NCBI GenBank assembly: GCA_963666485.2
Contig: CAXXUO010000003.1
Span: 160,001 to 224,000 of the forward strand
Direction: 5' to 3'
Source of the DNA: Syntrophorhabdaceae bacterium
Lineage (GTDB): Bacteria > Desulfobacterota > Syntrophorhabdia > Syntrophorhabdales > Syntrophorhabdaceae
Length of the DNA stretch: 64,000 nucleotides
In this document: positions 1 to 64,000 of the stretch, in pieces
How positions within the stretch are numbered: position 1 is the first letter of the stretch
Layout of the letters: every line of letters begins with the position of its first letter
The notes under the pieces: generated by a model
What the model saw: only the letters and a program-made list of their open reading frames with translations
The model's database searches: none
What the model was told of the DNA's origin: nothing
Made by a program: the position numbers and the translations under genes

Positions 1-641
1 CGTATGCCGTGATATCCGTGGGAGATACGGGACGCGGGATACCCGCTCCTCTCCTTGATAAGATCTTCGAGCCGTTCTTTACCACCGACGTCTCGGGTGA
101 GCGAAAAGGCCTGGGGTTAAGCGTCGTGCTGGGGATTGTCAAGCAGCATGGCGGGTTTGTCCTGTGCGAGAGTGAAGAAGGCGCGGGGGCCACCTTCAAG
201 GTCTATGTGCCCGTATCGTCTGAAATAGCGAAAGAGCAGAGATTCCTGGACGAGCAGGGCACCGGCGGCGCGGAGACCATCCTGATCGGCGAGGATGAAG
301 AGGCGTTGAGGCAGATCATGTCGGAGTACCTTGGCCTGCTCGGGTACCGCGTTATCGTGGCCGAGGACGGACGGGAGGCCCTTAACGCGTTTCGGGCGAG
401 GTCCGATGAGATAGACATCGTCCTTTTGGATATCGCGATGCCGGGTATGGGAGGGTTTGATGTTTACCACGGGGTCAGGGAACTCGTGCCTGACGTTCCC
501 GTTATATTCATGACAGGATACAACCTCGAGGCCGTCAATCTCAAGGCGACGACCGGCAAGGGCATAAACGCCATCCGTAAACCCTTCACTATGGTAGCGC
601 TGGCACGGAAGATACGGGGGGTCCTGGACGAAAAGGCGTAA
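1..641 (+). CDS. Hybrid sensor histidine kinase/response regulator, C-terminal part (HATPase_c + REC); 5' end outside window
   Basis: DTGRGI...IFEPFFTT...GLGLSVV ATPase boxes followed by a receiver domain (EDEE, LLDIAMP, KPF). Confidence 0.9.
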   Translation, partial: YAVISVGDTGRGIPAPLLDKIFEPFFTTDVSGERKGLGLSVVLGIVKQHGGFVLCESEEGAGATFKVYVPVSSEIAKEQRFLDEQGTGGAETILIGEDEEALRQIMSEYLGLLGYRVIVAEDGREALNAFRARSDEIDIVLLDIAMPGMGGFDVYHGVRELVPDVPVIFMTGYNLEAVNLKATTGKGINAIRKPFTMVALARKIRGVLDEKA

Positions 642-703
642 GGCGTAAGGCTTCGCTTCACCTGTCAAGAATTTTTAAAAAAATCGTAGGCCGCAGCTAA
701 AAA

Positions 704-849
704 CTTCCCGATACCAGATATATTTCCCGAAAACATTCCCCGTTAGCCGTTAGCCGTACGCCGTTAGCCGTTTTTTCTTCCCGATACCAGATATATTTCC
801 CGAAAACATTCCCCGTTAGCCGTTAGCCGTACGCCGTTAGCCGATTTTT
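704..849. repeat. 73-bp tandem duplication containing GCCGTTA-type heptamer repeats
   Basis: CTTCCCGATACCAGATATATTTCCCGAAAACATTCCCCGTTAGCCGTTAGCCGTACGCCGTTAGCCG starts at both 704 and 777, between convergent genes. Confidence 0.95.
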
Positions 850-852
850 TAA

Positions 853-2475
853 CTATAGCTGTATTTCCGTCGCCTCTATCATCCCGTCTATGGCGCGGAT
901 GTGCTTGAGCACGTCCGGTCCTATGGGGGAGTCGACGGAGATAAAGGCGACCTCTTCCCCGCTGACTATGCGGGACAGGCTGAAGCTTGCGATATTTATC
1001 CCGTGATCGCCGAGGATGGTGCCGACCGTACCGATGACCCCCGGCCTGTCGATTATCCTGAACGCGAGGAACGTGCCTTCGGGCACCATGTCGAGGTGAA
1101 ACCGGTCAAGAAGTACGATCCGCCCGAGCTTGTCAGGGAAGACAGTGCCGGCTATCGTGATCTCCTGGGCATCCGTTTTCAGTTTGAAGATGATGAGGTC
1201 GTTAAATTTATCGAAGGCGTCGGTTTTCGACTCTTCGACCACGATGTTCCGGTCCTTGGCAAGGTAGGGGGCATTGATGTACGTTACCGAGCCCTGCAGG
1301 CATACCTTGAGAAAACCCTGGATACCGGCGATCGTAAATGGCTGGTAGCTGAACGGAACGTCAAATTTACGCTCAGTGAGGTCATCTTCGAAGTTCTTCC
1401 CGACCATGATGACATTTATCTTTTCCGGGCGGCCCTTGGTTATCTGTGCCGCCAGTTTTCCGATCTTTTCGGCAACCTGGAAATACAACCGGAGGTGATC
1501 GGGGAGCAGGGACGTCATGAACGGTATGTTGACGCCGTGCTGATACGGCCTCCCGTGGAGTGCGTTCAGGACCTGCTCAGCGATGATCGCCGACACGGCC
1601 TTCTGGCCCTCGGCGGTGTTCGCCCCTATGTGCGGGGTGACAAAAACGTTCTCAAGTTCGAGGAATTTCGCATTTGTCGGCGGTTCATCGACGAACACAT
1701 CAACGCCTGCGGCAAATATCTTGCCTGACGCCATGCAGGTGTACAGGTCATCTTCGTTGACGATCCCGCCCCGGGCGCAATTGACGAGGATGACACTGTC
1801 CTTCATGAGCGCAAGCTTGTCCGCGGTGATCATATTCTTTGTTATTGAGGTCAGCGGCGTATGGATAGTGATCACGTCAGCCGTTTTCAAGAGGTCGTCG
1901 AGATTATCGTAGAGCGTCACACTCAAGGATTCTGCTTTACTTTGCTTAATGTAGGGGTCATACGCGATAACCTTCATCCCGAAAGCCCGGGCACGGATCG
2001 CGACATTGCTTCCGATGCGCCCCAAGCCTATGATGCCGAGCGTCTTGTTATAAAGCTCGATCCCCATGAATTTTTTTCTATCCCATTTCCCGTCTTTCAG
2101 GGAATTGTTTGCGAGAGGTATCTTCCGGGCGGCCGCGAGTATCTGCCCCATGGTGAGTTCGGTCGCGGCAAGCGTGTTCCCGGTCGGGGCGTTGAGGACG
2201 ATGAGCCCCTTCTTGCTTGCAGCTTCGATATCGATATTGTCCACCCCGACACCGGCGCGGCCGATGATCTTCAGACGGCCGGGATTTGCTATGAGGTCTT
2301 CTTTTATCGTCGTACCGCTTCGGGTTATGATGGCGTCATAATTGCCGATGATCTTTTTGAGCTCATCGATCTTGATGCCCGCCTGTATGTCGATCTTGAC
2401 CTCACTGTCAGCCGCGAGTATTTTGAGCCCTTCTTCGGCGAGGTGGTCAGTAACCAGAATCTTGAATTTTTCCAT
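853..2475 (-). CDS. serA: D-3-phosphoglycerate dehydrogenase
   Basis: GRAGVGVDNID, GLGRIG NAD-binding motif, NCARGG, TPHIGA, C-terminal ACT domain (DRPGVIG). Confidence 0.95.
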   Translation of the reverse strand: MEKFKILVTDHLAEEGLKILAADSEVKIDIQAGIKIDELKKIIGNYDAIITRSGTTIKEDLIANPGRLKIIGRAGVGVDNIDIEAASKKGLIVLNAPTGNTLAATELTMGQILAAARKIPLANNSLKDGKWDRKKFMGIELYNKTLGIIGLGRIGSNVAIRARAFGMKVIAYDPYIKQSKAESLSVTLYDNLDDLLKTADVITIHTPLTSITKNMITADKLALMKDSVILVNCARGGIVNEDDLYTCMASGKIFAAGVDVFVDEPPTNAKFLELENVFVTPHIGANTAEGQKAVSAIIAEQVLNALHGRPYQHGVNIPFMTSLLPDHLRLYFQVAEKIGKLAAQITKGRPEKINVIMVGKNFEDDLTERKFDVPFSYQPFTIAGIQGFLKVCLQGSVTYINAPYLAKDRNIVVEESKTDAFDKFNDLIIFKLKTDAQEITIAGTVFPDKLGRIVLLDRFHLDMVPEGTFLAFRIIDRPGVIGTVGTILGDHGINIASFSLSRIVSGEEVAFISVDSPIGPDVLKHIRAIDGMIEATEIQL

Positions 2476-2715
2476 TGAAGTCCGCCTAAGGTATTATTTC
2501 TTGTAATATTATTAAGCTCATGTTATAGGTAACGACAGTAAAAGATACCACCCGTACCCAGAAAAAGCAACAGGACCTTGACTTGTGCAAAAGAACCAGA
2601 GTGCCAAAGATAACGTGACACCTGAGCCCGAAATTCTGAGAAAGAACAAAGCAATATCGTTTGCCCTCGACCCGATCGTGATCGACCCTCTTATTCTCAG
2701 TGCCAAATAGATATA

Positions 2716-4413
2716 ATGAGTACAGCCTGTTTTTGTGAGCCGAGAGGCAAGTGGACGCTGGCAGATTACGCGGGCCTGGCAATTCTCCTTGCCGCCGCAT
2801 CAGCGTTGTTTCTGCCGGGCATTTCGCTGAGGTCATTGTGGGGGTCCGAAGGACGCTGGGCGGTGGTTGCCCGGGAGATGATACAGTCCGGGAACTATTT
2901 TCTTCCCACCATCAACGGACAGGTCTATTTTGACAAGCCCCTCCTGAGCTACTGGGCGATCATCCCGTTTTCTCTGTCCACAGGGGTTACGGAAGCCACG
3001 GCGCGGCTTCCCGGGGCGTTGGCCGGCATTGCCACCGTGGGCCTGGTGTACGCCCTCGGCAGGAGGCTCTTTAACCGGGAGACCGGCTTTCTTGCCGGTT
3101 TTATTCTCCTCACCACGGTCATGTTCGGGTTCTGGTCCCGGACAGCTTCAGCGGAATTGCTCAATGTGCTCGCGATCTGGCTTATGCTGTGGCTCTTCGC
3201 CGCCGAAAGGAAAGGGTCTTTCGGCAGGTACCTGGCTTTTTATTGCATTGCCGCGGTGTCATCTTTCTGCAAAGGGCCGGTGGCTCCCGCCGTCGCACTC
3301 GCGACGGTCACGGTGCTTTCTCTTACGGAGACTGTCACAGACGTACGACGCGACGGTACGGCAGGTATCCGCACGTCATTTACCCGGCATTTTCACTGGA
3401 TACTTTCTCTGAAGGGGTTTTTCGCGGCATTATGCGGTCTCATCGTTTTTGGTCTTCTCCTCTTTTTGCCTGTTATCGTTACAGGTTCCCGTGATGCCGT
3501 GGAATTGATGTGGCGTGAGAATGTAACGCGTTTCGTCAGGCCTTTCGATCACGTGGAACCTTTTTATACCTACTTCAGGCACATCCCGGTATTCCTGCTT
3601 CCGTGGTCGCTCGTTGCCGCGGCGTCGATTATCTCGATGGGTAAATGGGAGGCGGGCCGGTCGCGGCGATGGCTCCTTTGCGTTACGATCGCGATCTTCA
3701 TGTTCTTTACCCTTTCAGGCTCCCGCAGGAGCTATTATATACTGCCGATAGTCCCGGCATTTGCCCTTATCACGGGACGGGCGCTCGCCCGGTTCCTGTA
3801 CGGGAATCACGAGAGGGACGCCATTGTTATGAAGTGGGCCGTTATTATAACGGGCCTCCTGGCGTTTCTCGCCGGTGTCGCAATGATCGGCGCCTATTTC
3901 CGTGGTGCGCAGTATCGCCATATCTCCGAGGTCATTCTGGGCCCGTTCATTATGGCCGCGGCTGCCCTGGCAATGTTTCTCCTGTGGAGACGGAGATTTA
4001 TTCCGGGCATCATTGTCACGTTCCTCGTTTTCTTCTCGGTTCTTTCGTGGGGTTATACGGCGGGCGGCGTGATCGGGGACAGGGCGAGAACGCTCAAGCC
4101 TTTCGCCGCGCAAGTAAAAAGTTGTCTTGAACGGGCCGATGGTACCAGCTTCGCATTGTACGGCGTGGGAAATTCATCCCTGATCTTTTACCTCGCCATG
4201 CCGGGACCGATAGAAACGATCAATGACGAGGCGACGGTCTGTACATACTTGAGCATGCCGCGTAGATACCTTTTGACAGAGGAATCCCTGGTTGACGGGA
4301 CTGTGCATAAATGCGGTCCCGGGAGCATGGTGCGGGTGCTGGCCCAGCCCGGGGAAGGAAAAAAGACGGACCGGGAGGGACTCGTTCTTTTGCGGGCAGG
4401 TAAGGGGTCGTAG
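2716..4413 (+). CDS. ArnT/PMT-family (GT39) integral membrane glycosyltransferase
   Basis: SEGRWAVVAREM...YFDKPLLSYW...ARLP motifs, many TM segments, RRSYYILP. Confidence 0.85.
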   Translation: MSTACFCEPRGKWTLADYAGLAILLAAASALFLPGISLRSLWGSEGRWAVVAREMIQSGNYFLPTINGQVYFDKPLLSYWAIIPFSLSTGVTEATARLPGALAGIATVGLVYALGRRLFNRETGFLAGFILLTTVMFGFWSRTASAELLNVLAIWLMLWLFAAERKGSFGRYLAFYCIAAVSSFCKGPVAPAVALATVTVLSLTETVTDVRRDGTAGIRTSFTRHFHWILSLKGFFAALCGLIVFGLLLFLPVIVTGSRDAVELMWRENVTRFVRPFDHVEPFYTYFRHIPVFLLPWSLVAAASIISMGKWEAGRSRRWLLCVTIAIFMFFTLSGSRRSYYILPIVPAFALITGRALARFLYGNHERDAIVMKWAVIITGLLAFLAGVAMIGAYFRGAQYRHISEVILGPFIMAAAALAMFLLWRRRFIPGIIVTFLVFFSVLSWGYTAGGVIGDRARTLKPFAAQVKSCLERADGTSFALYGVGNSSLIFYLAMPGPIETINDEATVCTYLSMPRRYLLTEESLVDGTVHKCGPGSMVRVLAQPGEGKKTDREGLVLLRAGKGS

Positions 4414-4449
4414 AAGGCCTTCCAACAAGCGTAAATCTCAAAGTTTTAC

Positions 4450-4478
4450 TTGACTTAGACCAACAGATATATTAAGTT
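4450..4478 (+). promoter_or_regulatory. sigma70-type promoter of rplM-rpsI-argC
   Basis: TTGACT-17 bp-TAAGTT about 30 bp upstream of rplM. Confidence 0.55.
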
Positions 4479-4508
4479 AAACAAATTTTTTTAAGGGTGA
4501 AAATGGTT

Positions 4509-4955
4509 ATGAAAACGTATTTTCCAAAAGAAGGCGAAGTTTCGAATGACTGGTATGTAATGAACGCAGAGGGCGTCGTGCTGGGACGGTTGGCCGCCAG
4601 GGTCGCAATGATCCTCAGGGGCAAGACGAAACCTGTTTTCACACCGCATGCAGACACCGGCGATTTTGTCATTATCGTCAATGCTGACAAAGTGAAGCTT
4701 ACAGGCTCCAAGCTTCTCAGCAAGACCTATCAGAAGCACAGCGGCTTTCCCGGCGGGCTGAGGGTTACGAACGCTAAAACAATGCTCGAAAAGAAGCCGG
4801 AAGAGGTCATATACCAGGCAGTGAAAGGCATGCTTCCCAAGAACACGCTTGGCAGGAAGATCCTGAAGAAATTGAAGGTCTATCGGGGCAGCGAGCATCC
4901 GCACAAAGCCCAGATGCCCAGGGAGATAACATTGAAGGAGGTACAAGGTGCCTGA
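4509..4955 (+). CDS. rplM: 50S ribosomal protein L13
   Basis: MKTY...LGRLA...LRGKTKPVFTPHADTGDFV...KGMLPKN...HPHKAQ; start could be 4503. Confidence 0.97.
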   Translation: MKTYFPKEGEVSNDWYVMNAEGVVLGRLAARVAMILRGKTKPVFTPHADTGDFVIIVNADKVKLTGSKLLSKTYQKHSGFPGGLRVTNAKTMLEKKPEEVIYQAVKGMLPKNTLGRKILKKLKVYRGSEHPHKAQMPREITLKEVQGA

Positions 4956-5340
4956 AAAGAGGTACTACGCAACAGGGAAAAGAAAGACCGCCGTGGCGCG
5001 GGTGTGGATAAAGCAGGGTTCCGGGGAATTCTTGATCAACGGCAGGCCGTTCGAAAATTATTTCCCTCTTGAAGAGCTCAGGCTTCAGGTCAATAAACCT
5101 TTCTTGCTGACAGGCAATGTTGGCAAGTTCGATGTTGTCGCGAACATATATGGCGGCGGAATTCCCGCACAGGCATGGGCGCTCGGTCACGGCATCGCGA
5201 AGGCGCTCCTCGAGGTCAACGCCGGTCTCAGAACGACCTTGAAGAAACAGGGCCTCATCACGAGGGACCCGAGGTCCAAGGAACGGAAGAAATACGGAAA
5301 GAAAGGCGCACGCGCCAGCTTCCAGTTCTCCAAGAGATAA
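4948..5340 (+). CDS. rpsI: 30S ribosomal protein S9
   Basis: ATGKRKTAVARV...ERKKYGKKGARASFQFSKR; GTG start. Confidence 0.97.
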   Translation: MPEKRYYATGKRKTAVARVWIKQGSGEFLINGRPFENYFPLEELRLQVNKPFLLTGNVGKFDVVANIYGGGIPAQAWALGHGIAKALLEVNAGLRTTLKKQGLITRDPRSKERKKYGKKGARASFQFSKR

Positions 5341-5344
5341 AATC

Positions 5345-6367
5345 ATGTACACTGTCGGAATTGTGGGAGCAACGGGCTATACAGGCGTTGTCCTGATGTC
5401 CTTGCTCCTCACTCATCCCGATGCAAAGATAACCCTCATCACGTCCAACACCTACCGGGGCCGCAAGATCTCCGATATTTTTCCTTTGTTCAAAGGCCGG
5501 TTCGAGGAAGTGCTCAAACCAACTGACGATGATCACAAAGGCGCATGCGACGTCTATTTCCTGTGCCTGCCTCACGGCACATCTATGCAGAAGGCCCGCG
5601 AACTATATGACGGCAAGGCCGTGATCGTGGACCTCAGCGCAGATTTCCGTTTCGAGGACAGGGCGATGTACGAAGGCGCCTATGTGCCCCACACCGCACC
5701 GGAATTGATAGCCGAGGCAGTCTTCGGGCTTCCCGAATTATACAGGGCATCTATCGCGGGAAAGAAATTGATCGGCAACCCGGGATGCTACCCGACCTCG
5801 GCAATTCTCGCGCTCTATCCTTTGATCAAGAATGCAATGCTCACGGGCGACATATTCATCGATTCGAAATCGGGCGTGAGCGGCGCGGGCAGGGAAGGGA
5901 AAATAGGGAGCCTGTTCTGTGAGGTCTCCGAAGGGTTCCGCGCATACAATGTGGGCGTGCACAGGCATGAGCCGGAGATCCAGAAGGAAGTGAACAAGTA
6001 CGTCCCGCAGAGGATCTCGTTCGTCCCGCATCTCGTACCGATGTCCCGCGGCATTCTCACGACCGTCTACGGGAGGCTTTCCTGCGGGGCAAAGACCGCG
6101 GATGTGATCGCCCTCTACCGTGACACGTATAAGAACGATCATTTCGTCCGGATCATGGACGAGAACATATACCCCGACACCCGGTTCGTCAGGTTCTCCA
6201 ACTACTGCGATATCGGCCTCAAGGTACTTGGCGACGGCAGGGTGATCATCATCTCCACGATAGATAACCTTGTTAAGGGCGCCTCCGGCCAGGCCCTCCA
6301 GAACATGAACGCGGCACTGGGGATGGATGAGACGATGGGACTTTCCGCCGTTCCGCAGTATCCGTAA
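5345..6367 (+). CDS. argC: N-acetyl-gamma-glutamyl-phosphate reductase
   Basis: GATGYTG, DLSADFR, NPGCYPT, SGVSGAG, DNLVKGASGQA motifs. Confidence 0.96.
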   Translation: MYTVGIVGATGYTGVVLMSLLLTHPDAKITLITSNTYRGRKISDIFPLFKGRFEEVLKPTDDDHKGACDVYFLCLPHGTSMQKARELYDGKAVIVDLSADFRFEDRAMYEGAYVPHTAPELIAEAVFGLPELYRASIAGKKLIGNPGCYPTSAILALYPLIKNAMLTGDIFIDSKSGVSGAGREGKIGSLFCEVSEGFRAYNVGVHRHEPEIQKEVNKYVPQRISFVPHLVPMSRGILTTVYGRLSCGAKTADVIALYRDTYKNDHFVRIMDENIYPDTRFVRFSNYCDIGLKVLGDGRVIIISTIDNLVKGASGQALQNMNAALGMDETMGLSAVPQYP

Positions 6368-6373
6368 AAAAAT

Positions 6374-6511
6374 AGTTCAAGGTTCAAAGTTCAAGGTTCA
6401 AAGTTAAAAAACCTCCCAATAAATCTGGAATTTCCTACTTTAGGAGAAAACACGTTTTAATTTTCAGGAGGGATTCTTTTACCTTGAACCTTGAACTTTG
6501 AACCTTGAACT
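6374..6511. repeat. 28-bp perfect inverted repeat built from (A/G)GTTCAA heptamers around an 82-bp spacer
   Basis: 6374-6401 AGTTCAAGGTTCAAAGTTCAAGGTTCAA is the exact reverse complement of 6484-6511. Confidence 0.92.
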
Positions 6512-6515
6512 GTTT

Positions 6516-7493
6516 TTATCCTTCTTCCTCTTCCATTTTCCGTATGTCTTTGATGTGCAAATGCTGCTTTATGATGAATATGAAACCGAGGATGTTGTAC
6601 GGGATGTACCATGACGCGTGAAAGAAGATCGCGACTGCGAAGGCTTCGTACTTCGGCACCCCGAAAATGCCGAGCAGCGTGACCAGGAGAAACTCGTACA
6701 CGCCGATATACCCGGGTGACGACGGGACGGCGAGGCCCATTTGGAGGATGGCGCACACGAAGGGCACGTAGGCGAAGGGCAGTGACACCCCGAAAGTCTT
6801 CAGTGAGAAATAAAGGGCCATTGCCATGGAGAACCAGTTGGCAAGGGTGAGGACGACGAAAAGGGAAAGCCTGCCCGGCGTTCGGATGCGGCGCAGGTTT
6901 TCGTGTATCTCCGAGATCCGTTTCGCCAGTTTATTGAGTAGCGGCTTCGGGTGGCGGTGCAGGTAGCCGGTGATCGTTTCGGCGACTTTCTCCTGGCTTA
7001 TCGCGAAAAGCATCAGGACGCAGATGGAAAAGATGACGACCAGGGCGTACAAAGCCTTTGATACGAAAGCGGGAAGGGCCTGGCCGGGAAAGAAAATAAA
7101 CGTGATCAGGAGGAGCCCCAGAAGGTCGAACACCCGGTCGATGAAAACCGTAGATACGGCGTATGTGAAGGGGACGCCTATGCGCTTCGACAGGGCATAC
7201 CCCCGTGCCACCTCGCCGATGCGGGCCGGCAGTACGTTGTTGATGAAAAGGCCGATGAGAAGGGCCATGAACGCGTCCGGGAAGCGTGTGTTGTAGCCGA
7301 CCACCCGCATCCATCTCAAGGTACACAATGAAATGGAGGTCATGATGAAGACAAGGGGAAGGAAGGCGTACGCTATATCGGCCCGCTTTATCGTTTCGGC
7401 AAACTGACGGTAGTCGATACCCCGCAGCGAAAGATACAGAAGAATGATGCTGATAATGAATCCGGCAATTGTAAAAAGTCTGTGCTTTTTCAT
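6516..7493 (-). CDS. Lysylphosphatidylglycerol-synthase TM domain / flippase-like (UPF0104) membrane protein
   Basis: NNVLPARIGEVAR, DRVFD, PSSPGYIGVYE motifs; ATG overlaps the upstream stop (ATGA). Confidence 0.85.
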   Translation of the reverse strand: MKKHRLFTIAGFIISIILLYLSLRGIDYRQFAETIKRADIAYAFLPLVFIMTSISLCTLRWMRVVGYNTRFPDAFMALLIGLFINNVLPARIGEVARGYALSKRIGVPFTYAVSTVFIDRVFDLLGLLLITFIFFPGQALPAFVSKALYALVVIFSICVLMLFAISQEKVAETITGYLHRHPKPLLNKLAKRISEIHENLRRIRTPGRLSLFVVLTLANWFSMAMALYFSLKTFGVSLPFAYVPFVCAILQMGLAVPSSPGYIGVYEFLLVTLLGIFGVPKYEAFAVAIFFHASWYIPYNILGFIFIIKQHLHIKDIRKMEEEEG

Positions 7494-8371
7494 TTTGTAT
7501 AATTGGTTATGTAAATTCCGCCGCATACCATAGCGAGTCCTGCTATAAGGCCGAGCGTGACCTGCTCATGTTGTATAAGGACGGCAAACAGCACGCCGAA
7601 AACGGGGGTCAAAAAAGTAAAAGCCGACAGTCTCGCAACGGGATAATCGTGGATCAGTTTAAACCATGCAAAATACGAAATAAAGGCGATGATCACCGAC
7701 TGGAAAACGAGAGAGCCTATTTCGGGCGCTCCGGGCGCCTTGATCCATTGGGATTCCAGGAAATAGGAGCACAGGAAGAGGACGGGTACCGAGAAAACAA
7801 GCTGGTAAAGGAATGTATTGATCGGATGCATCTTCACGGCAAGATATTTTTTTATGTAAAGGGTCGTTGCGCCCCAGATAAAAGCCGCAGCGATCTCGAG
7901 CAGGTCCCCGGTCAACATGGCACGGTTGTAATGCGGTGGTTTCCCGTAGAAGACGCTTACGAGTCCGCCGAATGCGAGTACCAGGCCCGCCCATTTGAGG
8001 AGATTCAAACGTTCGCCGAGAAATAAATGGGCGCCTGCAGCAACGACAAAAGGTGAGAGATAGACGAAGATCACCGCCCGTGCGGCATCGGTGAAGAGCA
8101 TGCCAAGGTACAGGAACGCGAACTCGAGGCCGAACAGTATCCCGACGACGAGTCCGTGGACGAGGAGCATGCCGCGATGGTACAGGCTCTGCCGTATCAC
8201 GAGGCAGTACCCGATACCCAGAAGGGAGGCTATGATGGACCGGACAAAGGACGTGAATATAGGGGAAAATCCCGCGTTCGTGATCTTGATGGCGGAGTAA
8301 TTCGATCCCCACAGGAGGGTGATAACCAGAATGGCTATAAATCCCTTTATATCGATATGGTCGGTTTTCAT
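7490..8371 (-). CDS. EamA/DMT family transporter
   Basis: Ten TM segments in two repeats; LWGSN, FLGERL, FTFLTPVFGV. Confidence 0.9.
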   Translation of the reverse strand: MKTDHIDIKGFIAILVITLLWGSNYSAIKITNAGFSPIFTSFVRSIIASLLGIGYCLVIRQSLYHRGMLLVHGLVVGILFGLEFAFLYLGMLFTDAARAVIFVYLSPFVVAAGAHLFLGERLNLLKWAGLVLAFGGLVSVFYGKPPHYNRAMLTGDLLEIAAAFIWGATTLYIKKYLAVKMHPINTFLYQLVFSVPVLFLCSYFLESQWIKAPGAPEIGSLVFQSVIIAFISYFAWFKLIHDYPVARLSAFTFLTPVFGVLFAVLIQHEQVTLGLIAGLAMVCGGIYITNYTK

Positions 8372-8536
8372 TATAATAATGACCCATGTTTTATAAGGAT
8401 AACCGAATTATGTCAAGCAAATTAACTCCTTGATATATAAGGCCTGGAATGGCATTGACAGAGGGTTTTCCTTGACAATCAGATAGGATATTTGTTTCTA
8501 TTTAACAGCAAAATCAAGATCAACACGGAGCTTTCG

Positions 8537-9523
8537 ATGAAAAAAACTGCAATTGTCGGGACGGGTTCTTTCGTGCCTGAACATATCATGACAAATTTCG
8601 ATATTGAGAAATTCCTCGACACGACAGACGAGTGGATATTCACCCGGACAGGCATCAAAGAGCGAAGGATCGCAGATAAGGACGAGGCCACGTCCGACCT
8701 TTGCAAGGTGGCATCCGAGCGGGCCCTCGAGACCGCAGGCATGAAGGCGGAGGATATCGACCTCCTTATCCTGGCGACGATCACCCCCGACACGCATTGC
8801 CCGGCAGGTTCCAACTGGCTCGAGGCGAAACTGGGATGCACCAACGCCGTGTCCTTTGACGTGACCGCGGCATGCTCCGGTTTTCTTTTTGCACTCCATG
8901 TTGCGGACAACATGATAAAGTCAGGTGCCAACAAGAGAGCGCTTGTCGTCGCCGGCGAGATCATGAGCCGGGTGGTAAACTGGAAAGAGCGGGAAAGCTG
9001 TATCCTGTGGGGCGATGGCGCCGGTGCGGCCGTCGTTACAGAGTCGGATAACGGTGCCCGGATCATGTCGACGCATATCCACACAGACGGGCCGGCCGGC
9101 GATACGCTCCTCATGCCCGGCGGCGGGTCGAAAACAACGCCGATCTCCTATGAGAGCGTCGACAAGGGCCTTCATTTCCTCAAGATGATAGAGGCCAATA
9201 AATCATTCAAGGTTGCCGTTACACGCTTCGCTGAGGCAAGCGAGGAAGCCGCTGCAGCCAATGGCTACACGATCGAAGACGTCGACCTTATCATCCCTCA
9301 CCAGGCGAACCTGAGGATACTCCAGGGAGTCGCAAAGAAGCTCGCCGTCCCGATGGAAAAGATCTACATGACGATCCAGAAATACGGAAACATCTCATCA
9401 GCAACCGTTCCGATAGCCCTTGACGAAGCCGTCCGTGACGGCTCTATCAAAAAGGGCTCGCTGGTACTGCTCACCGCGTTCGGCGGAGGGCTTACCTGGG
9501 GCTCGAGCCTCCTGCGCTGGTAA
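8537..9523 (+). CDS. fabH: 3-oxoacyl-ACP synthase III
   Basis: DTTDEWIFTRTGIKERR, AACSGF, GDGAGA, PHQAN, GNISSA, FGGGLTWG. Confidence 0.95.
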   Translation: MKKTAIVGTGSFVPEHIMTNFDIEKFLDTTDEWIFTRTGIKERRIADKDEATSDLCKVASERALETAGMKAEDIDLLILATITPDTHCPAGSNWLEAKLGCTNAVSFDVTAACSGFLFALHVADNMIKSGANKRALVVAGEIMSRVVNWKERESCILWGDGAGAAVVTESDNGARIMSTHIHTDGPAGDTLLMPGGGSKTTPISYESVDKGLHFLKMIEANKSFKVAVTRFAEASEEAAAANGYTIEDVDLIIPHQANLRILQGVAKKLAVPMEKIYMTIQKYGNISSATVPIALDEAVRDGSIKKGSLVLLTAFGGGLTWGSSLLRW

Positions 9524-9526
9524 CGG

Positions 9527-9555
9527 TTTACATTTGAAATAAAAATATTTAGAAT
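9527..9555 (+). promoter_or_regulatory. sigma70-type promoter of tRNA-Ser
   Basis: TTTACA-17 bp-TAGAAT ending 10 bp before the tRNA. Confidence 0.6.
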
Positions 9556-9565
9556 AATCAATCCC

Positions 9566-9655
9566 GGAGGGATGGCTGAGCGGCCGAAAGCGGCGGTCTT
9601 GAAAACCGTTGGGCATGCAAGTGCCCCGTGGGTTCGAATCCTACTCCCTCCGCCA
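9566..9655 (+). tRNA. tRNA-Ser (anticodon TGA)
   Basis: GGAGGGA/TCCCTCC acceptor stem, CTTGAAA anticodon loop, long variable arm, GGTTCGAATCC, encoded CCA. Confidence 0.97.
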
Positions 9656-11308
9656 GTACGACCAATTCGAACCCTTGTGCTCATCATCGAGGAGTGCAAG
9701 GGTTTTTATTTTTGTATGAGCCACGTAGTGAGGCTTGAATTCGGAAATGTAGGGAATGTTCTGTTCTTTATCGACTTTAGGTTCCAGGTGGATAGTTCCC
9801 AGCAACTCTCTGAGTGCCTCCGCGGATAACGGAGTATTTTGGTTCAGGGTTTCCCTGAGGTTATTCAATCTGTGATCAATCCACTCTCGTGGGGGCGCCG
9901 TAAAGGTGTTAGTTTTCTGGTATTCCATTGAACAGATCTCTTCTTGTAGTATATCGGACCGTACTTCTGCCTGCTTCAATGCCTCAGAAACGGCTTTTGA
10001 GAAGTTACCTGCTTTGATATAGTTGAGGTAATTCTGGATTTCGGATACGAGTTTATCGTACTGTAGTTTCTTCTTTTTTATCAAATCAGGGACATTATTT
10101 AGTTCCTTCATGGCAACCTTTTCTATATTGTTGTAAATGTATTCAAGGTTTTCTGCGGTAAGTATTCGTTCCTGCAGCTCTGTTATGATCGTTTCTTCCA
10201 AACGTTTTCGTGGAACGAGGAGGTGATTGGCACACATTTTACGTTTTGCGTTATAACAGCCGTAATACCCGCTTCCTTTACCGCTTAGGAGTACTATGGG
10301 CCCTTCGCACAGAGAGCATCTCATGAGTCCTGAGAATAAATACGTTGGAGTCGCATGGATATAGCTCCTCTGGGGAAGGCGCCCCTTTTCGTGTTTTCGG
10401 ACGGGCCAGGTTTTGTCGATAGCCTTCCATCTTTCCTGCGCCTTTTTCCATGTTTCATTATCGATGATCACGAGGTCGTCCCTGTAGGTCTTCATTTGTT
10501 CGTTTTCTGGTCGAGGTACCCTTCTTATCTGTCCGGTTACAGGGTCACGAACAATCTTCCCCTTTCGCCATACCCATTCCCCTATATATTTGTCATTCTT
10601 CAATATTCTGCTCAGGGTCGAAACGTTCCATCCACCAAAAAGGCGTCGTTTCGTTGGGATCTTGTCCTTGTTGAGTGACTCGGCTATCCTGGCTAAACTT
10701 TTGCCACGTATAAAGTCCTGATAAATGCGCTCAACGATATCTGCTTCTTCAGGATGTATTTTGTGTACCATGCCTTCGTATTTTGGCTTTCCTCTTTTGT
10801 TGAGTTTTACTTCGCCAACAGGTTGTGTGTGATAGCCATATACCGTCTCCCCGGCACTAAAACCACGGATCTTTTGCCCTTCGAGGCCGCGCATTGTTCT
10901 TTTCTTGAGGTCGTCAAGGTAAAGTTCGTTGATAAAACCTCTTATATGAATACTTAGTTTCGAATTATCATCGTCAGTAACGATTCCATCTGAAACAGAT
11001 ACGATTGTGACCTGATGGTAACTGAAACTAAGGACCATCGTAAGCATCTGATGGTTGTTCCTCGAAAGTCTTGATAGATCGTCTACGATGACAGCATCTA
11101 TCTCTTTGTTTTCCACTGCTTTTTGCAGTGCCTGTAGCCCGGGACGGTTGATGACCGATCCAGAGATCGCCTCATCGATAAATATATTCGCTTCTTCCAA
11201 AGACATATCGTGTTCATAAATGTACTTTTTACAAACGCGGACCTGGTCATCTATACTTTTTTCGCTTTGATTTTCGGAAGAATATCTAGCATATATAGCT
11301 GCTCTCAT
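9641..11308 (-). CDS. Large serine recombinase (integrase; resolvase + recombinase + zinc ribbon)
   Basis: AAIYARYSS catalytic motif, DDLSRLSR, YLFSGLMRCSLC...YYGC zinc ribbon, 555 aa; stop codon inside the tRNA-Ser 3' end. Confidence 0.93.
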   Translation of the reverse strand: MRAAIYARYSSENQSEKSIDDQVRVCKKYIYEHDMSLEEANIFIDEAISGSVINRPGLQALQKAVENKEIDAVIVDDLSRLSRNNHQMLTMVLSFSYHQVTIVSVSDGIVTDDDNSKLSIHIRGFINELYLDDLKKRTMRGLEGQKIRGFSAGETVYGYHTQPVGEVKLNKRGKPKYEGMVHKIHPEEADIVERIYQDFIRGKSLARIAESLNKDKIPTKRRLFGGWNVSTLSRILKNDKYIGEWVWRKGKIVRDPVTGQIRRVPRPENEQMKTYRDDLVIIDNETWKKAQERWKAIDKTWPVRKHEKGRLPQRSYIHATPTYLFSGLMRCSLCEGPIVLLSGKGSGYYGCYNAKRKMCANHLLVPRKRLEETIITELQERILTAENLEYIYNNIEKVAMKELNNVPDLIKKKKLQYDKLVSEIQNYLNYIKAGNFSKAVSEALKQAEVRSDILQEEICSMEYQKTNTFTAPPREWIDHRLNNLRETLNQNTPLSAEALRELLGTIHLEPKVDKEQNIPYISEFKPHYVAHTKIKTLALLDDEHKGSNWSYWRRE

Positions 11309-11484
11309 CGAGAATCTTCCTTGTCATAGAAGAGCGTAGGGTGAGTTCTCACGGTCTTTATGTAATCGTTCATCAGGATGAGGACTATGACATCAAGAAG
11401 CTTCTGAACGGAGGCATTGTCAGACCATGAGCAATCACGTTCCGTATTTTCTTCGTTCGTCTTTATAGTGGTTGGTAGTGTCAT
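11305..11484 (-). CDS. 59-aa protein translationally coupled to the integrase (candidate directionality factor)
   Basis: MTLPTTIKTNEENTERDCSWSDNASVQKLLDVIVLILMNDYIKTVRTHPTLFYDKEDSR; AAGGA RBS; its TGA overlaps the integrase ATG. Confidence 0.6.
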   Translation of the reverse strand: MTLPTTIKTNEENTERDCSWSDNASVQKLLDVIVLILMNDYIKTVRTHPTLFYDKEDSR

Positions 11485-11614
11485 TAGTCCTTGCCCTTAT
11501 GCCAGCAAGGGTATATAGTACCTTCAAGAGGTATAATGTAATTATATATTATAAGGTATATTATATTACCAATTGGGTATATTGTCAAGTTTTTGTTGTG
11601 CTAAGGGAAAACTA

Positions 11615-11818
11615 GTGGATAAGAAGAAATTGGGAAAGAAGATTAGACTAGCGCGGATCGAGTGCGATCTAAATCAGACTCAATTGGCAGAAAAAATTGG
11701 TGCCACGCAGAAAAGTATATCACGTTATGAATCAGGTGCTTCGTTGCCATCACTTGTAACATTAATGAAGATCTCAAACACCCTTGGAAAACCGGCAAGC
11801 TATTTTCTGGATGATTAA
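11615..11818 (+). CDS. XRE/Cro-CI HTH transcriptional regulator
   Basis: LGKKIRLAR...LNQTQLAEKIG...SISRYESG...PSL; GTG start after AAGGGA. Confidence 0.88.
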   Translation: MDKKKLGKKIRLARIECDLNQTQLAEKIGATQKSISRYESGASLPSLVTLMKISNTLGKPASYFLDD

Positions 11819-11967
11819 GTGGACCATAATAATTCAATCCTTGTTTTCAAAATGTGTGCAATTATCAATTGCAAGGGATATTAATTCTCGTCAGGAAAAG
11901 GCAAATATTGGTTGCAATTAAGGTTACAATATCGGTAAGTCATTATCAGCAGAGAAGCACAACCGCA

Positions 11968-12017
11968 CATTGGATATCGAATCCAAAGGTTAGAGGTTCG
12001 ATCCCTCTCGGGCGCGC
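11968..12017 (+). other. Degenerate 3' half of tRNA-Arg(TCG), att-site relic
   Basis: TTGGA-TATCGAA-TCCAA anticodon arm, AGAGG-TTCGATC-CCTCT T-arm, CGGGCGCG acceptor 3' strand; no 5' half. Confidence 0.7.
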
Positions 12018-12396
12018 TTAGTTTTACGGGTTTTCAGGTTTTGCTTCCCCTACACTATCCCCTACAATCGGGACAATAAAATGCCCCAGGTCTCCCGGGG
12101 GCGACTCCGCAGCTGCGTCCTGATTGGGTATTTCACCTGGTGCATATCGCGCCGCACAGAATCGCACAAATTATGGCCGCAATGATCAAAATCGTTACTT
12201 TAGCCGACATAATTAAACCGTCAAAATTCAGTTTTTTGTTGATTTAATTATATTTTGACAAAGTACATTAATAATCGCAATAGAAAAATATTTGTTTCAT
12301 CAATAAAAACAGCCTCTTTCTACCATAGTTTATCTACCAGTGATTTTGTAAGAATGTCGGGCAATGATATAATTTTTCCTGACAAGGGGGGCTTTA

Positions 12397-12588
12397 ATGT
12401 CCAATCATAAACAAGAAAACGATACTGCCATTACCTGCCCGTTTTGTAAACGGGATGTACGTGTAATTCCGTTTGGCAACAGATTTATCGGGGTTTGCTG
12501 TAATAGAATTGCCTTTGTCAGCGCCCAGGTCCCTTTGGCGAGATCCGGGGAAGCCGCAGGGACACCTTCAGCTCGAGAATCCAGTTAG
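12397..12588 (+). CDS. Cys-rich microprotein (C-x2-C-x16-CC), copy 1
   Basis: CPFC-KRDVRVIPFGNRFIGV-CC; AAGGGGG RBS; extended -10 TGATATAAT upstream; paralogues at 46.8-47.7 kb. Confidence 0.7.
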   Translation: MSNHKQENDTAITCPFCKRDVRVIPFGNRFIGVCCNRIAFVSAQVPLARSGEAAGTPSARESS

Positions 12589-12832
12589 ACTAAAGAAATA
12601 CATCTTACAAGTGAAGGACTGATCGGCCGGATCGGAGCAAAATGTCCCGTTATCTAAATACGGCACCGCATTACGTGATTACTCTAGATGATCATACGCC
12701 GCACGAGAGCAACTGGGACGTCGATGTCACCTTTCAGGTATTCCGGAAGATGCTGGCGAAACTTTAAGAGTCCATTTTCATGGATTATTTGCCGAAAAAT
12801 GCTCCGAAATACGGCGAAAAGCCCTCTATTCC

Positions 12833-13120
12833 TCATGTTTCCTCAACACGTCCATTGGAAAGAATTTTAGCGACGAAGGGGCGATCATGATTTTTGATAA
12901 ATTTCTGCATACGTTTCCAGGCGCTAGTAATCATTGTAACAAGATCCTCAGCATTTTTACCTTTATGAGACGTTATGATGAAAGCCCCCACGCCATGTCT
13001 GACGAGAGCGGCCTTCACAGGAGGCTTCCTATGAAAATCGCTGTCTTTTGACAGGAGATAACATTCTGGATGCCGGGACAAAACGCGCAAGACTTCTTCA
13101 TCGGAAACACCGCGAGCCAT
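12833..13120 (-). pseudogene. 5'-truncated PIN-like (VapC45-type) toxin
   Basis: SDEEVL...LLSKDSDF...ALVRHGVGAF...RPFVAKI resembles the C-terminal two thirds of the family; N-terminal catalytic Asp strand missing. Confidence 0.55.
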
Positions 13121-13259
13121 AATGTCGCCTTCTGGGCTTCTCAGCCGAGATCCTTGCCGATGACCCAGAATTTCATTGGGATATCACCATATTATTGATA
13201 TTCTGTTGTAAATTTTGAGTTTGTCTGGTTCTCTCATAGGCTAGGAGTCTTTCTGGCCA

Positions 13260-13570
13260 CGATAATGAAGCCGTTTCGCGCCACCCCGGCATCAGCTATC
13301 GTCTCGTCATTTATCGCTTCGCTAAAACCCAAGTATCACCGGGATGTCGGATCTGATCCCGCTCAGCCCTCGGGTAAATTCAAGGCCGGATATTCCCGGC
13401 ATGGAATGATCGGTAATCATCAGCCTATACTTTTGTGGGTTCTTTGCGAAGAACCCAGTGCTTCGACCGGATCTAAAAGCCTGTTACGTCATACCCCTGT
13501 CTCATAAGAATTTGTTTCATGGATTCAACGATCATTTCTTCATCATTTACCAAAAATATCCTGCCATCTT
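13260..13570 (-). pseudogene. Degraded receiver (REC) domain remnant
   Basis: Across frameshifts reads RIFLVNDEEMIVESMKQILMRQGYDV...MITDHSMPGISGLEF...IRSDIPVIL. Confidence 0.7.
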
Positions 13571-13821
13571 CTTTTGGAACGATGGGTGCGGGGCAGACCT
13601 TCTGTGTCCTCTGATATATCACCTTTATAAAATGGCGAAAAAATCCGGAAGGTGCTGCCCGTCAATTCTTGAAATTCCGCCTTTTCTGCGCCGGTTCGTT
13701 TTCCTGTTGACGCCGAGCGGGAATTCTGCTTTTAATTAGAAAAATGACAGGTCGTTTTACGTAACATCGACATGTCCTTCCTCTTCAGGCTTATTGAACT
13801 CTAACTTTTTGGCAGTGAATT

Positions 13822-14151
13822 ATGACCAGGCGACTGATCGGCAAGAAGCATTATAATTCTCTCCTCTATACATGCGTTATTTTTTGTATCGCCGCAGTCT
13901 TTCTCGTTTCGGCCTTAACAGTCGAACGTGAGCGAGATCATACCGGCCGCGCGAATACCTACATTCTCACGTTCCTGGAAACCGGGACGGAGATTATCAA
14001 TCCCTCCTGTGATGCTATTCCCGACATCATACTCAGCATAGCTCCCAAATTAGTGGCCGCTTTACCCGCAACCGAACCCGTAAGCAAGCGGCTCATATTC
14101 TTTCATTATTTTCGCGGCCCCCCCTCAACACCCTGTAGTCCGAAGCACTAA
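13822..14151 (+). CDS. Small membrane-anchored leader protein with C-terminal RGPP motif
   Basis: N-terminal hydrophobic segment, ends ...FHYFRGPPSTPCSPKH; 81 bp upstream of the RND gene. Confidence 0.55.
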   Translation: MTRRLIGKKHYNSLLYTCVIFCIAAVFLVSALTVERERDHTGRANTYILTFLETGTEIINPSCDAIPDIILSIAPKLVAALPATEPVSKRLIFFHYFRGPPSTPCSPKH

Positions 14152-14232
14152 TACCTACGAATATTTTTCATAGAGCAGCGTTGCAATTAACGCTCGTTTG
14201 GCGTTCAGCGCCTGCAAGGACAAGGGTGGACC

Positions 14233-17200
14233 ATGAGACAATGGATGGTATTTGTAAGCAGGCACAGCGTCGTGTTCCTGATCCTGGGAGTGATAGCTGT
14301 CGTCGTGTCTGTTTACCTTATCAAGGATTTGAACGTAGAGGCCTTTCCCGACCCCTCACCTCCGATGGTCGAAGTCGTCACAATATATGACGGGCGTTCG
14401 GCCGAAGAGGTCGAGAAGCGGATCACGATCCCAATTGAGGTGGCCCTGGCGTCAATGCGCGGGCTTGAGAGGATCAATTCTGCCTCGCTCTATGGTCTCT
14501 CCGACATAAAGTGCAAGTTTTCATACGACATCCCGTACATGCAGGCGCGCCAGGAGGTGATCAACCGCCTGAACAGTCTTACTCTGCCGGAAAATATACA
14601 ACCCTCGATCATTCCGAGCCCGATGGGGGAGGTCATGCAATATACCCTCCAGGGATCGAACAATCTCATGGAGTTGCGGTCCTTGCAGGACTGGACGGTC
14701 GGGCGGTATATAAAATCGGCCAAAGGAGTCGAAGATGTCGCGAGCTACGGGGGATTTATCAAAACCTATGCGGTAAAGGTCCAGCCGGAGAACCTCATCA
14801 AGTACGGCATCACCTTTTCCCAGGTCCTGGAAGCCCTGTCGAAATCGAACATCAATGTCGGGGGCCGGACGATCGAACTGGGGAACCAATATTACATGGT
14901 CCGGGGGATAGGGCTCATACGGAACCTGGATGATATCACCAATAACGTCGTCAGCTATAAGAACGGCAAGGCGGTCCTGATCGGCAATATTGCGGAGGTA
15001 GCCTTCGGGAACATCCCGAGGACCGGGATCGTGCTTTTCAATGAAAAAGACGATGTCGTGATGGGCAACGTGATTTTGAGGAGGGGTGAAAAGAGCATAC
15101 CGTCTATCAAATCCATCATGGAAAAGGTGAAAGACCTGAACACCCGGATATTGCCCAAGGGCGTCAAGGTCGTTCCCTTTTATGAACGATGGGACCTCAT
15201 AAAAATGGTCATCTACAAGGTTGCCGAAAACACCCTGATCGGGATGCTCCTCGTGGGTCTGTGCCTCTATGTTTTCCTGGGGAGCTGGCGAACGGCGGTT
15301 CTCACGGCTCTCACGGTCCCGATGTCGCTTGCCATGACACTGGCCGTCATCTACCTGAGCGGCGACTCGGCCAATATACTGTCTATAGGCGCAATTGATT
15401 TCGGCATAATCGCAGACATAAGCCTCGTTCTTAGCGAGAATTACGTGAGGATCGCACGCAAGACACGGGTATCGACAGGGCTCCCGGTCAAGACAATGAC
15501 GGACAGGATCCTCGTCAAAGCTTCTGGGGAGGTGGGACGTCCCATTATCCTTCTGGTTGTGATCATCATACTGGCCCTTCTCCCGGTCTTCACAATGAAA
15601 GGGGCGGAAAAGCAGCTCTTTTCACCGATGGCCCGCACATATTCCTACGCCCTTACGATCGGCCTCATTCTCACGTTCACCTTCCTTACCGGGGGTATCC
15701 ACATGTTCCTCGGGGGCCATGAAGGCCACGAATTCAAATTCTTCGAAACCATACAGCGCCACTATACGTCAATGCTCGATTATTTCTTCACGTACCAACG
15801 GAAGGTTCTCCTCATCACCGGCGCAACGATGCTTGCCGGTTTCATCGCCGGTTTCCTCTTCATTGGGACCCAATTCCTGCCGAAGCTGGATGAAGGCAAT
15901 ATCTACATGAGGGTGACCTTTCCTTATTCCATCTCACTATCCTCGACCCACGAGTATGCCAAACAGGTCCGCAATATACTCCTGTCACTTCCGGAGATAA
16001 AATCGGTTGCCGTGCGGGTCGGCAGGCCTGAGGACGGCACCGATGCTACCGGGCCGTTCAACAGCGAATATAACTGCAATCTCAAACCCTATGGCAAGTG
16101 GAAGAGGGGCATTACCAAGGAGCAATTGCAGGAAGAGGTACGGGCACGGGTGTCGCTCGCCTTTCCCAACACCAATGTCAGCGTGTCTCAGTATATGCAG
16201 GATAACCTGGAAGAGATGACGACCGGGGTGAAGGGTGAAAACGCGGTGAAAATTTTCGGGGACGACCTCCAGGAACTCGACAAGACCGCGAGAGAAATAA
16301 GCAATAAAATGGAAAAGGTCAAGGGCATAACGGATATAGCCGTGTACAGGGAACTCGGTCAGCCTAATCTCCTGATCACGGTGGACAGGGCAGTTGTCGC
16401 GGCCTTGGGCCTTTCAGTCCAGGACGTGCTGGACATGATATCCGCGGCGCTGGGGGGCAAGGTTGTAAGCCAGATCGTCGAGGGAGAGAGGTTGTTTGGC
16501 CTGTATGTGAGTTTCCCTCCGGACTTACGGACACATCCCGACAAAATAGAGAGTATCCCTATTGTCCTCCCCTCCGGGGGGGGGGGTCGTGCCGCTCAGC
16601 CGCGTGGCCGACGTTCATTATGATACCGGGGCTTCCTTTATTTATCGCGAAAATCTCAGGCGGTACATCCCGGTGAAATTCTCCGTGTCCGGCAAGGACC
16701 TCGGAGGAACGGTTGAGAAGGCGCAACGGGCAACGGAAAAGATCAAGATACCCGAAGGGTATTACATGGAATGGAGCGGGATATTCAACGAGATGCTCGA
16801 GGCCTTCCGCCGGTTCTACATATCCATACCATTCTCAATTCTCCTGATCTTCATGCTCCTGTATATCTTTTATGGCAATGTCCGCAATGTCCTTCTCACG
16901 ATCGTTGCGCCCATGTGCACTGTCTTCGGGGGATTGGTGAGCCTGCTGATCACCAATCAGCCATTAAGCATCTCCGCAGTCGTCGGGTTCGTCTCGGTAG
17001 TCGGGATCTCGACATTTCACACGTGCATCCTCATCACTCATTACATAGAAGTGTACGAAGAGACGAAGGATAAGGTGAAAGCAGTGTACCAGACAATCCG
17101 TGATAAATTCAGGCCGGTGCTTATGGTCGGTCTCGTTGCTTCTCTCGGCCTTCTTCCCGCTTCGCTTTCCCAGGGAGTAGGCAGCCAGGTGCAGAAACCG

Positions 17201-17308
17201 CTCGCGATCGTGGTCGTGGGTGGGATGTTGATAGGTACGGCAATAATCCTTCTTGTCATGCCGCTGCTTTTCAGGTTTGTACAGGTAGATGCCCACAGAG
17301 AAAGATAA
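14233..17308 (+). pseudogene. CusA/CzcA-family heavy-metal RND efflux permease, frameshifted at a G11 tract (16576-16586)
   Basis: EAFPD, GAIDFG, FLPKLDEG, RPVLM...GSQVQKPLAIVVVGG; the 796-aa and 248-aa ORFs join if one G is removed. Confidence 0.88.
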
Positions 17309-17333
17309 TAACGGGAAACCGTAAGGAGACAAT

Positions 17334-17666
17334 ATGCTCAGCGACGAACGTTCGCTTTTAAAACCTCAGATAGTAAGCGCCCGGGAGTTTTTGGCTGAGT
17401 ATCGTTTTCAGCTGAAGACGATACACGTCACCATTTCGATCAGGTTTTACCGGAGGTTAAACACCGGCGACATTGAATTCGAACAAAGCCACTATATCCT
17501 AACACCCCTTGATAACGAACCCAATATGCCGGGCACCGTGTTCTATAACAATATCGCCCTTGCCCTTGAAGAGGCGGTAAATGGATTTGCGGTTCCGCAT
17601 GATCAGGCGATTGGCCGGGGATACAAACCTGATGAATCCTGGCTTGTACCGAATGATGCATTTTAG
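17334..17666 (+). CDS. Hypothetical protein
   Basis: 110-aa ORF with TAAGGAG RBS. Confidence 0.65.
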   Translation: MLSDERSLLKPQIVSAREFLAEYRFQLKTIHVTISIRFYRRLNTGDIEFEQSHYILTPLDNEPNMPGTVFYNNIALALEEAVNGFAVPHDQAIGRGYKPDESWLVPNDAF

Positions 17667-17946
17667 GCTAAAAAGATAGCATCCCGCAGGTCTTTTCACG
17701 GGTATTATGCCGCGGAGTTCTTACGAGATAGTTATAATAATGGGTCCTGAAACATGGTCCCGATCCATAGAGGCCCGATAAAAACCACATATCGGCCGTC
17801 GACGCAGATATTGTAACTATTTTGTATCTAACGACCTTTCAGACACCTCTCAGAATGAAACATAATCCAAGCATCTCGATACCCGGCAACTTTTTGATAT
17901 TGTTCCTAATATATTGATAGAACGTGGCTTTCAATAAACCAGTATA

Positions 17947-17996
17947 ACTTAGGACCAGCGGGTTAAATTATAGGGATTCGAGTCCCATCTCTCGCA
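17947..17996 (+). other. Degenerate 3' part of tRNA-Leu(TAG)-like sequence, possible att relic
   Basis: ACTTAGGACCAG...GGGATTCGAGTCCCATCTCTCGCA: anticodon-loop-like CTTAGGA, variable-arm-length spacer, T-loop, then 12 nt and an A discriminator. Confidence 0.45.
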
Positions 17997-18078
17997 TTCA
18001 AGAAATCTCAACAACTATTTTTTCGACGCAGCCGGCATGACCTCTTGTATGAAGAGCTTCACCTTCGCCTGTATGGCG

Positions 18079-19437
18079 GATAGTGTCAAGAATCTTTCGC
18101 ACTTTCCATAGCAACCCCACTAATCCGGTTATGCCTTAATGCTCTCGATGATCTCCTGCTCAAGCCGGTCCATTTTCAGGTACTGGCTCATTCCCCATTT
18201 GGTTCCCGCTATGTGCCTTAGCCGGGCAGCCACGAGCATGAGTGCCGACCTGCCGTCAGGGAACGACCCGACGACCCGTGTGCGCCGTCTGATCTCCTTC
18301 ATGATCCGCTCCAGGGGGTTGTTGGTCCTGATCCTCCTCCAGTGCTCGCGGGGGAACCCGTAATAGCCGAGCGTCTCGTGGATCCCCTCGTTCAGCATGT
18401 CCGCGGCCCTGCCGAGTTTCATCTCCTTGAGCTTCTTCACCACCGCCTCCGCTTTCTTCTGCGCTTCTTTCCTGTCCTCCTGGGCATGGATCGCCGTGAG
18501 CATGGCGACGACCTCCTTGATCTTCCCCCTGGGCACGACGGTGAACACGTTCCGGTAGAAGTGGACAACGCACCTCTGCCATGAGGCGTCGGGGTAGAAC
18601 AGGGCGAGACTCTCGACGAGGCCCAGGCACTTGTCGGATATGAAGAGCTCCACACCCTTGAGCCCGCGCTCTTTGAGGTAGCGCAGGAAGGATGTCCAGC
18701 TGTCCTTGTCCTCCCGCGCACCCTCGGCCACACCCAGGATCTCCCGGTAGCCTTCGCGGTTCACCCCTATCGCTACAAGGACCGATACGCTCCTGACCTC
18801 CCCGCCCCAGGTCCTCTTGAGCGCTATCCCGTCGAGGTAGACGTAGGGATGCTCACCTTCGATGGGGCTTAATCTCCACTGCTCGATCGTGGTGTATATC
18901 TTTGCGTTGAGGTTCGAGACGGTGCCGGGGCTCACCTTCGTGCCCCAGAGGGCCTCCGTGATGTCCTCGACCCTCCTTACCGACACCCCGGCCAGGTACA
19001 TCTCGACGAGGGCCTCTTCCACGGATGATTCCCTTCTTTTGTACCGTTCGATGATCGCGGTCTCGAAGGGAAGCGACCTCAGCTTGGGCATCTTGATGTC
19101 CACCTCCCCCGCCTTCGTCTGGAGGGTTCGGGTATAATGGCCCGCCCGTGTGTCCCTGCGTTCCTCCGTGCGCTCGTACCTCTGTGCGTTGCACAGGCGG
19201 GACGCCTCTTCATCGAGAAGTGCATTGAGCGTCTCCTGCACCGTTCCCCTTACGATCTCTCCCAGGTGGTCCTTTATCTGCGCCTCATTAATCTGGATTA
19301 TCGTGCCGCCTTCTGTGGTAGACTCTTTCTGGGCCATGGTTCTTCCTCCCTCTGGTTTTTGTTTTGTGTGGTGCTTAACACTACCAGATTCGAGGTTGCC
19401 ATGGCTCTTAAATGTGCGAAAAATATTTTACGTTATC
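18079..19437 (-). mobile_element. IS256-family insertion sequence, copy 1 (1359 bp)
   Basis: Imperfect terminal IRs GATAACGTAAAATATTTTTCGCAC / GATAGTGTCAAGAATCTTTCGCAC; 8-bp TSD GTATGGCG at 18071-18078 and 19438-19445. Confidence 0.95.
18129..19337 (-). CDS. IS256-family (Mutator) transposase
   Basis: YLAGVSVR, YLDG, ISD, QRCVVHFYRN, RTNNPLER motifs. Confidence 0.95.
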   Translation of the reverse strand: MAQKESTTEGGTIIQINEAQIKDHLGEIVRGTVQETLNALLDEEASRLCNAQRYERTEERRDTRAGHYTRTLQTKAGEVDIKMPKLRSLPFETAIIERYKRRESSVEEALVEMYLAGVSVRRVEDITEALWGTKVSPGTVSNLNAKIYTTIEQWRLSPIEGEHPYVYLDGIALKRTWGGEVRSVSVLVAIGVNREGYREILGVAEGAREDKDSWTSFLRYLKERGLKGVELFISDKCLGLVESLALFYPDASWQRCVVHFYRNVFTVVPRGKIKEVVAMLTAIHAQEDRKEAQKKAEAVVKKLKEMKLGRAADMLNEGIHETLGYYGFPREHWRRIRTNNPLERIMKEIRRRTRVVGSFPDGRSALMLVAARLRHIAGTKWGMSQYLKMDRLEQEIIESIKA

Positions 19438-19832
19438 GTATGGCGTCGCGGAGGCGGCGGACCTTTTCCATTTTCTCCTCGTGACTGCCGGTAAATGCTT
19501 CGGGGTCTTCGAGGTCCCAGCGGATGGTTTCCGTGCGGAGGTCCGGAAAGACGGGACAGATCCGTGCTTCGCTGCAGACAGTTATGACATAAACAAAAAG
19601 CTCTCCCCGTTTATACTTCTCAAAAACGCTCTTCGTCGTGTTCCGGGATATGTCTATACCGATCTCTTCCATCGCCTCGACGGCAAGAGGATTAAGGGTC
19701 CCGGGCTCCATCCCGGCGCTTTCGGCATCAAAACGGTCGCCGGCAAGGTCATTAAGGAACGCCTCTGCCATCTGACTCCTGGCACTGTTGTGGACGCATA
19801 CGAATAATACTTTTATTTTATCAATGTGCGGT

Positions 19833-20501
19833 TCAGGTGGGCTCATCCCGTTCTCCAAAGTGGTGCTTGATCACCCTTCCGTCAACCATGAATACAACAT
19901 CTTCACATATATTTGTCGCAAGGTCAGCAATTCGCTCCAAATTGTTGGCTATCCGGATAAGATGCAATGAACGCTCAATAGTTTTTTCATCTGATGCCAT
20001 AAATGTGATCAATTCCCGGAATATCTGGTCCTGGAGCGTATCGATAATATTGTCCTTCTGGCACACTTCCTCAGCCAGGCGTGCATCCTCATCAATGAAG
20101 GAAGTTATTGCATCACCGACACTCCTGATAGTTTCTGTTGCCATGCGGGGAATATCCACAAGCGGTTTTACCGGCTCGTGCGAGATAAGATAAAGCCCGC
20201 TTTCTGCGATATTGGCCGCATGATCTCCCATCCGCTCGAGATCGCTGTTCATCTTGAATATCATGAGGACGACCCGCAAGTCCCGTGCTCTCGGTTCGTA
20301 TTGCGCTATTGTCGTAGTGCACAGTTCATCAAGGATGATCTCCCGGTCGTTCGTGGCAGGTTCCAAGACATTCATGACCTCCATTAACGGCGTTTGATCC
20401 CTTGCCCATAGTCCCGCAATGTCCTTCATGATCATTTCTTCGATCAGCGCACCGTATTCCACGATCTCTTTTTTGAGCTCTTTTATTCTGTCCTGCAGCA
20501 T
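19833..20501 (-). CDS. phoU: Phosphate signalling complex protein PhoU
   Basis: Two repeats: DLERMGDHA and [14 protein letters not shown]. Confidence 0.95.
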
Positions 20502-20509
20502 TCTTCCTC

Positions 20510-21268
20510 CTATCCAAATTTGCCTGTCAGGTATTCTTCCGTCCGTTTATCCTTAGGTACCGTGAACATTTTTTCTGTTGGCCCGAATTCAACAAGTTCC
20601 CCCAGGTATATGAAGGCGGTCATATCCGATACTCGTGCTGCCTGGCCAATATTATGGGTGACGAGGATCATGGTAACGTTCTTCTTGAGCTCTACAAAGA
20701 GATCTTCGATCTGGGCAGTTGATTTCGGGTCAAGGGCCGACGTGGGCTCGTCAAAGAGGATTATCTCCGGATTCATGGCCAGAGCCCGCGCGATACACAG
20801 GCGCTGCTGCTGGCCCCCCGAAAGAAAGGTCCCTTTGCGATGGAGGTTATCTTTGACTTCATTCCAAAGCGCCGCGCTTTTCAACGACCGCTCAACAATG
20901 CCGTCCATTTCCGATTTGGTCATCCTGATGCCATTGAGTTTATAGCCTGCCACGACGTTGTCATAGATGCTCATTGTCGGAAAGGGGTTGGGCTTCTGGA
21001 ATACCATGCCAATTTTTCGCCTGAGAATTATCGGCTGCATTGCATAAATATCTTCGTTCAGGAGATACATTTTGCCCGATACGGTCGCACCAGGAATGAG
21101 TTCGTGCATTCTGTTCACGCAGCGTATCAACGTTGTCTTTCCGCACCCAGATGGGCCCATAAGCGCGGCAACTTTGTTCTTCTCGACATTGAGGCTTACG
21201 GTGTGGAGAATTTCGTTATCTCCAAAACACGCGCTAAAATCCTTGATTGTCAGAACTGTATTTTCCAT
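20510..21268 (-). CDS. pstB: Phosphate ABC transporter ATPase
   Basis: [33 protein letters not shown], ends YLTGKFG. Confidence 0.95.
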
Positions 21269-22096
21269 CTTGCAGATATACCTCTCGCAACCAGATTTAA
21301 CGAAAGCGTCAGGAGAACGAGAATGAATGACGCCCCCCAGGCGAACGAATGCCATTCGGGGTAAGGACTCATCGCGTAATAAAATATCCTGTACGGTAAT
21401 GAGTCTATTGGCTTAAATATGTTGATATTCATGAACTGGTTGCCAAATGCCGTGAATAAAAGCGGAGCAGTTTCCCCGGTTATCCTGGCCATGCTAAGTA
21501 ATACTCCCGTCAGGATACCATTCATCCCGGAGGGAAGGACTACTTTGAGCATAGTCCGGTAATACGGCACGCCGAGCGCCAATGAGGCCTCTCTCAGGTT
21601 ATAGGGAACAAGCTTCAGTGTTTCTTCCGTTGTTTTGATAATAACGGGAAGCATCATAATAGCGAGGGGCGACTCCTCCTGAAAAAGCCGAGAATCCCCC
21701 TGAAGGCCCCACTATCCACAGGTAGGCGATGATTCCTATGACAATGGAGGGCGTGCCCTGCAGGACAATGACACATAGTCGAATAAAGTAGGCAAGCTTT
21801 CCCGAGCGTCTTTCGACCAGATAGATCCCTGCCAGGATACCACACGGTATTGATAACAGGCCCGATATTCCGATAAGGATCAAAGTCCCTACAATGGCGT
21901 TAAATACGCCGCCCCCCGTCTCGCCGATCGGCCTGGGCAAGCTCGACAGAAAATCCCAGTTAATGACTGTTATTCCGTTTTTTGCTATATAGTAGAGGAT
22001 CAAAAAGAGCGGCAAGAGAGACATCAGGGCGAAGAGAATAATTATGCCTTTGAACAGGATATCTTTTACTATGCGTGACTTCACTTCATTCATCAT
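21250..22096 (-). pseudogene. pstA: Phosphate ABC transporter permease, +1 frameshift at GGGG 21666-21669
   Basis: GTPSIVIG in the first ORF and REASLALG...ARITGETAPLLFT in the second; removing one base gives GGVALAIMMLP. Confidence 0.9.
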
Positions 22097-23010
22097 GTGA
22101 CCTCACGCGCTGATTCAATACTGAGCTTTTGAATGACGTATGTTCCGATTATATTGACGACCATTGTAACAAAGAACAGGACAAGGGCCAGATATATCAA
22201 AGAGGCCGCCGTTATCCCCGTCGCCTCGGCAAATTCATTGGCTATAACGCTTGCCATGGTATTTGCGGGGCTGAATATGCTCGCCGGGAGAAAATTACTG
22301 TTCCCGATGAGCATCGTTACAGCCATTGTCTCACCAATGGCGCGTCCCAAAGCGAGGAGTATTCCGGCCGCAACGCCTGAACGGGCATAGGGAAGCACAA
22401 TATTCTTGACCACTTCAAAACGGGTAGCTCCAAGTGAATAGGCGGCTTCTTTGAGATCCCCCGGTACAAGAGCTATCACTTCCCTTCCAATTGATGCCGA
22501 AAACGGAATTATCATCACGGCGAGAATAACGGAAGAAGTCAGGATGCCTACGCCCTGCGGAGCAACACCGATCTTCATCTCGATCAACCTGACAATCGGC
22601 ATGAGGAGAAACAGCCCCCATAATCCATATATAACTGACGGTATACCTGCAAGAACCTCAACGGCGCTGCGAAGAAAGGCGGAAATAGCCCCTTCCCTGT
22701 AATATTCACCGAGGAAAAGGGAGATGGCGACGGAGAAGGGAAGTGATATCAGAAGGGCCAGAAATGATGTTACAAGCGTCCCCACCAGAAAAGACAGGGC
22801 CCCGAACGTCTCCGACGCTGCGTCCCAGGTTTTTGCAGCAAAAAAGAGAACGCCGAAGCGCTGAATGGCCGGCAGGGAACTAAAACCAAGGGTAACCAGG
22901 ATCCCGAGAAAGAGGAGGATGATAAATATACCGCTTGTCGCAAGGATAACGCTGAATAACCATTCCGAGCGGTCTATATGTCGTATTAATCGCCTTGTAT
23001 GCCTGGTCAT
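22093..23010 (-). CDS. pstC: Phosphate ABC transporter permease
   Basis: LAGIPSVIYGLWG, EAAYSLGAT, GRAIGETMAV. Confidence 0.95.
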   Translation of the reverse strand: MTRHTRRLIRHIDRSEWLFSVILATSGIFIILLFLGILVTLGFSSLPAIQRFGVLFFAAKTWDAASETFGALSFLVGTLVTSFLALLISLPFSVAISLFLGEYYREGAISAFLRSAVEVLAGIPSVIYGLWGLFLLMPIVRLIEMKIGVAPQGVGILTSSVILAVMIIPFSASIGREVIALVPGDLKEAAYSLGATRFEVVKNIVLPYARSGVAAGILLALGRAIGETMAVTMLIGNSNFLPASIFSPANTMASVIANEFAEATGITAASLIYLALVLFFVTMVVNIIGTYVIQKLSIESAREVT

Positions 23011-23038
23011 TTCCCGTCCGCTATTTCCAAATAAATCC

Positions 23039-24100
23039 TTATTTCAGTAACGGTGTTCCGTTGTAAGTCATAGACTTTATTATTTTCACAGACTTTGCAG
23101 CCGCTTCTTTTGATAGCGGGGAATATTGGAGCGGCTCTACATATCTCTGACCGTTCCCTACTATCCAGATGAGCATCTTGGCCAGAGCCTCGGCACGTTC
23201 TTTTGTCTTGCCTCCGTAATTTTGTTCTTTGTAGAAGATAAGCCAGGTAAAGCTGCTGATGGGGTATCCCTCGACGGCGTTCGTGCTGGTTAAGGATATA
23301 TTTGTATCATCGGGTATCTTGACATTGGCTGCCGACGTGACAGATTTCAAGGTCGGTTCGATAAATTTTCCAGCTTTATTCTTTACATTCCCATATGCCA
23401 TTTTATTCTGGATCGCATAAAGCAGCTCGACATAGCCGATTGCGCCCGGCGTTTGCTTCACATATCCGGCCACACCCGGATTTCCCTTCTGGCCTATCGA
23501 TCCGGCGGGCCACTGGACTGATTTGCCGGGGCCGATCTTTCCCTTCCATGCATCATTTGTTTTTGACAGGTATTCCGTAAATATGAAGGTCGTACCGCTC
23601 GAATCAGCCCGATGTACGGGAGTAATAGCAAGACCGGGAAGCGTAATACCGGGATTCATTGCAGAAATTGTCGGATCGTTCCATTTCGTTATGGTGCCAA
23701 GGAATATGCTCGCTATTATGTCAGACGTAAGGTTAAGCTTGGGATTCCCCGGCAGGTTGTACGCAAGGACGACGGCCCCGAGGCACGTAGGTATGTGCAG
23801 GACCGGCGCACCGGCCGATTTGAGTTCGGTTTCCGTCATGAATGCATCCGTGCCTCCAAAATCGACGGTTTTCTTAATTAGCTGATTAATGCCACCCCCC
23901 GAACCAATCCCCTGGTAATTAATCTTTACTTTATACTGTTGGTTATACGCATCGAACATCTTGGAATAAAGGGGTTGGGGAAATGTGGCACCCGCACCGA
24001 GAAGCTCCATGTCAGCGGCCTGAATATGCCCGATAATAACAAAGATAACGGTACAGATGGTTAATACCAACGAAGAAATACGTAAAACTCTGAAACTCAT
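23039..24100 (-). CDS. pstS: Phosphate-binding periplasmic protein
   Basis: Signal peptide, GAGATFP, GSGGG, HRADSSGTT, GAIGYVE. Confidence 0.95.
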   Translation of the reverse strand: MSFRVLRISSLVLTICTVIFVIIGHIQAADMELLGAGATFPQPLYSKMFDAYNQQYKVKINYQGIGSGGGINQLIKKTVDFGGTDAFMTETELKSAGAPVLHIPTCLGAVVLAYNLPGNPKLNLTSDIIASIFLGTITKWNDPTISAMNPGITLPGLAITPVHRADSSGTTFIFTEYLSKTNDAWKGKIGPGKSVQWPAGSIGQKGNPGVAGYVKQTPGAIGYVELLYAIQNKMAYGNVKNKAGKFIEPTLKSVTSAANVKIPDDTNISLTSTNAVEGYPISSFTWLIFYKEQNYGGKTKERAEALAKMLIWIVGNGQRYVEPLQYSPLSKEAAAKSVKIIKSMTYNGTPLLK

Positions 24101-24147
24101 AATATCCTCCTATAAGGATTTACAGCATAGATAATGTAACTCCTGAC

Positions 24148-24187
24148 TGTTAATTTTGAAGGATTATCCGGTTAAGAAATGGTTAAG
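24148..24187 (-). promoter_or_regulatory. Pho box upstream of pstS
   Basis: Minus strand CTTAACC-N4-CTTAACC (11-bp period) plus ATTAACA two periods further on. Confidence 0.7.
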
Positions 24188-24202
24188 AATGATAATCGGG
24201 AA

Positions 24203-25921
24203 TTATCGAACCGGCAAAGAAACTATAAACATGGAACCCTCACCGACAGTGCTCTCGACATGAATCGTTCCCCCATGAAGAAGTACGATATGTTTTACGA
24301 TCGACAGTCCAAGCCCTGTACCGCCCAGCTTTTTTGACCGTGATTTATCGACAACATAGAAACGTTCAAAAATACGACGTATATGCTCGGAAGGGATCCC
24401 CGGACCGGTATCGGAAACTTTTACAGTTAGGTTGCCATTTGCCGCAGTTACTTCGATCCTGATTTCCCCGGCGTCCGTGTATTTAATAGCGTTATCGAGA
24501 AGATTAATGAAGACCTGTTCAAGCTTGAAAGCATCGCCCATAACCGGGGGCAGATCGATCCCGATCATAGTCTTGATTGAGAAGCCCTTTTCCCGGACCT
24601 GGTTATCAAAGATCTTGAGTACTCTCTCGAGAAGTTGTGGTATATCGACGGGTTCCCGGGGGAGAGGAAATTCTTTTTCCTCGAGTTTGGCCAGGGTTTG
24701 AAGATCACCGACAATATGGATGAGCCGGTCCGTATTGCGTCTTATAATTGACAGGTATTGCCTGTTTTCGTCTGATATCGCGCTTTCATCTATCGTTTCA
24801 GCATATCCTTTTATGGATGTCAGGGGAGTGCGAAGCTCATGGGAAACATTGAGGACAAAATCGCTCTTAATCTTTTCAAGCCGCTTTATTTCAGTAATAT
24901 CATGAAAAATAGCAACAATCCCGCCTTTCGTCAGGAAAGCGGCGCTGCAGAGAAATACCCTGTCGCGTATTATAACCTCCTGGATGACATTACTTTGTTT
25001 AGTCCGAACCATTTTAATAAGATCATTAACCGAGGGTTCCCGGATCTCTTCCCAGAATATTCTTCCCTTGGTCAACCCCCGGCCCATGACATTCGCCAGG
25101 CTACTGTTCGTAAGGGCTATCCTTTCTTCATTGTCGAGGACCAGGAGCCCTTCCTGCAGCGATGTGATTATACTGTTCAGTTCTTCCGTCTGTCGCGTAA
25201 GTTCGGCGAAAAGGTCTTGCATCTCGTCCGTCATGGCGTTGAAACTGTCAGCAACAATCTTGAGTTCGTCTGTGTTTTTTAACAACACGCGCGTACTGAA
25301 ATCATGTCCGGCAACGCGACGGATGGCATCTGTCAATTCGCCGATGGGACGGGATATTGTCCGGGCAAATATATAGGCTGCAATAAGGGCCACAATAAGA
25401 ACAATACCGGCGGTTTCTGCGACCTGTCTATTGAGCCTTCCGGAGACGACTTTAATATCTTTCAGGAATTTGCTGGTCCGGATAACATACGTGATCGTGC
25501 CGCCCTTATACACCGGTATAGCGATATACAGCATTTCACGGCCCAACGTATCACTCAGACGGAGATATTTCCCGGTATTCCCCTCTAATGCCTGGGCAAT
25601 CTCCGTTCTCGTCCGATGATTTTCCATTTTGCCGGGATTTTCCTGTGAATCTGCAATCACCTTTCCTTCGGGGTCTACAATCGTGATCCGTGTATGTATC
25701 TGCTTGTCGAGATCCTTAATTGTGCTATCTAGCGTCCGCAGCGAAGATGCCTCGTTCAAAAGGCCTTTGACGATCAGGGCAGTCTCCGTTAATTCCTGAT
25801 CGGTGCGCTCCAGCTGATAATGCCGAACAAGATAAGATGAAAAAAGAACTAGCAGCCCTGAAAGAATAACGATCAAAATAAAATAGCTTCCGAATATTTT
25901 AAGGAATATCGACCGTTTCAC
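24203..25921 (-). CDS. phoR: Phosphate regulon sensor kinase
   Basis: TM-sensor-HAMP-PAS, NVSHELRTPLTSIKGY, FERFYVVDKSRS...GTGLGL. Confidence 0.9.
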   Translation of the reverse strand: MKRSIFLKIFGSYFILIVILSGLLVLFSSYLVRHYQLERTDQELTETALIVKGLLNEASSLRTLDSTIKDLDKQIHTRITIVDPEGKVIADSQENPGKMENHRTRTEIAQALEGNTGKYLRLSDTLGREMLYIAIPVYKGGTITYVIRTSKFLKDIKVVSGRLNRQVAETAGIVLIVALIAAYIFARTISRPIGELTDAIRRVAGHDFSTRVLLKNTDELKIVADSFNAMTDEMQDLFAELTRQTEELNSIITSLQEGLLVLDNEERIALTNSSLANVMGRGLTKGRIFWEEIREPSVNDLIKMVRTKQSNVIQEVIIRDRVFLCSAAFLTKGGIVAIFHDITEIKRLEKIKSDFVLNVSHELRTPLTSIKGYAETIDESAISDENRQYLSIIRRNTDRLIHIVGDLQTLAKLEEKEFPLPREPVDIPQLLERVLKIFDNQVREKGFSIKTMIGIDLPPVMGDAFKLEQVFINLLDNAIKYTDAGEIRIEVTAANGNLTVKVSDTGPGIPSEHIRRIFERFYVVDKSRSKKLGGTGLGLSIVKHIVLLHGGTIHVESTVGEGSMFIVSLPVR

Positions 25922-26607
25922 TCGTCCATCCTGTAGCCCGTTCCACGTACATTCCTGATCATATATGATGCCGCACCCAGTTTTTCACGCAGGTGCCTGA
26001 TATGAACATCCACCGTCCGGTCTATAACATACTTCTCGTCTCCCCACAGAAAATTCAATATCTGGTCACGCGTCTGTACCCGACCCCGCTTCATCGCGAG
26101 CAGGTGCAGGATTTTAAACTCCGATGGAGTGAGTTCGATAATTTCCCCTTTTATTCTTACCTCGTGCTTGTCAATGTCCATAAGGAGATCACCCATAATT
26201 ATTAATCGCTCCTCAGTGTCATGTGCAGTATGACGGCGCAGCACGGCACGTACACGGGCAACCAATTCCAGCGGCGAGAATGGTTTTGTCACATAATCGT
26301 CAGCTCCCAACTCCAGGCCCACAATTTTGTCCATTTCCTCGGTCTTTGCTGTCAGCATGATGATGGGTATGGACGATAATCTTTCGTTTCCCCGCAGATA
26401 CCTGCAAACCTGGAGACCGTCAACATCGGGAAGCATAAGATCGAGTATAACGAGATCAGGGAATTCTTTCGCGAGGAAACGGTAGAAAGATTCCGCTTCC
26501 GCAAATTCTTTTACCCTGAAATTCGATCTTTTCAGATGTATAGATACCAATTCCAATATATCCGGTTCGTCATCTATAACAGCTATTAATGAAGGCGCCC
26601 GAGTCAT
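25918..26607 (-). CDS. phoB: OmpR-family response regulator of the phosphate regulon
   Basis: REC + winged helix (RTVDVHIRHLREKL); overlaps phoR. Confidence 0.88.
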   Translation of the reverse strand: MTRAPSLIAVIDDEPDILELVSIHLKRSNFRVKEFAEAESFYRFLAKEFPDLVILDLMLPDVDGLQVCRYLRGNERLSSIPIIMLTAKTEEMDKIVGLELGADDYVTKPFSPLELVARVRAVLRRHTAHDTEERLIIMGDLLMDIDKHEVRIKGEIIELTPSEFKILHLLAMKRGRVQTRDQILNFLWGDEKYVIDRTVDVHIRHLREKLGAASYMIRNVRGTGYRMDE

Positions 26608-26657
26608 AATAAAAACATTACCTTAACTTTGTTTTTTTGCATATTTTAAAATGGGAG

Positions 26658-26675
26658 TGTTAAGTTTGGATTAAG
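26658..26675 (-). promoter_or_regulatory. Pho box upstream of phoB (autoregulation)
   Basis: Minus strand CTTAATC-N4-CTTAACA, same repeat and period as at pstS. Confidence 0.6.
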
Positions 26676-26756
26676 AATCTTCTTTTAGGCCCCCTTATCT
26701 GGTTTTTATCTTGATTAACAATGGTAAAAAGGTATAATTCCTACCAAAATCGTCCT

Positions 26757-27140
26757 ATGAGCTTAAAAGTCAGGATAAAAAAAGCAAAAAGCGAGGTATA
26801 TGCACTATATTTATGCTCCCGGCATCCGAAGACACCATTTTATGCCAAAGCACTAGCTATTCTCATCGTAAGTTATGCCTTGAGTCCGGTTGACCTGATT
26901 CCCGATTTTATTCCAGTTTTTGGGTACCTCGACGATCTTATACTGATCCCGGCAGGGCTTGCCCTTCTTGTATGCATTATACCGAATGATGTGCTTAGAG
27001 AATGTAGAGGAAAAGCCCGAGATAATATACTGAAATTAAAGATAAATAGCTTGCTGGGAATGTCCTTGATTATTTTTATCTGGATCCTTTCCGGCTATGC
27101 AATGTATCGATTCCTAATATACTGGCATCTATATTCTTAA
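26757..27140 (+). CDS. YkvA/DUF1232 membrane protein
   Basis: YALSPVDLIPDFIPVFGYLDD signature. Confidence 0.88.
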   Translation: MSLKVRIKKAKSEVYALYLCSRHPKTPFYAKALAILIVSYALSPVDLIPDFIPVFGYLDDLILIPAGLALLVCIIPNDVLRECRGKARDNILKLKINSLLGMSLIIFIWILSGYAMYRFLIYWHLYS

Positions 27141-27356
27141 AACCGAATAAAGAATGTGTATTTGTCGCGCGGGAATGAGTCCTTTAAAAAAATGTTTCGA
27201 TATCATATTTGCAGGGAAATGAATATAGGTTGATCAGCTTTGTATCGCCCGGTGGTAAAGATAGTTCATCCGATACAACGGGACGTGAACAATTATGGAA
27301 CGGGAAAAGATAACGGGAGATTGTAGCCGGTCATTTGACATTAGCGAGAGGTAACC

Positions 27357-28010
27357 ATGGAATTCTTTTTGATTAATAATGGGAAATATCCTGATGATAC
27401 TCTGAATGCATCTCTCGGTTTTTGGCTTCCACCTGACTCACCTTACGGCAATTTTCAACTCAAATTTTTCAAAATTATTCAAAGGCTGGATGAGGCTAAC
27501 CGTAGAATAATAGAGAGTTATGATTTTTGGCAGAGTTGCAAAACGCCGGGATTCTTACCACCTGGAGCCGTCGAATGCCACACATTAGCAAATGAACAGG
27601 CCATTTATATGATGCGAAAGGCAGCAGATGAACTTGTTTCGCTGATATCGTGTTTGTCGGAATATGAAAAGAACTCCAAATATCCCGAAAAAATGAAAAT
27701 TGATTGTATCGGGGCGGTGCTTAACCGGAAAGATGAGGACCAGGATCACATATACGGCAATCATCTGGATTTCATGCAATTACTCAACGAAATCGCTAAT
27801 GCCTACAAACATTCATTTGTCAATTCCGAACTCACTTTGGTAGGGATCGAAGAACCTCGTATCAATGCATTAGCGTTGAAGTATAACAATTTATCGTCTT
27901 CCCCGACGTTCCATGATGTTTCATTCTCGGAGCTCATTGTTAGATATAATGGTTTTTATGAGGATTGCGTGGCTTGGCTAAACCAATTTTCGGAACGTAA
28001 TCGGCCTTGA
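27357..28010 (+). CDS. Hypothetical AT-rich protein with HEPN-like N-x3-H motif
   Basis: 217-aa ORF with GAGG RBS; LNEIANAYKH. Confidence 0.65.
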   Translation: MEFFLINNGKYPDDTLNASLGFWLPPDSPYGNFQLKFFKIIQRLDEANRRIIESYDFWQSCKTPGFLPPGAVECHTLANEQAIYMMRKAADELVSLISCLSEYEKNSKYPEKMKIDCIGAVLNRKDEDQDHIYGNHLDFMQLLNEIANAYKHSFVNSELTLVGIEEPRINALALKYNNLSSSPTFHDVSFSELIVRYNGFYEDCVAWLNQFSERNRP

Positions 28011-28049
28011 TTGAAGCAGGGACCAATGCATTCCTGAGACACCATGAAC

Positions 28050-28076
28050 ATTACCAATTAGTAATCTTTCTGTAAG
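28050..28076 (+). promoter_or_regulatory. Candidate OmpR/CusR-type binding site
   Basis: ATTAC-N6-GTAAT palindrome plus a GTAAG repeat 11 bp later, upstream of the ArnT/two-component module. Confidence 0.4.
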
Positions 28077-28116
28077 CTTCCAGTGAAACCTGTTGTTCTA
28101 AAATGCTGCAGACATC

Positions 28117-29808
28117 ATGGCAACAATGAAAGGAAATTCTATGTCCGGCAGGCAAAAATCAGTTTTCTATTTAGCTCTTCTGCTTATCACCGTGATCCCT
28201 CTTTTCTCTTTCGGCCTGTCGAACCACGGACTCTGGACGGCCGATGAACCAAGGGTGGCGGAGATCGGGAGAGAGATGGCACTTAGCGGCAATTGGGCGG
28301 TACCGACACTCAATCAAGAACCGTTCCTTGAGGAACCCCCTCTGTATTATGCGTCGCTGGCCGCTGCGTTCAGAGCCTTCGGACCATCGGATGTGGTTGC
28401 AAGGATACCTTCGGCAGTGTTTTCTTTCGTGGGCATTATCGCGCTTTACTTTCTCGGCAGCCTTCTTCTTGGGCCGAGAACGGGATTCATTGCCTCTGTC
28501 GTCATGGCGACCTGCGGCGAGTACTTCCGGGTGGCCCACTGGGTCATCGTCGACAGTGCCCTGACCTGTTTTGTGATCCTTGCCCTCGTTTTTTTCATAA
28601 TGGCCTATCTTTCCAACGGACGACCGAAGAGGTCCATTCTTTACGGCCTGTGCTACGTTTCCTGCACCCTTGCCTTTTACGTCAAGGGATTCATCGGGGT
28701 TGTCATACCGGGCCTCGCTGTACTGACCTTCCTCGCGTTCGACAGGAACCTCCGGGAGGTACTCAGGATGCACCTGTGGCTCGGTGTCCTTATCTTTCTC
28801 GCCATGACCCTGCCGTGGTTTCTCTCCCTGTGGCACCAGGGCGGCAACGAATACCTCAAGGTCTTTTTCGTCCACAATCATCTCGAGAGGTTCGCGGGCG
28901 GCTCTACAGGCCACAGCCAGCCTGTCTATTACTACCTTGTTCAGTTCCCGACTGCCTTTCTGCCCTGGGGTATCCTCACTGTGCCCGTTTTTTTCCGGAG
29001 CCTTTGCCGGCAGAACGACACGCAAGGCAGGGCCGGGAAAGGTACTCTCCTGATGCTGTGTTGGTTCGCCGCCGGTTTTATATTTCTCAGTGTTGCGTCG
29101 ACAAAGCGCGCCCTTTACCTGATGCCTCTTTTCGCGCCGGCCTCTTTGCTGACCGCCGCGTATATCGATGCCACCATGACGGGGCTTGCCGTGAAGACGT
29201 GGGAAAAGACGTTCATACACATCTTCGGTCTCTTCCCCCTGCTGGCCGGCATCGCCGCAGTCCCCGCTCTTGCCGTCGTATCGAGAAAGCTCGGCTTCGA
29301 TCTACCCGCAAAGGAACTTGTCCTGACGATATTCTTTTCCGCAGCGGCAGTGATCTTTTCGGCAGTGGCCCTATGGAAGCCGGGGAAGGAAATGCCGAGA
29401 TTCTGGATGTTCTCATCGGCCTCGGTCCTGTCATTGCTTTTCCTGGGGCTGACTGCCGCCATACCCGTCCTCGATCATTTTAAAAGCTTCGTGCCGTTCT
29501 GCGAGGAGGTACAGGCCGCAGTGCCTTCATCGGCCCCGCTGTATGCCTGGCAACCCGATGAGACGCTCAAGGGCGCCGTCCCTTTTTATACGGGACGGTT
29601 CCTGAAGGACCTAGATTCTGTGTCTCAATTGGAAAACGGCCTTCACACCGAAAAGAACCTTTTCATCATTATACGGGACAAAAAGGGGGTGACGGAGCAA
29701 AAACTCCTGTCAACCGGCAAGGTGCATGTCCTTTTCAAGCAGTCTATGGACACCGACCGTTCTCTCGCTATTTTAAAGGCCACAAACGTCGACCCGGCGG
29801 GTGAGTAG
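28117..29808 (+). CDS. ArnT/PMT-family glycosyltransferase (second paralogue)
   Basis: DEPRVAEIGREM...FLEEPPLYY...ARIPSA, KRALYLMP. Confidence 0.87.
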   Translation: MATMKGNSMSGRQKSVFYLALLLITVIPLFSFGLSNHGLWTADEPRVAEIGREMALSGNWAVPTLNQEPFLEEPPLYYASLAAAFRAFGPSDVVARIPSAVFSFVGIIALYFLGSLLLGPRTGFIASVVMATCGEYFRVAHWVIVDSALTCFVILALVFFIMAYLSNGRPKRSILYGLCYVSCTLAFYVKGFIGVVIPGLAVLTFLAFDRNLREVLRMHLWLGVLIFLAMTLPWFLSLWHQGGNEYLKVFFVHNHLERFAGGSTGHSQPVYYYLVQFPTAFLPWGILTVPVFFRSLCRQNDTQGRAGKGTLLMLCWFAAGFIFLSVASTKRALYLMPLFAPASLLTAAYIDATMTGLAVKTWEKTFIHIFGLFPLLAGIAAVPALAVVSRKLGFDLPAKELVLTIFFSAAAVIFSAVALWKPGKEMPRFWMFSSASVLSLLFLGLTAAIPVLDHFKSFVPFCEEVQAAVPSSAPLYAWQPDETLKGAVPFYTGRFLKDLDSVSQLENGLHTEKNLFIIIRDKKGVTEQKLLSTGKVHVLFKQSMDTDRSLAILKATNVDPAGE

Positions 29809-29888
29809 GGTAACGGCAGGTGAATGAAATAGTCCGTTATGATAGAATTACGATCGATACAAGACAAGATTTATAGAGGAATTAAGTT

Positions 29889-30566
29889 ATGCGACTCTTA
29901 TTGGTCGAAGACGACCCGGTGATTTCTTCTTTTGTCGTGAAGGGCCTTAAGGAGGCCGGTTTTGCCGTTGACAGCGCCTCGAACGGAGAGGATGGGCTCC
30001 ACCTGGCGCTCGTCGAGCCGTATGACGCGGTCATTGTCGATCTCATGCTGCCGAAACTGGACGGGCTCTCGCTTATCACCACCTTGAGGGAGACAAAACC
30101 AAACATCCCCATAATGATCCTCAGCGCGAAACGCTCGGTCGACGACCGCGTGAAGGGCCTGCAAACGGGAAGCGACGACTACCTGACAAAGCCCTTCGCC
30201 TTTTCCGAACTCCTGGCACGCGTTCAGGCCCTGATCCGCAGGGCGACCGGTGTGCCCGACGCAACACGACTGCAGATAGCCGACCTTGTCATGGACCTCC
30301 TGTCGCGGGAGGTCACCCGTTCGGATGAAAAGATCGAACTTCAGCCCAGGGAATTTCTCCTTCTCGAATACCTCATGCGCAATGCTGGCAGGGTCGTCTC
30401 AAAGACAATGATCATGGAGCACGTCTGGGACCTGAATTTCGACCCGCGCACGAACATTGTCGAAGCACGGATGAGCAAGTTGCGCGACAAGATCGACCAT
30501 GGTCATGATAAAAAACTCATCCACACGATCCGGGGGGCCGGCTACGTACTTAAAGAAACTCTATGA
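29889..30566 (+). CDS. OmpR/CusR-like response regulator
   Basis: MRLLLVEDD, DDYLTKPFAFSELLAR, LIHTIRGAGY. Confidence 0.92.
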   Translation: MRLLLVEDDPVISSFVVKGLKEAGFAVDSASNGEDGLHLALVEPYDAVIVDLMLPKLDGLSLITTLRETKPNIPIMILSAKRSVDDRVKGLQTGSDDYLTKPFAFSELLARVQALIRRATGVPDATRLQIADLVMDLLSREVTRSDEKIELQPREFLLLEYLMRNAGRVVSKTMIMEHVWDLNFDPRTNIVEARMSKLRDKIDHGHDKKLIHTIRGAGYVLKETL

Positions 30567-31626
30567 ACAACGCCACTCGGTAGTCTTCCGTCTTACCCTT
30601 TGGTACGCCGGGGTGTTCACCGTCTGCCTCCTTGTAACCCTTGCCGTCTTTTATTTCATTGTTCTCTATGGTACGCACGGTATCAGCTACCATGCCCTTT
30701 CGGAGATCAGGGAAGCTTTCCGGCATTATTTTGGAGTTCCCCTCGCAATCATCATAGTCCTGTCAGGCGCTATCGGCTGGTTCATGGCAAGACGTGCCCT
30801 GTCAGGAGTTGAAGAAATGACCCGCGCCGCCGTGGACATTTCCAACGGCAATCTCGACAGAAGAGTTCCTGTGACAGGGCGCAACGACGAGATAGATCGT
30901 CTAGCGATCACCTTCAACGCGATGGTGGGGCACACCCAGGCCCTCATGGAACAAATGAAGGAAATTACCGAAAACATCGCCCATGATCTCAGGGGCCCGA
31001 TCGCACGGATGAGGGGCCTCGCAGAAATGGCATTGGCCGGCAAGCGGATGGATGAAGAGACCGTTTCCATGGCCGGCCTTATAATTGAGGAATGTGACCG
31101 TCTCCTTGACCTTATCAACACCATGCTCGATATTTCTGAGGCCGAGGCGGGGCTTATAAAGCTCGACATGGAAAAGACAGACGTTGCCGGGCTCGTTGCC
31201 GAACTTCGTGAGCTTTTTCTGCCTTCCGCTGAGGAAAAAGATATAGAGTTTGAGACGAACGGGGCGGACCAACCGGTCCTTATCTTCTGCGACCGCCGCA
31301 AACTCCAGCGGGTTTTTGCTAACATCCTCGACAACGCGCTCAAATACACCCCTCACGGGGGGTGTGTGACGATCTCGACCGTTCATACCGATAAAGATGT
31401 GACGGTCACTGTCGAGGACACGGGCGCCGGCATACCCGACGAAGACCTGCCCCATATCTTTGACCGTTTCTTCAGGGGGGAGAAAAGCCGGTCAACACCG
31501 GGCAACGGGCTTGGTTTAAGCCTTGTTCAGGTCTTTACTCTCGTTCACGGAGGGTCCGTTACAGCTGAGAGCTCGCCCGGCCACGGTTCGCGTTTCACCG
31601 TGATTCTGCCGCGAACGCACCTTTAG
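30499..31626 (+). CDS. HAMP sensor histidine kinase (start uncertain)
   Basis: Two TMs, HAMP, IAHDLRGP, NILDNALKY, GNGLGL. Confidence 0.88.
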   Translation: MVMIKNSSTRSGGPATYLKKLYEQRHSVVFRLTLWYAGVFTVCLLVTLAVFYFIVLYGTHGISYHALSEIREAFRHYFGVPLAIIIVLSGAIGWFMARRALSGVEEMTRAAVDISNGNLDRRVPVTGRNDEIDRLAITFNAMVGHTQALMEQMKEITENIAHDLRGPIARMRGLAEMALAGKRMDEETVSMAGLIIEECDRLLDLINTMLDISEAEAGLIKLDMEKTDVAGLVAELRELFLPSAEEKDIEFETNGADQPVLIFCDRRKLQRVFANILDNALKYTPHGGCVTISTVHTDKDVTVTVEDTGAGIPDEDLPHIFDRFFRGEKSRSTPGNGLGLSLVQVFTLVHGGSVTAESSPGHGSRFTVILPRTHL

Positions 31627-31656
31627 TCCGTTCACATCCGTCAAGGGCTTGCCTCA

Positions 31657-32079
31657 TCAGGGCTGACGGACGAGCTCCAATTCATACCCTGAGATTTGTT
31701 TTTGACCTGTCCGGCTGCAGATGAGCACGTCCGAAAACATCGATTGAAATTTCATCTCGTACTCGAATAGTGTCCTATTGCACGTGATGCGGATACGGTC
31801 CGCCGAAACATCGATGGTGCCTTCAAAACTTCCCGTGCGTTCGGGCAGATCGCAGTACCCCGAATATCTGCCGGCGGGAACCACGTACTGTCCCGAGATC
31901 CGGTTTGAAGTGAGCATGCCAACGAAGATGAGCGGCACGTCAGTCATTGCACCGGAATGGGTGCTTCCTAACGATTTGATGGTCACAAAGTCATCGCCGA
32001 CATTGTCGCCCCTCAACTGGAACCGCGAGCCTTCAAGGACCAGCTTGAATGTCTTGTCTTTGTTTGGCGTTGTCCATGG
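31657..32079 (-). pseudogene. 5'-truncated hypothetical protein
   Basis: Open frame WTTPNKDKTFKLVLEG...ELELVRQP with no credible start or RBS. Confidence 0.35.
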
Positions 32080-32487
32080 GGCTTAAAGCGTACCCCACTA
32101 TTATCAATGCAACCAGTTTAGCGTACCACGGTGTCCTCGGTGTCGTGAGCATAAGTAAAGCGCATGTGCTTCTTGTTTGAGCTTTCTAGTCCCTGTTTTC
32201 CATTTATTTACATCCATCGCGAATTTTTACCATAATTTAGCACCTGAATATTGGGAATTTGAAAGTAGAAATTCGCGCTGGTGACTTTTTTCGGTGGGGG
32301 GAAGGGGGTAGGGCAAGTATCGGGTCGGGTCGTTCCGTCGATTCTCGGGCATTCTAGAGGGCCTTTATGCGCGCCGCCATGGTTTGGACAGATTGACAAA
32401 ATGACAACTCTGAAAAACCGAAAAATAAGTAACCAGGCTTAATATTTCTGAAGCCTGGTGTCAAAGCAGAAAGGCGGAGATCACGTC

Positions 32488-33764
32488 GTGTACCTGACGA
32501 CAACCACCGTTTTCATTTTGTCACTCCCTACTTTGAAAAACGTCTGAACGAAAAAGGACACATACGTATTGATTATCAATCCGCCCAGCCGGTGGCCGTT
32601 TACGAAGTCGTTGAAGACTCTAGGCTACTGAAAACATTGGCTATTGGGACTACTCTTGATCTAGAAGTGGTTCACAAACTTGATGAACTGGGGTGGCCCA
32701 CAGTCGAGTCGTATTGGAAAAGCAATACGCTATACTCTGGACGGGGATATGATCTTTCCCCAAAACAGCCTCAGCATGACGCAACTTTCATGTGCAATCT
32801 GCCCGATTTCAGGCCGCCACCTGATGGTGGTGGGTTTGCAGTTGATGTATCATTGCTGCCCAGGTTCGATCATAAAACAGCGCATAAGCCAAGATGTGAG
32901 GAATTGTATACACCGCCGCTGCTCATCATACCGGAATCCCCCGGTGGTTCCCGATTTTCTCCCAAGTCATTGATAGTGCGGAAACAATCGACGGTCTTCA
33001 GAAAAAGCTATTACGGTTTTTCCACACATGGCAGCGAGGAGGGAGATTTAATAATAGCACTTCTTCATCTGATTACTCATGCAGATCTATTCAGTTATCA
33101 CGTTTTATTAACAAGTTCGAGAATGGGTGCAGAGCGAAGAACCTTCTTAAAAGAGAATCTTGAGAATTTCCCGTTCCCTCCTACGAGTATACTGTCGGCA
33201 AGGCAACGACGATACGCTCTAGAACTGTCTGGCCAACTCGAAGCCGGCCACAAACCATGGAATACAATCAACGATTTCATTTTTGATCTGTACGGCTTAG
33301 ATAGCTATGACCGTCAGGTTGTCAAAGATAGGCCTAGGGTAGCCGCACCGTTCAAGGAGGCGCGGGAACGGGCCAATAGTGTTCCGGCAAAAGAGGATCG
33401 TAACGCTTTTTATGGGGAACTTCAGCGATTGCTCGCCCCGTCCTTTGATATCACCGATGAAACAGTGTCAATCGATGAGGTTGAGATTTCGAAACTAGAC
33501 ATTTTGTCTCCTTGGTATTTCTTTACTATCGCTTCACGTTCCACGTCCCTGAGACTGACGAAAACGGCGCACAACAATGCATTTTCTCGAATTATCGAAC
33601 AAGCCAACAAAACAGGTTGCAGCAGAGTTGCCATCCACGGCAAGGGATTTCTCCTTGTGGGGATCATTGGCCAATATCGTTATTGGACACCAAGCCGCGC
33701 TCGTCTGTTTGTCATAGACATTCTCCGCCATCACCTTGATGCGTTCCCCATTAGGAGCAACTGA
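32488..33764 (+). pseudogene. C-terminal part of a large N6-DNA methyltransferase / type IIG-like protein
   Basis: Frame is open upstream of the listed GTG (VPDDNHRFHFVTP...RIDY); TRD-like tail (YHVLLTSS...LENFPFP...DFIFDLYGL); no MTase motifs present. Confidence 0.5.
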
Positions 33765-34449
33765 TGGCTGTAGGTTTCTTCACCCAGGGCATAGAATTCA
33801 CATTACCTCACCCACAAATCCCACCACGTACCATCCTGCTTCTCTGTAAAGTAATCCACAAGGCATGGCAGCTTCTTAAAGAGAATCCTCCCGACGATTT
33901 TGTTTTACAGTCGGCAGATGAAGATAGAATTACCCAAGTGATGGTGGAAATCATTGAAAACCGCCTGCGAAGACACGGTGAAGTTGATGGATTTGACTGT
34001 GGACGGTTTGGTAGGGTGAGCCGCGAACCTAAGATTACAAACTTTGACAAGAAACATCCCGATAAGATGCCCGACATATTTTTCGATCTAAAAAGGGATC
34101 AATATGCAGTCCTCAGTGATCAAGATGGACTTTTTGTGGAATGCAAGCCCGTTGATAATGGACACCCGATTCTATCTTGTTATTGCCAAAAGGGATTGGT
34201 ACGGTTTGTCAAAGGCGACTACGCCTGGGCCATGCAGGATGCTATGATGGTTGGCTATGTTACGGAGGATTATTCATTTGAAAAGCTCACATCTATCCTT
34301 GATGATAGACAAAAAAGTGTATTATTGAGGACAAGTAGCCATCGCAACACGCCGTTTACCTTTCAAACCACAAAAGAGAGTTCGAATGGCTGGAGAGTCA
34401 TGGCCAAGCATGCCCTATATCGATAACACACCTTTGGTTGCCACTGTAA
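33764..34449 (+). pseudogene. PD-(D/E)xK nuclease-like protein, frameshifted near 34345
   Basis: EDRIT...KMPDIFF...FVECK...GLVRFVKGDYAW; alternative frame continues HAVYLSNHKREFEW...ITHLWLPL-stop at 34449; TGATG overlap with the upstream gene. Confidence 0.55.
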
Positions 34450-34624
34450 TTTCCAGTCTGGAAACGATGCTTATAGGGACTTAGGTTTGTCCTATTTAGC
34501 GCAACCGCTTCCATAAATCCTATTCAAACTGTTAGAAAGGGGGCCTATCCAAATACAATAGTGCGAAATAGTGCCGATAGCTTCTTGAACCCTTTGATAG
34601 TCAATGGTTTACAGCCTATAAAGC

Positions 34625-34652
34625 TGGGTTCGATTCCCATGCACTTCCGCCA
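34625..34652 (+). other. 3' end of tRNA-Sec (selC) as an att-site relic
   Basis: TGGGTTCGATTCCCATGCACTTCCGCCA has 13 nt between T-loop and G discriminator (5+8, the tRNA-Sec geometry) and a CTTCC end. Confidence 0.8.
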
Positions 34653-34668
34653 TTTATTGTTGAAATCA

Positions 34669-34960
34669 TTAGGATTTGTTCTTGTGTTTTCCCGCTAATT
34701 CACGCTGAGATTTAAGGGAAACCACTTTGGGGGTTCTTTCGAGGATGGCCCTTCTCGCGGATGCCTCTATCTTCCCATAAGGCTTCACGCTGTCCAGTCG
34801 CGCCCAATCGCCGGCCATTTGAAGATCATATATGCTATATCCCTCTTCGTTGATTAGCTGAGAGGCGGTAGAATGTTTTGTCCCATGGTAAAGGTTTATA
34901 TCCTCGCCTACGGCCTTACAGGCGGTATGCCAGAGGGTGCTGAGAGTCTTGTGGGTAGAA
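34669..34960 (-). pseudogene. C-terminal fragment of a tyrosine recombinase
   Basis: LYHGTKHSTASQL...LQMAGDWARLDSVKPY (box II and catalytic Tyr); converges on the tRNA-Sec fragment. Confidence 0.7.
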
Positions 34961-35751
34961 AGCCTACAAAGTGGAACCACGGTTCCGGTTTCGGTTCCTG
35001 AACGTGTTATCCGACCCTTAACCAAAATCAAAGACCCCGAAGAACAAAAAGAGATCTACCAAAAGGCGGTCGAAACAGCACCGAGGGGGAGGGTAACAGC
35101 GATCTTCCAATCTTCGACCAATTGATTAAGAGTAAATTGGTCGCTGATTTCAAGGATGGAGCAAAAATTATATGGAGGTTCGTTTTTGCGTAGGGCTGGC
35201 TTTCCGTGAATAAAGGGGTAGGAGGGTGTCCAGGGGAAGATTCTTTTTTGATTGTCTAGGTATCGTTTAGGGATCCCCTCCCTTCTGAGATGCATGAAAG
35301 ATACGGCGTTGTGGATAACTTGTCTGCAATTTGCGGACATGCCTATTTTGGATACTGTACCCATTCCTAAGACGAAATATTATCATTTATGTGAACATGG
35401 TCGGGGTATGCGGGCCCCACGGGGAGTTCCTTTTCGTATTCAGAGGTATGGAGGGTGTCTGGAAGAAAAGAATTTTTCTTTCAACGGTCATTCGTATAGG
35501 TCCGCGACAACAGATTCTACTGGGAACGTTACGGCACGTATTGAGGAGTACTGCAAAGGGAAGTAAACGGGCATACACAAACTGAGTATCCGCTGATGCC
35601 GAGAATACGTCCCGATTCTCCTGGATGCTATTGTCCTTAAGAGGGTGGGAAGATGGAAGTGATTTCCAAAAAAATGGTCCAATTAAATGGGGCTCTAGCG
35701 CAGTTGTTGAAGACTTTGAATATACACAGATGAAAGCGTCAGGCAGAGCAA

Positions 35752-38700
35752 CTACGCGTCAAGCACCTTCCGAACCCTCAGAAGCAACTCGTTGACTGAA
35801 AGTGGTTTGGATATGAAATCGAAACTTCCGTCTTCAATCCCTTTATCAAGGACTATGTCTCGGGTGTATCCGCTGGTAAAGATCACCTTGATGCGAGGGT
35901 TCATTCCATGCATCTCTTCATAAGTCTCACGCCCGTTCTTTCTGGGCATTACGGAATCAAGGATGACGAGATCTATACCCGGGTGCTGTCTGAACTTCTC
36001 TATTGCGTCTTCACCATCAACCGATTCAATAGTCTTGTAGCCGTATCTGTCAAGCATATCCCGAATAAGAGTCCTCACAGGTTCATCGTCTTCAGCAATA
36101 AGGATTATCTCATTTCCCGTTACAACTGCAACCGATTCATCTTCTTTTTGATCTACCGCTGCATTGACCGAAGGAAGATAGATGCGGAAGGTGGTTCCAC
36201 GTCCTGGCTCGCTGTAGACGTTGACAAATCCGTTGTGCTGTTTGACTATACCGTAGACGGTGGCAAGACCGAGGCCCGTACCTTTTCCAGTTTCTTTGGT
36301 GGTAAAGAAAGGATCGAAAATCTTCTCAAGAATAGTTTCGTTCATCCCGACGCCCGTATCTGAGATACTTATCAGCACGTACCTCCCCGGATCTCCGTAT
36401 CCGTGCGCATCAACGAATCCTGAGTCGATATTGGCGATGGACGTTTCGATAACGATCATCCCGCCTTTCGGCATGGCGTCCCGCGCATTGGCCGCAAGAT
36501 TGAAGAGGACCTGGTCGATCTGTGACCTGTCTGCCATGACAATGGTATCTTCCCGGGTAAGGTTCATGCACAGTTCGATGTCTTCCGTCAGCAGCCTCTT
36601 GAGCAGTTTCTGCGTCGCCTCTATCGTCTCGTTTATGTTAAGAGAGACAAGGTCAACGGGCTGCTTCCTGCTGAACGTCAGCAGGTTCTGGGTAAGGTCA
36701 GCCGCTTTCTGGGAAGCGAGGATGATCTGGTCTACATATGGTTTCAGGGAACTGTCGCTCTTCGCTTTCATCTGTACGAGGGTGGCGTATCCCATGAGAG
36801 CGGTGAGGATATTATTGAAGTCATGTGCTATGCCGCCAGCCAGAGTCCCCACAGACTCCATCTTCTGGGCGTGGCGGAGACTTGACTCAAGATGCCTCAA
36901 TTGGGTAATGTCCTCGCAGGTTACCAGATAATCACGGGAAGCAATTAGAGAACTGCTAAAACTAACAATCTTCTGCGTTCCATCCTTGCAGGTGATGGTG
37001 AATATCCTCTTGTTCTGCGTTCCGGGCTTGATGTTTTCCACGTCTTCCGCCCAGACCGACATGACATTTCTCCTGTAGGACTCGTTCGGAAATGCTTTGC
37101 TGAACCACGTCTCGTTATCGGGGACATCGGACAGATAATAGCCGAAAAGTTCGGTGAACTTGTCATTGATATAGGTAATCTTCCCCTCGTCATTGACAAG
37201 AACCATCCCGAAGGGGGCACTGTCAGAAAGGGTCCGCAGCCTCTCCCTCTCTCTGGCGATCTCTTCCTGGGCCAGTCTGCGCTCGGTAATGTCCACACAG
37301 ATACCTTCGTAATAGAGGACTTTCCCGGATGAATCGAAGGCGGCCCGTGAATTGACTGAGACCCAGAATTTCGTATGGTCCTTACGGTATATCTGGGTCT
37401 CAAAATCAACTGCTGTCCCTTGTTTCCCTATTGTTTCTGTAAATCGTTCCCGTTCCTCGGGGTCCACGTAATGCTGTTGTTTGATATCGGTGATACTTGA
37501 GATCATCTCTTCGGGGGATTCATAGCCGCACATCTTTGCCATCGTAGGATTGACGTCGATGAACCGCCCTTCCGGCGCTGACTGGAAAATGCCTTCTACG
37601 GCATTCTCAAAGATATTCCTGTATTTTTGCTCGCTCTTAACCAGTGCGGCCTCTTTTTCCTTTATATCTGTGATATCATGTCCTTCCGCACTCAGGTAGA
37701 CGATCTCCCCTGTTTCGTTCCTTGACGGTCTGAGGGGAAAAATCAATCTGACGGATAACGCCGTCTCCACTGACATGGGTTGTTTCGAATCCTACAGACT
37801 TGCCCTTGGATACCTTTATTATGGCATCTCTCACTCTGTCCTGCTCCCTTCGTGAATGAGACCACCAGGGCGTTTCCCAGAACGGTTTTTCCGATCACGT
37901 CGGATTCGGTTTGCCCGACAAAATCAAGGGCTACCTTGTTCGCGATCACGACCCTGCCTTCAGTGTCCAGAAGCCCCATGAACTGAAAAGTCTGGTCAAA
38001 AACAGTGTTCAGCATCTCTTCGGAAGCGCGAAGCCGCATCTCAGCTCTCTTGCGTTCCGTAATGTCGCTCGCGCAACCCTGGAACCCGATGATCTTGCCG
38101 GCGTCATCCGTCAAGGGCACAGCGTTCGTAACATGCCAGCGGCATGAGCCGTCAGCATGGCAGAACACGGTATTCGATACCCGTTTGCCGCTCGCCCGTT
38201 TCAATCGTCGTCTTCAGGAAAGCTTCATACTTTTCAACATCTTCTGGATGGACGAACTGATGGAAGGACTTTCCGGCAGCCTCACGTGCAGGGTATCCGA
38301 TGAGCAGATCAAAGCTTGGTGAGACAAAAGTGAAGATTCCTTCGGGGGTAAGGGTATAGCGGACATCGTGGCTGTTCTCGACGAGCAAACGGTATTTCTC
38401 TTCACTGCTCCTGATATCCGCTTCCGTGGTTTTCTGCTCAATAAGCTTGCCCAGCCTTCGCGCTATGGCGTCAATGAGGTTTCTTTCTTCTTTCAGAAAT
38501 GGGTCCTCGGCGCATGTAAGCATATCCTCAAGATAGAATGTTTCAACGGCGCCGATAAGCTTTTCCCGGGATATGATACTGGCGGCAAGTTTGGAGGAGG
38601 TTTCCTTGAAGTTGTCTGTCCTGAATTCCTGGATTCCGTAGATGATACGGCTGCAGGCAACGTCGGAATGCTGCCGGGCCCCGGGGCAGGAGATTTACGA

Positions 38701-38929
38701 TACCTTGAAGGACCTCATCCAGGGTAATGCGAGGTTCATTAACAATGCTTGCTATCCCGTAAAGACAACTAAGTTCCTTTGCACGCTCACGGAGATCATG
38801 TTCCTGTTTTCGAATTGTTTCTTTCAGACCATTAATCTCGGCTTGCAGCGCCTCAACGTTAGCGGGCCCGTTTCGCGTGACCTCGGGTTCGCCGATGGGC
38901 CGACTTTCGGTTTCATTCTTATTGTTCAT
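35752..38929 (-). pseudogene. Multi-PAS hybrid histidine kinase split by about four +1 frameshifts
   Basis: ORFs 38543-38929, 38152-38523, 37743-38204 and 35752-37776 chain into GAF-like/PAS repeats, GGIAHDFNN, HATPase and REC. Confidence 0.85.
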
Positions 38930-39500
38930 ATGAACAGTCTCATATATTTATCGGCTATATGATGGAAAGTATATACCCTTTCATTGCTTTTTGCACAAGC
39001 TGGTTATATCGGGGGAGATTTCTGAAAATTCCGCCCACTTTTTTGAGAAGCATTTTTGTACGGGAAGGAGACGGAAACCGGGGGAAAGAGCCCCGGCTGG
39101 AAATAGGGTGGCACCAGAGGCCTCACCGGGAAAAAATGCTTTCTAACGTGAACCTTGGACCAATTGGTTAAGAGCCAACTGCCGGACAATTTTCTATTGA
39201 AAGACCAAAAATTGTTGACACTTTTGTTTTTACGGACACAGTTCTTTGAAAAGGGGTATAGGGGGGTCCGGAGTAAGGATTCCTTTTTTTGCCATGAAGG
39301 GATCATATCGGGGGTGACGGTATCGACGGCAGATAATTTTCGTTTATGTGAATACGGTTGGGATAAACGGTCCCCCGTGGGGTTCCATTTGGTTTTCAGG
39401 GGTGTAGGGGGGGGTCGGTATAAAAGAATTCTTTTGGATGGATGGGTTTTTGTTTTGATGGATACGGACAGCATGACTGGGGTTAAAGTCTACCCACCCT

Positions 39501-40145
39501 GTTGTTGGTGGCATCGCTTCAAACGATACCGTTACCGATATCGGGGTTATTATCGACGATCAAGGCGAACCTTGGTGGGTAGCGAAGGATGTGTGTGAGG
39601 TTCTTGAGCTAAAGAACCACAAAAAAGCCGTCACCGCCCTCGATAAAGATGAGGTAACTTTAACTTACCTCATAGACTCTATAGGAAGGAGGCAAGAAAC
39701 CCTTATCATCAACGAGCCTGGCCTTTATCGCCTTATCATGCGGAGTCGGAAAAAAGAGGCTCTTGAATTTCAACGGTGGGTTTTTCATGAGGTTTTGCCT
39801 CAGATCAGGAGAACGGGGCATTGGGGGTTTCCCCTTTTCCATCGTTTAAAACGATAGTATTTTTTTCGTCGGTATCGAGCCATGAAATAGTATCAAGGGT
39901 GTCAATCGGTTTGACCCCCTTCCATTGCTCTGGAACGTGGTTTGTCCTTGCGGATCTCTGTGCGATACTGGAGATAGGAAATCCCTCTGATGTTGCCAAA
40001 AGACCTGACCAGGATGACCTCGATACTGTCGAGGTCATAGACTCAATAGGGCGAAAACAAAGGGTAAATGCGGTAAATAAATTTGATGATGACGAAAAGG
40101 GTATAACTTCAAGTTACACCCTTGGCGGTGAACAAGATATGTTGG
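39501..40145. other. Mosaic of Bro-N (phage antirepressor) gene fragments, each centred on a DNA palindrome
   Basis: EPWWVAKDVCEVL...INEPGLYRLIMRSRK...FQRWV plus five shorter homologous pieces on both strands; palindromes centred at 39520, 39661, 39848, 39908, 40026 and 40110. Confidence 0.8.
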
Positions 40146-40159
40146 GCCAGCCATAGCGC

Positions 40160-40321
40160 TTAGTCTTCTTGGGGTTCCAGGTCGTTGATGAATCTCTCGA
40201 TCTCCGACTCTTTAAATAGCGTACGGCCCCCGAGCTTGACGTGTTTGATTTCGCCAGCCGACATGAGTCTATAAAGATTTGCTTTGGATATCTTTAATAA
40301 ACCCATCGTATCGTTTATCAA
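40160..40321 (-). CDS. Excisionase-like HTH_17 DNA-binding protein (53 aa; TTG start or 5'-truncated)
   Basis: LLKISKANLYRLMSAGEIKHVKLGGRTLFKESEIERFI. Confidence 0.72.
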   Translation of the reverse strand: MINDTMGLLKISKANLYRLMSAGEIKHVKLGGRTLFKESEIERFINDLEPQED

Positions 40322-40342
40322 GACATGGTCAGAGGAGACATC

Positions 40343-41026
40343 ATGGAAGGCAAGTTCATAGGCTATCTCAGGGTATCCACGACAAAGCAGGGAGATTCAG
40401 GGCTTGGTATTGAAGCACAACGTAAAGCAATGACCGATTACCTCAATGGGGGGAAGTGGAACCTCCTGAGGGAGTTTGTCGAGATTGAATCAGGCAAACG
40501 TGATGACAACAGACCAAAACTTAATGAGGCATTGCAGGCTTGCAAGAGGACTAAGGCAACTCTCTTGATAGCCAAGCTTGACCGACTCTCAAGGAATGTC
40601 ACCTTCATCTCATCCCTTATGGATTCCGACATTGAATTCGTAGCCTGTGATTTTCCCCATGCTAATAAGCTAACCGTCCATATATTGGCAGCAGTGGCGC
40701 AACATGAGCGTGAGATGATAAGCAAAAGAACGAAGGAAGCGTTGCAGGCAGCAAAGGCAAGGGGCGTTAAGCTTGGAAGCCCTGTAGGGTTGTCTGAGGA
40801 GGCTATAAAGAACGGTGTGCGGAAGTCTCGGGAGGTTAGGATAGCCAAGGCAAACGAGCACGCTGAAAGGATACATGGGATTATCAAAGGGTATCAGAGT
40901 GAAGGCCTGTCGCTACGTGCTGTTGCGCGGAAACTCACAGAGGAAGGCGAACTGACCCCAAGAGGGAAGGATTGCAAATGGACACCGACAACGGTCAAAA
41001 ACGTGTTGAAGAGAGTGGAGGAGTAA
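40343..41026 (+). CDS. Serine recombinase (resolvase/invertase family with C-terminal recombinase-type HTH)
   Basis: GYLRVST, IAKLDRLSRN, EREMISKRTK...ARGVKLG, WTPTTVKNVL; GAGGAG RBS. Confidence 0.92.
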   Translation: MEGKFIGYLRVSTTKQGDSGLGIEAQRKAMTDYLNGGKWNLLREFVEIESGKRDDNRPKLNEALQACKRTKATLLIAKLDRLSRNVTFISSLMDSDIEFVACDFPHANKLTVHILAAVAQHEREMISKRTKEALQAAKARGVKLGSPVGLSEEAIKNGVRKSREVRIAKANEHAERIHGIIKGYQSEGLSLRAVARKLTEEGELTPRGKDCKWTPTTVKNVLKRVEE

Positions 41027-41229
41027 AATAGGAGCTTTCCTTCTTTCGTGTGGGAGCAGGCATCTGTTTTTTTGTAATACTCTTGACAATACTTGCACTG
41101 CACTCGTATCATCATGTTACACAATAAAGATTTGGGAAGTGTTATTAGGGCACAATGTGGTTTGGAGGGTATCATAGGTGTCATCGATTTTGTGGCTCCT
41201 CAGTGATTCTTTAATCTTTGGTTTTTCGA

Positions 41230-42009
41230 ATGAACGACAATAGAAAAAGCCCCAGCGGTAACACGTCACTTGTCTTGTATAATCAATCGAATGGTGTTTG
41301 TCCGATATGCGGTCGACCTTTGATGTATGAAAAAAGTGGCCGCAAGCACAAAGGTTTTCAAGCAGCGCATATATATCCTAATAGTCCAACGAAGGCAGAA
41401 GAGGAGCTCCTCAAGGATGAAGAACGATTAAGTTTAGATGTCAATCATGAGGCCAACTTAGTCCCGTTGTGCCTTGTTTGCCATGGAAGGTTTGACAAAC
41501 CACGCACAGTGCCTGAATACAGAGAGCTAGTGTCTGTAAAGAAAACACTGCAGAAGCAGGCAGAAGAAAGGGAATTGTGGTATGAATACAATCTTGAAAG
41601 CGATATTCGTCAGATTATTGAAACATTGAGTAATCTTGAAGAAACAGATGATGAATGTAAATCTCAATTTTCATATGATGTCAGGAAAGTTGACCAAAAA
41701 ACAGATGCTTCACTTTCCAACCTCACTAAACAAAAAATCAAAACCAATGTTCGTTATTATTTTAATGAGGTAAGGAAAACGTTTGCTGCCGTAGATTCAG
41801 AGAAGCTAAATACTGCTAATATCATCGCATCTCAAGTTAAGATATATTATTTAAAACAAAAGCAGAAAAAATTTAGCCAACAAGAAATATATGATAATTG
41901 CGTAAAATGGATTGATGCTAAGACAAAACATCGGTCTTCCGACGCGTGCGAAATCATTGTCTCGTTCTTTATACAGAATTGCGAGGTATTTGATGATAAC
42001 CCCAAGTAA
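41230..42009 (+). CDS. HNH endonuclease fused to an ABC three-component C-terminal domain (Lamassu LmuA-like effector)
   Basis: CPIC...AAHIYP...NLVPLCLVCH...D HNH motif; ends IIVSFFIQNCEVF. Confidence 0.8.
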   Translation: MNDNRKSPSGNTSLVLYNQSNGVCPICGRPLMYEKSGRKHKGFQAAHIYPNSPTKAEEELLKDEERLSLDVNHEANLVPLCLVCHGRFDKPRTVPEYRELVSVKKTLQKQAEERELWYEYNLESDIRQIIETLSNLEETDDECKSQFSYDVRKVDQKTDASLSNLTKQKIKTNVRYYFNEVRKTFAAVDSEKLNTANIIASQVKIYYLKQKQKKFSQQEIYDNCVKWIDAKTKHRSSDACEIIVSFFIQNCEVFDDNPK

Positions 42010-42235
42010 GTTCACTCCCTTAGAAAAATCCGTAATTTTCAAAATGATTTATCTATTGGAACCTGAATTTCACGGTAAGGAGATGAAAATCGTTGAATTG
42101 TATCGGAAGGTTGAAAAGAAATTTACTGGCATAGACGAATTCATATACTCAATTGATATTCTGTATATTCTAGGTTATGCCGATGTTGATTTTGCCAGAG
42201 GAGTGTTGAGGTATGCTCACAGAGATAATATGTGA
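41993..42235 (+). CDS. ABC three-component middle component (LmuC-like)
   Basis: MITPSKF...ELYRKV...EFIYSIDILYILG, 80 aa, overlapping both neighbours. Confidence 0.75.
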   Translation: MITPSKFTPLEKSVIFKMIYLLEPEFHGKEMKIVELYRKVEKKFTGIDEFIYSIDILYILGYADVDFARGVLRYAHRDNM

Positions 42236-43820
42236 TAAGTTCAGAACCAAGAAGATTACATTTCACGACAGCCTCAATGTGATTCTTGGGGACGAACGAG
42301 CAACTAATTCGATTGGCAAGTCAACCCTACTCATGATTATTGATTTCGTTTTTGGTGGTAAGACTCTGCTAACGTACAATATTGATATCATTAATGAACT
42401 AGGTCATCATGAGTATTGTTTTGCTTTCACATTTGGAGAAACAGTGCGTAAGTTTAAGCGGAGTACTCAGGATGGAGACTTGGTTTACCAGTGTGACGAA
42501 GACTATACTCCAGTAGACTCTATCAGATTGGACGATTATACTGCGTTACTAAAAACAATGTACGGAATTTCCCTGCCTTACCTGTCATTCAGAGCGGCGG
42601 TGAGTCTGTTTTCTAGAATCTGGGGTAAGGGTAATATAAACGTAACTAGACCGTTGCATGCAATTGCGGCTCAAAGGAGCCTTGATGCCGTAAACAATCT
42701 AATAAAATTGTTCAACGAGTATTCGTCAATAGAGAAATTAACCATAGATGCCAAGGATGCGGATGAGTCATTGTCGGTGCTTAAGAAAGCTCTTAAACGT
42801 TCATATTTACCCAGGATATCAAGTCGACAGTATAACGACAACGTTGAACTTATTAATAGATGCAACAATGAGTTGTCGGAGATTCGGGATAATTTGGCTA
42901 GATTCGCTACGAATATTAAGGAGATTTCAAATAGAGAACTTGTGGATTTGAAACAAAAGAAAGACGATTTGTTGCCCATAAAGCTAAAGCTGGAAAACAG
43001 ACTGAAACGAATTAAAAACAATCTAGACGAGGGAAAATATCTCAAAAGCAAACAGCTGTACAGATTAATGGAATTCTTTCCAAACATCAATATTAAAAGA
43101 CTCTCAGAGATTGAAGAATTTCATGCGGGGCTTAGTAAAATATTGAGGGACGAATTGCGAATTTCAGAAAAGAATCTTGCCCATCAGCTTGAAGACCTAA
43201 ATACTGCCCTTGACGGGATAGATAAAGAAATGGCGACCGTGCTATCATCGATAGACAATCCAAACGCTATCATTGATAGGGTCTATCATCTCACAAGCCT
43301 GATAAGGAGAGCTGAGAACGAGAATGGTCATTTTATTGAACGCGAAAAAGCACATGAACAAGCAGATGAATTACGCTCTCGGTTAAAAGGAGAAAGAACA
43401 GAAATTGTCTCATCCATCAGTGAACGACTGAATAGCAGAATGCGAGATATTACGTCGTTGGTTTATTCAGAGAAACGAAAAAGTCCTGTTCTCAAGTTGT
43501 CAGACGACAATTATGCATTTGAAGTGTATGAAGATACGGGTACTGGAAAGGCCTATTCTAACTTGGTTATTCTCGATTTAGCGGTATTGGAGATGACCGA
43601 GTTGCCTTTCCTCATTCACGATTCGCTTCTATTCAAAAATATCGAAAACAATGCAGTAAGCAATATCGTTCTAAGGTATGGAGACGAACAGAGACAGTCA
43701 TTCATTGCGATAGATGAAATTGGCAAATACGGTCAGATTATTTCTGATTATCTGAAACGAAAAAGTGTTATTGAACTGGACAATGATAACGTACTGTTCG
43801 TTAAAGATTGGAGGGTATGA
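42213..43820 (+). CDS. SMC-like ABC ATPase, DUF2326 type (LmuB-like)
   Basis: NSIGKST Walker A, long coiled coil, DTGTG signature, FLIHDS Walker B. Confidence 0.85.
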   Translation: MLTEIICDKFRTKKITFHDSLNVILGDERATNSIGKSTLLMIIDFVFGGKTLLTYNIDIINELGHHEYCFAFTFGETVRKFKRSTQDGDLVYQCDEDYTPVDSIRLDDYTALLKTMYGISLPYLSFRAAVSLFSRIWGKGNINVTRPLHAIAAQRSLDAVNNLIKLFNEYSSIEKLTIDAKDADESLSVLKKALKRSYLPRISSRQYNDNVELINRCNNELSEIRDNLARFATNIKEISNRELVDLKQKKDDLLPIKLKLENRLKRIKNNLDEGKYLKSKQLYRLMEFFPNINIKRLSEIEEFHAGLSKILRDELRISEKNLAHQLEDLNTALDGIDKEMATVLSSIDNPNAIIDRVYHLTSLIRRAENENGHFIEREKAHEQADELRSRLKGERTEIVSSISERLNSRMRDITSLVYSEKRKSPVLKLSDDNYAFEVYEDTGTGKAYSNLVILDLAVLEMTELPFLIHDSLLFKNIENNAVSNIVLRYGDEQRQSFIAIDEIGKYGQIISDYLKRKSVIELDNDNVLFVKDWRV

Positions 43821-43912
43821 CCTTAGCCAAGGACACCAGAAAGTTAGGACTACGGCAATCCACCGATGGTTAACGTTCGGAACAATAATCTTGATGAAGG
43901 GATAAGGAAATT

Positions 43913-44764
43913 ATGAAGTCTACACGAAATGATGCGGATACCGTTAAGACGGTCGACAAGAGGTGGATATACGTGTCGTTTTCATGCGTAACTCTTCTCT
44001 GGGCAGCATCTTTATTGCTTATTCCGATATTCAAAGAGCACAATGAACGAGGCGCTTTCGGAGATATGTTTGGGGCAGTTAACGCTCTTTTTTCTGGTCT
44101 TGCCTTCGCTGGAATTATCATTAGTATTCTTCTGCAGAATAAGGAACTCAAGTTGCAGCGCGAGGAACTTGAACAAACAAGAGATGAACTGAAAGGTCAA
44201 AAGGAACAGCTCCAAAATCAAAATCTGACCATGAATCGACAAAGATTTGAAAATACTTTTTTTCAGTTACTCCGTAATCACCGAGATATCGTTAACAGCA
44301 TGGACATCAGGCGTAAGACTGAAGTCATATCAGCAGGTTCTGATTGTTTCAAGACATTCTATTCCGAATTCCTCAGCAGAACAGGCCCAACAAGTGACAT
44401 CGAGAGTGTATTAGGGGCATATTTAGAATTCTACTGGAAAAGGCAACAGGATTTAGGGCACTATTTCAGGAACCTGTATCACGTAGTTAGGTTTATAGAC
44501 GATTCGAAAGATATAGATAACGAAGAAAGATTCCTTTACTCACGTCTATTAAGGGCATTATTATCAAGTAATGAATTGGTGTTGCTTTTCTACAATGGTC
44601 TTAGCAAATTCGGAAGAGACAGTTTTAAGCCGTTAATCGAGAAGTATTCGCTTTTGAAAAATATGGAGGATTCATTATTAATATCTATGGCCCATAGGAA
44701 AGAATACAGTAAATTTGCCTTTGCGAGCTCCAGAGAACGAGCTGAATGGGGCAATGGCTCGTAG
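43913..44764 (+). CDS. Putative phage abortive infection protein (two TMs + coiled coil)
   Basis: GAFGDMFGAVNALFSGLAF...QRFENTFFQLL...GHYFRNLYH...RALLSSNELVLLFYN. Confidence 0.78.
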   Translation: MKSTRNDADTVKTVDKRWIYVSFSCVTLLWAASLLLIPIFKEHNERGAFGDMFGAVNALFSGLAFAGIIISILLQNKELKLQREELEQTRDELKGQKEQLQNQNLTMNRQRFENTFFQLLRNHRDIVNSMDIRRKTEVISAGSDCFKTFYSEFLSRTGPTSDIESVLGAYLEFYWKRQQDLGHYFRNLYHVVRFIDDSKDIDNEERFLYSRLLRALLSSNELVLLFYNGLSKFGRDSFKPLIEKYSLLKNMEDSLLISMAHRKEYSKFAFASSRERAEWGNGS

Positions 44765-44909
44765 TCTCAAAGTTTATCGCAATTCACCTTACAGGCATTT
44801 AACGAATAGTTACATGGAATAATAAGTACGCATTTTAGTACACACGATAGCGGGTGTGAGACTGACTGTCAAACGTGATGTTTTGAAAAGCTTAATAAGT
44901 TAAGGTGGT

Positions 44910-46268
44910 GATAACGTAAAATATTTTTCGCACATTTAAGAGCCATGGCAACCTCGAATCTGGTAGTGTTAAGCACCACACAAAACAAAAACCAGAGGGA
45001 GGAAGAACCATGGCCCAGAAAGAGTCTACCACAGAAGGCGGCACGATAATCCAGATTAATGAGGCGCAGATAAAGGACCACCTGGGAGAGATCGTAAGGG
45101 GAACGGTGCAGGAGACGCTCAATGCACTTCTCGATGAAGAGGCGTCCCGCCTGTGCAACGCACAGAGGTACGAGCGCACGGAGGAACGCAGGGACACACG
45201 GGCGGGCCATTATACCCGAACCCTCCAGACGAAGGCGGGGGAGGTGGACATCAAGATGCCCAAGCTGAGGTCGCTTCCCTTCGAGACCGCGATCATCGAA
45301 CGGTACAAAAGAAGGGAATCATCCGTGGAAGAGGCCCTCGTCGAGATGTACCTGGCCGGGGTGTCGGTAAGGAGGGTCGAGGACATCACGGAGGCCCTCT
45401 GGGGCACGAAGGTGAGCCCCGGCACCGTCTCGAACCTCAACGCAAAGATATACACCACGATCGAGCAGTGGAGATTAAGCCCCATCGAAGGTGAGCATCC
45501 CTACGTCTACCTCGACGGGATAGCGCTCAAGAGGACCTGGGGCGGGGAGGTCAGGAGCGTATCGGTCCTTGTAGCGATAGGGGTGAACCGCGAAGGCTAC
45601 CGGGAGATCCTGGGTGTGGCCGAGGGTGCGCGGGAGGACAAGGACAGCTGGACATCCTTCCTGCGCTACCTCAAAGAGCGCGGGCTCAAGGGTGTGGAGC
45701 TCTTCATATCCGACAAGTGCCTGGGCCTCGTCGAGAGTCTCGCCCTGTTCTACCCCGACGCCTCATGGCAGAGGTGCGTTGTCCACTTCTACCGGAACGT
45801 GTTCACCGTCGTGCCCAGGGGGAAGATCAAGGAGGTCGTCGCCATGCTCACGGCGATCCATGCCCAGGAGGACAGGAAAGAAGCGCAGAAGAAAGCGGAG
45901 GCGGTGGTGAAGAAGCTCAAGGAGATGAAACTCGGCAGGGCCGCGGACATGCTGAACGAGGGGATCCACGAGACGCTCGGCTATTACGGGTTCCCCCGCG
46001 AGCACTGGAGGAGGATCAGGACCAACAACCCCCTGGAGCGGATCATGAAGGAGATCAGACGGCGCACACGGGTCGTCGGGTCGTTCCCTGACGGCAGGTC
46101 GGCACTCATGCTCGTGGCTGCCCGGCTAAGGCACATAGCGGGAACCAAATGGGGAATGAGCCAGTACCTGAAAATGGACCGGCTTGAGCAGGAGATCATC
46201 GAGAGCATTAAGGCATAACCGGATTAGTGGGGTTGCTATGGAAAGTGCGAAAGATTCTTGACACTATC
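44910..46268 (+). mobile_element. IS256-family insertion sequence, copy 2 (1359 bp)
   Basis: Same termini as copy 1; 8-bp TSD AAGGTGGT at 44902-44909 and 46269-46276. Confidence 0.95.
45010..46218 (+). CDS. IS256-family transposase
   Basis: Protein identical to 18129-19337. Confidence 0.95.
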   Translation: MAQKESTTEGGTIIQINEAQIKDHLGEIVRGTVQETLNALLDEEASRLCNAQRYERTEERRDTRAGHYTRTLQTKAGEVDIKMPKLRSLPFETAIIERYKRRESSVEEALVEMYLAGVSVRRVEDITEALWGTKVSPGTVSNLNAKIYTTIEQWRLSPIEGEHPYVYLDGIALKRTWGGEVRSVSVLVAIGVNREGYREILGVAEGAREDKDSWTSFLRYLKERGLKGVELFISDKCLGLVESLALFYPDASWQRCVVHFYRNVFTVVPRGKIKEVVAMLTAIHAQEDRKEAQKKAEAVVKKLKEMKLGRAADMLNEGIHETLGYYGFPREHWRRIRTNNPLERIMKEIRRRTRVVGSFPDGRSALMLVAARLRHIAGTKWGMSQYLKMDRLEQEIIESIKA

Positions 46269-46529
46269 AAGGTGGTTAGCGGTCTGGCGGGATGCTATTC
46301 GGAGCGTCCTACTTCCTCCGCCATATTCCCCCAACAATGTCAAGCATAATGACTCTCCAAAATGTGTATCATTTGTGTATTTCTGCTGAGGGCTCATCCA
46401 AGAATAATTTATCTCAACGCTCCTTAAAATAAGTCTGTACTGACAATAAATCTTTTGAAAGTGTCCCAGTAAAATACATGGACAGATCCTCTTAGAAAGA
46501 TTATACTGAGCGCCGTTAATCTTACCGTT

Positions 46530-46800
46530 CTCGTCCGGCGCCCTGTCCGTCGACCAGAGACATTTTTGTCGTGTCGATTCAAAGCCGGGTGCTGTCGGTA
46601 TGCTGCAGCGGTTCAATGATATGGGGCTTGATCAGATTGTCGTCCATGACCAGGCAGTCATCATTACGGCATACCTCAGCTTCCTCTCTTGGCCAAGAAG
46701 GTCGAAGTCTGTCTTTCTGACGATCTTCTCGGGATTCTCCAATCCGACAGCACGTGCAAACTGCAAATTGCATCCCAGAGAATAATCCGTGCGCCTTGTG
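46530..46800 (-). pseudogene. PAS-domain remnant
   Basis: Across a frameshift and stop: LGCNLQFARAVGLENPEKIVRKTDFDL/WPREEAEVCRNDDCLVM...HIIEPLQ. Confidence 0.6.
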
Positions 46801-46844
46801 CTGCTTTTCTCTACAGCCAGGATATATACATGATTCCCTCATTG

Positions 46845-47009
46845 TCAATTATCGCCTGGTCCCTTCTCCGGATAAGGATCGCTTTCTTCCTTCTCTGGCA
46901 ACTTATTGCCCCAGTAGAGAATTCTTCGGCAACACGTGGCAACATAGCCCTTGCCAAATGGGATGACCGGCGCCATCCTGCCACATTTCGGACATTTAAT
47001 AGTTGCCAT
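46845..47009 (-). CDS. Cys-rich microprotein, copy 2 (54 aa)
   Basis: MATIKCPKC-GRMAPVIPFGKGYVAT-CCRRILYW...; not in the ORF track. Confidence 0.7.
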   Translation of the reverse strand: MATIKCPKCGRMAPVIPFGKGYVATCCRRILYWGNKLPEKEESDPYPEKGPGDN

Positions 47010-47253
47010 TTTCCCAGTCTATCACAAAAAGTCAGAAAGACAACGATAGGCTATTAATTTGATCGCGAAGATTACGATTCGCCCAACGTCCCCTATCCAT
47101 TGAAAAATGGTATGATATATATCCTGCAGTTCCATGCACGCCCGACAATAGGATCAAAAAATTACTCCGCCCCCCGATCACGGCTGATTCAACATGACAT
47201 CGATTAATTATTCGGGATAGTCCCTGTCATTGACAGACGGTTTCCCCGTGGGA

Positions 47254-47379
47254 TTATGCCCTTATATAACAAACCCCTACAAACCTACCCCCGAATGGGA
47301 CGATCGTGATATCACGGTTACACAACTGACAGGTAATGACGCCTTTTTCTTGTTCTTTTTGTCTGCAGTCCCACATCAT
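47254..47379 (-). CDS. Cys-rich microprotein, copy 3 (41 aa, possibly decayed)
   Basis: ITCQLC-NRDITIVPFGGRFVGV-CY; upstream region resembles that of copy 1. Confidence 0.55.
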   Translation of the reverse strand: MMWDCRQKEQEKGVITCQLCNRDITIVPFGGRFVGVCYIRA

Positions 47380-47537
47380 AACCCCCTGATCTAGAAAAAA
47401 GTATACCATTGCCCGGGGGTTGATAAAATCATGGGACATATATAATCTGATCGACATCGCTGCTTTTATTGCGAAAAAATACATATTTTCCGGTTATTAT
47501 GTTTCATATGTTTTGTAAAATGACAGGAACTCAGAAA

Positions 47538-47696
47538 TTAGTCGGACTCTTCTGCCTGATTCTCGACTTCCGCTGGCGGTTCTCTCATCTCGGATCTAAA
47601 ATATAACACGCAATTACAGCACGACGCCATATAACCGTGTTCGCACTTCTTAAGCGGGACTTCCCTCCCGCAATCGGGACATATGAAGTTGTGCAT
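47538..47696 (-). CDS. Cys-rich microprotein, copy 4 (52 aa)
   Basis: MHNFICPDC-GREVPLKKCEHGYMAS-CCNCVLYF...; GAGGAGG RBS; not in the ORF track. Confidence 0.7.
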   Translation of the reverse strand: MHNFICPDCGREVPLKKCEHGYMASCCNCVLYFRSEMREPPAEVENQAEESD

Positions 47697-47820
47697 AGAA
47701 GAACCTCCTCTTCGGTGAGGTAGATATAAAATGCCCGCGTCAGCCAGATGAGACCCGCTTTCCAGGATCGATCATACCATGACAACACGGGTGAAACCAT
47801 TTAAAGAATGATACGGTAAC

Positions 47821-50700
47821 TTATCCTTCCAGGACATCGCGGATGGCAACAGAAAGTTCGTGTCGGGTTAGGGGCTTCGTGAGAAATTGCTTTATACCGG
47901 CTTTTTTGACAACCTCGGGAGAGACGATCGGGCTGTGTCCGGTGCAGAGTATTATGGGGATATCCGGCCTAATTTCGAGACATTTTTTTGCGAGTTGCAT
48001 TCCCGACATTGTGGGCATAGCCTGATCCGTGATAACGAGATCAAAGTGAAGAGGGTTGGACGAAAACATCATTATCGCTTCATTAGGGTCATTTATCGCA
48101 GTAACATGATATCCTATCTTTTCGAGCGTAATCTGAGCCCATTGCACAAGCATATCCTCATCATCGATAAAGAGGATTTTTTCGGTGCCTGTCATTATCT
48201 GGCCAGGTACTCCATCTTTTGCTGCTTTCTCCTTTGCCTTGGGAAGAAAAACCCGAAACGTCGAACCGCCTCCAAGCTTACTCTCTATCGTTATCTCCCC
48301 CTGGAGATCGCTTACGATTCCATATACGACGGCTAATCCCATGCCTGTTCCTTCACCCTGTTCTCGCGTGGTAAAGAATGGTTCAAAGACACGCCTCATC
48401 ACTTCGGAGCTCATCCCTATTCCTGTGTCCTTCACCATAAGCTGGATATATTCTGCAGGCACAGTTTTGTCAACGACGGATGCATCGGACATCAGTCCGG
48501 CATCAGTCAGATGGATCTCCAGGACACCCCCCTTTTCTGACATCGCGAGAGAAGCATTTGTCGCCAAATTCATTACTATTTGTTGTATTTCTGTTGGGGC
48601 CGCACGCACCACATCGGATTCTGCCGTAGTCTTCAATGTTATCTCGATCGAGGCGGGGATAGAGGCTCTGATAAGCTTTACTGTTTCCTCAACGATGGGC
48701 CAGATTGCAATATGTGTTCTTTCATAGCTTGCCTTCCTCGAGAAAGCAAGGATCTGCTTCACTAGTTCCCGTGCCCGTATGGCTGATACTATGACGCGCT
48801 GAAGGTTTTTCTTAACCAACGGTCGGTCGGACACATCCTCTATAGACATCTCGGTAAAGCCGATGATGGCAGCTAGGATATTGTTGAAATCGTGGGCAAT
48901 GCCCCCGGCGAGAGTGCCTATGGCTTCCATCTTCTGGGACTGACGGAGATTCTCTTCAAGACGATGTTGTTCGTCTTCTGCCATCTTTCGGTCGATGATG
49001 TCCGCGGCCAGTCGGGCTAGGATGTCAATAACCCGCATTTCACGGGAAGAAGGAGTATGCACCTTTTGGAAATGTGTGGATAACATGCCCACAACATTGC
49101 CCCGTCGTGTGACCAACGGGGTTGACTGAACCGCGTGTATTCCTTCTTTCAACAATACCTCCAGAGCGGTATTGCTGAAGATATTGCTTTTTGAGACATC
49201 TTCTATGATTACCCGTTCCATGCGCCCTAGCGCCGTACCGCATGCAGCCTCTCCACCTTCAACAGAATCGAAAAATGTCAGAAAACGTTGGCTAAAGTAC
49301 CTGTGGGCCACTATCTTAAGCTCTTTCGAGGAAGGATCGAGAAGTTGCATGTTCCCTTTATCAGAATTCGTGATCGCTATGGCCGCATCCACTATTTCCT
49401 GGAAGAGAGACTCGGTAACCTCCCCTGCGAGATACTTTCTGCTTAATCCGTGAAGAAGATTGAAATCTTTGACCTCCGCATCAAGCAGCATGGTTCGTTC
49501 TTCAAGCTCAGCTGTTCGTTCCTTAACACGTTCTTCAAGAACATGCTCACTCTTTAATAGGGCCTCCTCCATTTTGGCGCGCTCAGTTACATCATTTGCG
49601 TATATACGAATTGACTCAAATTCCGAAATAAGCTGCACAGTTTCCGTATAGACCTTGTCATTAATAGAAATTTGGCGATAAAAGGTGCCTGATTCGCCTT
49701 TCTTCAATCGCTGAAGGAGATGATGTATATCCTCGGGGAGAAAAGGCGAGCAATCATCTCGATCCATTCCATTGCTTTCGAGAGTTTTTTGCGCCCCGAG
49801 ATTACAAAACATAACTTTACCAGATGACGCTATTTCTATCACAGGATTCGGATTGAATTTAGGGAATGAGGCAAGGCGTAAATTCCGACTTTCACTTGCT
49901 CGAAGAGCTTCCTGGGTATTCTTGAGGTCTGTAATATCGTTTCCGATGGCAAGGACCTCTACTAATTTACCCTTGTCATCAAATACCGGGTTATTCGTCC
50001 AGGATATCCACGCGCGGTTTCCATCCTTACATATATTTTCATTAATATTGTTGAGATACTGTTCCGGATATTCAGTAATATCCTGAACCAAGCGGGACAA
50101 ATCATTTCCGAGAGAATCCCGGTCCGGCACCAAGATACTCACACTCTTGCCGATCAATTCTCGTGGCTTATATCCAAAGAACATAAGGCCGTAGCGATTC
50201 ATGAAACTGATCTTGCCATCAGCTTTCCAGCGGACAATAACGCTATTAACATTTTCTACCAATTCGCGGTATTTCTTTGTGCTGCGCCTGAGACTTCTTT
50301 CGGCGCGTACACGACGCGTGATTTCATGCACGGTGAGAACGAACCCTGTGATTGCTTTATCACTTTGCACTGGATACCAGTACATATCCCAGTATCGTTT
50401 GATTTTAGGATCTACCGCATAATGGCCATTGAATTGATGGCGAACAGGCTTCCCCGTTTTAATAATCTGTCCAACAATCTTCTCTATTGCAGGGAATAAG
50501 TCCGGTACAAACTTGCTAACATGTTTACCTATATGGTCAGCAACGGGCCTTCCATCGAACTTGGCCAGCTCTTCGTTGATCAAGATATAATTCAAATTTC
50601 GATCTAAGCTCGCAAAACCAGCCGAAGTGTTTCCGAGTAATAGATCTAAGATCAAGGATTTGTGCATATTTACATTATCGGATTTACGGCCGGCCATCAA
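47821..50700 (-). CDS. PAS/GAF hybrid sensor histidine kinase
   Basis: PAS repeats, GAF (AVQSTPL), [18 protein letters not shown]. Confidence 0.9.
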   Translation of the reverse strand: MMAGRKSDNVNMHKSLILDLLLGNTSAGFASLDRNLNYILINEELAKFDGRPVADHIGKHVSKFVPDLFPAIEKIVGQIIKTGKPVRHQFNGHYAVDPKIKRYWDMYWYPVQSDKAITGFVLTVHEITRRVRAERSLRRSTKKYRELVENVNSVIVRWKADGKISFMNRYGLMFFGYKPRELIGKSVSILVPDRDSLGNDLSRLVQDITEYPEQYLNNINENICKDGNRAWISWTNNPVFDDKGKLVEVLAIGNDITDLKNTQEALRASESRNLRLASFPKFNPNPVIEIASSGKVMFCNLGAQKTLESNGMDRDDCSPFLPEDIHHLLQRLKKGESGTFYRQISINDKVYTETVQLISEFESIRIYANDVTERAKMEEALLKSEHVLEERVKERTAELEERTMLLDAEVKDFNLLHGLSRKYLAGEVTESLFQEIVDAAIAITNSDKGNMQLLDPSSKELKIVAHRYFSQRFLTFFDSVEGGEAACGTALGRMERVIIEDVSKSNIFSNTALEVLLKEGIHAVQSTPLVTRRGNVVGMLSTHFQKVHTPSSREMRVIDILARLAADIIDRKMAEDEQHRLEENLRQSQKMEAIGTLAGGIAHDFNNILAAIIGFTEMSIEDVSDRPLVKKNLQRVIVSAIRARELVKQILAFSRKASYERTHIAIWPIVEETVKLIRASIPASIEITLKTTAESDVVRAAPTEIQQIVMNLATNASLAMSEKGGVLEIHLTDAGLMSDASVVDKTVPAEYIQLMVKDTGIGMSSEVMRRVFEPFFTTREQGEGTGMGLAVVYGIVSDLQGEITIESKLGGGSTFRVFLPKAKEKAAKDGVPGQIMTGTEKILFIDDEDMLVQWAQITLEKIGYHVTAINDPNEAIMMFSSNPLHFDLVITDQAMPTMSGMQLAKKCLEIRPDIPIILCTGHSPIVSPEVVKKAGIKQFLTKPLTRHELSVAIRDVLEG

Positions 50701-50989
50701 TCGAACTCCATTGTCGGATCATGCATATCGTAAGATTATCCACAATTACAACAAACACTTATAATTGGAATTATACAATAGAATCTATTTGAATGCACAA
50801 AATGAAGTAGATTCTCTTTCTTAACGATTCCACGATGAGAGATCCCAGTTGGCATAGAGATATGTTTCATCATAGAGGTCCTTCGCCTATTCCAGGATAA
50901 GGCCGGGCAGGTCAGGCACATATACCACCCCGTCGCCCGTCCCTGCAAATGGAGGCCGTGTGACCGTCTCCAAACGATTATCGAGGGGT

Positions 50990-51353
50990 GTCACAGTAAA
51001 TTCACGCCGGGGCCATTGGAAGTAACAGGCAATGGAATGCAAAATTGATGACACGTCGCGATTACAGATATGCAGTAAATCGTCGGGAAAGCATTATATT
51101 TGTTAGTCAATCCCTATCACTTCGGAAATGCAGGACAATAACGAAGGGAAAAATACGAATCTATAAGGCTAATTCTTCCCTCATAGCCGCCGCGCCCGAT
51201 ATGTATGCGTTGTTGAATCACATCCGCCAAGGGTTATACATGGAAGCCTTTGCAAAATGCTTGAACAGAACCAATTTCGAGGCCAACGACTACGCATCCA
51301 AACAACCCGGAATTTCTGAAATTGACTTGGATATGGACCGCGTCGACAGCTGA
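50990..51353 (+). pseudogene. Phage-like gene remnant
   Basis: SKFTPGP and ANSSLIAAAPDMYALL motifs typical of a small phage protein family, separated by a stop. Confidence 0.4.
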
Positions 51354-51701
51354 CCGTCCCGCCATAACCAACCGGCAAGGCCCGTAATTGGCATTTGAAG
51401 GTGGGTATAATTAATGTCATCGTCGTGGCAGCGCGTCATCATCACCCGGCCATTTATAGACGCCGATAATTCCGCTATTGATTCTCCCTTCTATTCCCCC
51501 TGTTGCATCTTTCCATAGGGGGGGCGCCACCACCTACCCTGCCGGGTATCCCAAGATGCGTCAGAACACAAATGCGAGGGCCAAAGATAACATTGGCAAT
51601 GGAAAAAATAATAGATTTTGCCGCCTCATATTGCTATAATTCTTCTTCGCCAGTATCCGCTGGTATTCGTCGGTAAATACAATTCATTCTGGAGTTGAGT
51701 T

Positions 51702-52598
51702 ATGTGCGGAGCCGGATTCTGTGTCAGGATTTCTCTATTCTTGTTCATTTTACTTTTTCTCGGAAATATATCGCCTTTATCTGCAACCGAGGGTGGCGGT
51801 GGTGCCTATCCGAACGGGGCAGAGGATTTCATGACGGGCGCCCTTCCGCCGCCCGGGACGTATATCCTGAATTACTTTAATTACTATCATGCCAAGAAGC
51901 TCAAGGATAACAGGGGAGAGTCAGCCCCTGTCGACCTCGATGTCGAGATATTCGCGGATTCGGTCCGTATCCTCCACATGACGCAAAAGAATGTTTTCGG
52001 GGCTAATTGGGGTATGCACATTCTCGTGCCATTTCTCAAGGTTCATGCCAGCACGCCGGCCGGTACAGATTCAAAGGCAGGGCTGGGCGACATAGTCATC
52101 AATCCCTTCTTGCTTGGATGGCATTTTACGGACTGGCATATCGCCGCAGGCATAGATACCGTCGTACCGGTCGGGTCATATAGCAAACATGACCTCGTGA
52201 ACACGGGTAGGAATTATTGGACATTCGAACCTATTCTTGCCGTGACCTATATGAATCGGTATGGATATGAGGTATCAGCCAAGTTCATGTATGATTTTAA
52301 TACGAAAAACACTGCAACGAATTATGAATCGGGTCAGGAATTTCATTTCGATTACACGCTGGGCAAACGTGTAGAAAATATGAACATCGGTCTTGGGGGA
52401 TATTTTTATAAACAAATTACCGACGATAAACTCAACGGGGCTAGTATTCAGAACAAAGGCCAGGCATTTGCCGTCGGCCCGCAGTTCAAATATTCCTTCA
52501 ACAATATGGCCGTCACATTGAAATACCAGTGGGAAACACTGGTAAAGAACAGGCCGGAGGGCGAACAGTTCTGGTTTAAATTTATGTATGCTTTTTAA
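51702..52598 (+). CDS. SphA/MetA-like outer-membrane beta-barrel (phenol-degradation-associated family)
   Basis: Signal peptide, EGGGGAYPNGAEDF...ALPPPG, GLGD, NYESGQEFHFDY, terminal Phe. Confidence 0.82.
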   Translation: MCGAGFCVRISLFLFILLFLGNISPLSATEGGGGAYPNGAEDFMTGALPPPGTYILNYFNYYHAKKLKDNRGESAPVDLDVEIFADSVRILHMTQKNVFGANWGMHILVPFLKVHASTPAGTDSKAGLGDIVINPFLLGWHFTDWHIAAGIDTVVPVGSYSKHDLVNTGRNYWTFEPILAVTYMNRYGYEVSAKFMYDFNTKNTATNYESGQEFHFDYTLGKRVENMNIGLGGYFYKQITDDKLNGASIQNKGQAFAVGPQFKYSFNNMAVTLKYQWETLVKNRPEGEQFWFKFMYAF

Positions 52599-52896
52599 CA
52601 GCTCCAGAAATAAATGGGGGGGAAGTGCACGAGCGAGTTATATCCTGATTCCACCCCATTTTGTAGAGTAATTGATAGGCCGGCATGAAAAGGATTATCG
52701 ATATGTTTATCTGCCCTCTATTTTCAGTCTCGATTTTTCAGCTATTTTGGAGGTAATTATCGCCTGTTGCTACACCTAAAGTTGTGTATGAAAAAAGCAG
52801 CCTCGTGTCTCACCCGTTCGGGTGATTGTCGACTCAGTTATCCAATCATAAAATGAGCTTAACATGCTGCAGCAAATTCTATCAGGGGGGGGTCGA

Positions 52897-54273
52897 ATGG
52901 TAAAGAGTTCCGTCATTTCAAAGCTTTCGTCGGTACTGGGCCAGGAAAAGGTCGATACGACGCGTGAAGTCCGGAAAGCATATTCATATGATGGGACGAC
53001 GAACTGGATTTCGGAACCCGATGTCGTTGTTTTCCCATCAACCGCGGACGAGATATCCACGGTTCTGACAATCGCCAACGCAGAAAGAATACCCGTGACC
53101 CCAAGGGGAGCGGGGACCTGTTTGAGCGGCGGCCCTGTCCCGATACATAACGGAATCGTTCTCTGTACGGTAAACATGAACAATATTCTTAAAATCGATA
53201 TAGAGAACCGGACAGCCGCCGTGGAACCGGGCGTCGTACTGATGAATCTGAACAATGCGCTTGGCAGGGACGGGTTTTTCTTTCCTCCCGATCCTCAAAG
53301 CTTCTTGAGCGCCACAATAGCAGGTATGATCGCCGAAAACGCCGGTGGGCCAGCATGCCTCAAGTATGGGGTGACCCGGCAGTATATCCTTGGCCTTGAG
53401 GTCGTCCTGCCGACCGGAGAAATTGTCCATCTTGGCAAAAACCATTATGGAACACCCGGTTACAATCTTGCGGATCTCATCATTGGCTCCGAAGGAACCC
53501 TCGGAATAGTGACGGAAGCGCACTTAAAGATCCTCCCCGTCCCCGAAGCCAGAGAAACTATTCTTGGCATATATGACGATGTCGCCCTGGCTGGGGAGAA
53601 TGTGTACAGGATCCTTGAGAACGGCATCATACCCGGCAAAATCGAACTGATAGACAATTGGGTCATCAACAAGTTCGAGGACATGATGCATATCGGGCTT
53701 CCGCGTCAGGCCGATGCGGTGCTCCTCTTCGAAGTGGATGGCATGCAGGACGTCGTGGAAACCGAGGCGATGAGGATAGAGGAGATCGCCAGAACATACG
53801 GGGCCCAGGATGTCCGGATTGCGAAGGATGCAGACGAAGCGAACAGATACTGGATGGGCAGGCGTGCCGGTTTTGCCGCAGTGTTCGGTGCCGCAAAGAC
53901 CGTCATGGCAGAGGATGTGACGGTGCCGCGCGGGAATATACCTGACCTGATACGGGACTGCAAAGAAATAGGGAGGAAATATAAGGTCGAGATCGTTATC
54001 CTTGGTCACGCTGGGGATGGGAACCTCCACCCCGCTATCCTGACGGATTCCGATGACCACGAGCATTATGAGCTGGCAGAAAGGGCCATGGATGAAATAT
54101 TTTCAAGCGCCATACGGTTGGGCGGAGTTATCTCCGGTGAGCACGGGATCGGCCTTGAAAAACAGAGATACTTGAAAAGGGGCATCGAGCCAGCTGCCAT
54201 TAACATGATGAAGAACATCAAGGCCATTTTTGATCCGAACAATATTATGAATCCCGGGAAGATCTGGGAATAG
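52897..54273 (+). CDS. FAD-linked oxidase, GlcD/D-lactate dehydrogenase family
   Basis: PRGAGTCLSGG, FPPDP, GSEGTLG, GHAGDGNLH, SGEHGIG, MNPGK. Confidence 0.9.
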   Translation: MVKSSVISKLSSVLGQEKVDTTREVRKAYSYDGTTNWISEPDVVVFPSTADEISTVLTIANAERIPVTPRGAGTCLSGGPVPIHNGIVLCTVNMNNILKIDIENRTAAVEPGVVLMNLNNALGRDGFFFPPDPQSFLSATIAGMIAENAGGPACLKYGVTRQYILGLEVVLPTGEIVHLGKNHYGTPGYNLADLIIGSEGTLGIVTEAHLKILPVPEARETILGIYDDVALAGENVYRILENGIIPGKIELIDNWVINKFEDMMHIGLPRQADAVLLFEVDGMQDVVETEAMRIEEIARTYGAQDVRIAKDADEANRYWMGRRAGFAAVFGAAKTVMAEDVTVPRGNIPDLIRDCKEIGRKYKVEIVILGHAGDGNLHPAILTDSDDHEHYELAERAMDEIFSSAIRLGGVISGEHGIGLEKQRYLKRGIEPAAINMMKNIKAIFDPNNIMNPGKIWE

Positions 54274-54280
54274 CTGGACT

Positions 54281-54970
54281 TCACTTTACGTCATGGGTCG
54301 CGGCCCATACGGCCGCCTGTGTCCGGTCGCTCACGGTGAGTTTTGCGAATAGGTTCTTTAGGTGCGTCTTCACAGTATCGATGCTTATCCGGAGGATATC
54401 GGCGATCTGCTGGTTGGAAAAGCCCCGCGCGATAAGCTTTAGAACCTCCGTTTCCCGGCGCGTCAGGGATTTCTGCTGATCACTATCCGTGACATTCTGC
54501 CCACCCTTGCCTTCCGTCGCGTACAGCTGCTTCAACGTCTCTTCCAATGACTGGATATACTGTCTGCGCCGACGGTCTTCCTTTTTTCTATCTGTGATGA
54601 TTATCAGTATCTCGAAGATGTGTTTTACGGAACCGTTCTCATCAAATATTGGGTACGCCTTCACCTCGGCATACCGGCGTTCCTTGTTCGGAAGGTCAAG
54701 CCACCTCTCCATGATGCAGGCCTCCTTCGTGTCGCAGACGATCTCAAGCATGCAAAACGGACATGGCGTCGCCCTTCTGCGCCATACCTCATAACAGGGC
54801 TTCCCGATCATCTCGGCGAGCGGCGTGTCGACTGCTCCGGCCATCGTCCTGTTGGCCCAGAGAACGGTGTAGTCTTTATTGAGTATATTGACGGCAATAT
54901 CGGGCGCATTCTCGAAGACTGCCTTAAAAAGATTCAATGAAATGTCAAAGGAAGGGTGTTCTTGTTTCAC
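54281..54970 (-). CDS. PAS + LuxR-HTH transcriptional regulator
   Basis: PAS with GKPCYEV...CPFC; LTRRETEVLKLIARGFSNQQIA. Confidence 0.87.
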   Translation of the reverse strand: MKQEHPSFDISLNLFKAVFENAPDIAVNILNKDYTVLWANRTMAGAVDTPLAEMIGKPCYEVWRRRATPCPFCMLEIVCDTKEACIMERWLDLPNKERRYAEVKAYPIFDENGSVKHIFEILIIITDRKKEDRRRRQYIQSLEETLKQLYATEGKGGQNVTDSDQQKSLTRRETEVLKLIARGFSNQQIADILRISIDTVKTHLKNLFAKLTVSDRTQAAVWAATHDVK

Positions 54971-55537
54971 CTGGTAACCGATGTCCTTGAAAAATTAAAC
55001 AAACATTCCTTTAGAAGAGCTATTCCCCACTCGCCACATTTCTCCCATTATCCTATAATTCCAAATAGTCTGCAAAGAAGATCTTTTGATTATCGGTTGA
55101 AATCCAAGATGTCTTGAATTTTATCACCTCATTGACTGTAGAAAGGGATTAAGATGTACCGACGTCGATTTCCCGAGCACTCCTTTGCAACGGACAACCG
55201 TCCAAACCGAATTACTGGTGGCCATCATAGCACATTACTTCTTCTGTTAAGGATTAGCATCTTAATGTCCCCAGGGGGTTTGAACCGCCTTTGACCTTTG
55301 ACTATTAAGGGTTTATGACCCGTTCCAGAACGAAAAGGCAACGAGGGCGTTCAATATCCATACAATTCCTTCAATTCCTGATTTATACTCTTGTAGTAGC
55401 CCCCGTATAAACCGGACGCCCGCATATCCAAAAAAATGTAGCAGCAGACATTAAGGAAAATCCATTTATTCCGATATCACTATGTAGAGCGATGATACTC
55501 CGGAAAAAAATATAGCTGTGCAAAAGGTTAAAAAGAG

Positions 55538-55894
55538 ATGGAAAACGTGACAGAACGTACCGGGGACGGTATTGTCCTTAAGATCTCCGGCAGGGTAACG
55601 ATCGCGGATGCCAATGAGTTCAAACAGATGATGATGCGGGAGGTGCCGTCGGGCAGCAACGTTACGATCGACTTGACCGGCATTGACGAATGCGATCTTT
55701 CTTTATTCCAGCTGCTGTGCGCAAGCCACAGGCAATTGCTCAGGACGTCGGGTTCAATGATACCAGGCAAATACTCCGACGAAGTGTATGAGACCATGAG
55801 ATCGGCTGGGATCCTCCGCGATTCAGGCTGCATCGAGAATAGGAACGAAAATTGCCTCTGGCAGCGGCAAAACAAAGGTGGGACGCCGTTATGA
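55538..55894 (+). CDS. STAS-domain protein of the chemosensory cluster
   Basis: LKISGRVTI...IDLTGIDECDLSLFQLLCASHR; ATGA overlap with cheA. Confidence 0.8.
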   Translation: MENVTERTGDGIVLKISGRVTIADANEFKQMMMREVPSGSNVTIDLTGIDECDLSLFQLLCASHRQLLRTSGSMIPGKYSDEVYETMRSAGILRDSGCIENRNENCLWQRQNKGGTPL

Positions 55895-57999
55895 CAACGG
55901 ACATTCATGTTAAGGCTTTTATCGAAGAGGCCTTTGACTTATTAGCAAACCTGGAGATTTCCCTCCTTGAACTGGAAGAAAACCCTGACAATTCCGAATT
56001 GATCGGACAGGTGTTCCGGTCTCTGCACACGATCAAAGGCTCCGGCTCTATGTTTGGTTTTGATAACATAGCCAACTTTACACATACCGTAGAGACGACA
56101 TTTGACGATGTCCGGGAGGGAAAGCTGCCGGTAAGCCGGGAACTTATCAGCCTGACTCTTCAGGCCAAAGACCTGATACGCGCAATGATCGAATCCCAGG
56201 ACGATGTGTCATTATCGGGAAAGGGTCAATCCATACTGGACGGAATCCAGGCAATAGCCCGGGGCGGTGCGGGTGCGCGCGATGCGGCCATGGGGCAGTC
56301 CGGGGCGGGAAGTGGGCGCGCGCAATCACCCATTACGGAGATGGAAAGCACGTACCGAATCCGTTTTCGGCCATCCCGCGGGATATTTCTGACCGGGACC
56401 AACCCAATCCTCCTTCTCAATGAACTGCGTTTACTAGGCGAATGCGGTGTATTTGCAGAATTGAACGAAATACCCTCGCTCGATTCCATCGAGCCGGAGT
56501 CATGCTACATAATCTGGGATATTATCCTGACCACCGACAGGGGGATAGATGCGATAAAAGACGTCTTCATCTTCATCGATGACGATAACGTAATCGACAT
56601 TGCCTCCGTCGATGACGGGGATGCGACAGTTGAAGGAGTCGGGCCTAAAAAGCTCGGCGAGATTCTTGTTGAAAGGAAAGATATCGAAAGCTCAGACCTT
56701 GCCGCGGCCCTCGCCGAAAAGAAGATGATTGGTGAGATACTCATCGATAAAGGTCTCGTATCACGCGAAAAGGTAGAATCCGCGCTTATCGAACAGGAAC
56801 AGATAAGCAAGGCACGACGGGCCATCAAGAACGAACAGGAGGCAGCATCAAGTATCCGGGTACCAGCTGAAAAACTCGATACCCTCGTAAATCTCGTCGG
56901 CGAGCTGGTTACCGTACAGGCCCGCCTGACCCAGCTTGCGTCCTACCTCGGAATCCCTGACCTGGTCTCGATAGCTGAAGAGGTTGAATCGCTCACGAGC
57001 GACCTCAGGGACAACACCCTCAATATAAGGATGCTCCCGATTGGGACAACTTTTGGGCGGTTCAAGAGACTTGTCCGCGACCTTTCGCGGGAACTCGGGC
57101 GAGAGGTTGAAATGACAACCGAGGGGGCGGAAACAGAGCTCGACAAGACCGTTATCGAGCGCCTGAACGACCCGTTGGTCCACCTCATCAGGAATTCCAT
57201 CGACCATGGCATCGAGGGCCCGGAAGTTCGCCAGGGTCTCGGCAAACCGGCCGCCGGCATGTTAAATATTACCGCCCGACATTCGGGGGCCTACGTCCTT
57301 ATTGAGATCACGGACGACGGGGCCGGTATCGACAAGGATGTCGTGCGCCAGAAGGCACTTGAAAAAGGGATTATCAGCCCTGACTCAGAACTTCAGGATA
57401 AGGAGATATTCTCACTTATCTTCGCCCCCGGCTTTTCCACGGCTGCGACCGTCACCAACGTATCGGGCCGAGGCGTAGGCATGGATGTCGTGAAAAGAAC
57501 AATAGACAACCTGAGAGGGTCTGTCGAAGTTAATAGTGAAAAAGGTGTAGGCACTACCGTAACCCTGAAGCTGCCGTTGACGCTTGCGATCATCGAGGGA
57601 CTCCTTGTTGAAATAGAAGAACAATTCTTTATTCTCCCTCTTCCCATGGTCCACGAATGCGTAGAGCTTACACGCCGTGACGTCGAAAGATCGAATGGGA
57701 AAAATATCGCCAATATCCGGGGGGAGATGGTCCCCTATATCCGGCTTCGTGATTCTTTTGGCATGCGGGGCTCGCGGCCCGATATCGAGCAGATCGTCAT
57801 AACCGAGATAGATCGGGAGAGAATCGGTCTCGTCGTTGACCATGTCATTGGAGAACACCAAACTGTAATTAAATCGTTGGGCAAAGTCTACAGAAATGTC
57901 CATGGCATATCGGGAGCAACCATCCTGGGAGACGGGACGGTAGCCCTGATCATGGATGTCGTACCGCTGGTCAACGATAGCTACGCCAAGGCAAGTTAA
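55891..57999 (+). CDS. cheA: Chemotaxis histidine kinase
   Basis: FRSLHTIKG HPt, HLIRNSIDHG, SGRGVGMDVV, C-terminal CheW-like domain. Confidence 0.95.
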   Translation: MTTDIHVKAFIEEAFDLLANLEISLLELEENPDNSELIGQVFRSLHTIKGSGSMFGFDNIANFTHTVETTFDDVREGKLPVSRELISLTLQAKDLIRAMIESQDDVSLSGKGQSILDGIQAIARGGAGARDAAMGQSGAGSGRAQSPITEMESTYRIRFRPSRGIFLTGTNPILLLNELRLLGECGVFAELNEIPSLDSIEPESCYIIWDIILTTDRGIDAIKDVFIFIDDDNVIDIASVDDGDATVEGVGPKKLGEILVERKDIESSDLAAALAEKKMIGEILIDKGLVSREKVESALIEQEQISKARRAIKNEQEAASSIRVPAEKLDTLVNLVGELVTVQARLTQLASYLGIPDLVSIAEEVESLTSDLRDNTLNIRMLPIGTTFGRFKRLVRDLSRELGREVEMTTEGAETELDKTVIERLNDPLVHLIRNSIDHGIEGPEVRQGLGKPAAGMLNITARHSGAYVLIEITDDGAGIDKDVVRQKALEKGIISPDSELQDKEIFSLIFAPGFSTAATVTNVSGRGVGMDVVKRTIDNLRGSVEVNSEKGVGTTVTLKLPLTLAIIEGLLVEIEEQFFILPLPMVHECVELTRRDVERSNGKNIANIRGEMVPYIRLRDSFGMRGSRPDIEQIVITEIDRERIGLVVDHVIGEHQTVIKSLGKVYRNVHGISGATILGDGTVALIMDVVPLVNDSYAKAS

Positions 58000-58092
58000 A
58001 CACCGCAGTGTGATTCGCGGGAGGAATCAAGTCTGCCTGCGCCACGCGAGAATTCTTAATTTAAGGCCCAGAAGGGGCCGGGGAGGCTTTAA

Positions 58093-59808
58093 ATGAAACG
58101 GTTCGGCAATTGGTCAATTTCCACAAAAGTCATGAGTATATCGGTGTTGACCATAGTAATCATGGTATGCGGTATGTTCTTTTACTATCTTCCGCTCGTT
58201 AAGGGAAAGCTGATGGACGAAAAACAACTGGCCATAAAACACGTGACAGAGCTTGCCGAAAGCCAGATGGCGTCATATGACGCGCGGGTCAAGGCGGGAG
58301 AATTTACCCTTGAAGAAGCCCAGAAGAGAATGACCGCGAACATCAAGGCTATGCGCTACGACGGCAGTGAATATTTCTGGGTTCTCAATACCGCCGGGAA
58401 GATGGTAGTGCATGGCGTGAAGCAGGAATTGGTCGGCAAAGACATGGGTGAAGATATTTTCAAGGATGCTACGGGAAAGTATTTCGTGAAAGAAATGGTG
58501 ACGATCGCAAAGACTAAGGGAGAAGGATATATAGATTATCAATATCCGAGACCCGGCCAGTCGCAGCCCGCTCCCAAGCTGGGTTTCGTCAAGATGTTCG
58601 CCCCCTGGGGCTGGATGGTGGGCACGGGAATATACGTAGATACCGTACATGCTGAAATGAACAAGATGCAATGGCAGATCATTCTCGGGACTGTTGCGTG
58701 CGCCATTATCATTCTGTGCATCGCCTTCTGGGTCTCGCGTAAAATAAAACTTGCCCTAAATGAGGCTGTAGGTGTCGCCAACCACCTCGCTAATGGAAAC
58801 CTGACACTTGATGTCATCGCGAGAAGCGAGGATGAGACAGGCAGGCTGCTCGCCGCCATGAGAAACATGGTAGAAAAACTCAGGGAAGTAGTCGAAGGTG
58901 TATCCACAGCATCGGACAACGTTGCTGCTGCAAGCCAACAAATGAGCTCCGGCTCGCAGCAGGTGTCCGAAGGGGCTACCGTTCAGGCAGCATCGGCCGA
59001 AGAGGTCTCCTCTTCCATGGAGCAAATGACATCGAACATCAAGCAGAATGCGGACAACGCCAACCAGACTGAAAAGATAGCCCTGAAAGCGGCTACTGAG
59101 GCAAAAGAAGGTGGCCATGCCGTTACGGAGACCGTGTCAGCGATGAAGGACATCGCAATAAAGATATCGATCATCGAGGAGATAGCGCGCCAGACGAATC
59201 TCCTCGCGCTGAATGCAGCGATAGAGGCGGCACGGGCGGGAGAACACGGAAAGGGGTTCGCCGTCGTGGCGACCGAGGTCCGCAAACTGGCAGAACGAAG
59301 CCAGACAGCTGCCGCCGAGATCTCGAAGCTCTCCGCATCATCGGTGGAGATTGCCGAGAAGGCTGGTGACATGCTGACGAGGATTGTGCCGGACATCCAG
59401 AAGACGGCTGAACTTGTCCAGGAGATAAGCGCGGCAAGCAACGAGCAGAACGCCGGGGCGGAACAGATCAATAAAGCCATCCAGCAACTCGACCATGTCA
59501 TCCAGGAGAATGCCTCGGCAACCGAGGAGATGGCATCGACCGCCGAAGAACTTTCGTCTCAGGCCGAACATCTCCAGGATATCATCGGTTTCTTCAAGGT
59601 AGGTACCGATCACGGCGACCACCACAGGATACAGAAGAAAAAGGTGGCTGCCGGCACTGTCGCACAGAAAAACGCTAAGAAGCTTCCCCAGGTCGGGACA
59701 CACAATGACGGGTCGAACGACAGGAAAACGTCAGATAACACATCGGGCGTAAACCTCGACATGAAGCTTGACCATGACCGGTTGGACTCTGGATTCGAGA
59801 GGTTCTAA
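58093..59808 (+). CDS. Methyl-accepting chemotaxis protein (Cache, HAMP)
   Basis: [27 protein letters not shown]; ends GFERF pentapeptide. Confidence 0.95.
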
Positions 59809-59838
59809 GCCACGAATTAAATAATAACCCCCACAGTC

Positions 59839-59864
59839 TGCGGGGGCCTTAAAAAGCCCCCGCA
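59839..59864. other. GC-rich intergenic stem-loop
   Basis: TGCGGGGGC-N8-GCCCCCGCA between MCP and cheW, no U tract. Confidence 0.5.
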
Positions 59865-59901
59865 TGATATGCACGAATGACTTGAGAAGGAGAACGTAAA
59901 G

Positions 59902-60405
59902 ATGAGCACGAACACGAGACAATACCTGACGTTCCAGCTTGGTGAAGAGATCTTCGCGATCGATGTCGTCAATGTCCGTGAGATACTGGAATTTAGTACG
60001 GTGACAAAGGTACCGCAGACCCCCGATTACATGCGTGGCGTCATAAACCTGAGGGGAAGCGTCGTCCCCGTTCTCGACATGCGGCTTAAGTTCGGCATGT
60101 CCATCACGGAAAAGACGATCAACACGTGTGTTGTCGTCGTTGAAGTGGTTATGGAAGATGAGAACGTTATTATAGGCGCTCTCGTCGATTCTGTTCAGGA
60201 GGTCTTCGAGCTCGACCCCGATTCGATCGAGCCCGCTCCCCGTATAGGGATCCAGCTCAGGAACGGCTTCATTAAAGGAATGGGCAAAAAGGATGACCGC
60301 TTTGTCATCATACTCGACATAGAGCGGGTATTCTCTTCTGAGGAACTCTCCGGGATCGTAGATATGGCAGACGCCCAATCCCCGGTTAAAGCAGCGAACG
60401 AGTAA
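59902..60405 (+). CDS. cheW: Chemotaxis coupling protein
   Basis: QYLTFQLGEE...GVINLRGSVVPVLD. Confidence 0.95.
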   Translation: MSTNTRQYLTFQLGEEIFAIDVVNVREILEFSTVTKVPQTPDYMRGVINLRGSVVPVLDMRLKFGMSITEKTINTCVVVVEVVMEDENVIIGALVDSVQEVFELDPDSIEPAPRIGIQLRNGFIKGMGKKDDRFVIILDIERVFSSEELSGIVDMADAQSPVKAANE

Positions 60406-60565
60406 AGATTATTTGGAAGATCCACACGATTAGACGTGCGCTGACGTTATTGTTCTTCACGCGCCGCCAGGTCGGGCATAACGACCCGCTTTATCTTTCT
60501 CTGGTAGACCGAAAAATCGTCGGAGTGGATTACGGAGATATACAATCAATAAATTACTATTAATT

Positions 60566-62800
60566 TTGCAGGCACCGTGGTACGATGCCTTTAAATCCAA
60601 CACAAGGGGGGACAACATCCCAGGCCGCCCTACCGACAATACCAGCGAATTGCACCGTCGTATTGCCGATAACCGGACCATCTTCGATTCGGTGCTTTCC
60701 GGGATCATGATCATCGATGCGCGGGAACATACGATCGTGGACATCAATCCGGCCGCGTGTGCCATGTTCGGCGACGTGCGGGAAAATGTGATCGGCTCGG
60801 TATGCCATACGTACATATGCCCCGCAGAAGCAGGCAGATGTCCCATTACTGATCTCGGGCACACGGTGGACAACTCCGAACGGACGCTTGTCCGGGTAAA
60901 CGGGCAGGCATGCCCGGTCCTCAAGACCGTGACCTCAGTGCAATTCGGCGGGAGGGAATATCTCGTCGAGGCCATAACAGACATATCGGTGCAAAAAGAA
61001 GCTGAAGCCCAACTGAAAAAGCACAAGGATGCCCTGCAGGAACTTGTCGACGAACGCACGGCGGAGGTCGCGAGGGCCAATAAATCCCTCGTTGATTGCG
61101 TCAGGGTACTCGAAGACCTCAAAGAAACCGCCAGGGAAAGGGAACTGCTGCTTCATGAGTTGATTTCGACCTTCCCGGGCGTTGCCTATCAATTCTACGC
61201 CCGCCCGGACGGGACAACCGGGCTTCATTACGCGAGCGTACAGACAAAAAGCGTGTTTGGCCTGGAAACAGGGCTTGAAGATCTGCTCGAGAAGTTCGAG
61301 GCACAGGTTGTCCCTGAATGTGCCGGGGATTTTATACGGTCTATCAGCCAGGCCATAGCTGAACGTACCCGGTGGAACTATGAGGGGAGGTTCCGAAAAC
61401 CTACGGGTGAGACAATATGGTTCAGCGGCGATGCCATGCCCGTCGTACACGAGGGCGAGATAGTGTTCAACGGGGTGTTGTTCGATGTGACCGAACGAAA
61501 ACGCGCTGAGGACACTCTCAGGGACAGGGAAGAGCGATACAGGGCCTTGTTTGAAAACACCGGTGCAGCTACTGCCATAATCAGCCGAGACACGGTCATC
61601 AGTCTCTGCAATTCCGAGTTTGAGCGCCTGACAGGGTATTCCAAAGCCGAGATCGAGGGCAGCATGAGCTGGACTGTGTTTACCCATCATGATGATGTCG
61701 ACGAGATGCTGGTACAGCACCATCTGCGCCGCAAGGACCGCGACCTTGCACTGGAGTGGTATGAGTTCAGGGTTGTCAGACGCAACGGGGAGGTCCGCGA
61801 TGTATACCTGGTGGCGGATATTATCCCCGGGACAGATGAAACCGTGGCGTCCCTGACGGACATTACCGAACGTAAAAAGATGGAGACGGAACTGAAGGCG
61901 CACCGCGATCATCTCGAGCACCTCGTGGTCGAGCGTACCGCGGAGATACAGGAAGAGGTCGCGAAAAGGAAGTCCAGGGAGGAACAATACCTGTCGCTTG
62001 TCGAATCAATGGTCGAATGGGTCTGGGAAACGGATGCGGATTTTATTTATACGTACGTGAGCCCCCGGATCCACGATGTTCTTGGATATTATCCGGAGGA
62101 GCTGATCGGGATAAGTCCCGCCGATATTATGCCTCAAGAGGAAAGAGAACGGACCGAGCCCTTTATCAGGAAACATTTTGCGGACAAGGCAAGATTCATC
62201 GAATTCGAGACCGCGCACATTCACAAGAATGGCGAACTGGTCTTCATAGAAGCGAACGGGAGGCCTTATTGTGACGATTCGGGCAGGCTTCTGGGTTACC
62301 GGGGAAGCTGCCACGACATCACAGCCCGGAAGAATGCCAGGGAAGCCCTGCTTGCCAGGGAGCGCGAATTGACGCTGAAATCGAGGACCCTCGAGGAGGT
62401 CAATACGTCCCTGAAGGTGCTGCTCAAGCAAAGGGAGGAAGACAGGAGGGAGCTCGAAGGCAGGTTTGTGTCGAACGTGAGAAAAATGGTCCTGCCCTAC
62501 CTGGGAAAGATACCCAGGGACGGCCTCGAGGCGAAACACAGGACATGTCTCGATATTGCCTCGGCCAACCTGAATGAGATAGTGTCACCCTTTCTCAACA
62601 GCATTAGTCAGCTGAATTTCACCCTGAAGGAAACCGAGGTTGCGTTTTTCATACGGGACGGGAAGACGACCCGGGAGATAGCGAAAATCATGGGCCTTGC
62701 CCCCAGCGCCATACATTCACACAGGAACAATATCCGCAGGAAGCTCAATCTCAACAATAAGAAAGCCAATCTCCGCTCGTACCTTATGTCCCTTAAATAG
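60566..62800 (+). CDS. Multi-PAS protein with C-terminal LuxR HTH (start uncertain)
   Basis: Four PAS domains; FTLKETEVA...GKTTREIA...HRNNIRRKL. Confidence 0.87.
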   Translation: MQAPWYDAFKSNTRGDNIPGRPTDNTSELHRRIADNRTIFDSVLSGIMIIDAREHTIVDINPAACAMFGDVRENVIGSVCHTYICPAEAGRCPITDLGHTVDNSERTLVRVNGQACPVLKTVTSVQFGGREYLVEAITDISVQKEAEAQLKKHKDALQELVDERTAEVARANKSLVDCVRVLEDLKETARERELLLHELISTFPGVAYQFYARPDGTTGLHYASVQTKSVFGLETGLEDLLEKFEAQVVPECAGDFIRSISQAIAERTRWNYEGRFRKPTGETIWFSGDAMPVVHEGEIVFNGVLFDVTERKRAEDTLRDREERYRALFENTGAATAIISRDTVISLCNSEFERLTGYSKAEIEGSMSWTVFTHHDDVDEMLVQHHLRRKDRDLALEWYEFRVVRRNGEVRDVYLVADIIPGTDETVASLTDITERKKMETELKAHRDHLEHLVVERTAEIQEEVAKRKSREEQYLSLVESMVEWVWETDADFIYTYVSPRIHDVLGYYPEELIGISPADIMPQEERERTEPFIRKHFADKARFIEFETAHIHKNGELVFIEANGRPYCDDSGRLLGYRGSCHDITARKNAREALLARERELTLKSRTLEEVNTSLKVLLKQREEDRRELEGRFVSNVRKMVLPYLGKIPRDGLEAKHRTCLDIASANLNEIVSPFLNSISQLNFTLKETEVAFFIRDGKTTREIAKIMGLAPSAIHSHRNNIRRKLNLNNKKANLRSYLMSLK

Positions 62801-63361
62801 CCGGTCTTTTTATCGGCGAAGAAATTCGAGCCGCGTTGCCCTCCCGTGTGCGAGCGCCAATCTGGGAGTCGGCATCCGAGATGGTACCTACCTCTTTTGC
62901 CGAGTTGTCGTCGTAAACGACCGTCTCGGTCATATCGTTGATAGCTGAAATCAGGGACCTATCTTTGGCCACAAACATCCCGATCAATGTCAATGCTTCC
63001 TACATGAACACCATCATTCCCCGAATAAGAATATGTAGGGGCGACAAAATGACAGTATCCCTGCAGTATGGCGCGATCTATACGTACATCATAGTGAATT
63101 TCACCCATCACAGAACATAGATCCGCGATACATCGCTAAAATCTGTTTCCCGGCATTAGAAAGAAAGTATGCCAGCGTACTGGCCATCTCTTAGCTACTT
63201 CCTTCCTGAAATTCCCGAGTGGTAAATTTTAGCAAATGATATATATTTCTTTTGGTAATTGTGCGGATATTGACATGTAAGCGAAACCTAAATGAAAGGG
63301 ATTATGACTATCCATCCAATCATTGGTTGAGCACCAAAATCAAACATGAAAGGAGAAAGAC

Positions 63362-64000
63362 ATGAAAACGAACAAGTGGATGATTGACCCCAAGGACGCA
63401 GTTCTGTTACTGATTGATCATCAAAGCGGGTTGTTCCAATTGGTCCGGGACATTGACCAGCTTACCCTGCGCTCGCACGTGACCGCCCTCGCAAAGGTGG
63501 CACGACTCGCTAAGATCCCTACGTTCACAACGGCCTCGGTCCCTGACGGACCGAACGGTCCCCTCATTCCCGAAATCCATCAGTACAACCCCGAAGCCGT
63601 TTACATTCCGCGGACCGGCCAGATCAACGCCTGGGACAACCCGGCATGGATCGAAGCTATCGAGAAAACGAAACGCAAGACTCTACTCATCGCCGGCACG
63701 CTCACGAGCGTCTGCATGTCCTTTCCCGCACTCAGCGCCCTCGTAGCCGGGTACAAGGTGTTCTGTATCATCGATGCCTCGGGGAACTGGAGCAAGATGG
63801 CCACCGACGTGACGCTTGCCCGCGTCTCGCAGGCCGGTGCGGTGCCCGTCGATACCTATGCCGTCCTCGCCGAACTGATGAGCACCTGGAACCGGCCCGA
63901 TGCGATGGACTTCGCGCAAATCATGGTCGAGCACATCGTGCCCCCTTACCGTGCACTGATGGAGAGCTACGAGAAGGCACAGAGCGTCCACAAAAGCGGG
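63362..64000 (+). CDS. YcaC-like isochorismatase-family hydrolase (runs off the window end)
   Basis: [24 protein letters not shown]...INAWDN...[18 protein letters not shown]. Confidence 0.88.

Follow-up and report, generated by a model that had tools for sequence, protein, structure and literature searches.

Small serine recombinases of the Gin, Hin, Pin and Min type are serine invertases of multiple-inversion systems that act at several dyad-symmetric coding sites. A core with a centre of 2 bp is common to the sites of such invertases. The baculovirus bro family, which belongs to the same domain family as Bro-N, is linked with palindromic DNA and genome rearrangement, and hr palindromes are found nearby. 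These hr palindromes are non-coding repeats beside genes. Perfect inverted repeats of up to 284 bp were found in functional protein-coding genes, where they represent a compromise of DNA structure and protein sequence. They are numerous per genome, lineage-specific and encode conserved regions in both arms. In yeast coding genes, template switching homogenises the arms of inverted repeats and inverts their spacers, as described in one study (PMC8604942). These events are recent, are scattered over 39 unrelated genes and lead to multi-nucleotide, non-synonymous change which mimics selection. Template switching was also described to create and maintain hairpin stems (PMC8794818). It offers a route to perfect stems by multibase compensatory change with unselected intermediates, and the stems concerned are functional and lie in RNA genes.

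The locus described here is part of a stretch of 64,000 nucleotides from a Syntrophorhabdaceae bacterium (contig CAXXUO010000003.1), which was analyzed as a whole and is called the window in the following. Positions 39504-40153 are a patchwork of dead Bro-N (phage antirepressor-type) pieces in decayed mobile DNA and probably do not form a working system. As in the case of the serine invertases, a small serine recombinase lies by dyad-symmetric coding sites in both orientations. Unlike in these systems, the sites have no common sequence, their centre is odd, a constant part of an expressed gene is missing, and homologues of the recombinase in 86 loci are not associated with such arrays. In contrast to the baculovirus hr palindromes, the Bro-N dyad is located inside the reading frame. 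It shares the compromise between DNA structure and protein sequence with the long coding inverted repeats, but there is one short dyad per gene, it lies in a variable segment and its position is conserved across the gene family. Both signatures of the yeast case (PMC8604942), arms that change together and spacers that invert, are present in Bro-N, and the multi-nucleotide, non-synonymous change is alike. Bro-N differs by having one 27-bp dyad at a fixed place, strongly enriched in a single protein family that occurs in phages and in several phyla. The likeness to the hairpin stems (PMC8794818) lies in the route to perfect pairing; the Bro-N dyad, however, lies in DNA that codes for protein, has pairing right up to its centre and lacks a G.U bias. 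In a literature search on Bro-N palindromes and hairpins, with subscription journals mostly outside its coverage, no description of the dyad was found. What has to be explained is the DNA symmetry and not the adjoining recombinase.

Bro-N pieces and palindromes in the window

The Bro-N pieces (Table 1) tile the array without gaps. It is contiguous, with a largest unassigned stretch of at most 13 nt, and the pieces abut directly, without spacers and with both orientations represented. The original prediction had described six pieces of different Bro-N genes. Profile searches or tblastn support B and E strongly and F and D weakly, whereas A and C consist of little more than the palindrome. Piece B matches Pfam PF02498 (profile 3-96, E 2e-26, 92.9 bits) and is the only one of the six above the gathering score of 25.6 bits. 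It matches positions 13-110 of the clade HMM with E 6.8e-54, and its best relative is L107 (59%). Piece E remains under the Pfam cut-off (16.5 bits, E 0.014); it matches the clade HMM at 26-73 (E 8.9e-12) and L082 by tblastn (60%, E 5e-13). For piece F the clade HMM match is weak (44-69 over 40067-40141, E 0.69), and tblastn gives L118 and L125 with 56-62% (E 3e-6 to 2e-5). Piece D also matches the clade HMM weakly (44-65, E 3.8) and L048 by tblastn (60%, E 1e-4). Pieces A and C, with E values of 0.04 or worse in tblastn, are too short for a homology test, and A gave no significant tblastn match. Both were recognised by the palindrome alone.

Since the best matches of B, E, F and D belong to different Bro-N lineages, they are not copies of one gene, and the patchwork has at least four different Bro-N genes as sources. 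By tblastn, these four fragments map to different relatives. In the whole genome, the sole match to PF02498 is piece B, itself without a start, and no intact Bro-N gene was found in this profile search. A search beyond the island for the rest of a split Bro-N gene gave spurious weak matches only. The array was said to contain no start codons. This is true for B, but a TTG-started ORF (39821-40156) spans E and F, and a GTG ORF (39591-39857) lies within B. Four pieces had been assigned to the plus and two to the minus strand; D is indeed on the minus strand, whereas C can be read on either, as KGVNRFDPL (plus) or KGVKPIDTL (minus). The ends of C (AAGGGT...CCCTT) are typical of the -44 class. In the plus-strand reading, the palindrome of piece D has a stop at its centre.

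Table 1. Coordinates of the palindromes, Bro-N pieces and neighbouring genes in the window
Feature	Position	Strand	Description
Palindrome P1	39507..39533	+	8/13 pairs
Palindrome P2 (DEVTLTYLI)	39648..39674	+	11/13 pairs; centre 53 nt before E codon of NEPGLY
Palindrome P3 (NTIVLNDGK)	39835..39861	-	9/13 pairs; partly decayed, perfect 7+1+7 core
Palindrome P4	39895..39921	.	11/13 pairs
Palindrome P5 (DDLDTVEVI)	40013..40039	+	11/13 pairs; -53 class
Palindrome P6 (KGITSSYTL)	40097..40123	+	12/13 pairs
Piece A with P1 (GGIASNDT)	39507..39533	+	Weak dyad; in-frame fusion to truncated start of B
Piece B	39531..39824	+	Near-complete Bro-N domain; first ~10 residues missing, no in-frame start codon
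Piece D (ISWLDTDEKNTIVLNDGKGETPN)	39829..39894	-	Fragment of the DEK-NT..L..G..GNP Bro-N class
Piece C (bare P4)	39895..39921	either	Exactly 27 nt, wedged between D and E
Piece E (WFVLADLC...DQDDLDTVEVIDSIGRKQRVNAVN)	39935..40078	+	N-terminal half of a second Bro-N gene; stops just short of E.GLY motif
Piece F (FDDDEKGITSSYTLGGEQDML)	40079..40141	+	Short fragment of a third Bro-N gene, -44 class; in frame after E
HTH_17 (excisionase-type) gene	40160..40321	-	PF12728, E 7.1e-12
Small serine recombinase	40325..41026	+	PF00239 (Resolvase), E 2.2e-29; start of Recombinase domain, PF07508, E 1.6e-7
Low-GC defence cargo	41218..44764	+	ABC-3C/PDC-M68 pair 41218-42009, 42213-43820; AbiP/AbiC-like 43913-44764

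Palindromes were scored as 27-mers (13+1+13), and paired positions were counted out of 13. A repeat search recovered the arms of P6 (40097-40109/40111-40123; 13 nt, 92%), P2 (39649-39660/39662-39673; 12 nt, 92%) and P5 (40014-40023/40029-40038; 10 nt, 100%, 5-nt spacer). Five odd 27-mers with at least 11/13 pairs are present in the 64-kb window, and four of them are P2, P4, P5 and P6. By a looser count, 14 of the 39 palindrome records fall within 630 bp, where 0.38 are expected by length. Each piece was predicted to have its own inverted repeat. P2, P4, P5 and P6 are far beyond chance, whereas P3 is moderate and P1 is weak; on its own, P1 is within chance, with an estimated ~0.3 such sites per 650 nt. 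The six 27-mers share 7-18 of 27 positions pairwise, with the highest values within a class, and have no common core. Similar pairs are P1/P3 (18/27) and P4/P6 (17-18/27). Their placement at the equivalent codon holds within a class, but the classes are offset: the start is at D-[ED] in P2 and P5, two codons later at K-G in P4, P6 and P1, and one codon further in P3. In an AlphaFold model (pLDDT 87), P2 encodes residues 47-55 of piece B, mostly strand 49-55. The dyad of piece B is thereby predicted to encode mostly the first strand of the central beta-hairpin of the domain. A search by sequence for a solved Bro-N structure found none.

A DNA-level dyad across the Bro-N clade

The 27-bp dyad is a feature of nearly the whole Bro-N clade and is not special to the array in the window. 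The observation that palindromy is kept while sequence varies was correct, but it describes a property of the clade and not of the array. From 80 viral and 80 genome contigs, 142 distinct Bro-N loci were obtained, which cover phages and many phyla. In 91 of the 142 loci, the 105 nt that precede the NE.GLY motif contain a palindrome with at least 9 matched pairs. Among 99 loci that score at least 8 over the 315-nt domain segment, the best palindrome is centred at -44 in 56, at -53 in 20 and at -47 in 6 loci. Centres were also found at -37 and -31.5, all of them in the same protein segment. In L150, a palindrome over NEFDLNEVV precedes a LYLWTEKG motif, which may be the same position in a related domain family. 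The DNA compared, mostly from phages and 964 kb in total, contains 132 strong 27-nt palindromes, of which 77 are located inside Bro-N matches. By our estimate, these matches make up ~5% of the bases, and the enrichment over neighbouring phage DNA is about 27-fold.

The symmetry is a property of the DNA, not of the protein. A score of at least 9 was reached by 70 of the 142 loci, compared to a mean of 1.95 and a maximum of 4 loci in 20 replicates of synonymous resampling. Since synonymous resampling removes the signal, the complementarity of the arms exceeds what is needed to encode the amino acids. With stretches of equal length from the N- and C-terminal parts of these genes, a score of at least 10 was found in 2 and 0 loci, respectively, versus 48 at the dyad. 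A reading by protein symmetry was rejected on the resampling result and on the AlphaFold model, where the P2 segment is mostly one strand and has no hairpin of its own.

Covariation was analyzed in the -44 class. In its 66 sequences, which were selected by a best palindrome at the -44 centre (the unselected control is the resampling on 142 loci), 87.2% of the cells are paired, versus 61.4% after shuffling (reached in 0 of 500) and 32-42% with slid partners. All 13 pairs show changes on both arms. Positions 1 to 13 on either side of the centre are paired, and pairing falls sharply at 14-15. The innermost pair (distance 1) is paired in 92%, and the per-position frequencies add up to about 10.9 pairs of 13. 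A hairpin in the sense RNA was also rejected: G.T mismatches (29) show no excess over A.C mismatches (59), and pairing extends to the innermost pair.

The spacers can be inverted as well. Of 36 informative pairs of loci whose arms are nearly identical, 3 have 5-nt spacers that are exact reverse complements (TCTGG vs CCAGA); these are pairwise comparisons within a single lineage and fit one or two events. At the centre codon both flip states are populated (ATT 11/AAT 9, CTG 5/CAG 4, ACT 13/AGT 4). In 17 of 82 distinct strong palindromes, a flip of the centre would turn a sense codon (TCA or TTA) into a stop.

Origin of the symmetry and of the scraps

We favour the explanation that template switching keeps the dyad symmetrical and that the array is what palindrome-provoked errors of copying and joining have left behind in decayed mobile DNA, and we give it about an even chance. 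During replication, one arm would be copied from the other, either by fold-back or across the fork. Such copying would homogenise the arms, with changes on both sides at once, and would also invert the spacer, which is the pattern described above for the -44 class and the inverted spacers. A fold-back-prone dyad could further cause stalling, breakage, snap-back copying and illegitimate joining. From quasi-palindrome assays in E. coli, exonucleases and the SbcCD nuclease are known as factors. If the fold-back structure provokes errors, junctions and short copied patches are to be expected at or around the palindrome and in either orientation, and decaying phage DNA with Bro-N genes would leave palindrome-centred scraps. 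We infer both the maintaining process and the origin of the scraps, the latter from the anatomy of the array. Of the three alternatives offered by the original prediction, hairpin-driven illegitimate recombination is thus the favoured one: the pieces abut, both orientations occur, and C is exactly one 27-mer.

Parallels to this anatomy were found in other genomes, in L123, L111 and L141 next to unrelated Bro-N genes. In a Bacteroidales MAG (L123), three scraps of different classes lie 1.2-1.7 kb before an intact Bro-N gene. They include a bare 27-mer at 2707-2733, and a partial copy of the palindromic segment of the intact gene is located upstream of this gene. Palindrome-only second copies occur in L111 and L141 (20/27 and 21/27 identical), 327 and 207 nt upstream, whereas cross-locus controls gave no palindrome copy at 20/27 or more. 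A relative from the same genus (G014, locus L020) carries another decayed Bro-N patchwork. Identity changes near the palindrome in some gene pairs, with no clear excess that would mark it as a recombination breakpoint. Simple palindrome microhomology does not explain the joins in the array, because pieces of different classes have different outer arms.

Against a neutral copying error alone, the family-specific enrichment needs inheritance plus a drive, or a function. The several registers look like repeated origin or like selection for a palindrome somewhere in the segment. If template switching is the right explanation, one of the most common accessory gene families of phages has, at a constant codon position, a DNA structure that restores its own symmetry. 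Co-varying residues in this Bro-N strand would then be a by-product of DNA symmetry and would indicate neither positive selection nor a specificity loop. Palindrome-centred gene scraps would be a recognisable type of scar and not cassette libraries or capture arrays, even where a recombinase adjoins them. Rates of template switching in phages and bacteria could also be measured on the dyad, which would be a natural substrate that is widespread and easy to assay.

Alternatively, the dyad might be a selected DNA element, for example a cruciform or hairpin that a structure-specific factor recognises, or the target of a symmetric dimer, with the scraps persisting as decoys, sensors or recombination signals. 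We regard this as unlikely, although a number of observations are in its favour. The dyad has a fixed place in the family, occurs in several independent registers and shows the enrichment over neighbouring phage DNA estimated above. In L155/L161, L148/L166 and L063/L071 the 27-mer is 100% identical, although identity in the flanks has dropped to 74-87%, a divergence of 13-26%. Palindromes that outlast their flanks fit purifying selection; coupling of third to first codon positions would also slow change. In the window, 11-12 of 13 pairs are still intact in dead fragments, compared to about 10.9 for the -44 class, and bare 27-mers occur in two unrelated genomes (piece C and the one in L123). 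On the other hand, no binding partner is known, and a sequence-specific binder would have to change with each gene, because the dyad sequences differ almost completely between loci. The innermost pair of the -44 class, paired in 92%, is unusable by a hairpin, and the G.U signal of a sense-RNA hairpin is absent. Of six named phages, two have no dyad at this position; phages with relatives that do have it include Anoxybacillus phage A403, Lactococcus phage 53802 and a Pseudomonas phage. At the DNA level, a counterpart of the array is absent in 40 relatives, in which only a 71-nt Bro-N stretch (G014) and a fragment of the recombinase (G005) were matched.

The version with an auxiliary operator can be judged from the flanks. 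A second similar palindrome (at least 20/27) was found in 2 of 67 loci within the fetched flanks of 2.5-4 kb, and copies at 17-19/27 show no excess over the cross-locus controls in the same 67 loci. Captured operators or decoy sites, another of the original alternatives, find no support in the same numbers, with 65 of 67 loci having no second similar copy within 2.5-4 kb on each side, the range in which a set of operators should lie. That the dyad is a functional structure-specific signal with a flippable centre, acting in recombination, replication restart or sensing, and that the arrays are kept as decoys or capture substrates, appears to us rather improbable. If the dyad is functional, it represents a new class of intragenic signal common to well over a thousand sequenced phages, as relatives of piece B were found in 1250 phage records, including 284 of Mycobacterium and 229 of Staphylococcus phages.

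Ordinary erosion of tandem Bro-N paralogues from an old prophage, in which the palindromes only made the pieces recognisable, is also doubtful. Two Bro-N genes lie side by side in the phage loci L042, L171, L175 and L185, pieces A and C were recognised by nothing else than their palindromes, and the surroundings look like a junkyard, where an IS256-family element, a repeat end and low-GC cargo of foreign origin have come together. However, the array is continuous and its unassigned gaps do not exceed 13 nt, which excludes unrecognised pieces without palindrome inside it. Pieces F and D, found by profile, both cover positions 44-65/69. For two random windows of 22-26 residues in the 110-residue domain, we estimate a chance of ~0.03 that both hold the 9-residue segment. 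The exact length of C and the recurrence of the pattern in L123, L111 and L141 also argue against mere erosion and are in line with palindrome-provoked errors.

Neighbouring genes and genomic setting

The array is followed by an HTH_17 gene, a serine recombinase and a defence cargo. A programmed diversification or capture system, in which the recombinase and the HTH_17 protein recombine palindromic sites and swap or collect Bro-N cassettes, is very improbable: although both genes adjoin a dyad array with sites in both orientations, the gene pairs L031/L061 and L034/L061 differ mainly around the palindrome and L123 has its partial upstream copy, the genome has no intact Bro-N gene as recipient, the sites have no common sequence and a single central base, and no repeats flank the island. 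Fragment arrays beside homologous recombinases, for which the original prediction proposed a test, were not found. None of 86 homologous recombinase loci carries a Bro-N piece or the HTH_17 gene of the window, an absence weaker than this number suggests because many of the contigs are short (1-5 kb). Conversely, only 2 of 163 Bro-N loci have even a weak recombinase match (24-28% identity). The HTH_17 gene itself has no tblastn match in the 163 Bro-N loci and none in the 86 recombinase loci. The nearest homologue of the recombinase (L187, 89% identical protein) has a different upstream gene, and its similarity to the window begins at 40308.

The cargo has a GC content of 35-42%, versus about 47-50% around it. 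It had been named a Lamassu operon. The ATPase does match LmuB (1.4e-10), but PDC-M68B scores better (3.8e-16), and the effector matches PDC-M68A (9.4e-11) in PADLOC, which assigns the candidate system PDC-M68A/B and AbiP. By Pfam, the cargo is an ABC-3C system (CTD11-HNH_2 and DUF2326) followed by putAbiC. An IS256-family element and the end of a conserved 33-nt repeat are also located in the region. This element, like the HTH_17 gene, the serine recombinase and the ABC-3C/AbiC cargo, is best read as an independent neighbour of the array.

No credible att-like repeats were found around 38800-47800. Neither Rfam families nor tRNA genes were found near the array in scans of 36000-48000 and the complete window. 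A G-rich motif upstream of the array (GGGGTNTAGGGGGGTC..) does not belong to a repeat family in the genome, where it has one extra loose match. In 19 relatives of the genus, paralogous sensor-kinase genes and IS copies are the only matches to the flanks, which define neither an empty site nor an orthologous array. In one sample with three runs, the assembled contigs are identical to the window, and no reads of a raw-read run with the same species label aligned to it. A low-depth assembly (X3) breaks at 40100-40107, inside P6, which we read as an assembler effect.

Composition and neighbours of the Bro-N array

The region 39477-40158 was analyzed by six-frame translation, Pfam and a clade profile (alignment A1, 42 members), which revealed a contiguous patchwork of pieces of the phage antirepressor-type domain Bro-N. 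For comparison with relatives, 163 Bro-N loci were retrieved and searched with the pieces by tblastn. The top matches of B (L107, 59%), E (L082, 60%, E 5e-13), F (L118, 56%, E 3e-6) and D (L048, 60%, E 1e-4) belong to four separate Bro-N lineages, which agrees with the original prediction that the pieces stem from different genes. Pieces A and C are too short for significance and gave no significant match. Of the six predicted pieces, B and E are strong, F and D are weak by profile and matched by tblastn, and A and C are recognizable by their palindrome only. The predicted lack of start codons was borne out for B, which has no in-frame start codon downstream of the stop at 39474, and no PF02498 match besides B was found in the genome. 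Because of the different best lineages, the startless B and the lack of any other PF02498 match, the pieces are, judging by their sequences, dead and derived from at least four different genes.

Pieces of the Bro-N array and neighbouring features (window coordinates)
Feature	Position	Strand	Content	Match
Piece A	39507-39533	+	GGIASNDT	palindrome only
Piece B	39531-39824	+	Bro-N domain, profile 13-110	clade profile E 6.8e-54; Pfam 2e-26
Piece D	39894-39829	-	ISWLDTDEKNTIVLNDGKGETPN, profile 44-65	clade profile E 3.8
Piece C	39895-39921	either	a single 27-mer	palindrome only
Piece E	39935-40078	+	profile 26-73	clade profile E 8.9e-12
Piece F	40067-40141	+	FDDDEKGITSSYTLGGEQDML, profile 44-69	clade profile E 0.69
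HTH_17 gene	40160-40321	-	after array	
Serine recombinase	40325-41026	+	233 aa; after array, beyond HTH_17	
Defence cargo	41000-45000		low GC (35-42%); HNH-CTD11 effector, DUF2326 ABC ATPase, AbiP/AbiC-like gene	
IS256/Mutator-family transposase gene	45010-46218			PF00872, E 1e-108

The effector and ATPase of the cargo, an ABC-3C pair, score best as PADLOC PDC-M68A/B, with a weaker match to LmuB. Three further copies of the IS256-family element, 100% identical, are present in the genome, one of them in the window at 18129-19337. The idea that such arrays accompany homologous recombinases found no support: neither a Bro-N piece (at a profile E-value of ≤1) nor the same HTH_17 gene was present in any of 86 recombinase homologue loci (80 metagenomic, 6 viral), many of which are short contigs. 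At the nearest homologue (L187, protein 89% identical), DNA similarity to the window starts only at 40308 and the upstream gene is a different one. Repeats flanking the island as a mark of an integrated unit were not found. The 33 nt at 39150-39182 have one further copy in the genome that the window comes from (C10). Among 19 genus relatives, 15 carry this stretch at 93-94% identity, as does a single genome from a different family, and the copies frequently lie ~125 nt or less from where a contig ends. The stretch resembles the terminus of an IS or another repeat.

A coding palindrome common to the Bro-N clade

Read as 27-nt dyads (13+1+13), the palindromes P1 (in A), P2 (B), P3 (D), P4 (C), P5 (E) and P6 (F) have 8, 11, 9, 11, 11 and 12 of 13 positions paired, respectively. 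Across the entire 64-kb window, a value of at least 11/13 is reached by no more than five odd 27-mers, four of which are P2, P4, P5 and P6. Of the six distinct palindromes originally described, these four stand out, P3 is moderate and P1 taken alone is at chance level. P1 and P3 are identical at 18/27 positions, P4 and P6 at 17-18/27. A stop at the centre on one strand settles the coding orientation of P2 (+), P6 (+), P1 (+) and P3 (-). A weaker second palindrome in B (39596-39621, 13-nt arms, 85%) encodes EVLELKNH, and a few relatives carry one close to this spot (centres -107 to -110). In a low-depth public assembly of the probable source sample a contig breaks within P6 (40100-40107), probably an assembler effect.

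The dyad is a feature common to the Bro-N clade and not peculiar to this locus. DNA was fetched for 160 relatives, 80 on viral contigs and 80 on genome contigs (Actinomycetota, Bacillota, Pseudomonadota, Bacteroidota, cyanobacteria and others), and anchoring on the conserved NE.GLY motif was unambiguous for 142 distinct loci. A palindrome of at least 9 matched pairs lies within 105 nt upstream of the anchor in 91 of them. In 99 loci the best palindrome of the 315-nt domain segment scores at least 8; in 56 of these it is centred exactly 44, in 20 exactly 53 and in 6 it is centred 47 nt before the E codon of the motif. Two classes predominate: 'DEK-G[VI]xxxxT[LP]-GGxQ' (AAGGGT...ACCCTT) includes P4, P6 and P1, and 'D[ED]xxxxx[VL]I-DSIGRxQ' (GATGAG...CTCATC) includes P2 and P5. 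P3 falls into a further class, 'DEK-NTxxLxxG'. The inner arms vary by locus with both sides matching (KGVSLIDTL, KGTNIIGTL, KGITTSNTL, KGLHSMETL, KGAETIRTL). Bro-N hits contain 77 of the 132 strong 27-nt palindromes present in the 964 kb of DNA fetched. Among six named phages, Anoxybacillus A403, Pseudomonas YMC11/02/R656, Staphylococcus phiPV83 and Lactococcus 53802 carry the dyad where expected; Mycobacterium Tweety and Vibrio ICP1 do not.

Strong in-frame 27-nt palindromes also occur in other genes adjoining Bro-N genes (L150 4990-5016, L060 2435-2461, L071 3122-3148). One of these encodes NEFDLNEVV directly before an LYLWTEKG motif, possibly the counterpart of the dyad's position in a related DNA-binding domain. 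Of 82 distinct strong Bro-N palindromes, 17 have TCA or TTA as their centre codon, where a flip of the centre base would give TGA or TAA; the centre codons of P2 (39660-39662) and P6 (40109-40111) are among those that such a flip turns into a stop. Our literature search found no description of a Bro-N coding dyad; coding palindromes of another kind are described from nematomorph mitochondria (PMC6649704).

Maintenance of the symmetry

As anticipated, palindromy exceeds codon-shuffled controls. With each codon redrawn synonymously from pooled usage (20 replicates), a mean of 1.95 and a maximum of 4 of the 142 loci score at least 9, compared to 70 observed, and none scores at least 12, compared to 13. 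Equal-length stretches of the same genes reach a score of at least 10 in 2 (N-terminal) and 0 (C-terminal) cases vs 48 loci. For the -44 class (66 sequences), pairing holds in 87.2% of cells vs 61.4% after shuffling (the observed value being reached in 0/500 shuffles) and 32-42% with slid partners; 198 cells are changed on both sides vs 52, with two-sided variation in 13/13 pairs. These rows were picked by centre position, and the unselected test is the synonymous and other-region control on all loci. Counted outwards, pairing spans distances 1-13 and breaks down at 14-15.

Template switching during replication would homogenise the arms and invert the spacer of the dyad. Such behaviour is described for yeast coding genes (PMC8604942) and, according to a further report, is a route to both creating and maintaining stems (PMC8794818). 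The dyad fits this mutational behaviour known for quasi-palindromes. Of 36 informative pairs, 3, which belong to a single lineage, show exact spacer inversion (TCTGG vs CCAGA on near-identical arms), and the centre codon occurs in either flip state (I/N, L/Q, T/S). Change is punctuated: some locus pairs share an identical dyad with flanks 74-87% identical, while others with flanks ~80% identical differ at 6-10 of 27 dyad positions, mostly in matched pairs. Neutral copying error does not easily account for the strong enrichment in a single family, the several registers and a conservation at times above that of the flanks. The same three features speak for a function of the dyad, which we nevertheless regard as unlikely.

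An auxiliary operator for the phage's own repressor was rejected, since a similar site was present a second time, in the 2.5-4 kb searched on each side, at just 2 of 67 loci, and lower thresholds gave no excess over cross-locus controls. A sense-RNA hairpin was rejected as well: G.T mismatches are not above A.C (29 vs 59; 27 vs 27 in a recount leaving out the two outer positions), and in 92% of -44 class sequences the innermost two bases, which could not pair in a hairpin, are complementary. Symmetry from the protein was rejected because it is lost on synonymous resampling; when B is modelled with AlphaFold (pLDDT 87.3), residues 47-55, which P2 encodes, form mainly a single strand (49-55) of a hairpin that turns at DSIGR.

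Origin of the array and similar scraps

F and D alike span positions 44-65/69 of the profile, C coincides exactly with the dyad and is directly flanked by D and E, and the largest unassigned gap is at most 13 nt. The short pieces are, by this anatomy, not random gene windows. Since, in addition, the pattern is found again at other loci, we read the array as debris that palindromes would leave behind by provoking stalling, fold-back copying and illegitimate joining. In a Bacteroidales MAG (L123, 2244-2733), three palindrome-bearing scraps of different classes lie 1.2-1.7 kb upstream of an intact Bro-N gene: a partial copy, 80% identical with an unchanged 27-mer, a fragment of another class and, from a third class, just the 27-mer. 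Palindrome-only second copies were found 327 nt (L111, 3779-3805; 20/27 identical to the gene's dyad) and 207 nt (L141, 3911-3937; 21/27) upstream of the main dyad. In a genus relative (G014; L020, 2480-2915), where the chromosomal surroundings differ, a sigma-factor gene adjoins another Bro-N patchwork that is decayed and frameshifted.
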